Shown one piece after another: positions 1 through 64,000 of a stretch of DNA of 64,000 bases. The notes under the pieces were generated by a model. That model was not told the DNA's origin and searched no databases. It worked only from the letters and a program-made list of their open reading frames with translations. This DNA comes from Alphaproteobacteria bacterium. GTDB lineage: Bacteria > Pseudomonadota > Alphaproteobacteria > Micavibrionales > UBA2020. The DNA is taken from NCBI GenBank assembly GCA_025934695.1, contig JAICWS010000004.1, forward strand, positions 193,496 to 257,495. The letters run 5' to 3'. Each line of letters begins with the position of its first letter. The stretch's first letter is position 1. Made by a program: the position numbers and the translations under genes.

Positions 1-62
1 CAAAACATAATTTTCTGCGCGCGACCCATTCCTTTGAAAATCCGTGGAGATTTCCCGCCCGA

Positions 63-1496
63 TTGATGGCTGCTCAATTATTATGTATAATTGAATATCT
101 CAAGTCATTGTTGCAGGGACAAAAGTTAATGCCGGCGGAGGCGGACGAATACGGTCGAGAGATGCAGTCACCGGACGCCGGTTTTGCATCGGTGCTGCCA
201 CCGGTGGATATGACTGGTCCAGGCTTCGGCGCCTTTACTCCCATGGGTGGAAGACTGGCGCCCGAAGCCGATCCTTCCAAAGCCTATTTCCCCGATGCCT
301 ATGTCGCGAGCCTCGCGCGAAGCGCGATGGACGCCATGCCCGCGCTTGCCGAAGTGGGGCCGCCGCGTAATCCGTCGTCGATCGGCGGCCCGACATTTAC
401 GTTGCAGCAGGCGCGCGCGCTGGTCGAAGACGCCTTGAGCGATTTCGACGACCGGCTGGGCGCGGCGGGGAAGAAAATTTTCGCTGAAGGTTTCGACGAA
501 GCCGCGGCGGCGTGGAAAGCGCCAGAGCCCGACTGGGACAGCGTGCCGCAGCGCGATACGCCCATGCGCTGGCGGCTGAGCGAGGCAGCGGGAAGGCCGA
601 TGCAGCGCAGCATTCCCGCGGGTGCCCCGGCGGGACTAGATCCGCCCAATCCGAATAATTATTCGGTCATCGACTATAAGTTCGACGGCAAGATCGGCGC
701 GCTGGTCTATCTCGCGCACGAAGTCGGCCACAGCATCGCGGATGACAATCTGCATGCGGCGGGGAATTACAAATCCACCGACAACCCGGGCCATATGGCG
801 GAAACCCAGGCCTATTTCGTGCAGAACGTGCTGTACAATTATATCTTCGCGCATCCCGAGCTGGAGGGAAAATATTCCGGCATCACGGAAGCGACGCAGG
901 CGCATTTCGCCGCCACGATGCAGGATAATCTCGAACTCGTGCCCGCGGCGCTGAATGCGATGGCGGCGCGCCGGTCGGGCAGCGCCGACGGAATCAACAC
1001 CGGAATCATGCGGGATGCGCTGGGCGAGGGCTGGTCCAAATTCACCGACGCTCGGTGCGTCGGCCAGGATATCGCCGTCCTTCAGGCGGCAAACGGCGAC
1101 GCGGCAAAGGCGCAGGCGGCGACCGATGATCTGGATACGATGATCCTCCGCCTGCAGGGGCGGCCCGCCGGGATTTTCGGCGGCCTCGGCCTGTTCGAGC
1201 TGGCCAATGACCAAGACAAGGGACCGGCACGGTCGAAGATCGTTTCGCAGGTATTGAGCGGCGAGGGGCCGATGACTTTCGGGCAGATCCTGTCCGCCAA
1301 CGGCATCAGCACGCCGGACCAGTTGCAGGAATTCACCCGGCGCGCCGTCGCCAGCGGCATGCAGTATCTTGGCGACGCGGCGCAACCGGCGCCCGCTGCC
1401 GCGAGCCGCTTTGGCGACCTGTCGCAACGCGCCGAGGCGGTGCCCGCATTGCGCAGTCCTGTAGCAACCACCATCTGCGTGCCTAAACCTCGCTAG
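63..1496 (+). CDS. Divergent zinc metallopeptidase (M3 / oligoendopeptidase-F-like, HExxH)
   Basis: 477-aa ORF. 'VYLAHEVGHSI' HExxH motif in an M3-like context. Start uncertain: TTG 63, ATG 66, or ATG 129 with an AGGGA SD. Confidence 0.6.
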   Translation: MMAAQLLCIIEYLKSLLQGQKLMPAEADEYGREMQSPDAGFASVLPPVDMTGPGFGAFTPMGGRLAPEADPSKAYFPDAYVASLARSAMDAMPALAEVGPPRNPSSIGGPTFTLQQARALVEDALSDFDDRLGAAGKKIFAEGFDEAAAAWKAPEPDWDSVPQRDTPMRWRLSEAAGRPMQRSIPAGAPAGLDPPNPNNYSVIDYKFDGKIGALVYLAHEVGHSIADDNLHAAGNYKSTDNPGHMAETQAYFVQNVLYNYIFAHPELEGKYSGITEATQAHFAATMQDNLELVPAALNAMAARRSGSADGINTGIMRDALGEGWSKFTDARCVGQDIAVLQAANGDAAKAQAATDDLDTMILRLQGRPAGIFGGLGLFELANDQDKGPARSKIVSQVLSGEGPMTFGQILSANGISTPDQLQEFTRRAVASGMQYLGDAAQPAPAAASRFGDLSQRAEAVPALRSPVATTICVPKPR

Positions 1497-1500
1497 ATTT

Positions 1501-3396
1501 TCACTTATAGACGATCTGCGCCTTCATGTCGCGCCAGGCCTTGCTCGCGACCTTCTCGTATTCCTGTTCGATCAGGGGCGTGCAGGTGGGCCCGGGCGTC
1601 GTGTCGTCGAGCGTGCGGGTGACGGTGACCTTCTGGCCCTCATGCGTGTATTTCGCCGTGTAGGTCTGAACGTCGCTCTTCGCGGTCACATCGTCGGGGA
1701 CGGCCAGGATGTTCATGTTGGCCGGAAGCTCGAAAACATAGTTTTCCTCGATGATGCCGCTGCCGCAGACGAAGTCCTTCGTCAGCTTGTCCTTCTGCTG
1801 CTTTGCCTTTTCGCCGATGGCTTCGGCCACGGCGGTCGCGACCGACTGCGGCGAAAAAGGCGGCGCGGAGACCAGCGCGCCCGGCGTCCCGGGATAGACG
1901 AAGTCCTTCAGCTTGAAGTGGATGTCGTAACTGAACGAGAGCATGTCTTCGTCCCATTTGCCGGGCTTCATTTCCACGCTGCCCTCGTAGCCGGAACTGT
2001 TCAGCATGCGCTCGTCCAGGCGGTCGACCTGCGCCTGCGTGTAGTCCTTCATTGTCTCGTGCGCCTTGTAGGCGGCAATGCCGCTGAGCGAGATGGTGAT
2101 GTCGCCTTCGATCGAGCCGTCGTCGGCGATCGTCGCCTTGCCGGCGGTCGTGCGCCGATGTGTCGCCGCCGGCATGACCGGCGTGCGCGTGCCGTCCTTG
2201 TAGCCGTCGACGAGCAGCACCGGCTTGCCGGCCAGCTGCGACGACAGGACGCCGAAGGGCAGGCGCGAGGTCGTGTCGAGGTAAAGATCGAGGTCGGGCA
2301 CGTAATTGATGACATGGTTGGCGATTTCGACAATCGGCAGTTCCGGCAGGTCGTAAATCAGGTTCGCGCCGATCAGGGCCTGGCTGCTTTTGATGTTTTC
2401 CGCGGCCAGCAGCGCCTGGAACAGCGTCGCATGGTCCTTGCAATCGCCCATCTTGTTCGTCAGGACGAAGGGAAGATCGCGCGGCACGACCGATCCGATG
2501 CCGATGCAATTGCCGGCGTAGGAGATATTCTTGATTTCCCAGTCATAGATCGCCTTCACCTTGTCGCGCTCGGCGCCTTTGCCTTCGACCAGGCTGTCGG
2601 CCAGCTTGCGGATCTCGTCCGTCACGGCGGCCTTGGGTGTCGCCCGGGCGCCATAGGATTCCGCGACTTCTTTGTAAGACGGGAAGGTCGACAGCGCGAC
2701 ACCCGGATCATCGCCGATATGGTCGACGACCGTGACGGTATGTCCGACGCTCTTCTGCGAGGCCATGTTCTTGTAGGTCCAGGTCAGCAGTTGGCGGCCG
2801 TTTTCCTGCTTGTTGACGGTTTCGACCAAGCCATAATTGTGGTATTTCGCGTTCAGCGACAGCGGGATTGAATAGCTGATGCGCGCGTCTTCATAAACGA
2901 TTTCCTTCGGGAAGGTGAGGAGATGCGAGAACTGCTTGGGAAACAGGGGGTCGGTCACCTTGCGCTTGTAAGTGACGTTCAGCGTATCGCCGACCTCGAC
3001 CTGCGGGAAGACGATGGTCATCGTTGTTTCATCGGAAAACGCCGGGTTCGCGCCCGCACGGCCGCCGCTGACGGTGAGCTGGAAATTGTCCTTCGGCGCG
3101 TCGATGCGTTTGCCGTCGGGCTTTTGCGTATAGGCCTCGACGACGTCGACTTTTTCGGCGCTGGTGCTGTAGGTGATGGAATATTCCTTCAACGCGTCGA
3201 CTGCGTCTTCGCGCAGCACCTGCATGGCGAAGGTGAAAGTGCCGTCCTCGGTCGCGTTATCGCCGATCGTCTCGTCGATATAGTACTTTGTGAACTTGAA
3301 GCCGTCTTCGGCTGGCGGCTTGTCCGCGGCGCGCGCGGGTGCAGCCGTCATCAGTATCATCGCCAAAAGAATTGAGAATGAAATGAATAATTTCAT
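1501..3396 (-). CDS. Secreted DUF3857 + transglutaminase-like domain protein
   Basis: 631 aa. Signal peptide MKLFISFSILLAMILMTAAPARA. 'NKMGDCKDHATLFQALL' resembles the transglutaminase-core Cys region. Confidence 0.75.
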   Translation of the reverse strand: MKLFISFSILLAMILMTAAPARAADKPPAEDGFKFTKYYIDETIGDNATEDGTFTFAMQVLREDAVDALKEYSITYSTSAEKVDVVEAYTQKPDGKRIDAPKDNFQLTVSGGRAGANPAFSDETTMTIVFPQVEVGDTLNVTYKRKVTDPLFPKQFSHLLTFPKEIVYEDARISYSIPLSLNAKYHNYGLVETVNKQENGRQLLTWTYKNMASQKSVGHTVTVVDHIGDDPGVALSTFPSYKEVAESYGARATPKAAVTDEIRKLADSLVEGKGAERDKVKAIYDWEIKNISYAGNCIGIGSVVPRDLPFVLTNKMGDCKDHATLFQALLAAENIKSSQALIGANLIYDLPELPIVEIANHVINYVPDLDLYLDTTSRLPFGVLSSQLAGKPVLLVDGYKDGTRTPVMPAATHRRTTAGKATIADDGSIEGDITISLSGIAAYKAHETMKDYTQAQVDRLDERMLNSSGYEGSVEMKPGKWDEDMLSFSYDIHFKLKDFVYPGTPGALVSAPPFSPQSVATAVAEAIGEKAKQQKDKLTKDFVCGSGIIEENYVFELPANMNILAVPDDVTAKSDVQTYTAKYTHEGQKVTVTRTLDDTTPGPTCTPLIEQEYEKVASKAWRDMKAQIVYK

Positions 3397-3484
3397 GCCG
3401 TCTCCCCCGCCAACACGAACAATCCAATCATTCTAGGGGATAATGCTTAAGATACCGTTGTCGGATAATTAGCTGGATAATCAG

Positions 3485-5095
3485 TTACTTGTGGCTGAAG
3501 ATATAATCGAGCAGCCCCAGCGTCGAACCGTCGTGTGCGCCCGGTTTCTTCGCCTTGATTTCCGCTTCCAGCGCCTTGGCCATGACCTTGCCGAGTTCGA
3601 CGCCCCACTGGTCGAAGCTGTCGATGCCCCAGACGGCGCCCTGCACAAAAACCTTGTGCTCGTAGAGCGCCAGCAGCGCGCCCAGCGTGCGCGGCGTCAG
3701 CTCGTCGAGCAGGATGGTCGTGGACGGGCGGTTGCCGGCGAAGTTACGGTGCGGCTCGGCCTTGTTTTCCTTGCCCGTCATCAGCGCTTCGGATTGCGCA
3801 AGGAAATTAGCGAGCAGCATGGCTTGCTGGTCGGCATTGCCGAAGCGCGTCTTGACGGTAGCGATGAAATCGATCGGCACGGTGTCGGTCCCTTGGTGCA
3901 GCCACTGGAAGAAACTGTGCTGCGCGTCCGTTCCCGGCTCGCCGAAGATGATGGGGCCGGTCGGGCAGCCGACGAGCTTGCCGTCCTTCGTGACTGACTT
4001 GCCGTTGCTTTCCATGTCGAGCTGCTGGAGGAAGGCGGGCAGCCGGTTCAGGCAATTGTGATAGGGGATGACGGCATAGGCCGGGAAACCCAGGAAGTCG
4101 CGGTACCACAGGCCGATGAGGCCCATGAGCACGGGCACGTTCTGTTTCAGGGGCGCGGCACGGAAATGCGCGTCCATCTCGCGCGCGCCCGCCAGGAATT
4201 CGTCAAAATTCTCGCGGCCCACCGCCAGCATGACAGACAGGCCGATGGCCGACCAGACGCTGTAGCGCCCGCCGACCCAGTCCCAGAAGGGGAACATGTT
4301 GTCTGGCGCGATGCCGAATTTCTTGACCGCCTCGAGATTGGTGGAAGCGGCGACAAAATGCCGCGCTATCGCCTGCTCGTCCTTGTAGTGGTTGACGATC
4401 CAGGTGCGCGCGATATTGGCGTTCTGCATCGTCTCGGCGGTCGTAAAGGTCTTGGACGCTACGATGAACAGCGTGGTCTCGGGCGACAGGCCTTTCAGCG
4501 TCAGCGCGAGGTCGGAAGCCTCCACGTTGGCGACAAAATGGCAGGCAAGGCGCGGCACATGGTAGGAGGCCAGCGCCTCTGTCACGAGGCGGGGGCCAAG
4601 GCTCGAACCGCCGATGCCGATGTTGACGACATCGGTGATGTCCTTGCCGTTATAGCCGCGCCAGACGCCGGTCTGGATGGAGTCGGCGAAGCTCTCCATG
4701 CGGTACAGCACGTCGGCCACGTCTTCCGACACATTCTGTCCGTCGACCTTCAACGCGGCATCGTCCGGCGCGCGCAGGGCCGTGTGCAGCACAGCGCGGT
4801 TTTCGGTAGTGTTGATCTTGTCGCCCGCGAACATGGCATCGCGCGCTTTTTCGAGGCCGCTGTCGGCGGCCAGGCGCAGCAGCAGGTCCAGCGTGTCGGG
4901 GGCGACGAGATTCTTGGAAAAATCGACCAGCATTCCGGGCAGGGCGAAGGCAAGCTTTTTAAAGCGTTCCGGGTCCTTCGCGAACAGGTCCTTCAGCGCG
5001 CGTTTTTCCCGCGCATGGGCCTCGAGGGCCTGCCATGAGGGCAGCGACGTGACGCCGGCCGGGGCGTCCTTTTTCTTTGCCGCCGCGTCCGTCAT
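3485..5095 (-). CDS. pgi: Glucose-6-phosphate isomerase
   Basis: 536 aa with full-length PGI-family similarity (..GIGGSSLGP.., ..GGRYSVWSAIGL..). ATGA overlap with the upstream M16 gene. Confidence 0.95.
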   Translation of the reverse strand: MTDAAAKKKDAPAGVTSLPSWQALEAHAREKRALKDLFAKDPERFKKLAFALPGMLVDFSKNLVAPDTLDLLLRLAADSGLEKARDAMFAGDKINTTENRAVLHTALRAPDDAALKVDGQNVSEDVADVLYRMESFADSIQTGVWRGYNGKDITDVVNIGIGGSSLGPRLVTEALASYHVPRLACHFVANVEASDLALTLKGLSPETTLFIVASKTFTTAETMQNANIARTWIVNHYKDEQAIARHFVAASTNLEAVKKFGIAPDNMFPFWDWVGGRYSVWSAIGLSVMLAVGRENFDEFLAGAREMDAHFRAAPLKQNVPVLMGLIGLWYRDFLGFPAYAVIPYHNCLNRLPAFLQQLDMESNGKSVTKDGKLVGCPTGPIIFGEPGTDAQHSFFQWLHQGTDTVPIDFIATVKTRFGNADQQAMLLANFLAQSEALMTGKENKAEPHRNFAGNRPSTTILLDELTPRTLGALLALYEHKVFVQGAVWGIDSFDQWGVELGKVMAKALEAEIKAKKPGAHDGSTLGLLDYIFSHK

Positions 5096-6459
5096 GGCGC
5101 CTTCGCCGCGCCCATGCCGGGCGGCTTGTCGAGCAGAATGTCGACGTTGATGTTCTTGGGCTTGCCGACGAGGACGATGGAGAGATTGTCCGCCTTCAGC
5201 AGTTTCGCCGCGACGCGCTTGATATCCTCGATCGTCAGAGCGTTGATGATGTTGTTGCGGTTGTTGATGTAATTGGGCCCCATGTCGTCGCGCTGCAGGG
5301 AATTCATCGCGTTCGCGATCTCGCCGGTCGAGGTGAGCTCGAGCGGCAGCGCGCCCGTCAGGTACGACTTGGCGTTCTGGAATTCCTCCTGCGTCGGCCC
5401 GTCCTTGGCCATCTGCGTCCAGGACTCCTTCATGAGGCGCAGCGCCTCTTCGACCTTGTCGTTGCTGGCCGACATGTTCACCTGGATGATGCCCGCATGC
5501 GTCGTGCTGGAGAGCATGCTGTAGACGCCATATGTCAACCCGCGCTTTTCGCGGATTTCCTTCATCAGTCGCGCATCAAACGACGAGCCGCCGAGGATGT
5601 AGTTCATGACCATCGCGGCATGCCAGTCTTTGTCGCTGTGCTTGATGCCGGGCTCGCCCGCCGAGATAAAGGTCTGCGGCGTGTCCAGCGGCAGGAGGAT
5701 GATCTTTCCGCCGTATTTCACCTGCGCATCGGTGACGTTGAGCGGGTCGGCCTTCTCGGGCAGCGAGCCGAAAATCTTGTCGATGGCCTTTTCCGCCTCG
5801 TCCTTCGTGATGTCGCCCGCGATGGAAACCTTGAGCACGTTGCGGGCGAATTGCGCGGCCACGTAATCCTGCAGATCCTTGCGGGTGATGGAAGCGATGC
5901 TGTCGAGTGTGCCGTAGCCGGGCTTGGCGTAATAGTGCCCCTCGAACAGCATGCCGTTGAAAGTGCGGGCGACGAGCCATGACGGATCGCCCAAGTCCTT
6001 CTTGATCTCGGACATGGCCGTGTTCTTCATGCGGTCGATCGCGTCCTGGTCGAAGCGCGGCTTGGTCAGCGCGAGGCTGATCAGGCCGAAGGCAAGATCA
6101 CGGTTGGCGCTGAGTGTGCTGATGCTTCCGTAGAAGGCGTCGCGTCCCGCGGTGAAGCTTTCGTTGATCGCGTTATCCTCGAGCTTGCCCTGGTATTCCT
6201 GGCTGGTCATGTCGCCCGCGCCCTCGTCGAGCAGCAGGGAGACGAGATGCCCGGTGCCGGGCTTGTCGTCGGGATCATAGGCGAGGCCGCCCTCGAACGA
6301 GAAGGTCAGGGAAATGACCGGAACCGTATGGTCCTCGACCAGCCAGGCTTCGGCGCCCGGCGGCGCCTTGATGACCTGCACGTCCAGAACCTTGCCCTTG
6401 GCGGCGAAGGCGGGAACCGAGATGAACACGAACAGGAGGAGCGCGAGGATGCGGATCAT
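5092..6459 (-). CDS. M16 family peptidase, non-catalytic-type subunit (no HxxEH)
   Basis: The ORF track extends to 6678, but that extension is Arg-rich shadow sequence. ATG at 6459 gives signal peptide MIRILALLLFVFISVPAFA and an ATGA overlap with the upstream gene. M16 fold with GHLVSLLLDEG in place of HxxEH. Confidence 0.85.
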   Translation of the reverse strand: MIRILALLLFVFISVPAFAAKGKVLDVQVIKAPPGAEAWLVEDHTVPVISLTFSFEGGLAYDPDDKPGTGHLVSLLLDEGAGDMTSQEYQGKLEDNAINESFTAGRDAFYGSISTLSANRDLAFGLISLALTKPRFDQDAIDRMKNTAMSEIKKDLGDPSWLVARTFNGMLFEGHYYAKPGYGTLDSIASITRKDLQDYVAAQFARNVLKVSIAGDITKDEAEKAIDKIFGSLPEKADPLNVTDAQVKYGGKIILLPLDTPQTFISAGEPGIKHSDKDWHAAMVMNYILGGSSFDARLMKEIREKRGLTYGVYSMLSSTTHAGIIQVNMSASNDKVEEALRLMKESWTQMAKDGPTQEEFQNAKSYLTGALPLELTSTGEIANAMNSLQRDDMGPNYINNRNNIINALTIEDIKRVAAKLLKADNLSIVLVGKPKNINVDILLDKPPGMGAAKAP

Positions 6460-7841
6460 GGCTGCTTCTCCCCTTGTTTGGCGGGCGCGGGTGCGGCTGG
6501 TTTCGGCGCCGCGGACCGTGGCGGCATTTTCGCCGGCTCGGCCGGCAGCATCACGCCCGTCACCGGCAGGTCGGGACTGCGGAAGACGGTGTCGGCCGCG
6601 TCGTTCACGTCGTCGATGGTGATTTTCTCGAGCCGGTCGGCGCGGTTCTCTAGATAGTCGATGTCGAAGCCGCTGCACAGCGCGCGGCCGAACAGCAGCG
6701 CGGGCCCCTGCAGGCTGTCGCGGTAGTAGGTGAAGGTGGCGAGCGCCCGCGTGCGCGCGCCTTTTAGCTCTTCCAGCGTCACGCCGCGGTCAAGCAGCGT
6801 CGCGATTTCCTTGTCGATGGCCACTTCCAGCGCCTGCAGCGACGTCCCCGGTGTCGGCGTCGCGTAGATGGTGAAGGTCGTGTCGTTGAGGCTGATGGGG
6901 TCGTAATCGGACGCCGCGTTCACCGCCAGCTTCTGGTCGACGACCAGGTCTTTGTAAAGGCGCGCCGTCGTCGTGCCGCCGAAAATCTCCGACAAGAGGT
7001 CCATCGCGTCATTGCCGCGCGGCACGCGGTATACTTTCATGACCACCGGTTGGCCGACGCGCGGGTCTTCCATGATAAGCTGGTGCTCGACGATGATCGG
7101 CGCAGGGCGCGGGCGCACGCGCTCAGGCACCGCCTGCGCGGGAATGAGGCCGTAATATTTCTCAGCCAATGGCTTGAGCTCCGCCGCCGTGATGTCGCCC
7201 GCCACGATGAGGATGGCGTTATTGGGCTGGTACCACTTGTGGTAATAGTCCAGCGCTTCTTCACGCGTCATTTCCTTCATTTCCTGCAGCCAGCCCAGCA
7301 CGGGGATGGCGTAAGGATGATTGACGAACAGCGCCGCCATCATTTGTTCTTGGAATTTCGACTGCGGCGTGTTGTCGACGCGCTGGTGGCGCTCCTCGAT
7401 GACGACCTGGCGCTCGGAGGCCACCTGCTCGTCGGTGAGGACGAGGTTCTTCATGCGATCGGCTTCCATCTCCATGACTTTTTCAAGATGGTCGCGCGCG
7501 ATATCCTGGTAGAAGGCGGTGTAATCGTGCGTGGTGAAGGCGTTCTCGTTGCCGCCCAGCTTCTTGACGATGAGAGAGAACTGCCCCTCAGGCACTTTTT
7601 GCGTGCCCTTGAACATCAGGTGCTCGAGGAAATGCGCGATGCCGGACTCGCCGGGCTTCGCGTCCGCGCCGCCGAACTTGTACCAGACCATGTGCGACAC
7701 GACGGGCGCGCGGTGGTTCGGAATGACGACGACCTGCATGCCGTTCTGCAGTGTGAAGGTTTCGGCGTTGAAGGTTTTGGCCAATGCGATGCCGGGCAGG
7801 GCGAGCAGCAAGGCCAGAAGGAAGAATATCCGCAGTTTCAT
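6456..7841 (-). CDS. M16 family zinc peptidase (insulinase-like, HxxEH)
   Basis: 'GIAHFLEHLMFKGT' inverted zinc motif. Signal peptide MKLRIFFLLALLLALPGIALA from ATG 7841; alternative GTG at 7853. Confidence 0.9.
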   Translation of the reverse strand: MKLRIFFLLALLLALPGIALAKTFNAETFTLQNGMQVVVIPNHRAPVVSHMVWYKFGGADAKPGESGIAHFLEHLMFKGTQKVPEGQFSLIVKKLGGNENAFTTHDYTAFYQDIARDHLEKVMEMEADRMKNLVLTDEQVASERQVVIEERHQRVDNTPQSKFQEQMMAALFVNHPYAIPVLGWLQEMKEMTREEALDYYHKWYQPNNAILIVAGDITAAELKPLAEKYYGLIPAQAVPERVRPRPAPIIVEHQLIMEDPRVGQPVVMKVYRVPRGNDAMDLLSEIFGGTTTARLYKDLVVDQKLAVNAASDYDPISLNDTTFTIYATPTPGTSLQALEVAIDKEIATLLDRGVTLEELKGARTRALATFTYYRDSLQGPALLFGRALCSGFDIDYLENRADRLEKITIDDVNDAADTVFRSPDLPVTGVMLPAEPAKMPPRSAAPKPAAPAPAKQGEKQP

Positions 7842-7981
7842 CACGATCCACACCCCGAAATGCGCGCCCCTTGCCCTAAGGGAATGCGCCGGTTTTCGTC
7901 ATACACAAAGATTCCCGCTTTCGCGGGACCGACGCCCTTGGTATAACCTGTTGTCGACAAACCTTTTAACAGAGATTGGCC

Positions 7982-8314
7982 ATGAAAGAAAGCAGCCCGG
8001 ACTTCATCAAGAAGACTCTCAAGCCCTATCGCGCCGAGATCGACCGTCTCGACGATGAAATCCTCAAGTTGCTGGGCCAGCGCTTCGACGTGGTAAGAAA
8101 AGTCGCCAAGGTCAAGATAAAGCATGACATTCCCGCCTTCCTCGGCGACCGCGTTGCCCAGGTCCGCGATCGCGCCGCCGCAAACGGCCCGAAATATGGA
8201 ATTGATCCGGAATTTCTGCGCACGCTCTACACCCTGATCATCTATCAATCCTGCGCGACGGAAGACCTGATCAAGTACGAGCAGAAGGTGAAGAAGAAGG
8301 CAGGGCGGGGCTGA
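7982..8314 (+). CDS. Chorismate mutase (AroQ class)
   Basis: About 110 aa. 'YRAEIDRLDDEILKLLGQRFDVVRKVAKVK' is typical of the AroQ helix 1. Alternative TTG start at 7976. Confidence 0.85.
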   Translation: MKESSPDFIKKTLKPYRAEIDRLDDEILKLLGQRFDVVRKVAKVKIKHDIPAFLGDRVAQVRDRAAANGPKYGIDPEFLRTLYTLIIYQSCATEDLIKYEQKVKKKAGRG

Positions 8315-8455
8315 AGTACCCTCACCCTAACCCTCTCCCAGAGGGAGAGGGGACTGAAGAGTTTCGCTCCGCGAAACATTATTAAATTTAATCTTCGTGC
8401 GCAGCACGTCGTTAGTCCCTTCTCCCTCTGGGAGAAGGCTAGGATGAGGGTACTT
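8315..8455. repeat. MITE/REP-like element family A (two CCCTCTCCC..GGGAGAGGG hairpins, AGTACCCTCAyCCT terminal inverted repeats)
   Basis: A near-identical copy lies in the opposite orientation at 25573-25721. No coding capacity. Confidence 0.8.
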
Positions 8456-9788
8456 GCAGCCAGAGTCACAAAAAACCGACGCGTCCTCGAAACCCGACAT
8501 CGGCCTTCCCGCCCGCCGCGCGGCTTATGCGGTGCTGAATGAAATTATTTTCAAAAGAAGGTCACTGGACGAAGCTTTCGCCCGGCAGCCAGCGCTGGAG
8601 ACGATGCCGGGACGCGACAAGGCCTTCGTGCGGCTCCTCGTCTCTGTCGTCCTTAAACGGGCGCGGGAGATGGACGACACGCTGGGCCAGCTGCTGCACG
8701 AGCCGCTGGACGGGCTGAAGCCGCCGCAGCTGATCAATATCTTCCGCCTCGGCGTCGCGCAGTTCGCCTTTCTCGAAACGCCGCCGCATGCAGTGGTGAA
8801 TACAACCGTCGAGCTCGCCGAGGCCGAAGGCATCGCGCATCACAAGCCGCTGGTCAATGCCGTGATGCGCCGCCTGACGCGCGAGGGCATGCAGAAGCTC
8901 GCGCCGCGCGACGCCGGGCGCATCAATACGCCGGAGTGGCTGTGGGAAAGCTGGATGCAGGGCTTTGGCGTCGAAACGGCGCTCGATATCGCGGCGGCCA
9001 ATCTGGATGAAGCGGCGGTGGATTTCTCGGTCAAAAGCCACCCCGAACAATGGGTCGCGACGCTCGACGCGGTGCAATTGCCGACCGGGTCCCTGCGCAA
9101 AAAAACCGCCGGTTTCGTGCCCGACCTGCCGGGCTTTACGCAAGGCTCGTGGTGGATCCAGAACGCCGCCGCCGCCATTCCCGCGCAATTGTTCGGCGAC
9201 GTGAAGGGCAAGACCGTGGCCGATCTCTGTGCCGCGCCGGGCGGCAAGGCGGCGCAGCTTGCGGCCATGGGGGCGAAAGTGATCGGCGTCGATATCTCGG
9301 CCCAGCGCGTCGCGCGGCTCAACGAAAATATGCAGCGGCTCCAGCTGCCGGTCGAAACCGTCATTTCCGACGGCGCGTCGTGGCAGCCGAAGGAACCGAT
9401 CGACGCCGTGCTCGTCGACGCGCCCTGCACCGCGACCGGCACCATTCGCCATCAGCCCGACGTCATGTGGCTCAAAGAACCGCGCGACGCGGAAAAACTG
9501 GCAGCGCTCCAGCGCCGGTTGCAGCTCAACGCCGTGAAGATGCTGAAACCCGGAGGCACGCTCGTCTTCTGCACCTGCTCGCTTCAGAAGGCGGAAGGCG
9601 AGGACCAGGCGAGCTGGCTGCTGCAGCAGGGCCTCCCCATCCGCCTCGCGCCCATCGCCGCCGACGAACTCCCCGGCATCGCCGATCTGGTCACCCCGCG
9701 CGGCGAGTTGCGCAGCCTGCCGTTCCACTGGAAGGACATCGGCGGCATCGACGGGTTTTATGTGGCCAGGTTTGTGAAGACTTCGTAG
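8454..9788 (+). CDS. rsmB: 16S rRNA (cytosine-C5)-methyltransferase, RsmB/Sun family
   Basis: 444 aa. NusB-like N-terminus plus a SAM methyltransferase domain ('DLCAAPGGK', 'VDAPCTATGTIRHQPD', 'LVFCTCSL'). TTG start is uncertain. Confidence 0.85.
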   Translation: MQPESQKTDASSKPDIGLPARRAAYAVLNEIIFKRRSLDEAFARQPALETMPGRDKAFVRLLVSVVLKRAREMDDTLGQLLHEPLDGLKPPQLINIFRLGVAQFAFLETPPHAVVNTTVELAEAEGIAHHKPLVNAVMRRLTREGMQKLAPRDAGRINTPEWLWESWMQGFGVETALDIAAANLDEAAVDFSVKSHPEQWVATLDAVQLPTGSLRKKTAGFVPDLPGFTQGSWWIQNAAAAIPAQLFGDVKGKTVADLCAAPGGKAAQLAAMGAKVIGVDISAQRVARLNENMQRLQLPVETVISDGASWQPKEPIDAVLVDAPCTATGTIRHQPDVMWLKEPRDAEKLAALQRRLQLNAVKMLKPGGTLVFCTCSLQKAEGEDQASWLLQQGLPIRLAPIAADELPGIADLVTPRGELRSLPFHWKDIGGIDGFYVARFVKTS

Positions 9789-9803
9789 CAGTTTGAATAG
9801 CCA

Positions 9804-10610
9804 ATGACTGAGCCAACGCTCCATATCGCATTTACCGACTCAGGTGCGGGCAGCCTTCGCAGCGCGCTCGCATCCTCTAAAAGCCAGGACGAGGTTATCA
9901 CTTTGACTGACGCCCCCAATTTCGGGCCGGTCGAATATTCCGATCCTGCTGTCCGTGAGCGGTGGATGGAAGAAGTGCTCGGGCTCGGTGGCTATGATTG
10001 GGTTATTGAGTGTTCCGTGACATTCTGGAGCCGGGTGCTGACGGATACGCGGCCCAAGGTTCTTTGGACATCGCGCCGCAGCGCCATGGAGTATTGCGGC
10101 TTCCTGGAATGTCTTTGGCGGTTAAAGGATACGCCTTGTTCGGTCGTGGATCTTACCAACGTCAAAGTCAGGTATCCGCGGCGCGACGGCACTTTAAGTC
10201 CGCCAAAGCTGGCGGTAAGCCTTGCAACGGTGCCGGCAGAAATCTTTCAGGAACAGGGATTGCTTAATCTGCATGAAGAAATCACTCCAGATGTACGGGC
10301 GCATTATCACAATCTTTGGAACCGGCTGCGCAAGGAGAATGCGCCTTTCCGTGTCGTCGGCGCGACAGGAATTGCCTCCGCGCCAATTAACTACTTCGAT
10401 GATTTTCTCGTTTCGTGCGTTTCTTCCGATTGGCAAAAATCGGCGCGCGTCGTTGGAGAAGCGTTGGGAAGAGAGACGGACACCGAGTATTGGCAGGTCG
10501 GCGATCTGGTTCTATTCTCGCGGCTGCAGGTCCTGGCAAAGGAAGGAAAGATCGAAAGCCGCGGCGACATGGCGAACATGCAGGCATCCGAACTTCGTCT
10601 GCGGGGTTAA
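9804..10610 (+). CDS. DUF1835/DUF3658-like protein
   Basis: 268 aa. N-terminus 'LHIAFTDSGAGSLRSAL' resembles DUF1835 (recalled from memory). Confidence 0.55.
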   Translation: MTEPTLHIAFTDSGAGSLRSALASSKSQDEVITLTDAPNFGPVEYSDPAVRERWMEEVLGLGGYDWVIECSVTFWSRVLTDTRPKVLWTSRRSAMEYCGFLECLWRLKDTPCSVVDLTNVKVRYPRRDGTLSPPKLAVSLATVPAEIFQEQGLLNLHEEITPDVRAHYHNLWNRLRKENAPFRVVGATGIASAPINYFDDFLVSCVSSDWQKSARVVGEALGRETDTEYWQVGDLVLFSRLQVLAKEGKIESRGDMANMQASELRLRG

Positions 10611-10637
10611 TCGCTTCACGAGCTGGCAGTCGGTTAT

Positions 10638-11297
10638 TTACTTGCCCGCGCCATACACCAGGATGTGGATATCACCCACCTCTTCGACTTCCAGCTTCAG
10701 CCCGGCCTGTTTCAACTGGCTGCGGATTTCGTCGGCGGTGAAGGCGGCGCAGAGGGAATTGTAGAAATCCTGCTTCAGCACTTCGGGCTCGTCGCCCGAC
10801 AGTTCGTCGACGATGCGCGCCACGTCTTTTTCGCTGTCGGGGCGGCGCAGGTCGGCCACGAAAACGAAGGTGTTCTCGTTCGCGACTTGCTTCACCGTGT
10901 CCCACAGCACTTTGGGCTCATGCAGGTGGTGCAGCAGACTGTGGCTCATGATGACGCTGTAATCCTGCTTCGGGATATCGGGCGAGGGGATAAAGCTGCG
11001 CACGAAGTTCATCCGCGAAGAAAGGCCCGCTTTCTGCATGCGGCGGCGCGACAGCTCGAGCATCGGCTCGGATCCGTCGACGCCGACGAAATGCGCCTTC
11101 GGAAATTTTTTCGCAAAGCGTTCAAGAATATCGCCGGAGCCGCAGCCGAGATCGAGCACCGCGCCCGTCACCGCATGGCCGTAGCGTTCCGCGAATAATT
11201 CCACGCGCTTGCCGTGCGGCTCGGAAAAATCCGCTTGGTCGTAAGCCTCGGCCTGCTCCATGGTGTCCATGAGTTCGGGTTCGGGAATGCGCTTCAT
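10638..11297 (-). CDS. Class I SAM-dependent methyltransferase
   Basis: 219 aa. Motif I 'VLDLGCGSGDI'. Confidence 0.8.
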   Translation of the reverse strand: MKRIPEPELMDTMEQAEAYDQADFSEPHGKRVELFAERYGHAVTGAVLDLGCGSGDILERFAKKFPKAHFVGVDGSEPMLELSRRRMQKAGLSSRMNFVRSFIPSPDIPKQDYSVIMSHSLLHHLHEPKVLWDTVKQVANENTFVFVADLRRPDSEKDVARIVDELSGDEPEVLKQDFYNSLCAAFTADEIRSQLKQAGLKLEVEEVGDIHILVYGAGK

Positions 11298-11343
11298 GTC
11301 TTTGACTTTATGGCCCAGTCTGTAAATTTACTTTTCATTTTTC

Positions 11344-11410
11344 GCACGAAGTTACGAAGTAACGAAGAAGTCTTTCTTCACGCGTTCTTCGTTACTTCGT
11401 AACTTCGTGC
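11344..11410. repeat. Perfect 26-bp-arm palindrome, repeat family B (CGAAGTTACGAAGTAACGAAG)
   Basis: Arms at 11344-11369 and 11385-11410 are exact reverse complements. The same arm sequence occurs at 34023-34046 and 34193-34216. Confidence 0.85.
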
Positions 11411-11534
11411 GATTGTGCAGAATGGGGGTATGCGGGCTACGCGCGCTTGAAGGATCGAGATTCCATATCGTCAAATTTTACCGGAATCTCATTTTTAAAT
11501 TGCCCGATTCGCGGCGGTTTGGTATAAAAGGTTT

Positions 11535-12185
11535 ATGAGTCAACGGGTTCGCATAGCGCCTTCAATTTTATCCGCAGATTTTTCGAAGCTTGGTGATGAA
11601 ATCAAGGCGGTCGATGCCGCCGGGGCGGATTACATCCATCTCGATGTGATGGATGGGCATTTCGTGCCGAACATTACGTTCGGGCCGGTTGTTCTTGAAT
11701 CCTTACGGAAAACATCCAAGAAGACGTTCGACGTTCACCTGATGATCGCGCCGGTTGATCCTTTTGTTGAAGGTTTCGCCAAAGCGGGCGCGGATATCAT
11801 CACTTTCCATCCCGAGGCGGGCGCGCATCCGCACCGCACCATTCAGCTGATCAAGTCGCTCGGCAAGAAGGCCGGCGTCTCGCTTAATCCCTCCACGCCC
11901 GTCAGCGTCCTCGACCATATCATCGACGAGCTCGACCTCATTCTCATCATGACGGTCAACCCGGGCTTCGGGGGACAGAAATTCATTCCGCTGCTCGACA
12001 AGATCAAAGAGGTTCGCAGCCGCATCACGAAATGCGGACGCAGCATCGATCTCGAGGTCGACGGCGGAATCAATCCGGAAACCGCCAAACAAGTCATTTC
12101 CGCCGGCGCTGACGTGCTGGTGGCGGGGACGGCTGTCTTCAAGGAAAAGGACTACGCGGAGGCCATACGGCGGCTGCGCGGCTGA
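11535..12185 (+). CDS. rpe: Ribulose-phosphate 3-epimerase
   Basis: 216 aa. '[13 protein letters not shown]', '[10 protein letters not shown]', 'EVDGG' motifs. Confidence 0.95.
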
Positions 12186-12255
12186 ACTAACGGGTAGAGT
12201 GTGTGAATAGAGGGGAGTGTGTCCGGAGGGGTCCGGACGCATAAGGGGTTTTCTG

Positions 12256-13881
12256 ATGTTCCTGACAGAAGGTATCAGCTTTAGAGGGATTCGTCCGCTG
12301 CGCAAGCTGGCGATCGGCAATCCGCTGGCGGGGCTGTCGCTTCCGTCGCGCGTGCCGGATCATTTGCGCGTGGTGCCGCCCGACCCGTGGGCGGGCGACG
12401 CGCAGAAGGGCCGCGACATCATCGCGGGCATCTTCCGCTTCGCGGGGCAGACGATTTCAAAAGACGATCTGTCGTGGGAGCCCCTGGGCGCGAAGCCCGA
12501 ATGGCTGGCCGAACTGCACGGCTTCGAATGGCTGCGCGACCTGCGCTCGGTCGGCGGCGACCGCGCGCGGCGCATGGCGCGCGAGATGGCAGGCAACTGG
12601 ATGATGCGCTACGACAAGCCGCACGAGCTGGCCTGGCGCCCGGACGTCACGGGCGCGCGCATCGCAGCCTGGATTTCCTTCCATGATTTCTTCTGCGCCT
12701 CGGCCGACGATGAATTCCGCAAAAATTATTTCACCAGCCTATGCAAACAGGCGCGGCATCTGGCGAAAAGTTTGCCGGGGGAGCTGAACGGCGTGCCGCT
12801 GCTGCGCGCGTACAAGGGCCTGGCCTATTCCGGCCTCGCGCTGGATGATGGCGAGGAGCGGTTGGAAGAAGCCTTCGCGGGCATTCTGAAACAGATCGGC
12901 GAGCAGCTGTTGCCCGACGGCGGGCATATCTCGCGCAGCCCGCAGGCCGCGTTCGACTTCATGCAGATGCTGGTGGATTTGCGCACGGCGCTCACCTCCG
13001 CGAAAGTCGAAATGCCCGAAGAACTGCAGCATGCCATCGACAGGCTCGCGCCCGCGGTGAAGTTTTTCCGCCACGGCGACGGGGCCTTCTGTCAGTTCAA
13101 CGGCGGGCAGGAAGGTAACGCGAACATCTGCGAAGCGACGCTGATGCATTCGGGCGCGCGCGGCAAGGCGATGAAGACCATGCCGCATTCGGGCTATGAG
13201 AAGATCACGCTCGGCCGCTCGGCACTGTTCATGGATATCGGCCTGCCGCTGCTCTCGCAATATGCCGACCGCGCGCACGCCGGCCTGCTCAGCTTTGAAT
13301 ATTCGTTTGGTAAAGACCGCGTCTTCGTCAACTGCGGCACTTCGGAAGCGCAGGGGCGCTGGCGCGACCTGCTGCGCTCGACCGCGGCGCATACGGCGCT
13401 CGCGGTGGATGCGCGCAATTCCTGCACTATCGACGCAAATGGCATCCTGACCGGGCGCCCGGCAGTCAAATACGACCGCCGCGAAGAAGCCAGTCTCGCC
13501 CTGATCGACGCGACGCACAACGGCTATATGCCGCGCTTCGGTCTCAGCCACCGGCGCTGCGTGCGGCTGCAGGAAAACGGTGAAACCGTCTTGGGCGAAG
13601 ATCATCTGACCGGCAAGTCCGGCGTGCATTTCGCCGCGCGCTTCCACCTGCATCCGAACATCCAGGCTTCGCTGATTGCGGACGGAGCGGAAATCCTCCT
13701 GCGCGCCCGCAGCGGCACCGGCTGGCGCTTCCGCGCGGCCGGCGCGCAGCTCGCGGTCGAGGACAGCGTCTACGGCAGCGAGGGCGAAACGCCCCGCCGC
13801 ACCCTCCAGATCGCCCTGCACGGCATCACCTCGAGCTCCCCCACCTCGCTTGCGTGGGAGTTGCGGCGGGAGAAGATTTAA
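12256..13881 (+). CDS. Heparinase II/III family protein
   Basis: About 540 aa with family-level similarity, in the usual alphaproteobacterial position after rpe. ATG 12256 is preceded by an AAGGGG SD. Confidence 0.7.
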   Translation: MFLTEGISFRGIRPLRKLAIGNPLAGLSLPSRVPDHLRVVPPDPWAGDAQKGRDIIAGIFRFAGQTISKDDLSWEPLGAKPEWLAELHGFEWLRDLRSVGGDRARRMAREMAGNWMMRYDKPHELAWRPDVTGARIAAWISFHDFFCASADDEFRKNYFTSLCKQARHLAKSLPGELNGVPLLRAYKGLAYSGLALDDGEERLEEAFAGILKQIGEQLLPDGGHISRSPQAAFDFMQMLVDLRTALTSAKVEMPEELQHAIDRLAPAVKFFRHGDGAFCQFNGGQEGNANICEATLMHSGARGKAMKTMPHSGYEKITLGRSALFMDIGLPLLSQYADRAHAGLLSFEYSFGKDRVFVNCGTSEAQGRWRDLLRSTAAHTALAVDARNSCTIDANGILTGRPAVKYDRREEASLALIDATHNGYMPRFGLSHRRCVRLQENGETVLGEDHLTGKSGVHFAARFHLHPNIQASLIADGAEILLRARSGTGWRFRAAGAQLAVEDSVYGSEGETPRRTLQIALHGITSSSPTSLAWELRREKI

Positions 13882-14067
13882 GCCTTTTTGTAAGTCGCTG
13901 CGGCTGCTTCCTGCATTCGAAGCCGTACCATGCAATTTGTCACGAGGTCTGCTGGGAAAAGGTGATCTCGTTGCGAATGGTCTCCTCGGATAGAGCAGAA
14001 GAATATCGCCGGTGCATGCGCGATTGCCTTGAAAAACATGGTATATTCGACTATTAAGGAGTTTCCG

Positions 14068-14277
14068 ATGGAAAAGAAACAGGCGTCAGATATTCTGGAA
14101 TCCGTTCTCGCGCTTAACCGGCCGCTTGGTCAGGTAATGGACGCTACAGAGGCCCTCCCCGACGGAACTGAAAGAGCAGAGATGGTCAAGGCCGTTGGCG
14201 AAATACTCAAGATACTTACGCTGAATATTGTCTTTCCCATTGTTCGCCAATATCCGGAATTGGATCCTGACAAGTAA
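14068..14277 (+). CDS. Hypothetical small protein (69 aa)
   Basis: TAAGGAG SD 7 nt upstream of ATG 14068. Lies in an AT-richer islet. Confidence 0.45.
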   Translation: MEKKQASDILESVLALNRPLGQVMDATEALPDGTERAEMVKAVGEILKILTLNIVFPIVRQYPELDPDK

Positions 14278-14332
14278 CTGCGCGAAGGGATCGTCGATCA
14301 ATTTTCCATTGCAAATAATTTGCTTCGCCAGA

Positions 14333-14566
14333 ATGAATTTGTCGCATCTCCTATTTGCTTTTGCCGCCGTTATTTACGGACTAATGACGCCAGCGTTGGC
14401 AGCCGACGTTCCGGCATGGCGAATTTCTTTTCATCGGATCGACCCAATGGAAAAACAATATTCGATCAGCTGCAAACCCGGCGCAAGGAAATGCCATTTT
14501 GTCCTGCCGCTTAAGTCGACGACGGGCGTCGGCGCAATGTCTGAGCCCCCTCATCGCGGAGAGTGA
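14333..14566 (+). CDS. Hypothetical small secreted protein (77 aa)
   Basis: The internal ATG gives signal-like MNLSHLLFAFAAVIYGLMTPALA. No recognisable domain. Confidence 0.35.
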   Translation: MNLSHLLFAFAAVIYGLMTPALAADVPAWRISFHRIDPMEKQYSISCKPGARKCHFVLPLKSTTGVGAMSEPPHRGE

Positions 14567-14837
14567 CGCTTTATTTTCCGGGAGAAGAGGAAAACTCAAG
14601 GGGGCTTCATCAGGATCTTGTATGGCGGATGCATTATCGCCGATTGGCTGATCTGAACGTCACCGTCCGGTAAATGGGATTTAATCTCTTTAAATAAACT
14701 GGCTCGAATAAATTTAAATCCCTCTTGGCGAAAGAATAAGGAAATGCAAAGGGTTAAGAAATCCTTCGCCTCCCTTTCCCGAGGTGGCGTATAATGGAGA
14801 GAGAGATCGTTCCTTAAGAAAAAGGAGGGGAATCGCC

Positions 14838-15005
14838 ATGGCCGTTTCAAACGTCTCGAACAACACCCCGCCACCACCGCCCCGGCAAAACCAGCAGGCG
14901 CAACAGGCCCAGCAGCAGCGCCAGCAGCAACAGCGGACGCAACAGGCCGAGCAACAGCAGCAGTCGAACAGCAGCCGCGGTCAGCACGTCGACGTGACGG
15001 CTTAG
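14838..15005 (+). CDS. Gln-rich low-complexity microprotein (55 aa)
   Basis: AAAGGAGGGG SD 7 nt upstream of the ATG. MAVSNVSNNTPPPPPRQNQQAQQAQQQRQQQQRTQQAEQQQQSNSS.. Confidence 0.5.
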   Translation: MAVSNVSNNTPPPPPRQNQQAQQAQQQRQQQQRTQQAEQQQQSNSSRGQHVDVTA

Positions 15006-15044
15006 GGGCCGTACCCATATTCAAAATAACAATCGCCCATCTCC

Positions 15045-15090
15045 ATCCCGGCGAAAGCCGGGATCCAGTCGCGCCGCATCTGCGGCGCGC
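15045..15090. repeat. REP hairpins, family C type (CCCGGCGAAAGCCGGG) plus a GCGCCGCATCTGCGGCGC hairpin
   Basis: The same CCGGCGAAAGCCGG core occurs at 30862-30885, 30957-30980 and 34151-34176. Confidence 0.6.
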
Positions 15091-15223
15091 ATAAAGGCTT
15101 TCGGCGCATAAAATAGATATTGCTGCTATGTGCCGCCTCCAGCGGCGGCTGGACCACATGAAATTTCATTAGGAAATTTCATGTCTTTCGCCGGGGTGGG
15201 CTGCGTCGGCGCGGAAACCGGAC

Positions 15224-15619
15224 TCAATCCAGCTTGATGCCCTTTTTCTTGACCTGCTTGAGACGCTTCATTTGCTCGAGCTTGCCGGCTTCGACGTTGC
15301 CGGGGCCGAGCCCGAATTCTTTGGACAGCTGCTTGACGACCGGCACGATCTTCTCGAGCTTGTCGGCGGCGTTGCTGTTGTTGTCCTTGCAGAGCTTGAT
15401 GACGCGCGCGCAATCCTCATCCCAGGTCTCGGGCTTCATGCCGAGTTCCTTCTGCGCGCGGTCGAGTAGGCGGGCGCCGGTCGAGGCGTGGCGGAAGGCG
15501 AGGCGGGACGAGGTGCCCAGCGTCGAGGCCTTGGGGTCGATGATGTCGCGGAACTGCGTGTCGATGTAATCGCTCAAGTCGCGGATAAGCTTTTCGGTGT
15601 CGGGATTCCACTCGGTCAT
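15224..15619 (-). CDS. Hypothetical protein, paralog of 15700-16083
   Basis: 131 aa. Shares '..NP.ASTLGT..R.AFR..' and overall layout with its neighbour. Basic C-terminal tail. Confidence 0.6.
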   Translation of the reverse strand: MTEWNPDTEKLIRDLSDYIDTQFRDIIDPKASTLGTSSRLAFRHASTGARLLDRAQKELGMKPETWDEDCARVIKLCKDNNSNAADKLEKIVPVVKQLSKEFGLGPGNVEAGKLEQMKRLKQVKKKGIKLD

Positions 15620-15699
15620 GGATATTCCTTCTTTTCAAAATTGTTTTACGGGGCGGTTAAATTTTTACCTTATATCGGGGGTTTTGGCAACCCGGGGTT

Positions 15700-16083
15700 T
15701 CAATAAGACAGGTTCAGTTTCTTCGCCTGGCGCACGCCGCGGATGACGGTGATTTCGCCGGGCAGCGCATCTTCCAGCGCACTCATCATTTTCGTGTAAA
15801 CCGGCATGGCCTCTTTCAGCTTCGCGGCCGCGGCGCTGTTGTTCTGCTCGGCCATTTCGATCAGCGCGGGGATATGCTTTTCCGGCGCTGCCGCCACGTC
15901 CCAGCCGGTTTCGGCGTGGATTTTATCCCGCAGGGGTTCGCCCTTCGTCTTGGTGCGGAAGGCGCAGCGCAGCGTCGTGCCGAGCGTGCTGGCGTTCGGG
16001 TTCAGCATGTCTTTCAGCTGGGCTTCGAAAAAATCGCCATATTCGCGGATCAGTCCGTCCAGCTTGGGCGTGTAACCGGGCAT
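15700..16083 (-). CDS. Hypothetical protein, paralog of 15224-15619
   Basis: ATG 16083 is preceded by a GGAGG SD. 127 aa. A TTGACA-N17-AATACT promoter-like sequence lies upstream. Confidence 0.6.
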   Translation of the reverse strand: MPGYTPKLDGLIREYGDFFEAQLKDMLNPNASTLGTTLRCAFRTKTKGEPLRDKIHAETGWDVAAAPEKHIPALIEMAEQNNSAAAAKLKEAMPVYTKMMSALEDALPGEITVIRGVRQAKKLNLSY

Positions 16084-16280
16084 CAAAACCTCCTGAAGCA
16101 CTATGAATTCGAGGCAGTATTGCAAACCGGGGCGGCCCTGTCAACTATTAAGTAAAATCAAAATGACTCGTTTTGTCAGCGGGTTAAATTGCGTTTATAC
16201 TCCTTCAATCCCCTCTCCCGCCATTCGCAAGAGCAATGGGGGAGAGGGGTTTCGCTAGGAAGCGGCACAGGAGAAAACAC

Positions 16281-16583
16281 ATGGATCAAATCCCCAATCC
16301 CGACGAACACGACTGGGAAAGCGTTATCTGGTTCCTGCTCGCCAATAACCTGTCGATCGCGAACGCGCATGAAAAGCGCATAAAGGAGCTTAAATCCACC
16401 ATCGAGACGATGGACCAGGAAATGGCCGCGCTGACCGAGAGCTATATCCGCCTCTACTACCAGAAGCGCGCCTTTCGCAACAGCAAGCCCGATTACGCGA
16501 CCGACCCGAAATGGGCGGTGCTGGGCAAGGAGCTCGACCGCGTGATCGAGAATTTCAAGCAGCGCGTCCATTCGATGGCGTAG
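16281..16583 (+). CDS. Hypothetical protein (100 aa)
   Basis: ATG 16281 follows CAGGAG. Helical composition that looks coiled-coil-like. Confidence 0.5.
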   Translation: MDQIPNPDEHDWESVIWFLLANNLSIANAHEKRIKELKSTIETMDQEMAALTESYIRLYYQKRAFRNSKPDYATDPKWAVLGKELDRVIENFKQRVHSMA

Positions 16584-16677
16584 GGCCATTTCCGGTAACG
16601 CCGATCATAGCCATACTCCGCGCGGCCACGTCGGCCGCGCAAAGCACCTCGCGAAGTTCCTGAACAGGGTTTCCATC

Positions 16678-17319
16678 GTGCTGATGCTCTGGGCGATCTT
16701 TGTGGCCGTGCCGTCGTCGCCCTATTACCTGCCGTGCATCGCGCTGCTGGTGGCAATGCCGTGGCTGGCGCTGGCCGTCGCCGGCTTGGCCCCGGATCAT
16801 TTCTCGCTGATCGGCCAGCGCGACGACCACCGCCCGCAGATCGACGGGGCATTCCTGATGCCCGGCTTCGTCCTGATGCTGCGGCTGATCACTGACGTGC
16901 ATCTGACGCAGTGGGACACGATTCATCTTCCGGCCATCGCCGCCACGCTGCTGCTGGGGTTCCTCGCGTTGAAGCTGAGTCCGCATATGCGGCAAAGCAA
17001 AGCGGTGATTTTCTGTCTCTTCACGCTGACGCTGCCCTATGGGTACAGCGCAGCCGTGATGACGAACGCCATTGCGGATACGCACGGGCCGCATGTGTTC
17101 CAGACCGTGGTGAAAGAAAAATATGTCTCGCGCGGCACGAAAAGTTCCCTGCCGGAACTGGTCATCGGCCCTTGGGGCCCCGAAGCGCAGGATACGCGCG
17201 ATCTGCCGGTCAGCCGCGATGTTTTCAGGAAGCTGAATAAAGGGGATATCGCCTGCATCAACCTGATGCCGGGCTTTCTGGGCATCGAATGGTACAACGT
17301 GAAGCCCTGCAGCCCTTAA
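16678..17319 (+). CDS. Hypothetical integral membrane protein
   Basis: 213 aa with about 5 hydrophobic segments. GTG start. Confidence 0.5.
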   Translation: MLMLWAIFVAVPSSPYYLPCIALLVAMPWLALAVAGLAPDHFSLIGQRDDHRPQIDGAFLMPGFVLMLRLITDVHLTQWDTIHLPAIAATLLLGFLALKLSPHMRQSKAVIFCLFTLTLPYGYSAAVMTNAIADTHGPHVFQTVVKEKYVSRGTKSSLPELVIGPWGPEAQDTRDLPVSRDVFRKLNKGDIACINLMPGFLGIEWYNVKPCSP

Positions 17320-17328
17320 AGCCGCGAA

Positions 17329-18081
17329 CTATGCCGCTGGCGTCTTCAGCCGCAGCGGACGTTTCACAGCGACGGGAGCCGGGGTGCCCTGGGTTGCGCG
17401 CTGGCGGAAATTGCGTATTTCGTTTTCGACAAAGGCCTCGTCCCGCGCCTGGATGGCATCGCCAAGCGCGGCAAGGGTTTCCTCGCGGTTGTACATCCGC
17501 GCATAGTCCAGTGCGTTTTTCCCTTCGGCGTTTTGCGCGTCGACATCCACGCCCCGGTTGAAAAGGATCATGGCGATCCTGGTTTTCCCGTTGACCGCGG
17601 CCTGCATCAGCGCCGTCCAGCCGTTGTCGGAAGCCGCTTCCGGGTTTGCGCCGCGCCGCAGCAATTCCTGCAGTGTTTCCACGCCGTCCTCGTAGATGGC
17701 GAAGATCACGGGCGTGGTGCCGGCATTGTTTCGCGCTTCGATATCTGCGCCGCGATCGAGGAGAAGCCGGACGACGTCCGTGCGATTACTCCATGCGGCG
17801 GCCATAAGCGGCGTGTGGCCTTTGTCATCGCGCCCTTCGATGTCGGCGCCGCGTTCGAGCAATTCAGCGGTCATGTCGATGCGGCCCCACCAGGCGGCGG
17901 TCATCAGAGGCAATGTCCCGCTGTCGGGAAGCGTTGCTTTCACGCCGCTGGCGCCGAACTTGTCCAGAAACGCCTCAAAACCCGCGGTTCTGCCAAAGCG
18001 AATGTCTTCGTGGAATTTCTTGATGTCCGCTTCATTCGGCGATGCGGGTAATGTCGTGACGGTGGCAAATTCGGTTTTCAT
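17329..18081 (-). CDS. Ankyrin-repeat protein
   Basis: 250 aa. Repeated 'G.TPLM.AA..G....V.LLL.RGADI.A' units. C-terminus ..VAVKRPLRLKTPAA. Confidence 0.85.
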   Translation of the reverse strand: MKTEFATVTTLPASPNEADIKKFHEDIRFGRTAGFEAFLDKFGASGVKATLPDSGTLPLMTAAWWGRIDMTAELLERGADIEGRDDKGHTPLMAAAWSNRTDVVRLLLDRGADIEARNNAGTTPVIFAIYEDGVETLQELLRRGANPEAASDNGWTALMQAAVNGKTRIAMILFNRGVDVDAQNAEGKNALDYARMYNREETLAALGDAIQARDEAFVENEIRNFRQRATQGTPAPVAVKRPLRLKTPAA

Positions 18082-18089
18082 GGCCTCTG

Positions 18090-18122
18090 ATACTACAGAA
18101 TTTCCATAATTATGTCAAATAT
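18090..18122 (-). promoter_or_regulatory. sigma70-type promoter TTGACA-N17-TAGTAT with extended ATATTTGACATAAT box
   Basis: -35 at 18113-18118 and -10 at 18090-18095 (minus strand). Only 8 nt separate the -10 from ATG 18081. Confidence 0.45.
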
Positions 18123-18150
18123 AAATCCGTAAATGTGCCAGACAACCGCG

Positions 18151-18888
18151 TTAGGTGCTGCCGGTTTTTGATGTTGAGCCGGAGGCCGCGGTCGCCGGCG
18201 GGTCGCCGAAGATGCGGATTTTCCGGTCCGGCGCAGCGTCATTGGCGGGACCGGTGACGGACAGGGAGGCTTTGGCGGCCGCAGGGCTTGTGCTTCCGCG
18301 CAGCTTGGCGAATTCCAGCGCCATCCTGCGGCGGACTTCGGTTTCGCTGCGGGGCAGCCTGGCGGCCGCATCCACTTTCGTCTGGGTCAGTTTTTCATTC
18401 GCGAGCGCGCGCATCATCGCGGTCCAGTGATGGTCGGCGAGGGCGCCGGTATTCGCCCCTTGCGCCAGCAGTTCGCGCGCGGCTTCGGTCGCATTGTCGT
18501 AGGTAGTGAAGACGAGGGCGGTCGCACCGATCACGGTCTTGGCCTCCATATCCGCGCCGCGGTCGAGCAGCAGGCGCACGATGTTGAATTTATTGTGCAT
18601 GGCCGCCAGCATCAGCGCGGTGCAGCCGACCGCATCGGCGGCGTTCACATCGGCCGCGCCATATAAAAGATCTTCCACCATGGTCTGGCGGCCCCATTTC
18701 GATGCTGCCATCAGCGGCGTCGCACCGGTTTCCGGCTCGCGCACTTTCGTTGCATCCTGGCGGTACTTGTCGAGGAAATTCTGGAACGGTCCGGGATTGT
18801 TGACGCGGATGGCCTTGAAGAACGCCTTGATCTCGTCAGGCGCAGGTCCTTGCGATGGGTCACGCGGCGATGAAAAAAAGCGTCTCAA
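18151..18888 (-). CDS. Ankyrin-repeat protein (paralog of 17329-18081)
   Basis: 245 aa with ankyrin consensus repeats. TTG start with a GGAGAA SD 9 nt upstream. Confidence 0.8.
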   Translation of the reverse strand: MRRFFSSPRDPSQGPAPDEIKAFFKAIRVNNPGPFQNFLDKYRQDATKVREPETGATPLMAASKWGRQTMVEDLLYGAADVNAADAVGCTALMLAAMHNKFNIVRLLLDRGADMEAKTVIGATALVFTTYDNATEAARELLAQGANTGALADHHWTAMMRALANEKLTQTKVDAAARLPRSETEVRRRMALEFAKLRGSTSPAAAKASLSVTGPANDAAPDRKIRIFGDPPATAASGSTSKTGST

Positions 18889-18920
18889 TAGGGGTTTTCT
18901 CCGGGCAGGGGGAATGTCAA

Positions 18921-18953
18921 AGCCTACAGGCGAATGGATATTATGTCAAAATA
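18921..18953 (-). promoter_or_regulatory. Promoter TTGACA-N17-TAGGCT with TATTTTGACATAAT box
   Basis: -35 at 18944-18949 and -10 at 18921-18926 (minus strand), upstream of the ankyrin gene. Confidence 0.4.
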
Positions 18954-19000
18954 AATCGAGGACGGACAGTAATTGCCTAATGATTTCAATGGATAATTTT

Positions 19001-19033
19001 ATATTTGACATAATAAATAGGGATTTGATATGG
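19001..19033 (+). promoter_or_regulatory. Promoter-like ATATTTGACATAAT box with a weak -10 (ATATGG)
   Basis: -35 at 19005-19010. Divergent from the 18921-18953 promoter and upstream of 19101-19421. Confidence 0.35.
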
Positions 19034-19100
19034 TCTAAGCCAGCAGGGCAACGACCCTGCCTATGTGAAAACAATCAACGGCAGTTAAGAGAAAAAAATC

Positions 19101-19421
19101 ATGGCTGAGTCCACCCCCGACGAGAGCAAGAAACAACCCCTGTTTGAAATTTTCCGCGCCGCGGTCTGGGCGCCGCTGATCGGCGACAAGGAAGTAAAAG
19201 ACGCGGTCGAGGCCGGCAAGAAAGCCGGCGTGACCGAAGCCGAAATGGAAACGGTCCTGGGCTGGGATGCGAAACAGTGCAAAGCCTATTTCGGCGACGC
19301 CGCCTTCGACAACCGCGACTTCATCAATGCGATGAAGGCCAGCGATGCCGTCAGCAGCGTCAGCTTCGGCGGCTGGGGCGCCCCCGGTCCGATCTTCAAG
19401 AAGGGCGGCTTCTACTCGTAA
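19101..19421 (+). CDS. Hypothetical protein (106 aa)
   Basis: ORF followed directly by a rho-independent terminator. No recognisable domain. Confidence 0.55.
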   Translation: MAESTPDESKKQPLFEIFRAAVWAPLIGDKEVKDAVEAGKKAGVTEAEMETVLGWDAKQCKAYFGDAAFDNRDFINAMKASDAVSSVSFGGWGAPGPIFKKGGFYS

Positions 19422-19442
19422 ATTTTCCACGGAGATGAACGA

Positions 19443-19477
19443 CAGCCCCGCTTGAAAGAGCGGGGCTGTTTGTTTTT
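19443..19477 (+). terminator. Rho-independent terminator
   Basis: CAGCCCCGCT-TGAAA-GAGCGGGGCTG stem-loop followed by TTTGTTTTT. Confidence 0.8.
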
Positions 19478-20322
19478 CAGGCGTTGACGGTCCAGAGGGT
19501 CTCGGCTTTTTTGCACGACATATGCGGCCCGCGCACGAGGAGGATGTCGCATTCGAGCGCGCCGCCGAAGGCAGGGACGAGATATCCCTGCGACAGGTCG
19601 TCCTCGACCATGCTTTCCTGCAGGACGGCGGTGCCGAAACCCGCCAGCGCCATTTCCTTGAGCAACCCGGTCGAGGCGCTTTCGAAGACGATCTTGCCGC
19701 TTTGCAGCCGCTTGCCCAGGATCTTATCGGCGCAGCCGCTCATGTAGGAGCCGCGTTCGTGCATGAGCAGATGGTCCTTGTCCCTGGCGTGCCGCCCGCA
19801 GACGGGCAGCAGGCGGTCGCGCCCGATGGCGCGGGACTGAAGTCCGTCGAGGTTGAAACAGCTTGGCACCTTGCGCCCTTGCAGAATCAGCGCGAAATCG
19901 GCCAGGCCCTTGCGCAGGTCCTCGACCGAGGCCGAGCCGCTCTGGTGCGAGAGCCTCATCGTCAGCCCCGGCACCGCCTTCTGCATCGCCTTATACCATT
20001 CGGGGAAGAAGGTCTTGGACAGGAACGAGGGCGTGACGAGGTAAACCGGCTCATGCAGGCGCGTCATCGTGCTCTGTGCGTCCGCCACCGCATTGTCGGC
20101 CATGTCGACCAGGCTCTGCGCATGCTTGAGGAACCGCTGGCCGGACAGCGTCAGCCTGAAGGCCTTCGCCTTGCGGTCGATCAACTCCGCTCCCACCGCC
20201 GCTTCCAGCGACTTGATCCGCCGCGAGAAGGCCGGCTGCGTGATGTTCCGCAACTGCGCCGCCTTCGAAAACGACTTGCAGTCGGCGAGCGTGACGAGGT
20301 CTTTGAGGCTTTCGATGTCCAT
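19477..20322 (-). CDS. LysR family transcriptional regulator
   Basis: 281 aa. N-terminal wHTH 'FSKAAQLRNITQPAFSRRIKSLE' plus a LysR substrate-binding domain. Confidence 0.9.
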   Translation of the reverse strand: MDIESLKDLVTLADCKSFSKAAQLRNITQPAFSRRIKSLEAAVGAELIDRKAKAFRLTLSGQRFLKHAQSLVDMADNAVADAQSTMTRLHEPVYLVTPSFLSKTFFPEWYKAMQKAVPGLTMRLSHQSGSASVEDLRKGLADFALILQGRKVPSCFNLDGLQSRAIGRDRLLPVCGRHARDKDHLLMHERGSYMSGCADKILGKRLQSGKIVFESASTGLLKEMALAGFGTAVLQESMVEDDLSQGYLVPAFGGALECDILLVRGPHMSCKKAETLWTVNA

Positions 20323-20401
20323 GACAGCAGTTTAAGGACGCGCGGGGCGAAATCAACTCATTCGTCCTCTCCCCCCGGGCGGGGAGAGGATTCTGGTGGG
20401 G

Positions 20402-21037
20402 TCACGGCCCCGGCTTCAGCTTGAGCTTGAGCGCCCTTCTCACCGTCCCGGCATCCACGAACTGCACGCCGTTCCAGCCGACCGCGCGGCTGGCCATGGC
20501 CACATTCTCGACCTTGTCGTCGAAGAAATACACCTGAGACGGCTCGGGATTGCCGAACTCTTCCTGCGCCAGCGTGAAGATTTTCGCATCCGGCTTTTTC
20601 AGGTGCACTTTGCCTGAAACCACGACCTTGTTGAACTGGCCGAGAATGTCGGGAAAAGCGCCCGGCAGCTTGTCGTAGGTATCGCCCGCCCAGTTGGTGA
20701 GGCCCACGATGCGGTCGCCGTTCGCCTTGATCTCTTCCAGTGCCTCTTTCATGCCGGGCACGACATTGCGCACCTGCTTGAGGTAATCGCGGTCGGCGCC
20801 GAAGGCCCGGATATCGTCCTCCCACGCGGGGTGCTGCTTCACTTTCTGCTCGATCATGTCCTTCAGGTCCCCCGCGTGCGAGGCGGAGCGGTCCTTTTCG
20901 GTGAAGATGTTATTGAGGAAATATTGCAGTTCCTCTTCCCCGCGGCCCGTCTGCTCAAAACGCTCGCGGTAAAAATCCTCCGCCGATGTATCGAAAAGAA
21001 CGCCGCCGAAGTCGAATACGATGGTTCTGCCTGTCAT
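20402..21037 (-). CDS. HAD family hydrolase
   Basis: 211 aa. Motif I 'IVFDFGGVLFD' and motif IV 'FFDD'. Confidence 0.85.
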   Translation of the reverse strand: MTGRTIVFDFGGVLFDTSAEDFYRERFEQTGRGEEELQYFLNNIFTEKDRSASHAGDLKDMIEQKVKQHPAWEDDIRAFGADRDYLKQVRNVVPGMKEALEEIKANGDRIVGLTNWAGDTYDKLPGAFPDILGQFNKVVVSGKVHLKKPDAKIFTLAQEEFGNPEPSQVYFFDDKVENVAMASRAVGWNGVQFVDAGTVRRALKLKLKPGP

Positions 21038-21172
21038 GATGCTTCTCCTTTTGTTGTCGTCATGAGAAAAGCATGCATCGGCGGCGCAAAACCGTCTAAT
21101 GCCGTTTTGTTATGGCTTATGCAGGAATGTAAGCCTGTTGCGCATGAGCTCATCCCGCATTACCTTTACCCC

Positions 21173-21874
21173 ATGACCGATAAAAAGAAGCCCGGTAACC
21201 CCCGCAACCCGAAGCGCCTCCAGAAAAAGGTGCATGTGAAGACGCGCGCCAAGCGCACGGTGTCGTCCGCGCGCTGGCTGGAGCGGCAGCTGAACGACCC
21301 TTATGTGGCCGAGGCGAAGGCGCAGGGCTATCACAGCCGCGCGGCTTTCAAGCTTTTGCAGATGGATGAGGAGTTGGAGCTGTTCCGCCCCGGCATGAAA
21401 GTGATCGATCTGGGCGCGGCGCCCGGCGGCTGGACGCAAGTGGTGTGCGAGATCGTGAAGCCGGGCGCAAACGGTGGCAAAGTGGTTGCCATCGATTATC
21501 TTGATCTCAAGCCCGTGGCCGCCGCCGTCTTCATCAAGATGGACTTTATGGATAACGATGCGCCGCAGAAGCTCAAGGACGCGATCGGCGGCAAGGCCCA
21601 TGTCGTCATGAGCGATATGGCGCCGCCCACAACAGGCCACCGCGAAACCGACCATATCCGCATCATGGGGCTGGCCGAGGCGGCCTATGAATTCGCGAAG
21701 GAAATTTTGCTGCCCGGCGGCACCTTCCTGTGCAAGGTTTTCCAGGGCGGGGCGGAGCGCGATTTACTTAACGCGCTCAAGAAAGATTTCGCCAAGGTCA
21801 AGCACGTCAAACCCCCCGCCAGCCGCGCGGATTCCTCGGAAATGTATGTTGTGGCGCTGGGGTTTAGGGGATAA
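21173..21874 (+). CDS. rlmE: 23S rRNA (uridine2552-2'-O)-methyltransferase RlmE/FtsJ
   Basis: 'SSARWLERQLNDPYV..A..GY.SRAAFKL', 'DLGAAPGGW', 'VMSDMAPPTTG'. The ORF-track start at 20831 is an antisense-overlap artefact. Confidence 0.9.
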   Translation: MTDKKKPGNPRNPKRLQKKVHVKTRAKRTVSSARWLERQLNDPYVAEAKAQGYHSRAAFKLLQMDEELELFRPGMKVIDLGAAPGGWTQVVCEIVKPGANGGKVVAIDYLDLKPVAAAVFIKMDFMDNDAPQKLKDAIGGKAHVVMSDMAPPTTGHRETDHIRIMGLAEAAYEFAKEILLPGGTFLCKVFQGGAERDLLNALKKDFAKVKHVKPPASRADSSEMYVVALGFRG

Positions 21875-21893
21875 AATCTTATCTCAACTGGTG

Positions 21894-21959
21894 TCATTCC
21901 CGCGCAGGCGGGAATCCCGTCGAATTGGGGACGGATGCCCGCTGTCGTAGGGGCATGAC
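21894..21959. repeat. REP-type inverted repeat (GTCATTCCCGCGCAGGCGGGAAT / GGGCATGAC)
   Basis: Two hairpin-containing units in inverted orientation between rlmE and the guaB-like gene. Confidence 0.6.
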
Positions 21960-21992
21960 GCTGAAGGGGACAAGGGGTCAGAGGGGAATCAT

Positions 21993-23375
21993 ATGAAAAG
22001 AAACGCCGCCATTCGCGAAGCGCTGAACTTCGACGACGTGCTGCTGCTGCCGGGCGAGACCGCGGTCAAGCCGGGCGATGTCGTGACCAGGACGCGCCTG
22101 ACGCGCTCGATCGAGATCAATATCCCGCTCGTCTCCGCCGGCTCCGATAACGTGACTGAAAGCGCGATGGCCATCGCCCTTGCCCAGATGGGCGGCCTTG
22201 GCATCATCCATGACAACATGCCGCTCGGCAAACAGGTCGAGGAAGTGCGCCGCGTCAAGCGCGCCGAGGGCGACATGGTCCAGAACCCCATTACCGTCGC
22301 GCCGGATTCCAGCGTGGCCGAGGCGCTCGACCTCATGACGACCTACAAGGTTTCGGGCCTGCCGGTGATCGAACAGCCGTCGCAGAAGGTGGTCGGCATC
22401 ATCACCCATCGCGACCTGCGCTTCTTCGAGGATTTCGCCAAGCCGGTGAGCGAGCTGATGAGCAAGGAAGTCATCAGCGTCAGGGGTAAGGTCGAGAAGG
22501 CCATGGCCCGCCAGCTGCTGCACCAGCACCGCATCGAAAAGCTGGTCGTGGTCGATGAACAGGGGCGCTGCACCGGCCTCATCACCGTCAAGGATATCGA
22601 GAAAATGTCGCGCTACCCGAATGCGGCGCGCGACGGGCAGGGGCGCCTGCGCGTGGGCGCGGCGGTGACGCTGGGCAAGGACGCGCTTGACCGCGCGGCC
22701 GCCATGACGGACGCGGGACTTGATGTTGTTTTCGTCGACGTGGCGCATGGCCATACCAAGGAAGCGGTCGGCACTGTCAGCATCATCCGCCAGCAGCGTT
22801 CCAATGACGTGCAGGTGGTGGCGGGCAATGTCGCGACCGCCGATGCCGCGCGCAGCCTCATCGACGCGGGCGCGGATGCGATCAAGGTCGGCGTGGGCAG
22901 CCTGCCGGGCGCTGCCAGCCGCAGCTTCGCGGGCGTGGGCGTGCCGCAACTCTCCGCCATTCTCAACGTGTTTGAACAGTGCGACATGTCGGGCGTGCCC
23001 GTGATCGTGGACGGCGGCGTGACCAGCGCGGCCTCGTTTGCCAAAGCCATCGGCGCGGGCGCGGAAGCCGTCATCATCGACAGCCTGTTCGCCGGAACCG
23101 ACGAAGCGCCGGGCGAGATCATTTACCAGGATGGTCAGGCCTACAAGGTCGTAAACCCGGCCGCGAAGGCGCAGCACCGCCCGCTGACCACGACGCAGGT
23201 TCGCGACCCGTTCAAGCTCGACGAAGACCCGATCGACACCTCGGTGCATTACCGCGGCTCGGTCGTGCATATGGTCAACCAGCTGGTCTCGGGCCTGAAG
23301 ACCGGCATGGCCTATACCGGTGCGCGCACCATCAAGGAAATGCGCGACAAGGCCGAATTCGTGAAAACAAAGTAA
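21993..23375 (+). CDS. guaB: IMP dehydrogenase homolog (CBS pair retained, catalytic loop apparently degenerate)
   Basis: 460 aa. Clear IMPDH scaffold ('LNFDDVLLLPG', 'GLGIIH', CBS region, 'GRLRVGAAV', 'VAGNVAT'). Has 'GVGSLPGAASR' where IMPDH has '[11 protein letters not shown]'. Confidence 0.85.
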   Translation: MKRNAAIREALNFDDVLLLPGETAVKPGDVVTRTRLTRSIEINIPLVSAGSDNVTESAMAIALAQMGGLGIIHDNMPLGKQVEEVRRVKRAEGDMVQNPITVAPDSSVAEALDLMTTYKVSGLPVIEQPSQKVVGIITHRDLRFFEDFAKPVSELMSKEVISVRGKVEKAMARQLLHQHRIEKLVVVDEQGRCTGLITVKDIEKMSRYPNAARDGQGRLRVGAAVTLGKDALDRAAAMTDAGLDVVFVDVAHGHTKEAVGTVSIIRQQRSNDVQVVAGNVATADAARSLIDAGADAIKVGVGSLPGAASRSFAGVGVPQLSAILNVFEQCDMSGVPVIVDGGVTSAASFAKAIGAGAEAVIIDSLFAGTDEAPGEIIYQDGQAYKVVNPAAKAQHRPLTTTQVRDPFKLDEDPIDTSVHYRGSVVHMVNQLVSGLKTGMAYTGARTIKEMRDKAEFVKTK

Positions 23376-23396
23376 CCTCAGTGCGGATGGACTGAC

Positions 23397-24692
23397 ATGA
23401 CGCCATCCTCAAGGATACAGGCGGTGATCGAACTGCTGGACGAGATCATCGCCACGCCGCGGCCGGCGGATACGCTGGTGAGCGCCTATTTCCGCGCCCG
23501 CCGTTTCATCGGCTCGAAAGACCGCGCGGCGATCAACGGCCTGCTGTTCCGCGCGATGCGCGAATATCATCGCCTGAGTTGGTGGATTAACAGGGCGGGG
23601 GCCGAAGTGAACGGCCGCAGCCTTGCCATCGCCGCGCTGATCTTCGCGAAAGAGCTGGAGGCGGGCGAAGTCCGCGACAGTTTTTCCGGCGGAAAGTATG
23701 CGCCCGCGCAGTTGACCCGCGAAGAGCGCAAGCTAGTTGAAATGATTGATGGAAAAGAGCTGGTTTCCCCCGACATGCCACAGCGCGAGCGCACGGAATG
23801 CCCCGAATGGGCCTATCCGCTGCTGCGCCAGTCGCTCAATGGCGATTTCGACAAAGAGATGGATGCCATGATGCATCCGGCGCCGCTCGACCTGCGCGTC
23901 AACGCGATCAAGGCAGAGCGCGATGAGGTCTTGGAAGAACTCAAGAATGACGGCTTCGATGCGCATCCGGGCGAACTGTCGCCGCTCTCCATCCGCCTCT
24001 TCGGACGACCGCAGATCGCGCAGCATCCGCTGTTCAAAGAGGGGATGTTCGAGATCCAGGACGAAGGCTCGCAGCTGGTCGCACTGGTCGCGGACGCGAA
24101 GCCCGGGGAACAGGTGGTGGATTTCTGCGCGGGCGCGGGCGGCAAGACCTTGGCGCTTGGCGCCGCCATGAACAACAAGGGCCGCATCGTGGCCATGGAC
24201 GTCCTTGGCGGCCGCCTGTTACGCGCAAAGGAACGTTTCCGCCGCGCGGGGCTTCACAACATCGAAACGCGCGAACTGTCATCCGAGCGCGACAAATTCG
24301 TGAAGCGCCACCTTGGCCATTTCGACCTCGTCCTCGTTGACGCGCCCTGCTCGGGCACCGGCACCTGGCGGCGCGATCCGGACAAGCGCTGGCGGCAGCT
24401 GGGCCCGGGCATTTCGGCGCTGGTGCCGCTGCAGAAGGATATCCTCGAAAGCGCCTGCCGCATGGTGAAGCCGGGCGGGCGGCTCGTCTACGCGACATGC
24501 TCGCTGCTGCCCGAAGAGAACGAGATGCAGGTGGAAAATTTTCTGAATGCGCATAAGGATTTTGCGGTGAAGCCGGCGAAGGAGATCGTCGATGTCCCGG
24601 GCGCGGGCGATTTCCTCAAAGTCACGCCGGCGCAACACGGCACCGACGGATTTTTCGCGGCAGTGCTGGTGCGCAAGGAAGGGACGGCATGA
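23397..24692 (+). CDS. RsmB/NOP family class I SAM-dependent RNA methyltransferase
   Basis: 431 aa. 'DFCAGAGGK', 'VDAPCSGTGTWRRDPD', 'LVYATCSL'. Confidence 0.85.
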   Translation: MTPSSRIQAVIELLDEIIATPRPADTLVSAYFRARRFIGSKDRAAINGLLFRAMREYHRLSWWINRAGAEVNGRSLAIAALIFAKELEAGEVRDSFSGGKYAPAQLTREERKLVEMIDGKELVSPDMPQRERTECPEWAYPLLRQSLNGDFDKEMDAMMHPAPLDLRVNAIKAERDEVLEELKNDGFDAHPGELSPLSIRLFGRPQIAQHPLFKEGMFEIQDEGSQLVALVADAKPGEQVVDFCAGAGGKTLALGAAMNNKGRIVAMDVLGGRLLRAKERFRRAGLHNIETRELSSERDKFVKRHLGHFDLVLVDAPCSGTGTWRRDPDKRWRQLGPGISALVPLQKDILESACRMVKPGGRLVYATCSLLPEENEMQVENFLNAHKDFAVKPAKEIVDVPGAGDFLKVTPAQHGTDGFFAAVLVRKEGTA

Positions 24693-25552
24693 CCGACGAT
24701 AATCTTTCCAGGGCCGAACATCTGGCCGGAAAACTGCCGGGCCTGCTGCTCGAGGCCGACAAGGTCGCGCATACTTTCATGAAAGGCCTGCACGGCCGCC
24801 GCCGCGTGGGGCAGGGCGAGGCCTTCTGGCAGTTTCGCCAGTACCAGCCGGGCGATCAGCGCCGCGATATCGACTGGCGCCAGAGCGCCAAGCGCGACGA
24901 AACCTTCATCCGCCAGACGGAATGGGAAGCCTCGCAGACCGTGTGGCTCTACCGCGACGCGTCGGATTCGATGAACTATCGCGGCTATAAAAACCTGCCG
25001 ACAAAAAAAGATTACGCCGAAATCCTGCTGCTGGCGCTGGGTATCGTCATCCTGAACGGCGGGGAGCAGGTAAGCTTGCTGGGAACCAACCTTGCGCCGC
25101 AGACGACGTACAATGCCATCCAGCGTCTGTATGAGACCTTGCCCGTGCAGACGCATCTGACGCAGACCGGGCGCCCGGTCGCCGCGCGGTCGGAGGTTGT
25201 GCTGTTCAGCGATTTCTTCTTTCCGATCGAGCAACTCACCACCTATTGCGAGGCGCTGGCGCTGCGCAACGTGAAGGGCTATCTCGTCCAGGTGCATTGC
25301 CCGTCCGAAAAGACGCTGCCCTTCAAGGGCCGCATGAAATTCTACGACATCGAGAATATGGGTGCCGAGCCCGTCATTCTGCCGCAGGTCGAAGCCGTGC
25401 GCGAACAATACGAGCAGAAATTCATCTCACACCAGGAAGCCTTGCGCGCCGCCGCCCAATCCTGGGGCTGGCGCTTCACCTCCGCCGACACCTCCCAGCG
25501 GCCGGAAGATGTGCTGGGGCGGCTGTATAATGATCTGGCGGTGAAGAAATGA
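24689..25552 (+). CDS. DUF58 domain protein (MoxR/BatA-type operon member)
   Basis: 287 aa. 'FWQFRQYQPGDQRRDIDWRQSAK' is the DUF58 signature. ATGA overlap with the upstream gene. Confidence 0.8.
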   Translation: MTDDNLSRAEHLAGKLPGLLLEADKVAHTFMKGLHGRRRVGQGEAFWQFRQYQPGDQRRDIDWRQSAKRDETFIRQTEWEASQTVWLYRDASDSMNYRGYKNLPTKKDYAEILLLALGIVILNGGEQVSLLGTNLAPQTTYNAIQRLYETLPVQTHLTQTGRPVAARSEVVLFSDFFFPIEQLTTYCEALALRNVKGYLVQVHCPSEKTLPFKGRMKFYDIENMGAEPVILPQVEAVREQYEQKFISHQEALRAAAQSWGWRFTSADTSQRPEDVLGRLYNDLAVKK

Positions 25553-25572
25553 TGGAGAGGGTTTTTCTGGTT

Positions 25573-25721
25573 GCAAGTACCCTCATCCTAGCCTTCTCCC
25601 AGGGGGAGAAGGGACTAACGGCGCGCTTCGCGCAAGAATTTAAATTATTAATTACTTTCGCGTCAGCGAAAGTCCTCAGTCCCCTCTCCCTTTGGGAGAG
25701 GGTTAGGGTGAGGGTACTTGC
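25573..25721. repeat. MITE/REP-like element family A, inverted copy
   Basis: Reverse complement of the 8315-8455 element. Lies between DUF58 and the next operon gene. Confidence 0.8.
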
Positions 25722-25739
25722 CACAGGAGCGGTCGTATA

Positions 25740-28466
25740 ATGTTCTCCCTCGGCGGCATCACATTCCTGACACCGTGGATACTGGCGGCCGTCGCCGGCG
25801 TACCGGTGCTGTGGTGGATTTTGCGCGTCATGCCGCCGCGGCCGCGGAGCATCAAGTTCCCGGCGCTGTTCCTGCTCAAAGACTTGCAGACCGACATCAA
25901 GACCGCAGCGCATACGCCCTGGTGGCTGCTGCTGCTGCGTTCGCTGATCGTGATCTTCTTCATTCTTGCGCTGGCGGACCCTGTGCTGCGGCTGACCGGC
26001 GGCATGCCGGGCGACGGCGCGGTGCTGATCGCGGTCGACGACGGCTGGAGCGCCGCCGCCCACTGGCAGGAGCGTCTCGACAAGCTCAAAGAATATGTGA
26101 CGGTCCTGCGCCGCACCAACCGTTCCGTCGTTTTCCTCCCCACCGCTCCGGAAGCGCAGGACGGCAAGATCCACGCCTACGGCCCGATGAAGCCGGACGA
26201 GGCGGAAAAATGGCTCGACCACCTGAAGCCTTACCCCTGGCCGCGCGATGCCGCGGAAGCCGCGCATGTCGCCGACGACACGGTCAAGCGTGCAGGCGTG
26301 ACCTATGCCGTTTATTTAAGCGACGGCACGGCTGACGATCCGGCCGATATGTCGGCGCTTTTCAAGTCGCTCGAGGCCGCGGGCGGATTGACGGTCGTAA
26401 ACGATGCGGATGTGAACACGCCCTTTATCCTGCGTAGCGAGCGGACCAAGCCCGGCGACGTCGCTTTCACGCTTGAGCGCCTGGCCCCCGCCGCGACGGA
26501 CCAGTCGATGATCCTCGCTGCCTATACGGCGGAGGGCAATGTGCTGGATACGAACAAGTTCAGCTTCCCGTCGGGCAAGACCACCTTTAGCGTCAAATGG
26601 GATATTTTGAGCGAGATGCGCTCCAAGATCGCGCGCTTCGCGCTGGAACAGCCGCAGATGGCCTCGGCCACTTCGCTCACCGATTCACAGTGGCAGCAGC
26701 ATCCGGTCGGTATCGTGGCCGACCCGTCGCGCAAGGAGAATGCCGGCTTCCTGAATGAAGTCTATTACCTGCGCCGCGCGCTGGAGCTCAACGGTGCCCC
26801 CGAGATCGACCAGCCGGGCGCGCTTTTGGAAAAATCGCTCTCCGCCATCATCTGGCCCGACAGCGCGGCCCTGACCGCGAACGAGCGCAATGACCTGTTC
26901 AATTGGGTGCAGGGCGGCGGCTTCCTGATCCGCTTCGCGGGACCGAACCTGTCGGGCGGCGCTGAGGACGATCCCTTGCTGCCCGTCCACCTGCGCTATG
27001 GCGAGCGGGCGATGGCGGGCGCCATGACCTGGGAAAAACCGGCGAAGCTCGGGCCCATTCTGCAGCAAAGCCCGCTTTATGGTCTCGATGTGCCGAAAGA
27101 CGTGACGGTCACGCGCCAGCTGCTGGCCGATCCCACGCCCGAGGTGTTCGAGAAAACCTGGCTGCAGCTCGAAGACGGCACGCCGCTCATCACCGGCGGC
27201 AACGTGGGCAAGGGCTTCGTCGTCCTCATCCACACGACTGCAGGGCCAGACTGGTCGGATTTCTGCTATTCCGGCCTCTATGTCGAGGCGCTCCAGCGCA
27301 TGATCGCGCTCTCCTCGGGCATCGGCAGCTACAAGCCCGATGCCGTGCTGCCGCCGCTGTTGGTTATGGATGGCTTCGGCCATCTGCAGCCGCCGGACCG
27401 CAAGAGCGTGATCGCCGCGGTCGACCCGCATCATGATTTCACGCCCTCGCCCGCGACGCCGCCTGGCCTCTACGGCGACAGCCGCCAGTTCCATGTCTAT
27501 AACCTCGGCGACGCGCTCCCCGAAATGAAGGCGGTGAACCTGCCTTCGACGGCGACGGTCGAAACCTATAAGCTGTCGGGCGAGAAGAGCCTCAAAAGCG
27601 ACTTCCTGAAATATGCTCTGTGGCTGCTGGCGCTCGACACCATCCTGACGCTGTGGCTGCGCGGGCTGTTCGGCAGCTTCGTCAAAACCGGCGCTACGGC
27701 GGCGCTGGCGCTGATGATCATCCTGCCGCAAATGGCGCAAGCTGCCGATATCCAGCCAGCCGATCTCTCGTCCGGGATTTATCTTGCCTATGTCGAAACC
27801 GGCGACCATGATACCGACCAAGTCAGTTTCAACGGGCTTTACGGGCTGATGAAGGCGATCACCGCGCGCACGACGATCAAGGTCAAGGGCGTGCAGAATG
27901 TGAACCTCGACACCGATCCCTTGCTCTATTATCCGTTTCTCTACTGGCCGATGACCGAAAACCAGCCGGAACTGTCCGAAGCCGCCGCGCGCAACGTGCA
28001 GAATTACTTGGGCCGCGGCGGCATGATCCTGTTCGACACGCGTGACCAGCAGTTCGGCAACCTCAATTCTCCGACGCTCGGCACCAAGAAATTGCGCGAG
28101 CTGACCAGGCACATCCAGATCCCCGAGCTCATGGACGTGCAGCCCGGGCATATCCTGACAAAAAGCTTTTATCTGCTCGATGATTTCCCCGGTCTCTACA
28201 CCGGCGGCAAGATCTGGGTCGAGAAAGAGCCGAGCCCCAGCTATGACTCGGTCACCTCCGTCATCATCGGCGGCAACGACTGGGCGGCGGCCTGGACGCG
28301 CGATCCCAACGACCGCGCGCGCTTTCTCGTCACCCCGGGCGGCGAGCAGCAGCGCGAAATGGCCTATCGCTTCGGCGTCAATGTGATCATGGCGGCGCTG
28401 GCAGGGAATTATAAATCCGACCAAGTGCATGTGCCCTATATCCTCGAAAGGATGCACCGGCAATGA
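25740..28466 (+). CDS. BatA-N (N-terminal double-TM) / DUF4159 large membrane protein
   Basis: 908 aa. 'FLTPWILAAVAGVPVLWWILRVMPPRPRSIKFPALFLL' matches the aerotolerance BatA N-terminal domain. C-terminal region is DUF4159-like. Confidence 0.75.
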   Translation: MFSLGGITFLTPWILAAVAGVPVLWWILRVMPPRPRSIKFPALFLLKDLQTDIKTAAHTPWWLLLLRSLIVIFFILALADPVLRLTGGMPGDGAVLIAVDDGWSAAAHWQERLDKLKEYVTVLRRTNRSVVFLPTAPEAQDGKIHAYGPMKPDEAEKWLDHLKPYPWPRDAAEAAHVADDTVKRAGVTYAVYLSDGTADDPADMSALFKSLEAAGGLTVVNDADVNTPFILRSERTKPGDVAFTLERLAPAATDQSMILAAYTAEGNVLDTNKFSFPSGKTTFSVKWDILSEMRSKIARFALEQPQMASATSLTDSQWQQHPVGIVADPSRKENAGFLNEVYYLRRALELNGAPEIDQPGALLEKSLSAIIWPDSAALTANERNDLFNWVQGGGFLIRFAGPNLSGGAEDDPLLPVHLRYGERAMAGAMTWEKPAKLGPILQQSPLYGLDVPKDVTVTRQLLADPTPEVFEKTWLQLEDGTPLITGGNVGKGFVVLIHTTAGPDWSDFCYSGLYVEALQRMIALSSGIGSYKPDAVLPPLLVMDGFGHLQPPDRKSVIAAVDPHHDFTPSPATPPGLYGDSRQFHVYNLGDALPEMKAVNLPSTATVETYKLSGEKSLKSDFLKYALWLLALDTILTLWLRGLFGSFVKTGATAALALMIILPQMAQAADIQPADLSSGIYLAYVETGDHDTDQVSFNGLYGLMKAITARTTIKVKGVQNVNLDTDPLLYYPFLYWPMTENQPELSEAAARNVQNYLGRGGMILFDTRDQQFGNLNSPTLGTKKLRELTRHIQIPELMDVQPGHILTKSFYLLDDFPGLYTGGKIWVEKEPSPSYDSVTSVIIGGNDWAAAWTRDPNDRARFLVTPGGEQQREMAYRFGVNVIMAALAGNYKSDQVHVPYILERMHRQ

Positions 28467-30568
28467 GTGCATCCTTCGAATGGTCGCCGTACCTGCCTTA
28501 TATCTATTACGCCGCGCTGGGCGCGGCGGCGCTGGCCGCGATTATCTTCGTCGTCGTCCGCCGCATGTGGGATTTCGCCTGGCGCGCGCTGTTCTTCGGC
28601 GCGCTGATCTTCCTCTTGCTGAACCCGATCATCCTCAATGAAATCCGCTCCGGTTTGCCCGACAAATTCGTCATCGTCGTCGATGATTCCGCCAGCCAGC
28701 GCATCGGCGGCCGCGACAAGGTGACGGAACAGGCGCTCGACAATCTGCTGGGCAAGCTGAAAAATTTCAAGAACCTCGACCCGGTCGTGATCCATTCCGG
28801 CTCGGACATCATGGCCAGCCGCGGCGAGAGCACGAACCTGTTCACGACGCTGCGCAACAGCATGATGAGCATTCCGCAGGCGCAGGTGGCCGGCACCGTT
28901 TTCATCACCGACGGTCAGGTGCATGATGTGCCCAAGCCCGAAGACCTGGGCGCGCTCGAGCGTTTCGGGCCGTTCCATGCCATATTGACAGGCCGCAAGG
29001 ACGAGTTCGACCGGAAGGTCACCGTCGTCTCCGCGCCCAAATACGGCGTGCTGAACGAGAATATCTCGGTCACCGTGAAGGTCGAGGAGATCGGGCACAA
29101 CACCGGTCCCATGACCATGGAAGTCTACCAGGACGGCCAGAAGATCGACGATGTCACAATTTCGGCGGACGAATCGCGCGACTTTTCCTTCAAGGTCAAT
29201 CACCCTGGCCAGAACGTCTATGAATTCGCGGTGCCGGTGGCGGAGGGCGAGCTGACGCCGTCGAACAACCGCGCGCCCGTCATCGTCAACGGCATCCGCG
29301 ATCGTCTTCGCGTGCTGCTCGTTTCGGGCTCGCCCCATATGGGCGAGCGATCATGGCGCAACCTGCTCAAATCCGACCCGTCGGTCGACCTGATCCATTT
29401 CACCATCCTGCGCTCGCCCGATACGCTCGACAGCACGCCGACCTCGCAGCTGTCGCTGATCGTGTTCCCGGTGGACGAGCTGTTCCAGCAGAAGATCAAC
29501 GACTTCGACCTCATCATCTTCGACCGCTTCGACCACTATCAGAATTTCGGCATGCTGATGCTGCCGATGTACTTCCGCAACATCGAGAACTACGTCAAGC
29601 GCGGGGGGGCCTTCCTGATGGCGCTCGGCACCGGCGAGCCGGAGCAGGGCGGCCAGTCCAGCGCGCTCGACGAGATCATGCCGCTCGATATCAGCGGCGC
29701 CATGTCGGGCGGGCAGACGCCGATCATCAAGCTGCCCTATGTGCCGGAGCTGACCGACCTCGGCAAGCGCCACCCGGTCACTGCCGATCTCGAAAAACAG
29801 TATGAGAAGAAGAAATGGGGCTCCTGGTTCACGCAGGTCGACGCGCCGAAAGTGCGTGGCGATACGCTCATGAACGGCGTCTACGGCAAGCCGCTGCTCG
29901 TCCTTGACAAGGTGGGCGAGGGGCGCGTGGCGATGCTGGCGAGCGATAACGTCTGGCTCTGGTCCAAGGGGCTCGATCAGGCGGGGCCCTATACCGACCT
30001 GTTGCGCAACGTGGCACACTGGCTGATGAAAGAGCCCGAGCTGGAAGATGATTTTATCAAGGCCGAGGCCAAGGGCACCGATGTCACGGTCTCCGAGCGC
30101 GACCTGACGCCCGAGACCAAGACCGTCCTGATGACCACGCCCTCGGGTGAAACGCAGAACGTCACGCTGACCAACCGCGTGCCCGGATGGGTGACCGCCG
30201 ACGTCGTCGCCAATGCCAGCGGCATCTACAGCTTCGACAATGGCAAGAAAAAGGCCTTCGCGGTCGTGGGCTCCGCCTCGAGCGAGGAATTTTCAGATGT
30301 CCGGACCACGCCGGACAAGCTCAAGCCCGTCGTCGACCGCACCAAGGGCGGAATCATCTGGTTCCAGGAGAATCAGGGCTTTTCCCTTAAAGAAGTGAGC
30401 GATTCCGCGAGCGTGATGGGCTCCGACAGTTGGCTCGGGATCAAGCGCAACAAGGCCTATACGGTCGACAATGTGGAGACCTTGTCTCTAGTGCCTAACT
30501 GGCTGACGTTGTTTATTATTTTGTCGCTGTGCGTCTGGGCCTGGTGGAAGGAAAGCGGCACCCGCTGA
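28463..30568 (+). CDS. Membrane protein with VWA-like/GATase-like domains (Bat-operon partner)
   Basis: 701 aa. Two N-terminal TM segments and one C-terminal. 'VIVVDDSASQRIGG' is MIDAS-like. ATGA overlap with the upstream gene. Confidence 0.65.
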   Translation: MSASFEWSPYLPYIYYAALGAAALAAIIFVVVRRMWDFAWRALFFGALIFLLLNPIILNEIRSGLPDKFVIVVDDSASQRIGGRDKVTEQALDNLLGKLKNFKNLDPVVIHSGSDIMASRGESTNLFTTLRNSMMSIPQAQVAGTVFITDGQVHDVPKPEDLGALERFGPFHAILTGRKDEFDRKVTVVSAPKYGVLNENISVTVKVEEIGHNTGPMTMEVYQDGQKIDDVTISADESRDFSFKVNHPGQNVYEFAVPVAEGELTPSNNRAPVIVNGIRDRLRVLLVSGSPHMGERSWRNLLKSDPSVDLIHFTILRSPDTLDSTPTSQLSLIVFPVDELFQQKINDFDLIIFDRFDHYQNFGMLMLPMYFRNIENYVKRGGAFLMALGTGEPEQGGQSSALDEIMPLDISGAMSGGQTPIIKLPYVPELTDLGKRHPVTADLEKQYEKKKWGSWFTQVDAPKVRGDTLMNGVYGKPLLVLDKVGEGRVAMLASDNVWLWSKGLDQAGPYTDLLRNVAHWLMKEPELEDDFIKAEAKGTDVTVSERDLTPETKTVLMTTPSGETQNVTLTNRVPGWVTADVVANASGIYSFDNGKKKAFAVVGSASSEEFSDVRTTPDKLKPVVDRTKGGIIWFQENQGFSLKEVSDSASVMGSDSWLGIKRNKAYTVDNVETLSLVPNWLTLFIILSLCVWAWWKESGTR

Positions 30569-30677
30569 CCCCTACCACTTGCGAATGATTCCCAAAAATC
30601 CTTTGACAAGAATTTTTTGACCCGTAGAATGAACCATACGACCTCAGAAGTGTTGTTCCATTGAAGGAAAGCAGACA

Positions 30678-30797
30678 ATGAGCATGAAGGCGAAATTAGG
30701 TCAGCCCCCCTCCCAGAACAAAACCTTTGTTCCGGCAGCGCCTGCCAAAGCCCCCTCGGCTCCCGCCAACCAGGCGCCCACTGCGCCGACCAAGTAA
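30678..30797 (+). CDS. Possible Pro/Ala-rich microprotein (39 aa)
   Basis: AAGGAAAG SD and ATG 30678. MSMKAKLGQPPSQNKTFVPAAPAKAPSAPANQAPTAPTK. Followed by a strong terminator. Confidence 0.3.
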   Translation: MSMKAKLGQPPSQNKTFVPAAPAKAPSAPANQAPTAPTK

Positions 30798-30822
30798 GGT
30801 GGTTTCTTAGGTCCTTAAACCC

Positions 30823-30853
30823 AAAGCGCCCGCAAGTCGGGCGCTTTTGTTTT
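30823..30853 (+). terminator. Rho-independent terminator
   Basis: GCGCCCG-CAAGT-CGGGCGC stem followed by TTTTGTTTT. Confidence 0.8.
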
Positions 30854-30861
30854 GGCCCACT

Positions 30862-30980
30862 GCAACCCCGGCGAAAGCCGGGGTCTAAAATGCCTCAGTC
30901 AGCATGGCGGCTCCGTCATGCGAACCGATTTCCGCCTTACACGCGGATGGATGCGAGACCCCGGCTTTCGCCGGGGTTGC
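30862..30980. repeat. MITE/REP element family C with perfect 24-bp terminal inverted repeats (GCAACCCCGGCGAAAGCCGGGGTC)
   Basis: Arms at 30862-30885 and 30957-30980 are exact reverse complements. A related copy is at 34060-34176. Confidence 0.8.
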
Positions 30981-30993
30981 GGAGAGGGCAGGG

Positions 30994-33003
30994 TTAATGC
31001 TTCTCAAAATCCAGCACCGTCTTCGGCTCTTCGCCGAAGCGGAGGCGGTAGATGTAATAGGATTCCATCACGCGCTGGATGTAGTTGCGGGTTTCATAGA
31101 TCGGAATGTCCTCGATCCAGTCGATGAGGTCGAGGTTCTGCTTGCGCGGGTCACCGAATTCGGCGATCCAGTCTTCGACGTTGGCGGGGCCGGCGTTATA
31201 GGCGCCGACCGCCATGGGATAGAAGCCGTCGAAACTGTCGACGAGGCGGCGCAGGTAGGCCGAGCCGAGTTCCACGTTATAGCGCGGGTCGGCGGTCAGG
31301 CGCTTCACGTTATAGGTCTCGCGCTCGCGCTTGGCGATGATCTTGGCCGTCGTCGGCATCAGCTGCATAAGGCCGCGCGCGCCCACCGGGCTCATGGCCA
31401 GCGGATTGAACATGCTCTCGCGGTGGACGATCGCGTGGACGAGCGCCTTCTCGGGCGTCTGCGCGGGCAGGGTAGGCAGCGTGGGATAGCCTTCCTCGAA
31501 CAGGAAGCTGCCGAGTTTTTGCTGCAGTTCCTTGTTCGCCTCGACCGTGTAGTAATAGCGCCCGGTCTCGATGGCAAGCTGCGCGTCAAGCCTGAACTCG
31601 GTCTTGGTTTTCGCGGTCGCATTCAGCTTGGCCAGGAAAGGATCGATCAGCGTATCCAGCTTCACGCCGTGCAGCAGGCGCACCGCGCGCACCAGGTCCT
31701 GCTGGTTGAAGGCGTCGACATCGGCCTGCGCGACCGGCGGATCGACGAAGGTGTCGGGCTTAGGCTTGCCGTAGACCTTGTCATAGGCGAGCTGCCCGTA
31801 AAAGGTCGATGGATACTGCGCCGCGACCTTCGACCATTCTTCCGAGGCGGAGGCGTCGCCCACGGCATCCGCCGCGCGCCCGGCCCAATAGGCTGCGCGC
31901 GAGCGGCTGATGGCGGTGCCGACGTGCTTGTAGAGCGCATCGAAGCGGGCAAGGGCAGTCGCCGGCTGGTTGAGGCGCCGCAGCTCCAGCCAGCCCAGCA
32001 GCCATTCGGCCTGGCTATACTGGATGCCGTTGGTCAGCGTGTGCTTCTTCGCGATTTCATAGGCCTGCGCATAATTGCGCTTTTCCAGGGCGCGGCGCGA
32101 CATGACGTTGAGCTCGCCCCACCACAATTCAGGCTGCGTCACCTGTGTCGGCATCTGGCGGATGATGTCGAGGGCCCCATCGTTCATGTCGTGGCGGCGG
32201 CGCCAGCGCAGGCGCTCGAACATCAGGCCTTCGCTGTTTTGCAGTTTCGCGGGCACGGCATCGGCCAGCGTGGGGCCGGTCCGCGACATTTTGCCGAGCG
32301 CAATGCGCGCCTGGCCCAGCGCCCGCGTATCGGGATCGACGAAGGCCAGCATCACCTGCGCTTCGTCATAGCGGTTCTGCCAGATGAGATTATCGAGACG
32401 CGCCGCATGGTCGCCGGGCGCGAAGTAATTCTTGTACACGCCGGCCAGCGTCGCGGTTTCGTTGCGGTTCAGCTCCGCTTCCTTCCAGTAGGCGGAGAGG
32501 GCGGCGCGCGCGAGCTCCGGGTGGTTCAGCTTGATCAGCGCGTTCAGGTCGGCCTTGATGCCGTCAAAAGTGTCCGGCGGGTTCTGCTGAAACCAGGCGG
32601 CGGTGTCGGCGGGGTTGAGCGAGGTTGCGATGTTCTGCTCGATCTTCTCGTGGAATTCGCGCATCTTCGGCCAGCCGGGGTTGGCGGTCTCGAAGGCGAT
32701 GAGCTGTTTTGCGTCGATGGGCAGCTTCGTGCCGGTCACGTAGATCCAGGTCAGAAGCTTGCGCGCGACCGGGTCTTTCTGGTTCTGGACGAGGGCGACG
32801 GTCTTCTGCCAGTCCTGCTCCAGCTCTTCTTTTTGCGCGGCGGCGGCGCGGCGCTGGGCGGCGGTTTGCCGGTGCGCATGGCGCGCAGCCGCCTTGTGAA
32901 GCTGCTTTTTGGCGCCCACGGCCCCGTTCGGGGGAGACAGCACGATCGCCGCGGCCACGGCCAAACCCGCCAAAATCCTTGAAAATCGGCGTGATAACGG
33001 CAT
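30994..33003 (-). CDS. slt: Soluble lytic murein transglycosylase (Slt70-like)
   Basis: C-terminal SLT domain 'AIVHRESMFNPLAMSPVGARGLMQLMP'. ATG 33003 gives signal peptide MPLSRRFSRILAGLAVAAAIV. The ORF track extends to 33231. Confidence 0.85.
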   Translation of the reverse strand: MPLSRRFSRILAGLAVAAAIVLSPPNGAVGAKKQLHKAAARHAHRQTAAQRRAAAAQKEELEQDWQKTVALVQNQKDPVARKLLTWIYVTGTKLPIDAKQLIAFETANPGWPKMREFHEKIEQNIATSLNPADTAAWFQQNPPDTFDGIKADLNALIKLNHPELARAALSAYWKEAELNRNETATLAGVYKNYFAPGDHAARLDNLIWQNRYDEAQVMLAFVDPDTRALGQARIALGKMSRTGPTLADAVPAKLQNSEGLMFERLRWRRRHDMNDGALDIIRQMPTQVTQPELWWGELNVMSRRALEKRNYAQAYEIAKKHTLTNGIQYSQAEWLLGWLELRRLNQPATALARFDALYKHVGTAISRSRAAYWAGRAADAVGDASASEEWSKVAAQYPSTFYGQLAYDKVYGKPKPDTFVDPPVAQADVDAFNQQDLVRAVRLLHGVKLDTLIDPFLAKLNATAKTKTEFRLDAQLAIETGRYYYTVEANKELQQKLGSFLFEEGYPTLPTLPAQTPEKALVHAIVHRESMFNPLAMSPVGARGLMQLMPTTAKIIAKRERETYNVKRLTADPRYNVELGSAYLRRLVDSFDGFYPMAVGAYNAGPANVEDWIAEFGDPRKQNLDLIDWIEDIPIYETRNYIQRVMESYYIYRLRFGEEPKTVLDFEKH

Positions 33004-33063
33004 ATTGTTGCGCCAGCGGGCGTTGGCGGCTATTGTGGTCACGTCCTGCATAGGAGAAGAATT

Positions 33064-33981
33064 ATGGCTTTTAAAGGTTCCATCGTCGCGCTCGTTACCC
33101 CTTTTAAAAAGGGTAAGGTGGATTTTGATGTTTTCCAGCAGCTTGTCGAATGGCATGTCGCCAGCGGGACTCATGGACTTGTTCCTTGCGGGACCACGGG
33201 TGAAACGCCCACCCTTTCGACGGAAGAACATAAATCCCTCATCAAAGCCTGCCTGGAAGCCGCGGACGGCAGAGTACCGGTGATCGCGGGAGCGGGTTCG
33301 AATTCGACCGAGAAGGCCGTGGACCTGGCGCGCTTTGCCGACAAAAGCGGCGCTGATGGTATTTTAGTCGTAACGCCGTATTATAACAAGCCTACGCAGG
33401 AAGGAATGTATCAACATTTCAAGGCGGTAAACGACGCAGTCGGCATTCCCATCATTCTGTATAACGTTCCGGGCCGCACCGGCGTCGAAATCTCGGTGGA
33501 AACGGTCGTGCGTTGCGCCGGCCTGAAAAACATCAAAGGCATTAAGGACGCATCGGTCGACCTCGGCCGCCCCTTGCAGATACGCGTCGCGCTGGGCGAT
33601 GCCTTCTGCCAGCTCTCGGGCGAGGACGCGACGGTTGCCGCTTACCTTGCGCAGGGTGGCCAAGGCTGCATCTCGGTGAGCGCCAACGTCGCGCCGCGCC
33701 TCTGCGCCGACCTCCACAACGCCTGGGCGAAAAAAGACTGGAAGAATTTCGAGCGCGCGCGCGACGCGCTGCTGCCGCTGCATAAGGCTTTGTTCATTGA
33801 AACCAGCCCGTCGCCCGCGAAATACTGCCTCGCGCGCCTCGGCAAAATCCCCTCCGACGAGCTGCGCCTGCCGCTCGTCCCCGTCACGGCGTCCGCGCGC
33901 CAGAAGCTGGACGAGGCGATGGAATTCGCCGGCATCTTCAAGGCTGGCCGCAAGACGCTGAAAAAAGCGGGCAAACGGTAG
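33064..33981 (+). CDS. dapA: 4-hydroxy-tetrahydrodipicolinate synthase
   Basis: 305 aa. 'GTTGE..TLS..EH', 'YNKP', 'YNVPGRTG', 'GIKDAS'. Confidence 0.95.
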   Translation: MAFKGSIVALVTPFKKGKVDFDVFQQLVEWHVASGTHGLVPCGTTGETPTLSTEEHKSLIKACLEAADGRVPVIAGAGSNSTEKAVDLARFADKSGADGILVVTPYYNKPTQEGMYQHFKAVNDAVGIPIILYNVPGRTGVEISVETVVRCAGLKNIKGIKDASVDLGRPLQIRVALGDAFCQLSGEDATVAAYLAQGGQGCISVSANVAPRLCADLHNAWAKKDWKNFERARDALLPLHKALFIETSPSPAKYCLARLGKIPSDELRLPLVPVTASARQKLDEAMEFAGIFKAGRKTLKKAGKR

Positions 33982-34022
33982 ATGTCATGCTCTCGCGTCT
34001 GCCCAGCTCTGCAAGCTCGTTC

Positions 34023-34216
34023 GCGCGAAGTTACGAAGTAACGAAGGCATATATTTGCGCCACCCCGACGAAAGTCGGGATCCAGTTCATTGACTTCTAT
34101 CTCATGAATGCGCGCGAAGCGCGCCATGGAAGAGGTAGAAAGTTTATAAACTGGACCCCGGCTTTCGCCGGGGTGGGGCGATTGGAAAAAATCCTTCGTA
34201 ACTTCGTAACTTCGCG
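34023..34216. repeat. Composite repeat: family C element (34060-34176) nested between family B arms (34023-34046, 34193-34216)
   Basis: The outer arms match the 11344-11410 palindrome. The inner arms match the 30862-30980 element. Confidence 0.75.
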
Positions 34217-34248
34217 CGGTTGTGCTTATGCCGCCTTTGGTGCCCCCT

Positions 34249-34743
34249 ATGGCCGGTAAGAACAAGCAGCAGGGCAAGAAAGACCCAAATAACAAGACCG
34301 TCGCCGAGAACCGCAAGGCGCGATTCAATTATTTCATCGAAGAAGTCATGGAAGCGGGTATCGTGCTGACGGGCACGGAAGTGAAGTCGCTGCGCACGGG
34401 CCAGGCCAGCATCAACGAAAGCTATGCCGACGTGCGCGGCAGCGAGATCTTCCTCGTCAACGCGCATATCCCCGAATACACCAAGTCGAACGCGAAGTGG
34501 CAGCATGAAGTCCTGCGCCCGCGCAAGCTGCTGCTGCACAAGAACCAGATGAACAAGCTCATCGGCGCGGTGCAGCGCAAGGGCACGACGCTGATCCCCT
34601 TGTCCATTTATTTCAACAACCGCGGCATCGCCAAGATCGCCCTCGGCGTCGCGACGGGCAAGAAACAGCACGACAAGCGCGAGACCGAGAAGAAGCGCGA
34701 CTGGCAGCGCGAAAAATCGCGCGTGATGCGGGAGAAGGGATGA
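34249..34743 (+). CDS. smpB: SsrA-binding protein
   Basis: '[28 protein letters not shown]', 'LLLHK.Q'. Start is ATG 34249. Confidence 0.95.
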
Positions 34744-35558
34744 GGTATTGCTCCTTTTGCAATTGCGAGAGAAATCTCCTCTCCCCCTGCGGACGAGAAA
34801 GGGGAGACAAAAGGCAGACGCACTCCCCGAGAAATTACATCGTCTGCGATTTCGAGACCGGAAAAATTATCGAGGCGAAGGGCGGGCGCGACGCCAGCTT
34901 CTCGCCCTGTTCCAGCTTCAAGGCCGCGATTGCGCTGATGGGCTATGACAGCGGCGTCCTGATGGACGAAGAGACGCCTGTCTGGGATTACAGCCCTGAA
35001 TACGACCCGCATTGCCTGATGATGCTGGATAACTGGAAGAAGCCCTATAATCCCGCGCTGTGGATGCAGAATTCATGCGTCTGGTATTCTCAATGCGTTA
35101 CCCGTGCGCTGGGCATGGAGCGCTTTCAACATTACGTCGATGCCTTTGGCTACGGCAACCGCGACCTTTCGGGCGGGATTCTGCGCGCCTGGCTGACAAC
35201 GAGTCTTGTCATTTCATTGCGCGAGCAAGTGGAGTTCTTTCGCAAGCTTGCCGCGGGGCAGCTGCCCGTCTCCGCGCATGCGATGGCGATGACCAGGCGG
35301 CTGATCGCGTCGGGTCCGTGCGCCGGCGGCGAGTTGTTCGGCAAGACGGGCTCCGGCTATACCGACATCGCCAAGGGCCTGCAGCGCGGCTGGTACGCCG
35401 GCTGGCTGGAGAAGGACGGGCGGAAGTATTTATTCGCGGCGCTGAACGACCATTTGGGCGCCGGCTATGCGGGATTGCAGACGAAGGAATTCATGAAGGG
35501 CGTGCTGGAGCGCCTGTTCGGCAGCGAGGCGGCACATGCTGATACCGCTGTCGGATGA
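34740..35558 (+). CDS. Class D beta-lactamase-like / penicillin-binding domain protein lacking a signal peptide
   Basis: 'SSFK' (SxxK), 'YGNRDLSGG' (YGN), '[13 protein letters not shown]', 'KTGSG' (KTG). ATGA-coupled to smpB. N-terminus is Cys-rich and not hydrophobic. Confidence 0.7.
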
Positions 35559-36468
35559 GAATGAAGACGTTGATACGCCTTGGGCCAACCGGCTGATCAT
35601 CGGCCTTTGCACTCTTGTTTTTATCTTCGAACTATTCATGGGCAGCGACAGGCACCTGTTCTTCCACGCTTTCGGCTTTTCGGCGCATGACTATATTCAA
35701 GGGGCGCACGGGCTGAAGAAATTCCGCGGCGCGCTGGAGGCGGCTTTCGACCTGCTGCGCACGGGCTGGATCACGGCCATCACCGCCCAGTTCATTCACG
35801 GCGGTTTCGCCCATATCCTGGGCAACATGCTGTTCCTGTGGATTTTCGGCGCGAGCGTCGAACATGCGATGGGATCGCTGCGCTATTTCGCTTTTTACAT
35901 CCTCACGGGCGTGCTGGCGAACTTCACGCAGGCCTGGATCGGCGTGGACAACGGGCTGCCCTGCATCGGCGCCTCGGGCGCCATCAGCGGCGTCATGGGC
36001 GCCTATATGGTCTTTTACCCGCGCGCGATCATCAATGTGATGGTCTGGCGTTCCTTGACCTCCGAGCCTTATATCGCGCGCTGGCGGGCCTGGCAGTACC
36101 TGCTTTTTTTCTTCTTCACGCAGATGCTGACGGGGCTGCTGACCTGGGGCAACCAGTATCTGTCCGTCGCCGTCTGGGCGCATATCGGAGGTTTCGCCTT
36201 CGGCGCGGGGATGGCGTGGCTTTTCAGGGACCCGGACTTCCTGTTCAAGGAGGAGGGCGAGCGCCTGTTGGGCCTCAACGGCAATCCCGCGCCTCGGACG
36301 ACGGCGTACCAGGAATTCATCCTGTGGCTCGGCCGCCGCGGGAGAGATAATGCCGATACCGCTTTCGGCCCGGCGCGCAAGCGCGTCCACCACCGCCCCT
36401 CGCTGAAAGAAATGCGCCGCAAAGCCAACGCCGAGCGCGCCGAGACCATCAAGAAGCGGGGATGGTAA
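35536..36468 (+). CDS. Rhomboid family intramembrane serine protease
   Basis: 'HILGNMLFLWIFG' and 'GASGAISGVMGAY' (GxSG), with 6-7 TM segments. Confidence 0.85.
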   Translation: MLIPLSDENEDVDTPWANRLIIGLCTLVFIFELFMGSDRHLFFHAFGFSAHDYIQGAHGLKKFRGALEAAFDLLRTGWITAITAQFIHGGFAHILGNMLFLWIFGASVEHAMGSLRYFAFYILTGVLANFTQAWIGVDNGLPCIGASGAISGVMGAYMVFYPRAIINVMVWRSLTSEPYIARWRAWQYLLFFFFTQMLTGLLTWGNQYLSVAVWAHIGGFAFGAGMAWLFRDPDFLFKEEGERLLGLNGNPAPRTTAYQEFILWLGRRGRDNADTAFGPARKRVHHRPSLKEMRRKANAERAETIKKRGW

Positions 36469-36505
36469 TTGCTTCAGGCGTGGTTCTTGCTGGGGCGATG
36501 AAAGA

Positions 36506-36650
36506 TTAAACGCGAAGACCCGAAGCCCCGAAGATATTATTGCCGCGCGCAGCGCAGCAAAACTCAAACTTCAGCGGAAATCCCGCATGATTATGGGGCG
36601 CTTCGCGCCCATTGGAAAGAACTTCGGGCCTTCGGGTCTTCGCGTTAAAA
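36506..36650. repeat. Inverted-repeat element family D (AACGCGAAGACCCGAAGSCCCGAAG arms)
   Basis: Arms at 36506-36533 and 36622-36650 are reverse complements, about 90 bp apart. Confidence 0.7.
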
Positions 36651-36672
36651 ATTCGTGCTGTTCGCCCGATGA

Positions 36673-37473
36673 TTATTTTTTCGCGGCGAGCCAGGGGGCG
36701 ACGCTGGGGCTGGCGTTGTAGCATTCTTCGAGCTTCTGGCGCGTGAAGGGCTTGGCGATGAAGCCTTTCGCGCCGGCCTTCTTGGCGCTGATCACATTTT
36801 CCTTCACGCTGTCGCTGGTGAGCATGATGACATAGGCGGAGCTGTCGAACTTCAGCACTTCGGCCAGGATGTCGATGCCCGAGCCGCCGGGCAGGTGGAT
36901 GTCGAGGAACAGCACGTCGGGCAGATGCTCGAGGTAAGTATCCACGACGCCGCCCGCGTCGCCGTGCTCGATGACGGAAGCTTTCGGTTTGAAGGTATTG
37001 ACGACGAGTGAGCGCATAAACATGTCGTCATCGGCCACCATCACGACGCGCCCGACCCGGCGCTGGCGGGCGTCGAGCAGGGCGGGGAGGGGATTCGTTC
37101 CGGCTTTGCCATCTTCGCTGAGGTCCTGGAGGCGGACCTGGAGCCTGAGCAGCCCGTCCGCCGTAATATCGCCCGCCTCGACGGTGCAGCTGTATTGCGG
37201 CAGGGACGCGGTGATGCCGGCGGCCAGTTTCGCGGTATCCGAAACCGGACCCATCCTGACGATGCCCAGGATCTGGCGGCTGTTGCAGATGAACAGGATG
37301 CCGTCGCGTGCCGCGAAATGCTCGGACAGGCGCCTTGCGATGAAGGCGACGTTGTGTGAGGTTTTTTGGGTCAGCGACACCTCGACCAGCTGCCAGTCGG
37401 CCAGGTTCTTGCGGATCTCGGGCACGAAGCCCATGAACCGCGCCTGGTTGAAATGATGCAGTATCTCGATCAT
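36673..37473 (-). CDS. Response regulator: unknown N-terminal domain + C-terminal receiver (REC)
   Basis: 266 aa. REC features 'VMVADDD', 'LFLDIHLPGGSG', 'IMLTS', 'GFIAKP'. The first ~135 aa are unassigned. Confidence 0.8.
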   Translation of the reverse strand: MIEILHHFNQARFMGFVPEIRKNLADWQLVEVSLTQKTSHNVAFIARRLSEHFAARDGILFICNSRQILGIVRMGPVSDTAKLAAGITASLPQYSCTVEAGDITADGLLRLQVRLQDLSEDGKAGTNPLPALLDARQRRVGRVVMVADDDMFMRSLVVNTFKPKASVIEHGDAGGVVDTYLEHLPDVLFLDIHLPGGSGIDILAEVLKFDSSAYVIMLTSDSVKENVISAKKAGAKGFIAKPFTRQKLEECYNASPSVAPWLAAKK

Positions 37474-37697
37474 GCCGCCTCCGGAAGAAACCGTGGATGG
37501 TGCGGGATGTTTCCCCTCGAGCCCATAGTGTAGGGGATTTTCTGAATAATCTGAAGTTGAAACTGGCGATTTCGATATTGCAGAATGCGCGGGTATTCAA
37601 GCACCGCACCGGACAACGCCTTGCAGGCAGGCGACTATTCTTCTCTTCCCCTTCCTCTCCCAAAGGAGAGGAGGGCGAAGGAAAGGAGAAAAATAGT

Positions 37698-37730
37698 AAA
37701 AGGCCCCGGTCAGGGAAAACCGGGGCCTTT
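37698..37730 (-). terminator. Rho-independent terminator of recA
   Basis: AAAGGCCCCGG-loop-CCGGGGCCTTT, followed on the minus strand by a T-rich run (TACTATTTTT). Confidence 0.7.
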
Positions 37731-37798
37731 CGGGGTAGAAGAGAAGGAATCTATGGCAGTCTTGGGTGTGTGGGTGGCTTTGCCTTGGGGGTCAAGGG

Positions 37799-38935
37799 TC
37801 AGTCGGAGGCCTTCTCTTTTTTCGATTTCGGAGCGGGAGCTTCGTCGTCGCCTTCTTCGTCGCCGCCGCTGCTGTCTTCAGCGCCGGCCAGCATGGCGTT
37901 GGCGACCTGTCCCGCGTTCTCGCGCAGCTTCTTCTCGATCGCTGCCGCAATCTTGGGGTTGTCCTTGAGGAACTTGCGCGTATTCTCGCGGCCCTGGCCG
38001 ATGCGCTCGCCGTCGAAGGCGAACCAGGCGCCGGATTTCTCGATCACGTTGGCGTTGACGCCGAGGTCGATGATCTCGCCCTCTTTCGAGATGCCTTCGC
38101 CGTACATGATGTCGAATTCGACGACGCGGAACGGGGGGGCCAGCTTGTTCTTGACGACCTTGACCTTGGTCTGGTTGCCGACGACGACTTCCTTGTCTTT
38201 GAGCGAGCCGATGCGGCGGATGTCGAGGCGGACGGAGGCGTAGAACTTCAGCGCGTTGCCGCCCGTGGTGGTTTCGGGCGAGCCGAACATGACGCCGATC
38301 TTCATGCGGATCTGGTTGATGAAGATGACGATGGTGCGCGAGCGCGAGATCGTGGCGGTCAGCTTGCGCAGGGCCTGGCTCATCAGGCGGGCTTGCAGGC
38401 CCATGTGGCTGTCGCCCATTTCGCCTTCGAGTTCGGCGCGCGGCACCAATGCTGCGACCGAGTCAACGACGAGGACGTCGAGCGCGCCGGAGCGCACCAG
38501 CGTATCGGCGATTTCGAGCGCCTGTTCGCCGGCGTCGGGCTGCGAGATGAGGAGGCTTTCGATGTCGCAGCCGAGCTTGGCGGCGTAAGAGGGGTCGAGT
38601 GCATGTTCCGCGTCGATGATCGCGCACTGGCCGCCGTTTTTCTGGGCCTGGGCGATGACCTGGAGGGCGAGGGTGGTCTTGCCCGAGCTTTCCGGACCGT
38701 AGATTTCGATGATGCGGCCGCGCGGCAATCCGCCGATGCCAAGCGCGAGGTCGAGGCCGAGCGAGCCAGTCGAGATGACTTCGACTTCCTGGTGGGCATC
38801 CGAGCCCAGTTTCATGATGGAGCCTTTGCCAAAGGCGCGCTCGATCTGGCTCAAGGCGGCATCGAGAGCTTTTTGCTTTTCAGCGGCGTTCATATCGGTT
38901 TTCCCTTCAGGACGCAGTGCAGTGACGGATGACAT
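37799..38935 (-). CDS. recA: Recombinase A
   Basis: '[12 protein letters not shown]', '[10 protein letters not shown]', 'LVVDSVAAL'. Alternative ATG at 38893. Acidic C-terminal tail. Confidence 0.95.
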
Positions 38936-39034
38936 GTTGGTTTACCCCTTTTTGCTGATCTGGTTCAAGTCTTGCGCCTGAGCGGCGCGTCGAATCTCTG
39001 AAAACCACTGTACGCTTTTTGTTCCAGACTTCAA

Positions 39035-39058
39035 GAACAAAATGGACAAAAAGAGAAC
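39035..39058. promoter_or_regulatory. Candidate alphaproteobacterial-type LexA (SOS) box, GGAC-N7-GAAC flanked by another GAAC
   Basis: GAAC at 39035-38, GGAC at 39044-47, 7-nt spacer, GAAC at 39055-58, in the recA upstream region. One mismatch to GAAC-N7-GAAC. Confidence 0.3.
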
Positions 39059-39170
39059 AAAATTATTTATCCAGCAAAAACAAGATGTTGAACGTTGCGT
39101 TTGACAGAATTTGCTCCGCAATGCTACAACATGTCATCATCTAGTTTTTTTCAAGGAATGCGCCACAAGC

Positions 39171-39836
39171 ATGACGCCGGCTGAACGAAAACGCGCTGAG
39201 GATCTCTGCGGCAAGGCGACGCCGGGCCCGTGGAATTTCGCCGATGAAAGCTGGGTCGGCGCCTCGCAATTCTGGGTCTATTCGAATCCCGATCCTGATG
39301 TCACCACGCGCGGTGCGCCTGTGTTTGGCAACATCGAAATCGACATGAACGGTCTCAACAACCTCGCTTTCATCACGGACGCGCGCATGCTTCTGCCCAA
39401 GGCGCTGCAGCAGATCGAGGCCTGGCAGGGCGATATCGAGAATATGAAAGCGGGCTTCGCAAAAACATCCGCCCCGATCATGACGGTCGAGGAGATCAAG
39501 CGCGCAAAGGAAATCAGCGCGCAGGCGACACCCGGCGAATGGAGCTGGGAGAACGAAGACAAATTCCTCGGCCCCAACGTCGTCACGCTTTACGCGGGGC
39601 GCGGGTCGATGGCGCATGGGCTTAACCTGTTCGGCCGCTTCGACGGCGGCGCGAACCGCGACAATGATCTCGCCTTCATCACCGAGGTGCGCGCGCTGCT
39701 GCCCAAGGCGCTCGACCACATGGACAAGCTCGGCAACACCGTGCAGCGCATGAAGCGCCCCGGCCTCGCGCTGCGGCCCCAGACTTACAAGCCGTCGGCG
39801 CCCAAACCGCCCCAGCCGAAACCGCCGGGGATGTAA
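39171..39836 (+). CDS. Ead/Ea22-like protein with an internal tandem domain duplication
   Basis: Two ~100-aa repeats, each with 'ATPG(P/E)W' and '(N/D)LAFIT..R.LLPKAL'. Pro-rich C-terminus. Confidence 0.55.
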   Translation: MTPAERKRAEDLCGKATPGPWNFADESWVGASQFWVYSNPDPDVTTRGAPVFGNIEIDMNGLNNLAFITDARMLLPKALQQIEAWQGDIENMKAGFAKTSAPIMTVEEIKRAKEISAQATPGEWSWENEDKFLGPNVVTLYAGRGSMAHGLNLFGRFDGGANRDNDLAFITEVRALLPKALDHMDKLGNTVQRMKRPGLALRPQTYKPSAPKPPQPKPPGM

Positions 39837-39843
39837 GAATTAT

Positions 39844-39965
39844 CCCCTCTCCCACTCTGCGGGAGAGGCCGGGAGAAGGTGAGCGCGTCTGCGCGTCATA
39901 TCAGCCAGCGCACTTAACGGAGAGACACCCCCTCTAACTCTCCCCCGCAGGGCGGGGGAGAGGAC
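39844..39965. repeat. Two CCTCTCCC..GGGAGAGG-type hairpins
   Basis: Hairpins at 39844-39868 and 39931-39965. The same hairpin family occurs at 16210-16249, 20364-20389 and 37640-37690. Confidence 0.6.
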
Positions 39966-39994
39966 GAAGAAGAAAACACCGAGGAATTGATCCC

Positions 39995-40576
39995 ATGTCC
40001 GAACAGCAGGACGACGATGACTGGCAGAAAATCTGGGATGCGCGGATCGAGGCGCTGACGCGGGCCTTGGGCGAGCCGGGCGACACCGTGTTTCATTCGC
40101 CGGTTCCTTTCCACCTCGAAGGTTTCGCCGATGTCGTCCCGTTCCCCTCGTACGTGACTGGCATGACCTACGTGACCGCCGACCTCACCGGCCCGGAATC
40201 GGCGCAGATCGACAATGCGCTGGGCAATTACGAGCTGATGATCTGCCTGCAGAAAGATACGCCGGCCGCCGCCGGCCTCATCAGCAAGCTCGCGCGCTAC
40301 ACCTGCGACGCGGAACTGAATCCCGGCGAAACGATGGACATGCCTAATTTCTTCGGCGACAAGACCATGCGCGGCATCCTGTTCACCACGCCGGAGCCGG
40401 AGATTTCCTTCCAGCTCGCGGGCAACGACTGCGGGCTGATGCTGCTCATCGGCATCACCAAGGAAGAGCTGGCGTTCAAGCAACAGCACGGCTCGGAAAA
40501 GCTGCTCGCCCTGCTCAAGCAGCACAAGGTCTTCCCCTACACCATCCCCGACCGGAAAACGGTGCCGCTGGGGTGA
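39995..40576 (+). CDS. Suppressor-of-fused (SUFU)-like domain protein (immunity-type family)
   Basis: 193 aa. Pattern 'VFHSPVPF..G.ADVV.FPS...GMTYVTADL...NYELMICL' resembles bacterial SUFU (PF05076), recalled from memory. Confidence 0.55.
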   Translation: MSEQQDDDDWQKIWDARIEALTRALGEPGDTVFHSPVPFHLEGFADVVPFPSYVTGMTYVTADLTGPESAQIDNALGNYELMICLQKDTPAAAGLISKLARYTCDAELNPGETMDMPNFFGDKTMRGILFTTPEPEISFQLAGNDCGLMLLIGITKEELAFKQQHGSEKLLALLKQHKVFPYTIPDRKTVPLG

Positions 40577-40655
40577 TGAGCGGGTCCCTCGCGCGCGCGG
40601 ATATATATATCCTTCTATAAGGTTTAATAACCTAAAGGTTATTGGTTAATGGTTA

Positions 40656-40699
40656 GCATTGCGATCGCATTGCCAACGCATTGCGACCGCATTGCCCCT
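40656..40699. repeat. Four tandem 11-bp direct repeats GCATTGC(G/C)nnn
   Basis: gcattgcgatc / gcattgccaac / gcattgcgacc / gcattgcccct. Preceded by the palindrome AATAACC-TAAA-GGTTATT and an (AT)5 tract. Confidence 0.7.
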
Positions 40700-40939
40700 C
40701 TTCAGAAATTACAAGGACTTGAGTCGCGCGATGGAATTCGTCCCAAGAATATCCGTGAGACTCTCAGGGACGTTTTTTTTGGACATGAATTTTGGGATTC
40801 TGGCAATCCCTGCGGCGATCGCCACTACGGATTGCATGGCCTCATGCGGGATATCTGTCGACGTCCCCAGGCGCGCCGCGTCATAATTGAAATGATGTTC
40901 ATGAAATGCTAAACATGCCTTGGGTTATCTTCGTGAAAC

Positions 40940-41647
40940 ATGGTTGTAAGCCTTAAAGCGGTGTCAATGAATCCCGTGCGTCTTTGTTTTGTCATTATCG
41001 CTCTTTTCCTCGGCACGGCGCCCGCCCACGCGGGACGGCTCGAGGATGGCACGGCCGCGCTGATCGCGGGCAACTTCCAGGACGCCATGATTTATCTCCA
41101 GCCGCTCGCGCGCATGGGCGATGTCCATGCCCAGGTCGCCATCGGCGTGCTGCACGAAAAGAGAAGCGATTACGCCGAAGCCATGAAATGGTACCGCACG
41201 GCGGCCGACAAGGGCGATCCCGTGGCGGCATGGCTGATCGGGATGCTGTACGATAACGGCAAATACACCGTCCATCCGCCCTATGACCTGGGCGGCGCGG
41301 TCAAGCCCGACATGAACGAAGCGGCGAAATGGTTTCGCAAGGCCGCCGACGGCGGCGTTCCCGCAGCCCAAGCCAGCCTTGCCCAGATGTACGTCGAAGG
41401 CTATGGCGATCTAAAGCCCGACAAGGCCGAAGCCGATTTCTGGTACAGCCTCGCGGTCGCATCGAACGCTTATTCCGACCTCGCGCTCTACGGAATCGCG
41501 CCCGGTTTCGTGGACATTACCCATGTGAAAGAGCTGGCCAAAGTATCGCGCGCTGATGTCGAACCCTCCCTGTCGCCCGCCCAGCTTGCCGCGGTGCAAA
41601 AACGGGTGAAGGAATGGACGCCGACGGGGCCTTCCGCCTCGCATTGA
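40940..41647 (+). CDS. Sel1-repeat (TPR-like) secreted protein
   Basis: Signal peptide ..MNPVRLCFVIIALFLGTAPAHA. Repeated 'A..WYR.AA..G...A...LG.MY..G' units. Alternative start at 40967. Confidence 0.85.
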   Translation: MVVSLKAVSMNPVRLCFVIIALFLGTAPAHAGRLEDGTAALIAGNFQDAMIYLQPLARMGDVHAQVAIGVLHEKRSDYAEAMKWYRTAADKGDPVAAWLIGMLYDNGKYTVHPPYDLGGAVKPDMNEAAKWFRKAADGGVPAAQASLAQMYVEGYGDLKPDKAEADFWYSLAVASNAYSDLALYGIAPGFVDITHVKELAKVSRADVEPSLSPAQLAAVQKRVKEWTPTGPSASH

Positions 41648-41789
41648 CGCCGCGCCCGGTGCGCCGCGATCCTTAAAGCAGGAGTTCTTTTCAGGCGGCG
41701 GTAACCTTTTGGGCCGCCTCGCCGAAAAGTGCATTTGACAGATAAAGCGACTCGCCTTAAGCTTTGAAACACCAGTACCGGAGACAGTG

Positions 41790-41975
41790 ATGAAGATCGA
41801 ATGGGTCGAAGAGAACTTCGCGGATTTGGGCGGCCAAGACGGCGTCTTCGCCAAAGCCGCCGACCGTTCGAACCGCACGAACCTGGCGACCCAGCCCAGG
41901 AAAATGGTCCCGATGATGCGCACCTGCCATGGCGATCTCGTCAAGGCGCCGACCTGCGTGATGGCTCACAGATAA
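41790..41975 (+). CDS. Possible small protein (61 aa)
   Basis: GGAGA SD upstream. MKIEWVEENFADLGG...TCHGDLVKAPTCVMAHR. No homolog recognised. Confidence 0.3.
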   Translation: MKIEWVEENFADLGGQDGVFAKAADRSNRTNLATQPRKMVPMMRTCHGDLVKAPTCVMAHR

Positions 41976-42035
41976 TCTTTTATTTTCAGTAAATTAACCC
42001 AGAATGTTTCATGTGAAATATCAGGCGTCTGCTTG

Positions 42036-42068
42036 GTATTTGACATAATACATACGATGGGTTATAAA
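42036..42068 (+). promoter_or_regulatory. sigma70-type promoter TTGACA-N17-TATAAA with GTATTTGACATAAT box
   Basis: -35 at 42040-42045 and -10 at 42063-42068, upstream of the 42197-43514 operon. Confidence 0.5.
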
Positions 42069-42196
42069 AGATGAGCTGATTGCAGCTCCAGGACAGGCGG
42101 TTTTTTAGGATAGCCAAGGGTTTCTCGCCTGTCTCTCATGCATGACTTGCAAAACATCCGGGCGTTTTGATGCGTTCATCCAGACGTTGAAGAAGC

Positions 42197-42607
42197 ATGA
42201 CCAATGATGTTGTAGATCCAGAAGATTTCGACGATCCGGGCATGTCGCTGACGCCGGACGGCAACTGCCGCGAGTGGCGCGACGCAAAGGGCCAGCTGCA
42301 CCGCGACAATGACCTGCCGGCCGTCAAATGGCAGGACGGCATCCGCTGCTGGTACCAGCATGGCAAGCTGCACCGCGAAGCCGGCGCCGCCTATGTGGAG
42401 CCGAATGGCCATACCGAGTTTTACATCGACGGCGAACAGGTGAGCTTCGCGCAACATCGCGAATGGCGGCAGAATTTACTTGAGGAGCGCGAGCGGCAGC
42501 GCGAGGAACGTCTGCAGCAGATTATGGAAGTGGCGCGGGATGCGACGGTCCTGAAATCCACCATCACCGTCGGCCGCGTCCTGCGCCTTAGGGCCGCCTT
42601 TTCATGA
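42197..42607 (+). CDS. MORN-variant repeat protein (YwqK-like repeats)
   Basis: 136 aa. Repeats 'G.LHRDNDLPAV.W.DG..CWYQHGKLHREAGAAYVEPNG..EFYIDG'. C-terminal tail DATVLKSTITVGRVLRLRAAFS. Confidence 0.6.
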   Translation: MTNDVVDPEDFDDPGMSLTPDGNCREWRDAKGQLHRDNDLPAVKWQDGIRCWYQHGKLHREAGAAYVEPNGHTEFYIDGEQVSFAQHREWRQNLLEERERQREERLQQIMEVARDATVLKSTITVGRVLRLRAAFS

Positions 42608-43218
42608 CGCTGCCTTTCAATCAGTCCTCTGCCGATATGCGGAAGACCGCACGCGGCATTCTCGACAGCTGGGGAGTGGAATACACGCGGGAACCCAACG
42701 GTTCGCTGCTGATCACCGGCGATATGTGGGACAAGGGGCCGGCGGGCCTGAGCGCAATGAGCAAGATGCGCACATTGGCAAAGCAACTGCTCGGCGACGA
42801 CCGGGCGCTGATTATCTATAACATGGCTGAATTTGCCGAAGAATATTCGCGCTACCGGATCACGGGGGTGCCGCCGGGTTACAGCGGCTTTGAGGAAGGT
42901 TCGCCACTCGCCAACGAGGTGCGCAAGAGACCCAAGGTGCTGCTGGTGATGGACGAAATTGAAAAGGGCAAGGCAGAGGTGGTGGCAATTCTCGACCGGG
43001 TGCTGGCGGATGGAATGCTCACCGATGGGACGGGCCGGCAGGCATCCATGGAGGGCGTCATTCCCATCAAGCTGTCGGCGGAAGTGTCGCGCCTGGAATG
43101 CGGACACCGCGAACGCGAGAGGCTCGACAAATTCATCGCGCACGCTACCGTCCTTCGGCGCTCGATGACAGTCCGAAAGCCGCTGCAGCTGAAGCAAACG
43201 CCGGCGGTTGCATCATGA
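42604..43218 (+). CDS. Degenerate Clp/Hsp100 D2-like AAA+ domain protein (Walker A disrupted)
   Basis: 204 aa. 'GVPPGYSGFEEGSPLANEVRKRPKVLLVMDEIEKG..V...LDRVLADGMLTDGTGR' parallels ClpB '[57 protein letters not shown]'. 'GPAGLSAM' replaces GPTGVGKT. ATGA overlaps at both ends. Confidence 0.6.
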   Translation: MTLPFNQSSADMRKTARGILDSWGVEYTREPNGSLLITGDMWDKGPAGLSAMSKMRTLAKQLLGDDRALIIYNMAEFAEEYSRYRITGVPPGYSGFEEGSPLANEVRKRPKVLLVMDEIEKGKAEVVAILDRVLADGMLTDGTGRQASMEGVIPIKLSAEVSRLECGHRERERLDKFIAHATVLRRSMTVRKPLQLKQTPAVAS

Positions 43219-43514
43219 GGCAGTCCTTCAACGCCGCCGCCGGAGGCGCGCCTTCGATGGTCCTGCTCGACGAGGCCGACAGGGCCAGTCCCGACGTCCT
43301 CAGGGAGTTACTCAAGATCATGGACGCGGGCATCCATAAGCCGGAGGTTGTCAGCGCACTTTCCGGCAACGCGCCTTACCTTCCGGGCTCCGAAGAAGTT
43401 GTGGCGGACGGGTGGAAGTCGCTCGACGATGTCGTGGCCGAGGCCACCGTCCTGCAATCCCCGCTCACCGTGGGCAGGCCGATCAGCTTCAAGAACCGGC
43501 TTGCGTTTTTCTGA
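43215..43514 (+). CDS. Small protein with an AAA+ Walker-B-like fragment
   Basis: 99 aa. 'MVLLDEADRASPDVLRELLKIMDAG'. Tail EATVLQSPLTVGRPISFKNRLAFF. Confidence 0.5.
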   Translation: MRQSFNAAAGGAPSMVLLDEADRASPDVLRELLKIMDAGIHKPEVVSALSGNAPYLPGSEEVVADGWKSLDDVVAEATVLQSPLTVGRPISFKNRLAFF

Positions 43515-43566
43515 CGCGAAAGCTTGGTTTAATTTTACATGATTTCAAGTCCATAGGGGTTTTTTA

Positions 43567-43595
43567 TTTTCAATAATCTTGTTTTCTGATATAAA
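43567..43595 (+). promoter_or_regulatory. Promoter-like TTTTCA-N17-TATAAA
   Basis: AT-rich region upstream of 43623. AAAGGG SD before the ATG. Confidence 0.3.
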
Positions 43596-43622
43596 AGATG
43601 GTCTGTCAGAGAAAGGGCCTGC

Positions 43623-44306
43623 ATGCAACTCGCGAACCGGATCGGCAATATCGAGCAGTCGAACGAGCAGGTCGACTTCGACCAGATCGAGCGCGATATC
43701 GGCCAGGAAATCGGCGAGGAAGCGGCGGTCGATGTGAACCCGTCACCGGCGCAGCAGGCGGCGCAGAACAAGGGGATCCCGAATGCGCCGCCCCCGACCA
43801 TTCCGCATTTCCTCGCCAGCCTCGCGCGCGGCAAAGTTTTTTCGAAGTTCACGGCGATGCAGCCGCCGCAGGCACAGGCGCGGCCCGTCGGGCTCCTGGG
43901 CCACCTGAAAGCCGCGATGGCGGCGATCGCCGAGCCGAAGCGCCCGCCGCAGGCGCCGCTGGAAAGCAAATTCGATCCGCGCCTGAACCGGCAGCCCGCG
44001 AACGACGCGAAGAAAAATCCGCAAGTCACGCCGACGCCCGTCGACCAGGACCAGCCGCGCGCCTCGCGCAGCCGCTTCGCGCGCACGGTCGACACGCTGA
44101 TGTCGCTGGGGGCGCTGCCCGCGCAGCTGCTCGTCGAGATCGGCCGCTTCCGCCACCAGAAGGAAAGCCGCTTCGGCTCCGCGCAGCGCCTCGAAAAAGG
44201 CCTGGCGCAGGGCGACGACGAAGCCCTCCGCATCGCGCAGGCCAATCCCGCGCTGGTGAAGAAAAAAGACCTCCAGCCGCCCGCGCCGACCGGTCCCGCG
44301 CTTTAG
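43623..44306 (+). CDS. Hypothetical, largely low-complexity (Pro/Gln/Ala-rich) protein
   Basis: 227-aa ORF with an SD. No recognisable domain. Confidence 0.5.
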   Translation: MQLANRIGNIEQSNEQVDFDQIERDIGQEIGEEAAVDVNPSPAQQAAQNKGIPNAPPPTIPHFLASLARGKVFSKFTAMQPPQAQARPVGLLGHLKAAMAAIAEPKRPPQAPLESKFDPRLNRQPANDAKKNPQVTPTPVDQDQPRASRSRFARTVDTLMSLGALPAQLLVEIGRFRHQKESRFGSAQRLEKGLAQGDDEALRIAQANPALVKKKDLQPPAPTGPAL

Positions 44307-44436
44307 GTTTTTCAACAGCAGCCTGCAAACGTACCGCATCGGATTTCACTACGCGTGGCTCTGATGACGTCGTTTCTATAATGGCAAACGCCTGCTGGAA
44401 AATGCCGGAGACACATGGCGTAATTTCGGAGGTAGG

Positions 44437-44610
44437 CAATTAGGTATAGTGTCCCCGGAATTCCCGCTGCGTCACATGATGCGGCACATGCGCCGCCACT
44501 ACTCTTGCCAGTCTTGCCATGGAGGGAAGTATACTTTGCGAGGGAGGGAGTCAATTAGGTATAGTGTCCCCGGAATTCGGGAATCAATTAGGTATAGTGT
44601 CCCCGGAATT
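44437..44610 (+). repeat. Three exact copies of a 26-bp direct repeat CAATTAGGTATAGTGTCCCCGGAATT
   Basis: Copies at 44437-44462, 44552-44577 and 44585-44610. The last two are separated by 7 nt. Confidence 0.9.
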
Positions 44611-44682
44611 AGTCCCTCAACTCCTACGTTGCCGACAAGGACGAGCGAGGTGACGTGGAATAAGCGTGTTCGGCCCAACCGG

Positions 44683-44883
44683 TCAATTTGAAGTCACTTG
44701 GGACTCTGATAAGGAGACAATCCTTCCCCGTAAAACTTCTGCTTCTAGTTCTGCCTGTAAATCGAACTGCTCAGGCTGTCCTTGATGCTGCGCTAAGACT
44801 TTTCCAGCATAGAAATAAACAGACCAGTTACCAACTTTCGCAGAGCTATTCGCGTCATGATATCTGCGGATGATCCTTGACAT
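44683..44883 (-). CDS. Hypothetical small protein (66 aa)
   Basis: ORF in the AT-richer island, last gene of the minus-strand string. No domain recognised. Confidence 0.3.
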   Translation of the reverse strand: MSRIIRRYHDANSSAKVGNWSVYFYAGKVLAQHQGQPEQFDLQAELEAEVLRGRIVSLSESQVTSN

Positions 44884-44912
44884 GTGAACTGTCCCGTCCA
44901 ATGCGCGACGTG

Positions 44913-45347
44913 CTATTTGTTATCGATTGTATTCAGGACGGTCGCGATTGCCTCTGAAATGCCGATTGTAAAAACGCCAGCATGTTGATCTGCCTGCCAA
45001 CGCTTATAGCTATCTTCAAAGTCCTTCTTTGGTCTAACATCGACAGCGATTAGATGGTCAACAGACGAGGCAAATGCCCGTTCATCGAAAGGCAAATAGT
45101 CGATTTCCGTCGGTCCTGATTGATCTGACTTGCTCGGCAGATCTATCACCGACACATGCACTACCGTATTCCCGTGCCACGATTCGACACGACCGATGAT
45201 GACTTTTGCCGTTGTCGGTGGTGATGCCTTTATCGACCACTCTTGGCCGGGTACAAACTCCATTTCTCGTCCATTCGGGGCGTCAGCATACGCCCACCTG
45301 GGTAAGGGCAATGCCAATAATAGTGCAACAAACGCCCATCTGATCAT
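44913..45347 (-). CDS. Hypothetical secreted protein (144 aa)
   Basis: Signal peptide MIRWAFVALLLALPLPRWAYA. ATGA-coupled to the upstream immunity-like gene. Confidence 0.6.
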   Translation of the reverse strand: MIRWAFVALLLALPLPRWAYADAPNGREMEFVPGQEWSIKASPPTTAKVIIGRVESWHGNTVVHVSVIDLPSKSDQSGPTEIDYLPFDERAFASSVDHLIAVDVRPKKDFEDSYKRWQADQHAGVFTIGISEAIATVLNTIDNK

Positions 45348-45628
45348 TGTTCCTCCAATAACTCGCGAATTGTTCGTAACAGCTTTAGTAGTGTTTGACT
45401 ATTGTTCGTAGAAATATCCGCAGGAGTGTTTCTCCATAATGCTTGAAGCTCATCGGCCCCATGCTCCCCAGTAAGGATTTCATCTAGGAATCTGCGGACC
45501 ACGCTCCTCTCTGTTTCGTTTAGCGCCTGAACGCCAATTCGAGCCGCATCCTCTAGCGATGTATGTATAAGGAATACATCCTGATGAAAGTAGGAGCACA
45601 GTTTATTAAATTCTTTCGGCGCGATCAT
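45344..45628 (-). CDS. CdiI-like contact-dependent-inhibition immunity protein
   Basis: 'FNKLCSYFHQDVF' resembles the 'YFHQDW' motif of CDI immunity families. ATG 45628 forms an ATGA overlap with the Rhs toxin stop. Confidence 0.6.
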   Translation of the reverse strand: MIAPKEFNKLCSYFHQDVFLIHTSLEDAARIGVQALNETERSVVRRFLDEILTGEHGADELQALWRNTPADISTNNSQTLLKLLRTIRELLEEQ

Positions 45629-47487
45629 TTGTCTATAGTTCCCGGCCAAGCTGATACAACAGAAAATCCATTTGCTGACTCTGGATTATGTCGAATTACA
45701 ACCCCGACTCCAAATGTAGTACGCTGCTCGCCGCTAGGATAGAGGACTTCGTATCCGGTGCTACTCAGGAAACTAGAGCCGACAAGCGCCTCTTTGAGTG
45801 TTCCGTTGGCAACTAGGGCTACGACTGCTGAGTTTTGGGAGAGGGCCGAGTTAACCAATTTGGTCGCAGACTGGAGAGAACAGAACGAGCTTGCTCGCTC
45901 AAGGTGCCAGCCATCATTATTAGCCGCCAGTAACCGGAGCCACAGGTATTCGCTGCTTTTTCCTACGTGCTCAGCGATGGTGTGTCCACCATTCGTTTCC
46001 TCTTCCAAAAGATCAATGCGATATCCTTGGAGAGGTGTGCGCAATTTACTCAAGCCCAACGGGTCGAAACCACTGACCGGATTTGCTCCATAGGAATATA
46101 AGTTGACGCCGCCAGCTTCTCCCATCGGATCTTTGTTAAGCCACCGGCCTGTCGCGGGATCGAAGGGCCGCGTCATTGAAAGGTTGAGGCTACTAATGGG
46201 GTGAGAGAACAATTCGGCATATTGATAATCTGTTGCCGTGCTTCCGTTACTACGAGTAACAGCCCCGTAAGGCGTGTAATCATACGATTGGACAAGATTT
46301 CCGGTCGTGGCGTCCAACACATCTCTGACCGCATCGAGTTGGTCCGGCATAAAGGTGACGTTCGGCGTCGGATTGATCGTGCTGGTATAGGTGATGCCGG
46401 TCACCTCATCATCCGCATCATAGCTGAATGTCTTCACCTGGCCCAGCGCGTCGGTCACGGACTTCAGGCGGCTGGTGCTGTTTTCGTAGGTGTAAGTCTC
46501 AGTCTTGGCCGAGGATGTGCCATAGGCGTAGATCTTGTCGATAGGGCGGCCTTCGATGTCGATGTCCCAATGCGTGATGTTGCCTTTCGCATCGGTGATT
46601 TCCTTCAGCTTGCCGTTTTCGTAATAGCTGTAGGAGGTCGTGCGCGTGGTGCTGCTGGTCAGCGGTTCGGTGACCGATGTGAGGCGCTGGTCGGCGTCAT
46701 AGCCATAGGTTGTCACGCGTCCCAGCCGGTCGGTGTATTTGCGCAGTTCCATGCTGGGCGTGCCGACATAAGGGCCGCTCTGGAAGTTATAGTCGAACAG
46801 GTCCGTCGTTGAGTCGGGATAGGTGATGGAGGTCACGCGGTCGAGGTTGTCGTAGGCATAGGTCAGCGTATAGCCCTGGCTGTCCGTGCGCGTCTGCACG
46901 CGGTCGTCAGCGTCATAGGTCAGCGTCAGCACCGTCTGGCTGTTGGCGTTGACGATGGTCGACAGGCGGTTGGAGGCGTCGTAGTTGTAGGTCGTCACGC
47001 CCGCGTTCGGGTCGGTCACCGTGTGCAACTGGCCGTTGGTCTGATACGTATAATTCCACGTCTTGGAATCGGCACCAGTATAGGTTTGCGGCTCGTGCTG
47101 GGTGTTATAGCTGCCATAGGTCGCAATCGTGTTGGAGTTCTGCTTCACCGTTAAAAGATCGTTGTGGTTCGCGGCATAGGCGAATGTCGTCGAGCGGCCC
47201 ACCGGGTCGGTGACTAACTGCGGCACCCAGGTGAAAGGTTGAACGGAAATCTGCTGAAGTGAGACAGACTGCGAAGCCCCGCTGTCGAGAAGGCGCGCAA
47301 CGTTTCTCGGCTGGTCGGGATAGCCGCCAGTATAGCCGCTGGGAGGCTGGTTCCAGTAGGAAAACCACAGGCGCTTTTCCAGCGGCGGCTTGATGCTGGC
47401 GACTTCGCGCCCGACCGTCAGGGTCGAGCCCGTGTTCGGGTCATGGTACCAGTGAATTGTTTTCGACTTGGTGAAATCTTCCGACAC
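45625..47487 (-). CDS. N-terminally truncated RHS-repeat protein with RNase A-like (CdiA-CT type) C-terminal toxin domain; orphan cassette
   Basis: YD/RHS repeats ('YTYD..DRV', 'YGYDADQRLTSVT'). Core end 'NLYSYGANPVSGFDPLGL'. Toxin region 'NGGHTIAEHVGKS..ASSF..A..LV..AL..N'. The frame is open only to the stop at 47608-47610 and the first canonical start is GTG 47487 with no SD. Confidence 0.75.
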   Translation of the reverse strand: MSEDFTKSKTIHWYHDPNTGSTLTVGREVASIKPPLEKRLWFSYWNQPPSGYTGGYPDQPRNVARLLDSGASQSVSLQQISVQPFTWVPQLVTDPVGRSTTFAYAANHNDLLTVKQNSNTIATYGSYNTQHEPQTYTGADSKTWNYTYQTNGQLHTVTDPNAGVTTYNYDASNRLSTIVNANSQTVLTLTYDADDRVQTRTDSQGYTLTYAYDNLDRVTSITYPDSTTDLFDYNFQSGPYVGTPSMELRKYTDRLGRVTTYGYDADQRLTSVTEPLTSSTTRTTSYSYYENGKLKEITDAKGNITHWDIDIEGRPIDKIYAYGTSSAKTETYTYENSTSRLKSVTDALGQVKTFSYDADDEVTGITYTSTINPTPNVTFMPDQLDAVRDVLDATTGNLVQSYDYTPYGAVTRSNGSTATDYQYAELFSHPISSLNLSMTRPFDPATGRWLNKDPMGEAGGVNLYSYGANPVSGFDPLGLSKLRTPLQGYRIDLLEEETNGGHTIAEHVGKSSEYLWLRLLAANNDGWHLERASSFCSLQSATKLVNSALSQNSAVVALVANGTLKEALVGSSFLSSTGYEVLYPSGEQRTTFGVGVVIRHNPESANGFSVVSAWPGTIDK

Positions 47488-47583
47488 GGGCGCGCCACAG
47501 GTGTTGGTCGCAACGCCCAGCGCGAAGGCATGCTTGTCCCAATAGTAGGAATTGCGCCATTGCAGGAGGCCATTATGTGCAAG

Positions 47584-47627
47584 GAATTGAGTGTTGTGTC
47601 CCCGGAATTAATAGTGTCACCGGAATT
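47584..47627 (+). repeat. Two degenerate copies of the 26-bp repeat (..GTGTCCCCGGAATT, ATAGTGTCACCGGAATT)
   Basis: 47584-47609 matches the 44.4-kb repeat at 20 of 26 positions. 47611-47627 matches its 3' 17 nt with 1 mismatch. Same orientation. Confidence 0.75.
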
Positions 47628-47640
47628 CTCCGAAATTAAA

Positions 47641-48591
47641 TCACTCTTCGTGGGGAGGCGACACAATTTCAATGGCGCCGCTAATCTCCCTATTTAATGC
47701 CGGCAATTCTGATTTAGCACACTCAAATATTTCAAAATCTAGTCCATCAATGTTCTTAACATATCTGGAACGATAATTTAATTTCACCATGGGAAGGTGA
47801 AATTTTGCCAATGGGGATTTTTTCACACTGAATAAAGCTCTCTGCTTTTCCTGATCTTCAGCTCCAAAATGTGGGAAATACAGAACTAATTCCTCACTAC
47901 TGTTCTCAGAAAGAAAGGCCTTAAATCCTGTTTTCGCAATCGAAGCAACTTCTGCATCTTCTACGAATTTGTACATCTTCTGCAGCCCCCATTGGAGGCC
48001 CTCATTCCGTCTATATTCGAGCCAAATTTCATTTTGTTCTTGGCTGTAGCCTAGTAATAATCCCTCCATTAATTCCAAGGTATCATCCCATTTCACTCTT
48101 CGAGAAATATCTTGAACAAGTCGGTACGCATTAATACGCCAAGCTTCCTTTGGAAGAGCACACATAAATGTTTGGATATCGTCAGAAAACTTCGCTATCG
48201 CCCAGCCTCTCTCGTCGGCCATTGGCACAAAATATTTATCTAAAATTTTCGCCATGGCAGCGGACGGATTCTCAAAAACGGAGAAAGGTTTTATTCCTTT
48301 TAACATCAAATCGAACTCGCGACCACCATGAATTCTATAAGGTAAATCGGACAACTCGTGTCTCAATCTGACTGGAAATTCTTTCCATGAACTCAACTCT
48401 GCGCCAGCTTCCTCCCACTCATCTACAATTTTCCGTTTTAGAGCGTGGCATGCATTCGCCGGCAACTGTCCCATTTCATCCCGTATGTCTTTAGGCAGCA
48501 TTTCTATTGGATATTTTTCCAAATATATTTCATGCAAAAGATATTCTGTTGTTTCGTCATATACATCGAGACTAAAAAATGAAAAAGGCAT
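47641..48591 (-). CDS. Hypothetical protein (316 aa) in a markedly AT-rich segment
   Basis: Long ORF whose composition is clearly different from flanking DNA. No domain recognised. Confidence 0.6.
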   Translation of the reverse strand: MPFSFFSLDVYDETTEYLLHEIYLEKYPIEMLPKDIRDEMGQLPANACHALKRKIVDEWEEAGAELSSWKEFPVRLRHELSDLPYRIHGGREFDLMLKGIKPFSVFENPSAAMAKILDKYFVPMADERGWAIAKFSDDIQTFMCALPKEAWRINAYRLVQDISRRVKWDDTLELMEGLLLGYSQEQNEIWLEYRRNEGLQWGLQKMYKFVEDAEVASIAKTGFKAFLSENSSEELVLYFPHFGAEDQEKQRALFSVKKSPLAKFHLPMVKLNYRSRYVKNIDGLDFEIFECAKSELPALNREISGAIEIVSPPHEE

Positions 48592-48781
48592 TTGATCCTA
48601 TCGAAGATATGGTGCCAAAATCGAATTTTGTACGGCACTTGGTAAGTCACTGATTCCCAAGAATTTAATGGCGCAGCTTCGGCATAAGTTTCTGCCCCCT
48701 ATCCGATACATGCCGGTAGTACCACGCGAACCACCCATTGTGCAAGAAGGCCCTTGACAGTTTATTGGGGTGACAACCGCA

Positions 48782-49054
48782 TCATTCGCTGCGGAAGTTA
48801 CGTTGGCGCATCGGCGGCGCGGGCGGCAGCGCGACCTGTTCAGGGTGTTTCACGGCCGCGACGGGCTCATCTTTTTTGCAGCCGTTGCAGGGTTTTGCTG
48901 TTTCCGTGGCGGTCGGCGTGTTGGCGGCGGTGACGGCGGCAGATACAGCGGCGTTGCTGGCGGGCGCGGCGGTATTCTGCGCGTTGACCGGCGTTGCCGA
49001 TACTGCAACCCAGGCCAGAACACCGGCGACGGTCATCCATCTCGCCGTGCGCAT
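48782..49054 (-). CDS. Possible small secreted protein
   Basis: MRTARWMTVAGVLAWVAVSATPVNA signal-like N-terminus. Weak SD. Start uncertain. Confidence 0.35.
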   Translation of the reverse strand: MRTARWMTVAGVLAWVAVSATPVNAQNTAAPASNAAVSAAVTAANTPTATETAKPCNGCKKDEPVAAVKHPEQVALPPAPPMRQRNFRSE

Positions 49055-49800
49055 AAAGATGCGGCTAAGCGAGAGAAAAGCCCGATGGGCCTGTTGTTGC
49101 GTATGCATGGAATGTCCCCGTCTTGAAAATCGCGCCGGAATGGCGCTGGAATGCCCTCGAAGAAAAACTGCCAGCCGCTCTCTCAGAAACCTGCCGACTG
49201 AAATTGATTCTCATTATTTCGGGGGCGGGAGATGAAAAAGGATGGATATCTCTCAAAGTAGTACCGGGCCGGTTAAAAAACCACTCACGGACGCTAATGA
49301 AGGGAGAAAGTGTAATTTGGCCGTTATCGATCTATCAGAAAACTTCTTGCCGATGGCAAGAATTTTGGACATACACTTGTATTCACTGAATCCGGGCTAT
49401 TCGGCTGGAATTAAAGAATTCCCGTGTGAGGTGCATTTTTTCCGATACCTCACAGGCTGGCGCGGAAGACGATCGAAAAAACCACCAAACATGCGGCGAG
49501 TTTTTTTGTCCAAAAATTTGCCATAGCAGGATTTGAACCGCACCAGATCGGCCAAGCCGGGGACGATTGTCTGGATGATTCGACTGCTTACAGAATAGCG
49601 TTGAGATTATAAAATTACCGCACCTCCGCGCAGCTTTATTACTCAAAAAATGCGCATCCATGCCGCGCGGGGCTGCGCGGCCTTCTCCACGACGGTTTTG
49701 ATTTTCGTAATGGCAGGCGCCGCATGGCGGCTTGCTGTACTTCTCGCAGCGGCCTACGATGAATTGACATTGCCGAATTCATTCGCAAAGGAAAGATCAT

Positions 49801-50529
49801 ATGCCCCAGCCCGCCATGAAAGCTTCCAATCCCGGCCGCCCCAGGTTGCTGCCGACCTCCGCGGCCGATGAAACCTTTGCCGGCATCACCTATCATCTCG
49901 ATGGCGAGCTTGTGCCGGTACTGACCGTCGAGGTCAAGCCCGACCAGCCGGTGTATTTCGAGCATCACATCATGTTGTGGAAGAACCCGACCGTGACCAT
50001 CGGCATGAAGGCTATGAAAGGCGCGTTCAAGCGCATGATGGCGGGCCTGCAGATTTTCGTGACCGAGGCCCGGGGCGACGGCATGATCGCCTTTTCCCGC
50101 GACGGCGTCGGCCACATCGTTCCCATTCACCTCGACCGCGGGCAGGAGGTGCATGTGCGCGAGCACCAGTTCCTCGCCGCGACCAAGCATATCGAATACA
50201 CCTTCCAGCGCGTGAAAGGCTTCTCCAACATGCTGCTGGGCGCGACCGGCTTCTTCATCGACAAGTTCCACTGCACCGAGGGCGACGGCATCGTCTGGCT
50301 GCACGGCTACGGCAACGTCTTCGAAAAGACGCTGGCCGACGGCGAGCAGATCGAGATCGAGCCGGGCGGATGGCTCTATAAGGATGCGAGCGTGAAGATG
50401 GAGACGAACCTCCAGAAAATCAGCGCCGGCATCTTCGCGACCGGCCTCGGCTTCGTCACCAACCGTTTCACCGGCCCGGGCCGCATCGGCTTGCAGTCGA
50501 TGTACATGCATATGCCGACGGAGGAATGA
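49801..50529 (+). CDS. AIM24 / TIGR00266 (DUF124) family protein
   Basis: 242 aa with family-typical beta-rich sequence ('GMIAFS..G.G.I..I.L..G....V......LA'). AAAGGAAAG SD. Confidence 0.8.
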   Translation: MPQPAMKASNPGRPRLLPTSAADETFAGITYHLDGELVPVLTVEVKPDQPVYFEHHIMLWKNPTVTIGMKAMKGAFKRMMAGLQIFVTEARGDGMIAFSRDGVGHIVPIHLDRGQEVHVREHQFLAATKHIEYTFQRVKGFSNMLLGATGFFIDKFHCTEGDGIVWLHGYGNVFEKTLADGEQIEIEPGGWLYKDASVKMETNLQKISAGIFATGLGFVTNRFTGPGRIGLQSMYMHMPTEE

Positions 50530-50548
50530 TCTTCGTTCGCTAAAAGGC

Positions 50549-52240
50549 TCAGTGCCCGACGGCTTTCGCGCCCTTGCCCTGCGTGGCGGCGTCCGCGCGT
50601 TTGACCTGGTCGCGGCCGCTGTGTTTGGCATCGTAAAGCGCTTCGTCGGCTGAGGTGAGCAGCTGGTCGGGTTTCGATCCGAATTCGGGGTAGGTGGCGA
50701 CGCCGATAGAGACGGTGACCTGACCGACCTGTCCCTTGCCGAGGGATACTTTCATGGCGCGGGTCGCCGCGCAGATTTCATTGCCACGCTTCTCGGCTTG
50801 TTCGGCGGTCGCATTGGGCAGTAGCAGGACGAATTCCTCGCCGCCGTAGCGCGCGGCGACATCCTCTTTCCGCGCGGCTTTGGCCAGCACCTGCGCGAAA
50901 TGCACCAGCACCGCGTCGCCCGCGTCGTGGCCTTGCGTGTCGTTGAACTTCTTGAAATGGTCGATGTCCATGACGAGGGCGGAGACGGGCTGGCCGTTGC
51001 GCTCGGCGCGGGAGAATTCGCGCTCCATGGTTTCTTCAAGATAGCGGCGATTGAAAAGCCCCGTGAGCGGATCGCGGATGGACTGGTTCAGCAAACGATG
51101 CTGCAGGCGCAGGTTCGAGACCGCGAGCGATGCCTGTTCGCTCACGATGCGCATGATGCGAAGCTCGTGTTCAGTCAGCGCCTCGCGGGCATTGGCCGTG
51201 ACGACAAACAGCCCCAGCGTGTCGCCATGCGCCTGCATCGGGATGCAGACCGTGCCGCCCGGCGGCTTTTCCTTGAAATGCGCGCAGGCCGGCTCGACGC
51301 CATGAGGTGAAACCGCATGGATGCGTCCGCTGCGCAGCGCCCAGCAATGATCGGCGGGGAATTCCGTCTCCGCGCCCGGCATATCGCCCCATTGGCTCGC
51401 CATCTCGACGAGGTTGCGCGAATTGTTGAACAAGAAAATGCCGCCGCTTGTCTCAGGCAATAAACGCGACACGGTGCGCTGGATGATGTCATAGGCTTCG
51501 TCCATATTGCGGCAGCTTTGCAGGAAATTCGTCATCGTGCTGATGGCGGCTTCCTGTTCCGCGCCCTTTTTCGTCGCGCTCAGCGCCTGTTTGAGGGAGT
51601 CTTCGGACCGGCGGCGCTTCAGCCCTTCGGCGCGCACAAGCCAGAACACGACCGCGAGAATGAGGCAGCAGAGCGCAAGGCCGGCCGCGCCCGCCGCCAG
51701 CGTGCGTTGCGCGGCCTCGTTCGCGGAAGCCTGCTGGGCGCTCAGGAGGCGCGTTTCTTCCGCCGACATTTCATAGGAGGTGGAACGAACCGTCTCCATT
51801 TCCTTGTTGGTGTCGCTTTCCTTTGCTAGCAGGGCGGCGGCTTTCGGACCGTCTTTCTTATAGGCGGCGATGATCTGCTTGGCGGTCTTGATCTGGCGGT
51901 CGGCCTGCGCCTCGACGAGTTTCAGGCGCGCGGCCTGCGCGGGGTTGTCGGAGACAAGTCCCTCAAGCGCGGAAAAGTGCGGCGGCAATCCGCTGATCGC
52001 GGCGTCGAAGGCAGCAAGGTCTTCGGACTGCCCGGTAATGACGTAAAGATAGGTGGATGATTGCACGTCATGAAGCTGCCCGCGCACGAAGGCGAGTTCG
52101 CTTACCACCTGGTGCATGCGGCCCGTTGCATCTTGCCGGGCATCGAAGCCTTCGAAATTCCAGTAGACGAAAGATGCATCGGCCGCGAGCACGGCGATGG
52201 CGCAGATGAACCAGAGGAAAATGCGATTGCCGAATGTCAT
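50549..52240 (-). CDS. Sensor diguanylate cyclase (CHASE3-like - TM - GAF - GGDEF)
   Basis: 563 aa. 'RYGGEEFVLLLP' GGEEF motif with a GAF-like middle domain. Confidence 0.9.
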   Translation of the reverse strand: MTFGNRIFLWFICAIAVLAADASFVYWNFEGFDARQDATGRMHQVVSELAFVRGQLHDVQSSTYLYVITGQSEDLAAFDAAISGLPPHFSALEGLVSDNPAQAARLKLVEAQADRQIKTAKQIIAAYKKDGPKAAALLAKESDTNKEMETVRSTSYEMSAEETRLLSAQQASANEAAQRTLAAGAAGLALCCLILAVVFWLVRAEGLKRRRSEDSLKQALSATKKGAEQEAAISTMTNFLQSCRNMDEAYDIIQRTVSRLLPETSGGIFLFNNSRNLVEMASQWGDMPGAETEFPADHCWALRSGRIHAVSPHGVEPACAHFKEKPPGGTVCIPMQAHGDTLGLFVVTANAREALTEHELRIMRIVSEQASLAVSNLRLQHRLLNQSIRDPLTGLFNRRYLEETMEREFSRAERNGQPVSALVMDIDHFKKFNDTQGHDAGDAVLVHFAQVLAKAARKEDVAARYGGEEFVLLLPNATAEQAEKRGNEICAATRAMKVSLGKGQVGQVTVSIGVATYPEFGSKPDQLLTSADEALYDAKHSGRDQVKRADAATQGKGAKAVGH

Positions 52241-52319
52241 AGGGTCCTGACAAAAATTCAGGCGAATATGCCGCCTATGATAGCGCCGAGACGTAAATAG
52301 AATATTACCGGCTTTATGG

Positions 52320-52850
52320 TTAACCGGAATGGGGCGCGCAAACGACGGGGGCTAAGGCGGCGGGTGTCGGCTGTGAAGCCGCGCCATCAACCGCCTGTCG
52401 GAAGTCCTTCGCCGGGGTCGCAGCGGCCTTGAAGCTGGTCTTCTCGGGCGCGGATGGAGCGGCATGTTTGAAATGGATATGCCCGCGCGCCTTATTGAGG
52501 GCAGCGGATAAATCTTTCTTCGCCGCGCAGCACATGCCCAGACCCGCGGTCAAAACCACCATCGCCGTGCCGGCCAGCGTTGCCGCGGCGGCGGCGGCGA
52601 TGGCGAGGCCGTGCGTCCCATAGACCGCGACCGCAGTCGTGAACATCGGGAAGGAAAGGGGAAGCGCCAGGCAGAAGCCAGCGCCCACGATCAGGCTGCC
52701 GATGCCCAGCAATCCGCCGAGGACATGGCCGGTTTTCGCGGAAGCGCCCTTGGGCACGGCCGCTTTTTTCAGCATGTCCGGCGCGCAGTTTTCAGTGAAC
52801 CAGGCGCCGCTGCGATAAAGGCTTCGAAAGCCGTCGCGAATAATAGACAA
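52320..52850 (-). CDS. Hypothetical membrane protein
   Basis: 176 aa. TTG start with a GAAGGAGG SD. 3 hydrophobic segments. Confidence 0.5.
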   Translation of the reverse strand: MSIIRDGFRSLYRSGAWFTENCAPDMLKKAAVPKGASAKTGHVLGGLLGIGSLIVGAGFCLALPLSFPMFTTAVAVYGTHGLAIAAAAAATLAGTAMVVLTAGLGMCCAAKKDLSAALNKARGHIHFKHAAPSAPEKTSFKAAATPAKDFRQAVDGAASQPTPAALAPVVCAPHSG

Positions 52851-53066
52851 GTGCCTTCGCCTCCTTCTTCAAAGCGCAGGAAAATGACACACAGTCGCCG
52901 TTTTTTAGATACCATCTGTATAAATACGCGGCACGGATGAGTCAACCCGCATCTGACTATGGCATTGTATTTTGGGAGGAATTTCGCCGCCAAGGCTTTC
53001 CCCGGTGATCGGGTTTCTATATAATTTGTTATAAACCGCCTCTGGCCAAACCGGGCTCGCAACGGC

Positions 53067-55046
53067 ATGAAATATCATCCCTTTATCAATGGACTGCGTG
53101 CCATCGCCGTCGTGCCGGTTATCCTGTTCCATTATGAGGTGCGCGCTTTTTCCGGGGGCTATGCGGGCGTCGATGTGTTTTTCGTTATTTCCGGCTTCCT
53201 GATCACCGGGCTGCTGATGGGCATGCTGGAGAAGCGTGAATTTTCGCTGCTGACGTTTTACGAACGCCGCGCGCGGCGCATCCTGCCCGCGCTGTTCTTC
53301 ACCTGCTTCCTGACCTTCGGCTTCTGCTGGTTTTATTTCCTGCCCGATGATTTTGCCAAGTTCGGCCGCGCGCTGGCGGGCGCCGCCGCCTTCGCCTCGA
53401 ACTTCGTCTTCGCCGGCGAGACCGGCTATTTCGCCACGCCCGCGCTGGTCGAGCCGCTGCTGCACACCTGGTCGCTGGCGGTCGAGGAACAGTTCTATAT
53501 TTTCTATCCGCTGATCCTTTACGCGCTCTATCGGGCGGTGCGCGGAAAAAGGGACAGGCTCGCCGCCTGCCTGGGCGCCCTGCTGCTGGCATCCTTCGCG
53601 CTGAACCTGCACACCATCGCGCACCAGCCGGCCGACGCTTTTTACCTGCTGCACACGCGCGCTTGGGAACTCTTGGCGGGCGCGCTCACCTTCCTGTGGC
53701 TGAAGGATGTCAAGCTGAACGCCGCCTGCGGTGAGTTGGCCGGTATCGCCGGTTTTGCGCTGCTGCTGTTCAGCTTCTTCTATTACGACGCGGGCACGCC
53801 TTTTCCGGGATGGGCGGCGGTGGCGCCGGTGCTGGGCACGGTGCTGCTGATCTGGCCGAACCTCCAGCGGCTGACGCTGACGGGGAGGATTCTCTCCACT
53901 CGGCCGACGGTCGCGGTGGGGCTCGTGTCCTATGCCATGTATCTATATCACTGGCCGATCCTTGTTATCTCGCGCTATTACCTGCAGCACAGTCTGACGG
54001 GTCTCGAGACAGGGATCGCCATCGGCTGCACCGGCGCGCTGGCGGCGGCGACCTATTTCCTGTTCGAACAGCCGGTGCGCGAGCGCCGCATGCTCGCGCC
54101 GCGGCGGGCAATTTTCGCTTTTTCTCTCACGGGCCTTCTGGCGCTCGGGATTGCCGGCGTGGTGGCGGCAAAAGCAGAAGGTTTCCCCGGACGCTTCCCG
54201 TCCACGGCACTGCAATATGTGACGGATGACAAATCTCCTCCGCAGGAATGCACTCCGGCGGGCGAGGGTTTCGGCCTCGCCGCGGAAAAGTGCCGGATCG
54301 GCGACCTGACCCGCAGCAAGCCCGCCTTTCTCGTCTGGGGCGACAGCCATGCCGATGCGCTGGCGCCGGGCCTCAGCGCGGTTGCAAAACAACGCGGCAA
54401 GATGGGCCTGATGATCTGGGCCGCCGGCTGTACACCGCTGGTCAACCTTGACAGGCCGCAGCGGAAGATTCACTGTCCCGCGGAGAACGACGCGGTCATC
54501 CGTTTTATTCGCGACCAGAAGATAAAGACGGTTATCCTCATCGCGCGCTGGGACCTCGCCTTGCCCTATGAGGAAGGCGGTCTGGACGGATCGCGCAACG
54601 GCAAGGGGCCGCGCCTCGCGCTGCGGACGGAAGATGGCCGGAAAGTCTATGATCTCGACGCCTTCGCGGGCGCGTTCCGCGATACGCTGGCGGCATTGAA
54701 ACAGCTTGGCGTTCGCGTCTGGGTCGTCAAACAGGCGCCGTCGTATCTTGAGTATGTGTCGACGGCGCTTGCCGAATATGCCGCGCGCGGGCGCGATGTG
54801 ACCGAGCTGAACCGTCCCCTGGACGAGGTGCTGCGCCGCCGCGCGCCTATCGATGCGGTTTTTGATCAGGTGCGCGATCCGTCCGTCGGCTTCATCGATC
54901 CGGTGAAAAAGCTCTGCGCTGACGGCAAGAACTGCCTCGCGAGCGTCAATGGACATTCACTATATCGCGACGATACGCACGTCTCGGTCTACGGGGCGCT
55001 GTGGCTGCGCGATATGTGGCTGCCCGTCGTTACGGCGATGAAGTGA
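53067..55046 (+). CDS. Acyltransferase family 3 (OafA-like) with C-terminal SGNH-type domain
   Basis: 659 aa. 'INGLRAIAVVPVILFH', 'GVDVFFVISGFLIT', multiple TM segments. C-terminal 'VWGDSHA'. Confidence 0.85.
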   Translation: MKYHPFINGLRAIAVVPVILFHYEVRAFSGGYAGVDVFFVISGFLITGLLMGMLEKREFSLLTFYERRARRILPALFFTCFLTFGFCWFYFLPDDFAKFGRALAGAAAFASNFVFAGETGYFATPALVEPLLHTWSLAVEEQFYIFYPLILYALYRAVRGKRDRLAACLGALLLASFALNLHTIAHQPADAFYLLHTRAWELLAGALTFLWLKDVKLNAACGELAGIAGFALLLFSFFYYDAGTPFPGWAAVAPVLGTVLLIWPNLQRLTLTGRILSTRPTVAVGLVSYAMYLYHWPILVISRYYLQHSLTGLETGIAIGCTGALAAATYFLFEQPVRERRMLAPRRAIFAFSLTGLLALGIAGVVAAKAEGFPGRFPSTALQYVTDDKSPPQECTPAGEGFGLAAEKCRIGDLTRSKPAFLVWGDSHADALAPGLSAVAKQRGKMGLMIWAAGCTPLVNLDRPQRKIHCPAENDAVIRFIRDQKIKTVILIARWDLALPYEEGGLDGSRNGKGPRLALRTEDGRKVYDLDAFAGAFRDTLAALKQLGVRVWVVKQAPSYLEYVSTALAEYAARGRDVTELNRPLDEVLRRRAPIDAVFDQVRDPSVGFIDPVKKLCADGKNCLASVNGHSLYRDDTHVSVYGALWLRDMWLPVVTAMK

Positions 55047-55706
55047 TTATTCTTCCGCGAGGTCGTAGCCGAAACGCGCGGCAAGCGCCTCGATTCCGCG
55101 CCATGTTCTTTCGTCTTCGCGCTTTACTTCCGACAGGCCGCTCTTATGCCCGTAGCCGCGCCGCGATCTGCGGCTGTCGCCGTGAGATTCCGCGGCCGCG
55201 ATAAGCGACGGGTCGAGGCGCTTGCCGAAAAAATCGCTGAGCGCCGCGACCGTCTCGGCAGGGTTGCCGCGGAAATCCTCGAGGCGGACGGACAGGGCGG
55301 CGTTCGCGAGCGCCATATTGTTCCAGTGCAGCCAGTAGCGCGCGGCGGCGATCGGGCGGCTGGGATGGCGGCACTGCGGCGTATAATCAAAAATATAATC
55401 CCAGGCGCGCGCGGAAAAGGTCTGCAATGACGCGATCGTCGGAACCGGATGACGGATCTGGTGCAGGGTCTTGCCAAAGACGGCGCCGCGCGCCCGGCAG
55501 AAGTCGGGCGACGCGCAGAGCCAGCCGACCGCGCCTTGCGTGCCCGTCGCCTCATGTCCCATGTCGAGCCCGTTGAGCGCCAGGAACTTGGCAATGAAAT
55601 GCGTACCGCTGCGCCCGCAGCCCGTCACGAGGAAGGGATAGGTTCCAGCGAGGATATTGTGACGCTCCTCGTCACGGATGCCGAGAAGCCGTTTTAAAAA
55701 ACGCAT
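55047..55706 (-). CDS. Sulfotransferase-like protein
   Basis: 'VTGCGRSGTHFIAKFL' (PAPS 5'-PSB-like loop), 'QIRHPVPTIAS' (3'-PB-like), 'VRLEDF'. The ORF track starts at TTG 55742. Confidence 0.55.
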   Translation of the reverse strand: MRFLKRLLGIRDEERHNILAGTYPFLVTGCGRSGTHFIAKFLALNGLDMGHEATGTQGAVGWLCASPDFCRARGAVFGKTLHQIRHPVPTIASLQTFSARAWDYIFDYTPQCRHPSRPIAAARYWLHWNNMALANAALSVRLEDFRGNPAETVAALSDFFGKRLDPSLIAAAESHGDSRRSRRGYGHKSGLSEVKREDERTWRGIEALAARFGYDLAEE

Positions 55707-56024
55707 CTGGAATTTCTGCCCAATCTGGATACCTGTCTTCAAAAGCTATCGGGGCGCGGCCATGGGGTCAATAAAGCCATCGTGGGCAACCTGCGGGATA
55801 CGGCGCAACCAGCTGAAATAAAAGGAGTAGCCGCATGTTACGGAATTGTCGAGCCCCCGAATCCGTCTTGATTTTGTTTTACATATGGTGTTATATGTCC
55901 GGCATCGCAGGACTTTCAGGACACCGGCGCCGCCCAACCCATTGGGCGGCAGAAGAAAAAGCGGGTGACGGCACTGACATGGCGGGATAGTTTTGACGAA
56001 CAGTGAAATGATCCGGGGCACGAC

Positions 56025-58013
56025 ATGAAGACGAAGATCGACACGCTTTCAACGGCCGCGCGCTTTCACATGAGCACGATCAACCGCCGCTGGTCGAACG
56101 CGAGCCTCTTGGTCCACCGCTCCTTCGACGGGCATATCGTGTCCATGCGCCAGGCGGGCAGCCATTGGCTGCGCAACATGCTGGCCAGCATCCTGAGCCA
56201 GATGTACGGCCTCCCACCGCTCAAGCACATCCAGGACGACAGCATCATCGGCCATCCGAAGTCGCCGCCAATCTACAAGCATATTCCTCAGATCATCCAT
56301 ACGCACGGCTGCCCGCACGCGCTGACGCTGAAGCTGCCCGGCGTCCACTTTCCCAAGTATCTCGTGCTGGTGCGTGAACTGCGCGCCTCGCTCGTGTCGC
56401 ACTACGAGCGCTTCAAGGGCGACTACGGCAACCCGGAATTCGGCGTGTTCCTGCGCGGCGATCCGCAGAAGAAAACCTTTTACAGCGATATCTGGACCCG
56501 CGTCCGCTTCATGAACGAATGGGGCCGCATGCTGGACCGCCACCCCGACCATACGATGATCCTGCGCTATGAAGACCTGCAGCAGGATACGCTGGGTTGG
56601 TTGCGCAAGATTTGCGAATTCTACATTATCCGCGGCGTGACGGACGAAATGTTCGCACAGGCCATTCGCGACGGCAACACCGAAAAGATGGCCGCCAAGC
56701 CCAATCCGTCCGTGACAACCACCGTCGTCCGCACCGGCGACCGCAAACCGATCGCCGAGTATTTCACGCCTGAGAACCAGGCGTTCTTCGATCTTCTTGT
56801 CCGCCGCTACCTGAAATACGACTTCGGCTACGGCTACCTGGCCAAACCAGGCGCGCAGCTCAAACAGGCGGGCAGGGGAGCGGAACAGCCGGCGGCGGCC
56901 CAGCGCGCCAAGGCGCTGAAGATCGTCTACATCGGCAACGGCAACCAGAAGTTCGCGGGCCAGCGGCATTTCGGCTACGACACGCGCATGTTCAACGGCC
57001 TCGTCCGGAACGGCCACTGCGTCTATTTCTTCAGCGACAGGGACGAGGTGCGCCAGCAAAGCCCCCTGGGCCTCCTCAAGCCCGTCGGCCGTGCCCGCGC
57101 GAACCAGAAGCTGCTCCAGGTGGCCGACAACATCCGGCCGGATGCCATTGTTTTTTCGCATGTTGACACGATCGACCCGGAAACGTTCGAGGAAATCCGT
57201 CGCCGCCTGCCTGAGGTGCGTATCGCGCAGATCAACGTCGACCCGCTTTTCAACCCGACGAACCGCAGGAACGTCCTGTCCCGCGGACAGAGCGTCGACG
57301 CCACCTTCTCGACGACGGGCGGCCCCGCGTTGAGCGCGTTCGCCCGCGATCGCAGCCCCTGTTATTTCATCCCCAATTTTTCCGACAGCAGCATCGACAC
57401 CGGCACGGCCTTCGCCGACGAGCGCCCTGCCTTCGATATCGCCTGCTTCATGAACGTGAACCCGAAAAAGCCCGACGACGAGGCGGACCGCCTTGCCCTC
57501 GTCAACGGCCTGGTCTCAGCCATTCCGGATCTCCGGGCCTGTTTCGGCGGGTTCAATGGCCTGCCCAGTGTACGCGGCCACGCCTATATCGGCGGCCTCG
57601 CGAAATCGGCCATGGGCCTGAACTTGAGCAAACTCTATTCGGGCGCGCCATCCAGCCCCGAAAGCCGCTATCTCTATTCATCCGACCGTATCGCGCATAT
57701 TCTGGGGAACGGCTGCCTTGCCTTCATTGAAAGCAATTTCGGCCTTCACGAACTCTATGCGCCCGACGAAACCGTCTTTTTTAACGGCCTCGCGGACCTG
57801 ACCGACAAGGTCCGCTATTATCGCGACCATCCGGCGGACCGCCAGGCTCTCGCCAAAAAAGGATGGGAAAAAGCGCACCGGGAATTCGAAGTCACGATCG
57901 TGATGAAATACATTCTCGAGCGGCTCTTCGACAAGTCCCTGACGCAAACCTATTCATGGCCGGTAGATGCCTATTACCCGGTGCCGCTGGCGTCGGTCAC
58001 GGCTTCGCGCTAA
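56025..58013 (+). CDS. Fusion protein: N-terminal sulfotransferase domain + C-terminal CgeB/GT1-like glycosyltransferase domain
   Basis: 662 aa. 'RQAGSHWL', 'LVRELRASLVSHY', 'LRYEDLQQD' are sulfotransferase-like. The C-terminal 'YYRDHPADRQALAKKGWEKAHREF' is glycosyltransferase-like. Confidence 0.65.
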   Translation: MKTKIDTLSTAARFHMSTINRRWSNASLLVHRSFDGHIVSMRQAGSHWLRNMLASILSQMYGLPPLKHIQDDSIIGHPKSPPIYKHIPQIIHTHGCPHALTLKLPGVHFPKYLVLVRELRASLVSHYERFKGDYGNPEFGVFLRGDPQKKTFYSDIWTRVRFMNEWGRMLDRHPDHTMILRYEDLQQDTLGWLRKICEFYIIRGVTDEMFAQAIRDGNTEKMAAKPNPSVTTTVVRTGDRKPIAEYFTPENQAFFDLLVRRYLKYDFGYGYLAKPGAQLKQAGRGAEQPAAAQRAKALKIVYIGNGNQKFAGQRHFGYDTRMFNGLVRNGHCVYFFSDRDEVRQQSPLGLLKPVGRARANQKLLQVADNIRPDAIVFSHVDTIDPETFEEIRRRLPEVRIAQINVDPLFNPTNRRNVLSRGQSVDATFSTTGGPALSAFARDRSPCYFIPNFSDSSIDTGTAFADERPAFDIACFMNVNPKKPDDEADRLALVNGLVSAIPDLRACFGGFNGLPSVRGHAYIGGLAKSAMGLNLSKLYSGAPSSPESRYLYSSDRIAHILGNGCLAFIESNFGLHELYAPDETVFFNGLADLTDKVRYYRDHPADRQALAKKGWEKAHREFEVTIVMKYILERLFDKSLTQTYSWPVDAYYPVPLASVTASR

Positions 58014-58023
58014 ACTGAACGCC

Positions 58024-59250
58024 TTACATGAGCCGGCACAACCGCTCGAGGCCGGGCTCCATTTCCGCCTTGACGTATTGAAGCCGCGTGGTCGGGCCGC
58101 CGGAGGTGCGGCTGTGGAACGTCTGCGACCAGTGGCTCATCTTCACCATGACGCCGCATAGCATGCCGCCGGTGGATTCATGCCGCGTCTCGATCTCGCG
58201 CTGCAGTTTGCCCAGCGTGTCCCGGTTCATGTCGCGCCAAAAGACATCGAAGGCGCGGCGGAAGCCGTTTAGCCGTCCGCGGATCGCGGTGGAGAGAAGC
58301 TTCAGCGTTTCATCGACGCGCCGGTAATGCGCGGCGGACTGAGCGGTCGCCGCCGCGTCGCGCTGGATGCTGATGTCCTTGAGCCAGTCGGAGCAGCGGT
58401 CGATCTCCATCGCGACGTTGTCGAAGTTGTGGCGATAATAGATGACCGACAGGAACAGGTCGCTGTAGGTTTCGAGGAAATCCGGGATATCCTCGACCGG
58501 GATGCCGGTGCGCTCGGACATGGCCTTCAGCCGCTGCGAAACCTGCGCGGATTTTCCGTCGCGGAACAGCCGGTTCAGGTCCTGCGCGGGGTCGATCGTT
58601 CCGTCGCCGTAGATGTTCTGCAGCAGAGGCCGCGTAAATTCGGTGGAGAACTGCTTGAGCCGCTCTTTCATGCCGCTCGTCAGGTCGAGTGCCGCGCGGT
58701 CGGGGGTGATGCCGAGTTTCTTGAGGCTCGTGCGCAGCGAATAAACGTCATAGCTGTTGAGCGTGGCCAGCTCGGCGATGATGCGGTGATCGTCGCGGTT
58801 GCCGGGGAAGGAGGCGGGAACGTCCTCGGGGCGAAGCTGCAGGCTTCCCGAACGCGCGTCGCTGTGGATTTCCACCGCCGTTTCCAGCCGCGCGTTCTTG
58901 ACGAGGCGGGCGGCTTTCAGCGCGCGGGTCGACAGGGGAATGACGGACAGGGGAAGCGTATCCATCGCGTCGAGATCGGAAAGTTCGGACGGCATGACGC
59001 GGCGCTCAACCAGCGCCTCCGCGGTTGCAGGCGAAGCCACTTCGCCGCGCACGTCGAAGATGCGCCCATCCTTCAGCCGGAACCAGACGCCCTTGCCGAA
59101 GGTGCTGCGGTTGAAGTAAAGGTCTTCGACGTCCTCTGCTCGGAACGAATAATGCGCGTCCGCCGTGGGTGCGCGCGCTTCGCCTGCGTCGCGCAGCTCC
59201 TGGAACTGGGTATGCATAACGGCCCGGACGACGACGGGGTTGAATTTCAT
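58024..59250 (-). CDS. Hypothetical protein (~408 aa)
   Basis: Long ORF with normal composition. Start is ATG 59250 (alternatives 59262 and TTG 59283). No domain recognised. Confidence 0.6.
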   Translation of the reverse strand: MKFNPVVVRAVMHTQFQELRDAGEARAPTADAHYSFRAEDVEDLYFNRSTFGKGVWFRLKDGRIFDVRGEVASPATAEALVERRVMPSELSDLDAMDTLPLSVIPLSTRALKAARLVKNARLETAVEIHSDARSGSLQLRPEDVPASFPGNRDDHRIIAELATLNSYDVYSLRTSLKKLGITPDRAALDLTSGMKERLKQFSTEFTRPLLQNIYGDGTIDPAQDLNRLFRDGKSAQVSQRLKAMSERTGIPVEDIPDFLETYSDLFLSVIYYRHNFDNVAMEIDRCSDWLKDISIQRDAAATAQSAAHYRRVDETLKLLSTAIRGRLNGFRRAFDVFWRDMNRDTLGKLQREIETRHESTGGMLCGVMVKMSHWSQTFHSRTSGGPTTRLQYVKAEMEPGLERLCRLM

Positions 59251-59590
59251 GTGCCTGCTCATGACGCGGCGGTAATGCCGCAAGGTGTGTCTTCAAAAGG
59301 GGGCCGCCCTGGAAAACAAGGCTGTTCCGTGGCCTTAACTCATATTATAGCAGGCGCTGTTTAATAAATTTTCAACATTTGGTTGCATTTAGCGCAAATA
59401 CGCGGCGAGGAACGAAAGCATGCGTTCTTCAGCTGCTTGCGAGACTTCAGGTTCTTGCGCGGATTGAAAAGCATGAGTTGGCAAATTGCCACGTGCTTAT
59501 GGCAACTTAAAATCTCAAAAATGCAGCAATAACAGGATAGTGGCTGAATAGACCTATTCCGGGGCACAGTGCTGTACTAATCTTAATGTC

Positions 59591-60847
59591 ATGAATGAGA
59601 CTGGCGCGATTACCCCGCAGATACCGATGTCCGAAAGCACATTTTACATGCTGCGCTGCGTCGTCGCCGTGGCCTGCGCGGACAATGTCATCAAGGAACA
59701 GGAACTGCTTTTCTTACGGGCGCTCTTGTCCCACTTCAAGCACCATATGATCGTGTCGCCCGAGCAGGTCGCGCAGCTCAAGGAAGACCTGAAGACCCAC
59801 CAGAACATCGAATACCTGCTGCCGCATGTGACCAATCCGACCGACCGCGAGCAGCTGATCCTCTATGCCGGGCTGCTGGCCCAGTCGGACGGCGAGGTAC
59901 ATCCGAGCGAAGAGGTGGTGCTGCGCAAGATCAACTCTTTCTGCGGCGGACCCGCGCCCGCGGCGACAACAGATGCTGCTCATCCCGCGGGGGCGCCTGC
60001 ATCCCACGCCGTTGCTGTTCCCGTCCCCATGGGCGGCGGCGGCGCGCCGCCGGTCGACATGAACGCTTTCATGCAGGAAGTGCGCGACGTCGTGCGGCAG
60101 GAAGTCTACCAGCAGGCGATGAAGACAAGCGGCGTCGACTCCAAAACCCACCCCGTCGCGATCATCGACGCGATGGCGGAAAAAGGCCGTGTCGTGCCGC
60201 ACACGGACTCCTATCACGTGGTGGCGCAGGAGCCGAAACTTGGCAAAGATATGCGGCACAACATGGTCGAGGGCGAAAGGCTCCTCGGCAAGGCGCATTT
60301 CCATTATATTTTCTGGGTCTATACGCTGATCCTGGCAGGCCTGCTGATGGGCTTCGCGCGGCCTGTAGGACGCGTATTGACGCAAGCGGCGGGCTATGCG
60401 CAGCAATATATCTTCAGCGACGCAGGCGCCTGGCTCGGCCCCGGCAATATCGAGACGCTGGGCAAGATCCTGGCCAATCCTGCCTGGGCGCACTGGCCGG
60501 CGCTGGTCATGTATGTCGCCGCCGTGCTCTTCGTGCTGTGGCGCATCGCCGTCTACCACACGACGGAAATCGTCGTGACCGACAGCCGCATGGTCGTCAA
60601 GCAGGGCATCTTCATCATCCGCACCTTCAAGTGCGACATGGCGAACCTGGGGCAGGTCGACGTGAACCAGTCGCTGCTAGGCAGCTGGCTGGGCTATGGC
60701 TCCATCCACGTCTATACGCGGAACTGGCAGGGCCATGGCAACGCCGTCGAGGCGGAGGGCATTTACCTGCCGCCGATCGCCGACCCCCATTCTTTCAGCA
60801 CATTGGTGGACCGGGCGCGGCGGATGTGGCGCACCCGGAGCGTCTAG
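59591..60847 (+). CDS. TerB-like N-terminal domain - TM - bacterial PH (bPH/YdbT-like) domain protein
   Basis: 418 aa. 'FYMLRCVVAVACADNVIKEQELLFL..AGLLAQSDGEVHPSEE' is TerB-like. 'TTEIVVTDSRMVVKQGIF..DMANLGQVDVNQSLLG' is bPH-like. Confidence 0.65.
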   Translation: MNETGAITPQIPMSESTFYMLRCVVAVACADNVIKEQELLFLRALLSHFKHHMIVSPEQVAQLKEDLKTHQNIEYLLPHVTNPTDREQLILYAGLLAQSDGEVHPSEEVVLRKINSFCGGPAPAATTDAAHPAGAPASHAVAVPVPMGGGGAPPVDMNAFMQEVRDVVRQEVYQQAMKTSGVDSKTHPVAIIDAMAEKGRVVPHTDSYHVVAQEPKLGKDMRHNMVEGERLLGKAHFHYIFWVYTLILAGLLMGFARPVGRVLTQAAGYAQQYIFSDAGAWLGPGNIETLGKILANPAWAHWPALVMYVAAVLFVLWRIAVYHTTEIVVTDSRMVVKQGIFIIRTFKCDMANLGQVDVNQSLLGSWLGYGSIHVYTRNWQGHGNAVEAEGIYLPPIADPHSFSTLVDRARRMWRTRSV

Positions 60848-62401
60848 ATGATCGCCGAAGTGCTCCCGCCCCCCTTAAGCGACAGCACCTTCCATATGCT
60901 GCGTTGCGTGGTGGCGGTGGCGGCGGCCGACAAGATGATCCACAGCCAGGAGCTTTTGTTCCTCAACAACCTGCTCGTCCATTACCGCAAGACATCCACG
61001 GTCACGGCGGAACAGCTGGCGCAGCTGCACGATGACCTGAAGGTCGGCCAGCCGCTCGATAAAATGCTGGCGCGCGTGACCGACAAGCATGACCGCCAGC
61101 AGCTCGTGCTCTTCGCGGGGCTGATGGCGCAGTCGGACGGCGAGGTGCATCCGTCGGAGGAAGAGATTGTCCGCCGCATCCGCGCTTATTGCCGCGGGCC
61201 CGCGATCCGCATTCCGGGCGAGGCGCAGCCGGTCATGGGCCATGCGCTGACCATCCCCGGCTTCGACATGCAGGCGTTCAAGAAGGAAATCCGCAGCATC
61301 GTCCAGCAGGAATTCTACAAGAACGCGATCGCAAAGAGCGGGGTGGGGACGCAGACGGGTCAGGTCGCCGTCGCCGATGCCTTCGCGGAAGGCCAGCGCG
61401 CGCCCGGACGCGCGAAAACCTACGACATGATCGAGCACGACGCGGGCCGCCACCGCGCCTTTGTGCCGCTGTTCGAAGAGGATCAGGGTCCGCGCCTGCC
61501 GGCAACCGATTTTGGCCTCAAGACCTTTTTGAAACTCATCTGGATGCCGGTGCTGCTGGCCGCGATTTCGACCCAGGCGAACATGCTGTTTTCACGCGCG
61601 ACTTTCCATGCGCTGATGGCGATCAAGAAGTGGGACGTCGCGCCCGAAACCTATGCCCGGCTTTACGGCATTTTCTCCAGCCCCTTGTGGGGCACGCTTC
61701 CGGGCCGCGTCTTTCACGACTGGGCGGCCTGCCTGATGCTGTGGAAGCTCTACGCCATGTGGATGTCGGGGCGCTTGAGCCCGCTTATGCGCAAGTCGCT
61801 GGTGCCGGGCGAACGCGTGCTGGGCAAGGCGCGGTTCCATTTCTTCACGGTGCATGTCCCGCTCGCGATCGCCGCGCTGCTCTACGGCTTTTCGTACAAG
61901 GCCAATATGTTCATGGCCGAGGAAACCTATCACCTGCTCGACTACCTGCGCGCGCAGAATATGGCGGACGGCTCGGCCTACCAGACCTTCTACAAGCTGT
62001 TCTCCGATCCTTTCTGGGGAACGCTGCCCGGACAGGTTATGCGCTGGACGGCGTTTTTGCTGATGGCCTACCAGCTTGTCTTCGCCTGGACGACAGAGAT
62101 CATCGTGACCGACAGCCGCTTGTTGTTCCGCCAGGGCATCTTCGCGATCAAGACGGTCAAGATCGACATCTCGAACCTGCGGCAGGTCGATGTGCAGCAG
62201 TCGATGATCGGGCTGATGCTCGATTTCGGCTATGTCCATATCTTCACGAATACGGTCAGCACCACCAGAAAGACCAGCGGCAGGGGCGTCGACGAAATCG
62301 AGATGGCAGGCATTTCATTGCCGCCCGTCGCCGACCCGCATACCTTCAGCACGCTCGTCGACCGCGCGCGGCGCGCCTGGCGCAAGGGGCACCCGGCGTG
62401 A
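60848..62401 (+). CDS. TerB-like - duplicated TM module - bPH domain protein (paralog of 59591-60847)
   Basis: 517 aa. Same end domains as the upstream gene, with an internally duplicated '..F(S/Y)..(L/F)WGTLPG.V..W.A.L' membrane module. ATG directly abuts the upstream TAG. Confidence 0.65.
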   Translation: MIAEVLPPPLSDSTFHMLRCVVAVAAADKMIHSQELLFLNNLLVHYRKTSTVTAEQLAQLHDDLKVGQPLDKMLARVTDKHDRQQLVLFAGLMAQSDGEVHPSEEEIVRRIRAYCRGPAIRIPGEAQPVMGHALTIPGFDMQAFKKEIRSIVQQEFYKNAIAKSGVGTQTGQVAVADAFAEGQRAPGRAKTYDMIEHDAGRHRAFVPLFEEDQGPRLPATDFGLKTFLKLIWMPVLLAAISTQANMLFSRATFHALMAIKKWDVAPETYARLYGIFSSPLWGTLPGRVFHDWAACLMLWKLYAMWMSGRLSPLMRKSLVPGERVLGKARFHFFTVHVPLAIAALLYGFSYKANMFMAEETYHLLDYLRAQNMADGSAYQTFYKLFSDPFWGTLPGQVMRWTAFLLMAYQLVFAWTTEIIVTDSRLLFRQGIFAIKTVKIDISNLRQVDVQQSMIGLMLDFGYVHIFTNTVSTTRKTSGRGVDEIEMAGISLPPVADPHTFSTLVDRARRAWRKGHPA

Positions 62402-62453
62402 AAACCACTGTAAACACGCGGTAAATTCGCCTTTGCGTATTATGTCAAGGAAG

Positions 62454-62483
62454 TTGACAAAGGCACAGCCGAATCGCTACAAT
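62454..62483 (+). promoter_or_regulatory. sigma70-type promoter TTGACA-N18-TACAAT
   Basis: -35 at 62454-62459 and -10 at 62478-62483. An inverted ATTATGTCAA lies at 62439-62448, immediately upstream. Confidence 0.5.
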
Positions 62484-62536
62484 CCCTACATACCGACAAG
62501 AGATTGGGGAACAGGGTATGTGAAGGAGGTCTGACG

Positions 62537-62695
62537 TTGACGGCCCGCGACCCTGTGCTGACATCACGGCAGCCATCGGCCTTTGACACCGCCCTTCAGA
62601 CCGGCATCCAGAACAACATGCATGAGATTGAGCGCCCGCCCCCCACAGGCGCGGATGCTTCTGCCATTTTTCAATCCAGGAAAGGCAATCGATGA
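62537..62695 (+). CDS. Possible upstream micro-ORF (52 aa) ATGA-coupled to the ankyrin gene
   Basis: GAAGGAGG SD at 62523-62530, a 7-nt spacer, then TTG 62537. Its stop overlaps ATG 62692. Confidence 0.35.
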   Translation: MTARDPVLTSRQPSAFDTALQTGIQNNMHEIERPPPTGADASAIFQSRKGNR

Positions 62696-63501
62696 CGAAT
62701 AATTCCGCCGGCAAAGAGGAACGCGCCAAAGCGATCAACGCGGCGCTCGGGCTTGCCATCGAACGCGGCAAGATGGACATGATCCAACAGGCGATGGATC
62801 AGGGGGCCGACGCGAAGATACTGCTGGACGCCGGCATCAAGCGCGAGGATATGGACATGATCGCCCTCGCGCTCGACAAGGGGGCCGAACCGAACAGACT
62901 ATTGTTTGCGGCGGTGGATCGCGGTGTGTCCAAGGGCGAGACGCTCAGTAACATCTTCCATTCCATCGCCGACGACCGCCCGGGGCCGGCGAAGACCAGC
63001 TTGTGCTGGGCGAAGGCAGCCCTCGATCACGGCGCGGACCCCAACGCAGTGCGGCGCGGCGGCGACCCCGGCTTCGACTATCCCGTCCTCAATTGGGCGC
63101 ATGATCATTTCAAGGTGAACCTCGATATCATCGACCTTTTGATAAAACGGGGCGCACGGGTCGACGAGCCGACGCCGCAAGGCACGCCCTTGATGCGCGC
63201 GGTCGTGGACGGCGACGCAAAGGCGATCGAATTCTTCCTGCAAAAAGGGGCCGATCCGACCTTTGTCTGCGACAAGCAGAAAAGTTTCCCTCTCAAGGCG
63301 CTGGAGGACAGCGAAAAATTTCACGCCGGGAAAAAGGCCAAACTGGTCTCGCTGATGATGGCGCATCTGCCGGCCACCGCAAGTGGCACGCCGCCCGCGC
63401 CCGCGGAAGGGAACGCGACGGTCGAAGCGATAGAGATATCAAAGCCGCTGGAACTCAAGCGGCCGGAGCCGCCGAAACAGCCTAAAAGTTTTTCGATCTA
63501 G
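62692..63501 (+). CDS. Ankyrin-repeat protein
   Basis: 269 aa with ankyrin-type 'G.D......G..........AL..GADPN' units. C-terminus ..NATVEAIEISKPLELKRPEPPKQPKSFSI. Confidence 0.8.
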   Translation: MTNNSAGKEERAKAINAALGLAIERGKMDMIQQAMDQGADAKILLDAGIKREDMDMIALALDKGAEPNRLLFAAVDRGVSKGETLSNIFHSIADDRPGPAKTSLCWAKAALDHGADPNAVRRGGDPGFDYPVLNWAHDHFKVNLDIIDLLIKRGARVDEPTPQGTPLMRAVVDGDAKAIEFFLQKGADPTFVCDKQKSFPLKALEDSEKFHAGKKAKLVSLMMAHLPATASGTPPAPAEGNATVEAIEISKPLELKRPEPPKQPKSFSI

Positions 63502-63516
63502 GAAGGGAGACCAAAA

Positions 63517-64000
63517 ATGTCCGGTAACTCGGCCTCCGGCGAACAGCGGCTCGACGCGGTGAACAAGGCGCTCGCCTTCGCCATCGAGCGGGGCAACATG
63601 GCCATGATCGGCCTCGCGATGGAACGCGGCGGCGACGCGAAGGCCCTGCTCGACGCAGGCATCAGCAGGGAGAATATGGAGATGATCGGCCTCGCCTTGA
63701 AAAAAGGGGCCGACCCGGAAACGCTCCTCTACGCGGGCCTTAGCCTGAGCACGCCGAAAGCCGATACGCCGGTGAACCAGTTCACCGCGGCGTCCCGTTC
63801 GCGCGCGGGCCTGTCCTGGGTGCAGGTCGCGCTGGATAATGGCGCCAACCCCAATGCGCGTCGGGCGGGCGCAAAAAACGCGGATTATTCGGTCCTTCAT
63901 TTCGCGCAGGACAATTTCAGGGCGAATAGCGGCATCATCGACCTGCTGATCGTGCGCGGCGCCACGGTCGACGACCCGTCGCCGCTCGGCACGCCGCTCA
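63517..64000 (+). CDS. Ankyrin-repeat protein, paralog of 62692-63501 (3' end beyond window)
   Basis: GGAAGGGAGA SD before ATG 63517. MSGNSASGEQRLDAVNKALAFAIERGNMAMIGLAMERGGDAKALLDAGI.. aligns with its neighbour. The frame is open to the window end. Confidence 0.8.
   Translation, partial: MSGNSASGEQRLDAVNKALAFAIERGNMAMIGLAMERGGDAKALLDAGISRENMEMIGLALKKGADPETLLYAGLSLSTPKADTPVNQFTAASRSRAGLSWVQVALDNGANPNARRAGAKNADYSVLHFAQDNFRANSGIIDLLIVRGATVDDPSPLGTPL

Follow-up and report, generated by a model that had tools for sequence, protein, structure and literature searches.

Along the 64-kb stretch of DNA analysed here and referred to as the window, five genes encode proteins ending in a related short peptide, hereafter the tail, and are designated carriers A to E (Table 1). 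Carriers A and B are ankyrin-repeat proteins, which BLASTP relates to each other by generic ankyrin similarity alone besides the tail; at 90% identity, B forms a cluster of its own in a collection of 15 billion proteins, and A has in the window an ankyrin paralog deprived of a tail. Carriers C, D and E are specified by three translationally coupled genes at 42.2-43.5 kb, i.e., an operon with ATGA overlaps that is opened by C. The MORN label formerly attached to C could not be confirmed by Pfam. Carrier D matches positions 592-712 of the NCBIfam ClpB model at a score far under the cut-off, and a homolog search retrieved nothing but D itself.

Table 1. Tail carriers, tails and further candidates in the window; tail peptides are given up to the stop codon.
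Feature	Position	Strand	Evidence
Carrier A, ankyrin-repeat protein of 250 aa with a long C-terminal helix, then the tail	17329..18081	-	Pfam Ank_2, 5.9e-41
Tail of A, GTPAPVAVKRPLRLKTPAA, with RPLRLK core at 17344-17361	17329..17388	-	
Tail-less ankyrin paralog of A, 43% identity	18151..18888	-	
Possible sixth carrier, HAD-family hydrolase (20402-21037) ending in GTVRRALKLKLKPGP	20420..20446	-	Pattern match
Possible degenerate copy KRPGLALRP in protein 39111-39836, an extra residue interrupting the core, 19 residues from its stop	39756..39776	+	
Carrier C, 136 aa, without Pfam family	42197..42607	+	
Tail of C, ATVLKSTITVGRVLRLRAAFS	42542..42607	+	
Carrier D, 204 aa, degenerate fragment of a second AAA+ module of ClpB/ClpA type	42604..43218	+	Pfam AAA_2
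Tail of D, ATVLRRSMTVRKPLQLKQTPAVAS	43144..43218	+	DNA pattern match; external-only profile
Carrier E, 99 aa, short AAA+ Walker-B fragment	43215..43514	+	
Tail of E, ATVLQSPLTVGRPISFKNRLAFF	43443..43514	+	
Carrier B, ankyrin-repeat protein of 269 aa	62692..63501	+	Pfam Ank families
Tail of B, NATVEAIEISKPLELKRPEPPKQPKSFSI, with IEISKPLELK core at 63430-63459	63412..63501	+	

The core h-x-[VI]-x-[KR]-P-[LI]-x-[LF]-K is common to A and B and to the three coupled genes, and the full module can be written A-T-V-L-x4-[TK]-V-x-[KR]-P-[LI]-x-[LF]-K, i.e., about 17 residues lying 0-13 residues before the stop. The sequence-only reading had claimed that the two ankyrin proteins share their tail core with the genes at 42.2-43.5 kb, and so they do: by the amino-acid composition of the 52 window proteins other than C, D and E, chance would give 0.0067 C-terminal matches to the core of six residues ([KR]P[LI]x[LF]K), against 2 observed (P=2e-5), and for the 10-residue form of the core, carried by A and B among the same 52 proteins, P=1.6e-8. 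In a six-frame scan of the whole window, the six-residue core was encountered five times, four of them in real genes (A, B, D, and E) and all four at 4-13 residues from the stop. No internal match was present in the 18,441 aa of window protein and, when the window was taken together with about 50 kb of related loci, 11 core matches were C-terminal versus none internal. Unrelated control contigs (111 kb) gave the reverse picture, with no C-terminal core match and four internal ones. The chance matches to the DNA pattern in Bacteroidales and metagenome contigs were every one internal or in a non-coding frame, the metagenome scan, run as negative control, yielding 17 matches, all by chance and none C-terminal. 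The motif occurs in none of the housekeeping proteins of the window and, as had been stated, none of them ends with it on profile scoring of the window proteins.

Beyond the window, the module also ends proteins encoded by two MAGs, one of an uncultured Micavibrio sp. and one of the Alphaproteobacteria, and by metagenome contigs; among the 1.84 billion representative proteins of a library, it is confined to a very narrow clade. Overall, the bodies bearing a tail comprise two ankyrin lineages, the pair of ClpB fragments and the protein without family, together with external carriers, which include, besides an ankyrin family, a 74-aa disordered peptide, a membrane protein with three TM segments (P0008) and bodyless relics. 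What had been proposed as a dispersed family sharing one tail thus holds as a modular C-terminal element borne by otherwise unrelated proteins at dispersed loci, the ankyrin-repeat proteins being the commonest carriers in the window as in its relatives. Carrier A is homologous over both body and tail to the external ankyrin-plus-tail family, with which it aligns end to end. All seven ankyrin orthologs (61-74% identity) retain GAT[VI]Lxx[PS]hTV[AT][KR]PIT[LF]K, with a column identity of 0.79 in the tail versus 0.82 in the ankyrin core; the more distant ankyrin matches (P0016-P0020) have signal peptides and are devoid of a tail. Among the seven orthologs, the invariant residues of the tail are encoded by two to three synonymous codons and the x positions vary freely, the pattern of a peptide under selection at the protein level. 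In L001, D is deleted and the tails of E and C are retained in their orthologs (P0002 for E); such retention in fragmentary and fast-changing genes is what one would expect were selection to act on the tail. When scored with a profile built solely from tails outside the window (external-only profile), D reached 21 bits, E 17 bits and C 8.8 bits. The tail of B, at 23 bits with the full profile, scored 3.6 bits (rank 4) with the external-only one, and the tail of A fell outside the top 14; both are diverged versions of the module. An origin from a DNA repeat, or from a mobile element that is translated where genes end, was rejected, since the tails are encoded with different codons and between unrelated flanks.

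In the AF2 models of A (mean pLDDT 90) and of P0009, a confident body is followed by a tail in coil at pLDDT 40-50. The tail is joined to the body by a helix or a flexible linker and is predicted to be an exposed disordered peptide. No N-terminal signal peptide is present in A-E, with an N-terminal hydrophobicity below 1.1, and the combination of this absence with an exposed disordered tail yields features that fit a cargo or targeting label. Most carrier bodies are acidic and the last 20 residues are basic (pI 9.7-12), with a net charge over the last 25 residues of +1 to +6, a range which overlaps the window background of 1.2 +/- 2.2. Over the last 60 residues, the set LDAVTSIF accounts for 48-60% and the set KHPMWC for 7-33%. 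The residues downstream of the motif vary in length (0-13) as well as in their ending, e.g., ..PAA, ..AFF, ..LKR, or ..FSI. The bias of carriers toward AT-rich islands, as formerly envisaged, is refuted by a GC content of 0.60-0.64 against a window mean of 0.602 and a GC3 of 0.73-0.82 against 0.77; the sole low-GC island of the window (44-50 kb) encodes an Rhs toxin and contains no tail. Altogether, these results establish a genuine motif that is disordered and strictly C-terminal, is conserved as protein, recurs as a module on different folds and is absent from housekeeping proteins.

The best explanation is that the tail is a putative lineage-specific and uncleaved C-terminal signal for export or translocation, a reading to which we would give a probability of about 45%. 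Cytoplasmically made and otherwise unrelated proteins would carry an uncleaved C-terminal targeting peptide of some 17 residues, which would be recognised by an inner-membrane export ATPase, namely the ABC transporter of a type I system or the coupling protein of a type IV system, and the carrier would thereby be selected to leave the cell in one step, by export or translocation. In favour of this reading count the position, modularity, selection and predicted structure of the tail as well as the carrier properties and the gene turnover described above. We infer export as the most likely function, and such an ATPase as the most likely machine reading the tail. Counting against this, no secretion-system gene was found in the 64-kb window or in about 50 kb of related loci, be it for a type IV system including its coupling protein or for an ABC transporter, a membrane fusion protein or TolC. 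Likewise, Pfam and NCBIfam searches gave no secretion or C-terminal sorting model over the tails, and the cultured M. aeruginosavorus possesses a T1SS and a T2SS without T3SS or effector T4SS (PMC3189940). A bolder version, which we regard as unlikely, would have the tail as a sharply defined delivery signal for an export route new to this group, marking the entire set of proteins that uncultured Micavibrio-like alphaproteobacteria send into a prey or eukaryotic host cell.

Among known systems, the C-terminal signals of VirB/VirD4 substrates are positively charged or hydrophobic (PMC11098119). Like the tail, these signals of type IVA systems (Agrobacterium Vir effectors, Bartonella Beps) are uncleaved and unstructured, abound in basic and hydrophobic residues and occupy the extreme C-terminus of unrelated effectors, among which are ankyrin proteins of other alphaproteobacteria (PMC11098119); the net charge of the tail, though, overlaps the background of the window. 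They are known as loose charge patterns or as an added BID domain, whereas the tail follows a sharp consensus of 17 residues, which includes an invariant Pro as well as a Lys/Arg pair. The Agrobacterium consensus R-x7-R-x-R-x-R is absent from A-E. The Rickettsiales effectors of T1SS, i.e., the Orientia Anks and Ehrlichia Ank200, resemble the carriers as alphaproteobacterial ankyrin proteins without signal peptides, with acidic bodies and few cysteines, and their export information resides in the last 60 or so residues, rich in LDAVTSIF, where the proportion in the carriers is within the range reported for the Orientia Anks (PMC4315096). Type I signals are recognised as rich in LDAVTSIF and poor in KHPMWC, with an acidic protein or C-terminus (PMC4315096). 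Those of the Rickettsiales have no consensus and acidic C-termini, whereas the tail is basic and rich in Lys and Pro, residues described as rare in T1SS signals, and is atypical for such a signal; RTX GGxGxD repeats amount to zero in A-E. The CTERM-type signals (PEP-CTERM, GlyGly-CTERM) and the CTD of the T9SS likewise provide a C-terminal address to many unrelated proteins of one genome, but they depend on an N-terminal signal peptide combined with either a TM helix at the C-terminus or a folded domain 70-100 aa in size. Both elements are lacking in the carriers, and the tail is a hydrophilic coil. In PRANC and F-box-like elements (poxviruses, Orientia, Wolbachia), a conserved element also ends ankyrin-repeat proteins; PRANC, though, is folded, helical, about 40-50 aa long and restricted to ankyrin proteins, whereas the tail is a 17-residue coil found on non-ankyrin bodies too, and Pfam gave no PRANC or F-box match after the repeats.

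So sharp a consensus, unlike the fuzzy signals known for T1SS and T4SS, is typical rather of peptides docking on one specific partner. The tail could thus be a short linear docking motif for one common partner without any export role, be it a bacterial scaffold or chaperone, or a protein of the host or prey reached after delivery by another signal. The alternation of hydrophobic and polar residues, which suits docking as a strand, the predicted disorder and exposure of the tail, and the existence of carriers that are little more than a tail (the 74-aa peptide, P0008) and could act as competitors or regulators all go in that direction. As a docking motif, though, the tail would not need the strictly terminal position it has in all cases, 0-13 residues from the stop, and no partner candidate is conserved beside the carriers in the related loci, so that we hold this reading for possible but doubtful. 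Being exposed at the C-terminus and composed in part of basic and hydrophobic residues, the tail would also suit the role of a degron addressing the carriers to an AAA+ protease of the ClpXP or Lon class for regulated turnover, and a Lon-family protease is encoded 5-6 kb from ankyrin-tail genes in three related contigs. Such a proximity is absent from the window, however, the carriers are accessory, eukaryote-like or fragmentary proteins instead of regulators, and the variable length and ending after the motif differ from degrons read from the free carboxyl end, which makes regulated turnover improbable.

Even less probable is a peptide loading cargo into a protein compartment, i.e., an encapsulin-like or other shell. 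The format is the same, in that dispersed and unrelated cargo genes each specify a short conserved peptide at the C-terminus, preceded by a flexible linker, and PLTVGRPISFK in E resembles the targeting peptide PLTVGSLRRGG of M. xanthus (PMC7925596). Encapsulin targeting peptides have a core such as (L/I)-(T/G)-(V/I)-G-S-L-(K/R) (PMC7925596), with which the sole resemblance is the LTVG prefix of C and E, the widely conserved GSL being missing in every tail. No shell gene was found among the scanned ORFs of the window or the called genes of the related loci. Nor are ankyrin-repeat proteins, membrane proteins or fragments of AAA+ modules known to be loaded as compartment cargo. Finally, the tail could be without function, as a chance similarity or a leftover of paralog ancestry: the tail could have been copied among C, D and E, which lie next to each other, A shares ancestry with the external ankyrin family, and the external-only profile gives low scores to both A and B. 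Since the P-values for A and B range from about 2e-5 to 1.6e-8, the carrier bodies are unrelated with an invariant C-terminal position, and the peptide is kept on diverged tail DNA, this last reading is already disfavoured and the least probable considered here.

Predicting the effectors of uncultured bacteria is unreliable, since the one-step secretion signals (types I and IV) are notorious for their fuzziness. If the tail is an export signal, its crisp, short and strictly C-terminal consensus, common to eukaryote-like and orphan proteins, would permit effectors to be predicted directly from sequence and, were the bolder delivery reading true, a single 17-residue profile would reveal the effector repertoire of Micavibrio-like alphaproteobacteria from sequence alone. 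The value of the tail is raised by the fact that this lineage is known solely from MAGs and one cultured group of epibiotic predators. The tail could also serve as a handle for finding its receptor, and even as a docking motif or degron, it would constitute a previously unannotated functional module.

Regarding further candidates, the possible degenerate copy in protein 39111-39836 came out with a gapped pattern only and had no profile score. The pattern [TS][VI]x[KR]x[LI]x[LF][KR] matches just C, D, E, the HAD-family hydrolase and one non-coding frame; in this hydrolase, the domain ends at residue 185 of 211, the tail profile scores at background, and the matching end may be no more than the last helix native to the HAD fold. 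The weaker versions of the tail that the sequence-only reading had listed (18151-18888, 19101-19421, 15700-16083, 39171-39836, and 63-1496) did not survive, as they score at background with each of three profiles, and the loose patterns that would admit them show no significant enrichment. For the ankyrin protein at 18151-18888, the supposed tail KIRIFGDP aligns instead with EIRNFRQ, the helix that precedes the tail in its paralog A.

The tail, i.e., a short peptide common to five genes of the window (A-E), is real, selected, strictly C-terminal and modular, and it is limited to a narrow alphaproteobacterial clade. The window, of about 60% G+C, is alphaproteobacterial in look and has about 55 definable genes, among which the tail is carried by two ankyrin genes (A and B) and by three genes (C, D and E) whose ATGA overlaps make them one translationally coupled operon. 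D and E are overlapping fragments (42604-43514) of the same part of ClpB/ClpA NBD2 and thus paralogous pieces, not halves of one gene. A search of the window in all six frames for the core [KR]P[LI]x[LF]K gave five matches, of which four lie in real genes (A, B, D and E), each 4-13 residues from the stop codon. Given the amino-acid composition of 52 window proteins (C, D and E left out), chance predicts 0.14 matches over the whole sequences and 0.0067 no more than 15 residues from the C-terminus, and none of these proteins has an internal match; for A and B both to match C-terminally, P = 2e-5, and for h-x-[VI]-x-[KR]-P-[LIM]-x-[LF]-K in both, P = 1.6e-8. On these figures, the proposal of the sequence-only reading that A and B share a C-terminal core with the genes at 42.2-43.5 kb is upheld, as is the excess over internal positions that it called for, the core being found 11 times C-terminally and never internally when the window is taken together with related loci of about 50 kb; control contigs of 111 kb gave 0 C-terminal and 4 internal matches. 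A translated DNA repeat was ruled out as the source of the tail, since the tail-coding DNA differs in codon choice and flanks.

Coordinates of tail carriers, neighbouring genes and near-bodyless tails (window positions unless a related locus is named)
Feature	Coordinates	Strand	Description
A	17329-18081	-	ankyrin gene, Pfam ankyrin repeats
G	18151-18888	-	ankyrin gene adjoining A, Pfam ankyrin repeats
H	19101-19421		small gene
B	62692-63501		third ankyrin gene, Pfam ankyrin repeats
C	42197-42607		no known family
D	42604-43218		degenerate fragment, second AAA+ module of ClpB/ClpA-type protein
E	43215-43514		degenerate fragment, second AAA+ module of ClpB/ClpA-type protein
Near-bodyless intact tail	L026 6174-6269 (same in L025 7350-7445)		GATILNNPIRVTKPMTLKR then stop, without in-frame start codon
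Near-bodyless intact tail	L028 5559-5630	-	EDATVLKHATRAMKPITLKISD then stop, directly after a stop codon

A longer motif, A-T-V-L-x4-T-V-x-[KR]-[PV]-[LI]-x-[LF]-[KR], is common to C, D and E. Searched against 1.84 billion representative proteins, an HMMER profile of the five window tails gave only seven matches at E <= 0.001, namely four repeat proteins (P0005-P0007, recognised as such on reading the sequences, and P0003, of 3,046 aa, presumed to be one from its summed score, no individual stretch being matched), C itself, an E ortholog (P0002) and an unrelated 149-aa membrane protein ending in DATVLQAPMTVNKPLRLKV (P0008). At the DNA level, a degenerate pattern of the motif with stop codons unspecified was found at three places in 185,579 species (one genome each), namely (i) in an uncultured Micavibrio sp. 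MAG, an ankyrin gene whose product ends in GATVLEQPLTVAKPITLKR, (ii) in an Alphaproteobacteria MAG, the ortholog of this gene, whose product ends in GATVLDKSMTVAKPITLKR and which lies beside a 74-aa ORF that ends in GATVLNHAIKVAKPIALKGR, and (iii) an internal chance match on a Bacteroidales contig. A relaxed pattern had 17 matches in a metagenome collection, all internal or in a non-coding frame on contigs of unrelated composition, and this search thus serves as a negative control. The ankyrin-plus-tail protein has seven orthologs (61-74% identity), all ending in GAT[VI]L-x-x-[PS]-h-T-V-[AT]-[KR]-P-I-T-[LF]-K-[RQ] before the stop.

With a profile built exclusively from tails outside the window, which was scored as 1,370 six-frame segments, D, E and C reached 21, 17 and 8.8 bits, respectively; B was fourth best of the 1,370 with 3.6 bits and A fell outside the top 14. 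A and B are diverged copies of the tail. In a multiple alignment, A is homologous to the external ankyrin family from the repeats through a 'YAR-Y' segment and a long helix into the tail, where it keeps A-T...P-h-x-V-x-[KR]-P-[LI]-x-L-K. B keeps A-T-V and I-x-I-x-K-P-L-x-L-K-R, and outside the tail resembles A and the external family by generic repeat similarity only, so that the tail occurs on at least six unrelated bodies. Of the dispersed, ankyrin-linked family once suggested, this spread stands, with ankyrin proteins as the most frequent bodies; its weaker members do not, as G, H and the proteins at 15700-16083, 39171-39836 and 63-1496 never rise above background with any profile, and the loose patterns admitting them show no significant C-terminal enrichment when A-E are set aside. 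G, a paralog of A, was rejected as a carrier: its KIRIFGD aligns with the pre-tail helix of A (EIRNFRQ) and the tail is missing. Candidates are KRPGLALRP in the protein at 39111-39836, i.e., the core with one inserted residue, and the HAD hydrolase at 20402-21037, absent from the earlier list, whose end (GTVRRALKLKLKPGP) might be the closing helix native to the HAD fold. The protein at 39111-39836 has two copies of a domain without known family (..AERKRAEDLCGKATPGPWNF.., ..EEIKRAKEISAQATPGEWSW..) and a proline- and lysine-rich end, PKPPQPKPPGM.

In the ortholog set, column identity is 0.79 for the tail vs 0.82 for the repeat core, and the invariant tail residues each use 2-3 synonymous codons while positions 7, 8, 10 and 13 vary, which is the mark of purifying selection on the peptide; a tail of no function is accordingly the least credible reading. 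AlphaFold2 models of A and of P0009, an external ankyrin-bodied carrier, show confident ankyrin bodies, a long terminal helix and then a coil tail with pLDDT 40-50, so that the tail is linear and exposed rather than a domain and does not dock on the repeat groove in either model. The last 20 residues of the carriers are basic (pI 9.7-12) and most bodies acidic; an N-terminal hydrophobic segment is found in none of A-E, and these genes do not stand out from the window in G+C or GC3, contrary to the AT-rich bias anticipated. We favour a putative targeting label, whose most probable role is that of a signal for export or translocation that is not cleaved off (probability of about 0.45); to go from a label to secretion is inference on our part. 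The tail might also be a motif by which the carriers dock on one shared partner, a possible but clearly less probable reading, or a degron, which seems unlikely.

Regarding known systems, no carrier matches Pfam or NCBIfam models of C-terminal sorting or secretion, or PRANC, and neither RTX repeats nor the Agrobacterium R-x7-R-x-R-x-R pattern is present. Rickettsiales ankyrin type I signals, which occupy the last 60 residues and are LDAVTSIF-rich without consensus (PMC4315096), are among the close systems; the carriers are within the LDAVTSIF range, but their extreme ends are basic and rich in K and P. Encapsulin targeting peptides are the nearest format, PLTVGRPISFK of E resembling PLTVGSLRRGG, although their conserved GSL core is missing from the tails (PMC7925596); no shell gene was seen, and a compartment cargo peptide appears quite improbable. 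As for the targeting label, secretion genes were found neither in the window nor in the related loci. Among cultured relatives, records name Micavibrio alone, in which secretion systems of types I and II are present and those of types III and IV lacking (PMC3189940); the putative kinship of the window organism with them rests on the shared motif.

A scan of ortholog-bearing contigs revealed two further tails with little or no body (Table), which seem to be what is left of carriers lost not long ago. In L001, from a close relative of the window organism (85-90% nucleotide identity), about 600 bp of D are deleted, the first residues of D are joined to E (477-962), and the D tail is an out-of-frame relic (481-570, MAVRRPLQLKQ). 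Relatives share a conserved operon (L022 8031-10618; L025 3634-6428; L028 2476-5047) encoding, in order, a tail-less ankyrin protein, a two-half NT5C-like (HAD superfamily) protein, an optional 74-aa tail peptide and the ankyrin-plus-tail protein, followed downstream by a GGDEF protein, an EipB-like protein and a Lon-family protease. L022 also has a Sel1 protein about 5 kb from the ankyrin-tail gene and a bPH_2 protein near the ankyrin cluster.

Just upstream of the C-D-E operon lie a SUFU-like protein (39995-40576), whose family often supplies immunity proteins to polymorphic toxins, and a Sel1-repeat protein (40940-41647) carrying a hydrophobic segment at its N-terminal end. On the minus strand, the low-GC stretch at 44-50 kb (G+C 0.50-0.53 at 44913-48591 vs 0.60 elsewhere) encodes an Rhs-repeat protein whose C-terminal domain is a CdiA-CT RNase A toxin (45625-47487), then an immunity candidate of weak CdiI likeness (45344-45649) and, last, a small ORF (44913-45347), none of the three bearing the tail. 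Beside the ankyrin pair, a patch of lower G+C (0.55; 15224-16125, minus strand) holds two adjacent paralogous small proteins of no known family (131 and ~127-141 aa) sharing ..IRE/DL.DY...Q.+D...P.ASTLGT.., and a small ORF at 14784-15005 encodes a glutamine-rich low-complexity peptide (..PPPPPRQNQQAQQAQQQRQQQQRTQQAEQQQQ..), also of no known family. Tandem paralogs at 59591-62401, each with an N-terminal TerB and a bacterial PH (bPH_2) domain, have near-identical C-terminal ends (..PPIADPHSFSTLVDRARRMWR.., ..PPVADPHTFSTLVDRARRAWR..). A surface-polysaccharide modification cluster (53067-58013) comprises an acyltransferase_3 plus SGNH protein, a sulfotransferase-like protein and a fused sulfotransferase-glycosyltransferase.

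Follow-up and report, generated by a model that had tools for sequence, protein, structure and literature searches.

Three adjacent genes of an uncultured soil alphaproteobacterium encode proteins that end in the same C-terminal tail, and we tentatively propose that this tail is a lineage-specific sorting, export or translocation tag, a reading that we prefer while holding it as possible and not as probable. The tail itself is present, anchored at the C-terminus, conserved as a peptide, carried by unrelated bodies, and basic on bodies that are acidic; from this we infer its role as a transport signal and the identity of the machine that reads it. All coordinates are positions in the window, that is, the whole 64-kb stretch of DNA that was analysed. 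The operon lies at the coordinates that an earlier note had given: the order is W1, W2, W3, all genes lie on the forward strand, and they are translationally coupled through ATGA overlaps at 42604-42607 and 43215-43218. The shared basic tail of about 23 residues on all three proteins is real.

42197..42607, forward strand: W1, 136 aa, with an acidic N-terminus, MORN-like beta-hairpin repeats, a long charged helix and the tail
42542..42604, forward strand: tail of W1, ATVLKSTITVGRVLRLRAAFS, the last 20 residues with net charge +4 and 0 acidic residues
42604..43218, forward strand: W2, 204 aa, with a degenerate ClpB/ClpC D2-like AAA+ core, a helix and the tail
43144..43215, forward strand: tail of W2, ATVLRRSMTVRKPLQLKQTPAVAS, net charge +5
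43215..43514, forward strand: W3, 99 aa, with the family N-terminus, a Walker-B segment and the tail
43443..43511, forward strand: tail of W3, ATVLQSPLTVGRPISFKNRLAFF, which matches the degenerate DNA pattern of the tail

The three operon tails have the motif ATVL-x4-TV-[GR]-[RK]-x-[LI]-x-[LF]-[KR]...COOH in common, and a six-frame translation of the window contains ATVL-x(3-6)-TV exactly three times, on each occasion 21-24 residues ahead of a stop. With a full-tail profile the operon tails scored 55-61 bits and the next-best six-frame segment of the window 7 bits. When the profile was built from the MORN-type tails alone, the AAA-type tails were the best non-self matches among 38,925 six-frame segments (E-values of 1.3e-5 for W3 and 2.9e-3 for W2, with noise from E 0.6 onwards). 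The likeness of the tails between the two families exceeds chance. The tail is always found at the extreme C-terminus, and most tails have exactly 9 residues past the [PA]-L position. The last 20 residues of 10 tailed proteins have a net charge of +3 to +5 with 0-2 acidic residues (0 in the operon tails), the bodies that bear them are acidic (pI 4.4-6.3), no tail contains a hydrophobic run of more than 3 residues, and no N-terminal signal peptide was seen by inspection on the tail-bearing proteins. It had been suggested that only the last ~22 residues are common to the three proteins; this holds for the tail, but the common module reaches further upstream and includes the charged helix that precedes it.

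Regarding the bodies, the AF2 model of W1 (pLDDT 84.7) assigns residues 16-82 to strands and residues 84-135 to a helix, and behind this confident body the last 20 residues have a pLDDT of about 55. The repeats, first described as MORN variants, can be called MORN-like only, since W1 has no Pfam match at E <= 0.1 to MORN or MORN_2 or to any other family. NCBIfam gave no match either, a Foldseek search with the model returned nothing significant, and P0017 is the sole relative showing MORN_2 (E 0.003, below the cut-off). The tail as a part of the MORN-like family was considered and rejected, as it is carried by 0 of 81 other MORN-like loci. For W2 the description as a Clp-D2-like AAA+ protein with a broken Walker A proved accurate: it matches Pfam AAA_2 (PF07724) with 66.5 bits, where the cut-off is 27, and NCBIfam ClpB at positions 592-712. 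In the alignment to the D2 domains of ClpC1 and ClpB the Walker B is kept, GDMWDKGPAGLSAMS stands in place of the P-loop, and the match stops at the sensor-1 strand; the features of a functional ATPase, namely an unbroken Walker A (GxxGxGK[ST]), a sensor 2 and a small domain at the C-terminus, are all missing from W2. Its AF2 model (pLDDT 49.7) was too low for use.

W3 scores 26.3 bits against AAA_2, slightly under the cut-off. It begins with MRQSFNAAAGG, as full-length members of the family do at their N-termini, so W3 is a tandem paralogue of W2 that has undergone an internal deletion; its orthologue in contig L001 is P0019 (85% identical). Consequently the view that the three bodies are unrelated holds for W1 against W2 and W3 and fails for W2 against W3, which are paralogues with a common N-terminus; the tails of these two are in common by paralogy. 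Tandem AAA copies that decay by internal deletion keep the N-terminus and the tail, as exemplified by W3 and by a relic in each of L001 and L006. A phage origin was rejected, IMG/VR being without the AAA-type tail.

Both gene families retain the tail in about 7 metagenome contigs, with bodies down to 45% identity. On bodies of about 35% identity the AAA-type tails still agree at 82-94%; the tail of W3, for instance, has 88-94% identity with its AAA-type counterparts in L006 and L001, on a body about 35% identical to that of L006. The differing synonymous codons between copies had been read as a sign that the peptide rather than the DNA is conserved, and both parts of this reading were borne out: in-window pairs of tails have a nucleotide identity of 53-65% with pS (0.49-0.66) above pN (0.29-0.38), and across the families pS (0.5-0.8) again exceeds pN (0.3-0.4). 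Tails from one genome are no more alike than tails from different genomes. Recent DNA duplication and gene conversion were rejected because pS exceeds pN, at the nucleotide identity given above, and because same-genome tails are not more alike. The tail is of old origin and is under constraint as a peptide.

When 1.84 billion representative proteins were searched exhaustively with a profile, the full tail was found only in these two families. A word-indexed search with the tail alignment as query gave 34 candidates and one match, and among 185,579 species genomes none matched the degenerate DNA pattern of the tail. Only two gene families, both of a single rare lineage, carry the tail at full length. 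It matches no Pfam or NCBIfam family, no PDB chain and no known sorting signal, in agreement with the earlier note, which could not place it among T1SS, PEP-CTERM/GlyGly-CTERM, T9SS or Dot/Icm signals; the DNA that encodes it had no Rfam match when overlap with a known RNA element or repeat was sought.

The W1-type and AAA-type families adjoin in every related contig that carries them, and the surroundings of the operon are partly conserved as well:

41787..41975, forward strand: conserved 62-aa gene directly upstream of the operon
42040..42068, forward strand: promoter-like site read from the sequence, TTGACA, 17-nt spacer, TATAAA
42089..42135, forward strand: hairpin GACAGGCG...CGCCTGTC of the RNAalifold consensus, in a 5' leader of ~125 nt
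43567..43595, forward strand: promoter-like site of the downstream gene, TTTTCA, 17-nt spacer, TATAAA
43623..44306, forward strand: p227, the conserved gene next downstream, acidic at the N-terminus and rich in Pro/Gln in the middle, without the tail

The -35 block TATTTGACATAAT and the -10 TATAA of the upstream site are kept in L006 and L003; a consensus promoter scan gave no match there because it demands T at position 6 of the -10 element. According to RNAalifold the leader hairpin is kept in the window and L006 and poorly in L003, and an Rfam search matched no family to it. The 62-aa gene has homologues of 57-61% identity at the same position in L006 and L003 and no Pfam match. The intergenic block around the downstream site is almost invariant among the window, L001 and L006, and its motif TTTTATTTTCA recurs at 41977-41992. 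Homologues of p227 are situated downstream in L002 and L006 too, and p227 itself had no match in Pfam, NCBIfam or PADLOC. The operon was also considered as part of the recA neighbourhood in relatives, from which it is absent (80 alphaproteobacterial loci, including the MAGs CAYZCE01 and JBBRVE01 with ~90% RecA identity), and as a defence system, for which the models gave the generic AAA match PDC-M37B only. A neighbouring Sel1 protein has, by inspection, a signal peptide and no tail.

A scoring matrix built from the operon tails alone was run over 18,969 residues of the window. Tail-like C-termini were recognized by it in three further proteins, and a fourth was seen by eye:

17332..17376, reverse strand: tail-like core at the C-terminus, PVAVKRPLRLKTPAA, of the ankyrin protein 17329-18081; matrix score 15.1
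20405..20449, reverse strand: tail-like C-terminus, GTVRRALKLKLKPGP, of the HAD hydrolase 20402-21037; matrix score 14.4
63415..63498, forward strand: tail-like C-terminus, ATVEAIEISKPLELKRPEPPKQPKSFSI, of the ankyrin protein 62692-63501; matrix score 9.8
39738..39833, forward strand: possible variant tail at the C-terminus, TVQRMKRPGLALRPQTYKPSAPKPPQPKPPGM, of p241

The first ankyrin protein has the best non-family score of the window, with 4 residues past the core, and its orthologue P0024 (63%) keeps PIAVAAPLRFKGIRS; the HAD hydrolase (Pfam Hydrolase/HAD_2) has 5 residues past the core, and the second ankyrin protein takes the third non-family rank. Both ankyrin proteins have Ank Pfam matches. 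The best C-terminal score among 1,150 control proteins was 9.6 (Fisher p 0.002 and 0.0003), and the individual scores of 15.1 and 14.4 are only about as high as the 95th percentile (14.7) of the maximum in shuffled proteomes. The HAD match may perhaps be a native terminal helix; no orthologues of this hydrolase were found in the species genomes. The L006 orthologue of p241, whose gene lies in a conserved cluster, scores 10.4 with 10 residues past the core. In L006 there is also a Band_7/SPFH protein that has no N-terminal anchor and ends in KPLRLRLR (a weak match, 7.7 bits). A motif found only in the three operon genes had been named beforehand as an argument against such a module: the full tail does occur in two families only, but a loose form stands at the ankyrin and HAD C-termini, so in the loose sense the motif is not confined to the operon.

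On the preferred reading, the tag would be an extended, flexible, positively charged peptide with the full form [DE]-A-T-V-L-x4-T-V-G-R-P-L-x-F-K-x3-hydrophobic-x-COOH and the minimal core V-x-[KR]-[PA]-L-x-[LF]-[KR]. Its reader would be a dedicated receptor, with a gene at another place in the genome, that exports or translocates acidic, effector-like proteins without Sec signals, the candidate cargoes being the MORN-like repeat protein, the catalytically dead Clp-D2 fragments and the ankyrin-repeat proteins. Ranked by charge pattern, a type IV coupling protein of the VirB/VirD4 type would be the best reader and a type I (ABC) system the second. We favour a tag because unrelated bodies carry the tail, always terminally and with nearly fixed spacing; because the tail outlives the body, even in relics; because the ankyrin and HAD C-termini rank next, one of them conserved in an orthologue; and because a basic tail on acidic, Sec-less bodies, with low pLDDT in W1, fits a peptide that requires a partner. 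The reading is weakened since two families in about 7 contigs are a narrow base for a general signal, since no secretion gene lies in the window or the related contigs, since the ankyrin and HAD extension consists of short matches, of which the HAD one may be a native helix, and since dead AAA+ fragments are odd as effectors.

The same observations have to be weighed against other functions, of which an operon-private assembly module deserves the most attention, although we regard it as unlikely. In this case the homologous C-terminal domains of W1 and of W2/W3, each a charged helix with a beta-prone tail, would bind each other or a common partner, e.g. p227, and the ankyrin and HAD matches would be due to chance. 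The permanent adjacency and translational coupling of the genes, the inclusion of the helix in the common region, the restriction of the full tail to two families among 1.84 billion proteins and the conserved flanks (p227 and the 62-aa gene) are all in line with it. However, the top non-family scores sit at the C-termini of real proteins (p 0.002-0.0003), one of them conserved in the orthologue, the fixed distance to the free C-terminus and the predicted disorder are more in keeping with a docking peptide than with a folded domain for dimerisation, and the free loss of AAA copies would be unexpected for a stoichiometric complex. A membrane- or polyanion-binding tail, in which hydrophobic residues alternating with basic ones (PLRLK, ALKLKLK, PLSFKNRFAFF) would form an interfacial amphipathic strand and keep otherwise soluble proteins at the inner membrane, seems improbable to us. 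The net charge of +3 to +5, the aromatic or hydrophobic end and the terminus of the Band_7/SPFH protein speak for it, yet the last match is weak, the conserved Thr, Gly and Pro together with the ATVL block imply specific protein recognition instead of generic lipid binding, and the bacterial membrane-targeting sequences known to us are amphipathic helices.

A C-terminal degron, read by an AAA+ protease or adaptor and rendering the proteins unstable or conditionally degraded, is quite improbable: anchoring at the C-terminus, a hydrophobic penultimate residue, the ends AA or VAS of certain tails and, circumstantially, smpB within the window would agree with it, but, in contrast to LAA-type degrons, the tails end in various residues (S, F, A, L, T, P, I), conservation is found 10-20 residues before the end, and no protease or adaptor gene is linked. 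Least probable is a cargo-loading peptide for a protein shell of the encapsulin type. The native T3 encapsulin targeting peptide of Myxococcus (M. xanthus) is PLTVGSLRRGG (PMC7925596), and its PLTVG is found identically in W3, P0020 and P0022; like family 1 targeting peptides, the tail is short, conserved, C-terminal and present on unrelated proteins. Unlike them, it has G-[RK]-[PA]-[LI] (in the main G-[RK]-[PA]-L) in place of the GSL motif (e.g. LTVGSL[KR]), and the spacing differs. No Linocin-type shell gene was found in the window and none at the related loci, p227 is without a Pfam match, the tail profile found no encapsulin cargo in the PDB, and the cargo types differ from known cargo enzymes.

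Returning to the sorting tag, its reader could also belong to an undescribed, sequence-specific sorting system of this clade of uncultured Alphaproteobacteria, with a putative dedicated receptor unrelated to T1, T4, T9, sortase or exosortase signals, although we consider this rather doubtful. That the full ATVL-x4-TVGRPL-x-F-K... and the degenerate V-x-[KR]-[PA]-L-x-L-[KR] mark a lineage-specific, effector-like set including ankyrin proteins and domain fragments is likewise a doubtful possibility. The original proposal of an undescribed export, sorting or degron-type module is upheld in so far as the module is C-terminal, peptide-conserved and present on unrelated bodies, and curtailed by the limitation of the full tail to two families and by the lack of linked machinery. 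For type I and type IV secretion, the majority of signals are so degenerate that substrates cannot be predicted from sequence. A sharply conserved tag, if true, would make the secretome or effector set readable from the genomes of this uncultured, Micavibrio-like-related lineage, and would offer a simple peptide handle for receptor fishing. The locus illustrates how a tag may spread and persist, one tail being found on a repeat protein and on dead Clp ATPase fragments while the bodies decay; a merely operon-private docking peptide would be of local interest only.

Among the known C-terminal signals, those of VirB/VirD4 substrates, such as the Agrobacterium Vir proteins, the Bartonella Beps with their positive tails and Anaplasma AnkA/Ats-1, are of particular relevance. 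Like them the tail is uncleaved, lies in the last ~20 residues, is predicted to be unstructured and carries a basic cluster; the net positive charge expected within the last ~20-50 residues was found, and the proteins are Sec-signal-less, as are VirB/VirD4 substrates, which often have eukaryote-like repeats, e.g. ankyrin. The tail differs in its strong sequence conservation, its extra blocks ATVL and TVG and the absence of a BID-like domain; the known signals of T4SS and T1SS show much less conservation of sequence. The Agrobacterium VirB/VirD4 consensus, reportedly from Vergunst 2005, a study cited in PMC4315096, is R-x7-R-x-R-x-R, which is absent from the tails (at most R-x-x-R-x-R or K-x-K-x-K occurs), and this, with the lower conservation of the known signals, weakens the preferred reading; no T4SS or VirD4 gene lies within the 64-kb window. 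Clusters of positive charge in unstructured C-termini mark VirB/D4 signals, and alphaproteobacterial Ank proteins are known substrates of both T1SS and T4SS (PMC4315096).

T1SS signals, among them those that Rickettsiales Ank proteins carry (PMC4315096), resemble the tail region in occupying the C-terminal 50-60 residues, being uncleaved and having a helix followed by an unstructured end, and the bodies, as in T1SS substrates, are acidic with little Cys. A C-terminal stretch of 60 residues rich in LDAVTSIF and poor in KHPMWC, on an acidic substrate, would be expected of a T1SS signal; here these residues make up 40-62% and 7-33%, and PMC4315096 points out that a non-secreted control is of similar composition. 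T1SS signals are described as poor in K and P and as having no consensus (PMC4315096), in contrast to the conserved K/R and P and the net positive charge of the tail, and neither ABC transporter or MFP genes nor RTX repeats were found in the window or the related contigs. More generally, no secretion-system, protease or shell genes were found in these sequences. The Dot/Icm E-block, a glutamate-rich stretch in the C-terminal ~20-30 residues, is absent from the operon tails, which have 0 acidic residues in the last 20. The PEP-CTERM/exosortase, GlyGly-CTERM/rhombosortase, LPXTG/sortase and T9SS CTD tags consist of a transmembrane helix with a basic cluster, preceded in the first three by a signature motif, or of a beta-sandwich of 80-100 residues, together with an N-terminal Sec signal; unlike PEP-CTERM, GlyGly-CTERM and LPXTG, the tail has no hydrophobic helix and its proteins have no Sec signal, and a rhomboid gene at 35536-36468 is probably unconnected with it. 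What the tail has in common with all of these tags is that it is a sequence-specific, position-fixed C-terminal mark on unrelated proteins within a lineage.

A shared C-terminal tail is carried by three coupled genes, of which the open reading frames were read from the sequence:

42197-42607, + strand, W1, MORN-like, 136 aa
42604-43218, + strand, W2, AAA-fragment family, 204 aa
43215-43514, + strand, W3, AAA-fragment family, 99 aa

The three overlapping frames reported in the earlier note are all present as described: the overlaps are ATGA, each gene is in frame -1 with respect to the gene before it, and GC3 (0.73-0.75) is typical for the genes of the window. W2 was confirmed as a Clp/Hsp100 D2-like AAA+ core with a broken Walker A (Pfam AAA_2, 66.5 bits; NCBIfam ClpB positions 592-712); in the alignment to ClpC1 its P-loop is replaced by GDMWDKGPAGLSAMS, Walker B is intact, and the likeness stops at the sensor-1 strand. 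The MORN-variant repeats proposed for W1 had to be corrected to MORN-like: W1 itself has no match in Pfam or NCBIfam, and its relatives bear W-x-x-x-G-K-L-H-R-D-x-D-L-P-A repeats, which Pfam barely recognises as MORN_2. The AF2 model of W1 was confident (pLDDT 84.7), showing beta-hairpin repeats and then a single long helix, though with a pLDDT of only about 55 in the last 20 residues; that of W2 was unusable. The independence of W3 from W2 had to be given up, since its N-terminus, MRQSFNAAAGG, is that of the AAA-fragment family (MRGDFNAAAAA in the relatives' protein P0022, MRSAFNAAAAA in the metagenome contig L004), which makes W3 a tandem paralogue with an internal deletion.

In the six-frame translation of the window ATVL-x(3-6)-TV had exactly three matches, each 21-24 codons before a stop, and a tail profile HMM gave 55-61 bits for the tails of W1, W2 and W3 and 7 bits for the next-best segment. 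The common last ~22 residues were found in all three proteins as claimed, but the module is longer, since a charged helix of 20-30 residues precedes the tail in both families. When a profile made from MORN-type tails only was run on 38,925 six-frame segments (the window and 169 loci, about 2 Mb), the AAA-type tails were the best non-self matches (E 8e-7 to 3e-3, all C-terminal; W3 1.3e-5, W2 2.9e-3), with noise from E 0.6. Tail pairs inside the window have peptide identities of 47-53%, DNA identities of 53-65%, and pS (0.49-0.66) above pN (0.29-0.38), which bears out the claim that the peptide rather than the DNA is conserved. A MORN-type and an AAA-type tail from one genome resemble each other no more than two from different genomes do; taken with the DNA identity and the excess of pS, this excludes both a recent duplication and gene conversion.

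Over its last 20 residues each tail has a net charge between +3 and +5, acidic residues being almost absent, and the bodies are acidic (pI 4.4-6.3). By inspection, no N-terminal signal peptide was found on the tail-bearing proteins; the neighbouring Sel1 protein has a signal peptide and no tail. Judged from its residues, the tail might consist of three short h-x-h beta-type units with G-R-P and K-N-R turns between them.

Tail-keeping homologues of W1 (P0002-P0004) are 80%, 57% and 45% identical to it. All of the related contigs from JGI, ENA and Logan soil-type metagenomes (L001-L007) carry a MORN-like gene followed by at least one AAA-fragment gene, each with the tail, and the gene order in related contigs is a 241-aa protein, a SUFU-family gene, a conserved 59-62-aa gene, the operon and a Pro-rich 227-aa protein. 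Three lineages share both a promoter-like site upstream of W1 (TTGACA-17-TATAA) and the promoter region of the gene after the operon. Instability marks the AAA-fragment genes: in L001 (481-567) the W2 orthologue is almost wholly lost through a large internal deletion, with an out-of-frame tail relic; L006 and L007 have a third, well-preserved tail copy (43.7 bits), the family-type start codon of which is now in another frame (L006 4171-4273); and W3 is another deletion product. AAA-type tails are 82-94% identical across genomes whose bodies are about 35% identical, therefore the tail is the most constrained part of this family. The MORN-like gene shows roughly the same conservation in its tail as in its body (dN/dS < 1).

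Several further features accompany the operon. Between the conserved promoter and W1 lies a 5' leader of ~125 nt (42069-42196) with no Rfam match, the hairpin of which (42089-42135) is common to L006 and weak in L003. An AT-rich motif, TTTTATTTTCA[AG]TAA, occurs on both flanks (41977-41992 and 43561-43576; 0.13 matches expected by chance), the downstream copy within the conserved promoter-like block. The 241-aa protein (39111-39836, + strand), which adjoins SUFU in related contigs too, has two copies of a ~110-aa domain (halves 36% identical via L006), a Pro/Lys-rich C-terminus and no Pfam match.

With the tail HMM, the two best non-family matches in the window are extreme C-termini of real genes, therefore an 11-column matrix was built from operon-family tails only and used to scan 58 likely real window proteins (18,969 residues). 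W3, W1 and W2 came on top, followed by:

17329-18081, - strand, ankyrin protein, rank 1 after these, score 15.1, 4 residues past the core, ...PVAVKRPLRLKTPAA
20402-21037, HAD hydrolase, rank 2, score 14.4, 5 residues past the core, ...GTVRRALKLKLKPGP
62692-63501, + strand, ankyrin protein, rank 3, score 9.8, 13 residues past the core, ...ATVEAIEISKPLELKRPEPPKQPKSFSI

Noise inside window proteins reached 9.7, and for the shuffled-proteome maximum the median was 10.1 and the 95th percentile 14.7. Among 1,150 control proteins of other alphaproteobacteria (336,000 residues) the non-family maximum was 11.9 anywhere and 9.6 at the C-terminus (Fisher tests, window versus controls: p = 0.002 with scores of 14 or more, p = 0.0003 with scores of 9.6 or more). 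The first ankyrin protein has a single clear orthologue, P0024 (63% identity; sampled together with L005), which retains ...PIAVAAPLRFKGIRS; no tail is present on the third ankyrin protein (18151-18888). The C-terminus of the 241-aa protein is a possible variant (its L006 orthologue scores 10.4), and the L006 Band_7 protein, ending KPLRLRLR, is a weak match. An extension of the tail to ankyrin and HAD proteins outside the operon is suggestive, not proven, and the HAD match may be the native terminal helix of that protein. With three ankyrin-repeat genes in 64 kb (17329-18888, - strand; 62692-63501, + strand) besides Sel1, SUFU and MORN-like genes, the density of eukaryote-like repeat proteins is unusual for a free-living-type chromosome.

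The tail module is undescribed and its distribution is narrow. When 1.84 billion representative proteins were searched exhaustively with the HMM, six matched at E <= 1e-3, five of them in the two operon families, each at the very C-terminus; the sixth, a repeat protein, was rejected as spurious. The AAA-type tail was also sought as a degenerate DNA pattern, which had been validated on the window and six loci and matched nothing in IMG/VR or in any of 185,579 species genomes, and the tail was found in 0 of 81 other MORN-like loci and in none of the recA neighbourhoods of 80 alphaproteobacteria. The RecA of the window groups with uncultured Alphaproteobacteria, being 88-90% identical to two MAGs (one labelled Rhodospirillaceae, the other Bdellovibrionales, where NCBI places Micavibrio) and about 77% identical to Micavibrio and several other orders.

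Genes such as pgi, rpe, rsmB, guaB, smpB, dapA, recA and a lytic transglycosylase mark the window as ordinary chromosome. An accessory island adjoining recA contains SUFU, Sel1, an orphan RHS tip with an RNase-A-like CdiA-CT domain and a CdiI-like gene:

44913-47487, - strand, region with the orphan C-terminal fragment of an RHS protein (620 aa; RHS repeats and RNase-A-like CdiA-CT domain, PF18431)

After this fragment come a small CdiI_2-like gene (45344-45649) and one of 144 aa, and since GC content also falls to 0.48-0.52 across 45-50 kb, the region looks like a polymorphic-toxin/immunity island. The toxin and immunity cassette is bracketed by three exact copies of AATTAGGTATAGTGTCCCCGGAATT at 44.44-44.61 kb (44438-44610) and two further copies of its core GTGTCCCCGGAATT at 47.60-47.63 kb (47595-47627), which may be recombination or REP-like sites. 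Elsewhere, two neighbouring paralogues with TerB and bacterial PH (bPH_2) domains (59591-62401, + strand) have near-identical C-termini (...PPIADPHSFSTLVDRARR..), and DUF58, BatA/DUF4159 (908 aa) and 701-aa membrane protein genes (24689-30568, + strand) resemble a Bat-like aerotolerance operon.

A basic, position-fixed and peptide-conserved C-terminal module on unrelated, acidic proteins without Sec signals fits the profile of a transport tag, and its bearers include several repeat proteins of eukaryote-like type or tandem paralogues in decay. These properties partly support the sorting or translocation signal proposed in the earlier note; on the other side stand the narrow distribution and the lack of any secretion-system, protease-adaptor or encapsulin gene in the 64-kb window. 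We propose a sorting or translocation tag only tentatively. Its main rival, a docking module private to the operon with the ankyrin and HAD matches arising by chance, appears rather unlikely; a membrane anchor and a degron are lesser candidates. An encapsulin-like cargo peptide, also a lesser candidate, would agree with PLTVG, common to the tail and the Myxococcus targeting peptide, but the tail is without the GSL motif of that peptide and no shell gene was found.

The tail could be assigned to none of the known signal families tested here. As a sorting or translocation tag it would come closest to the VirB/VirD4 type IV signals, to which its charge pattern is similar, the second option being the type I signals, via which Ank proteins are exported in Rickettsiales (PMC4315096).
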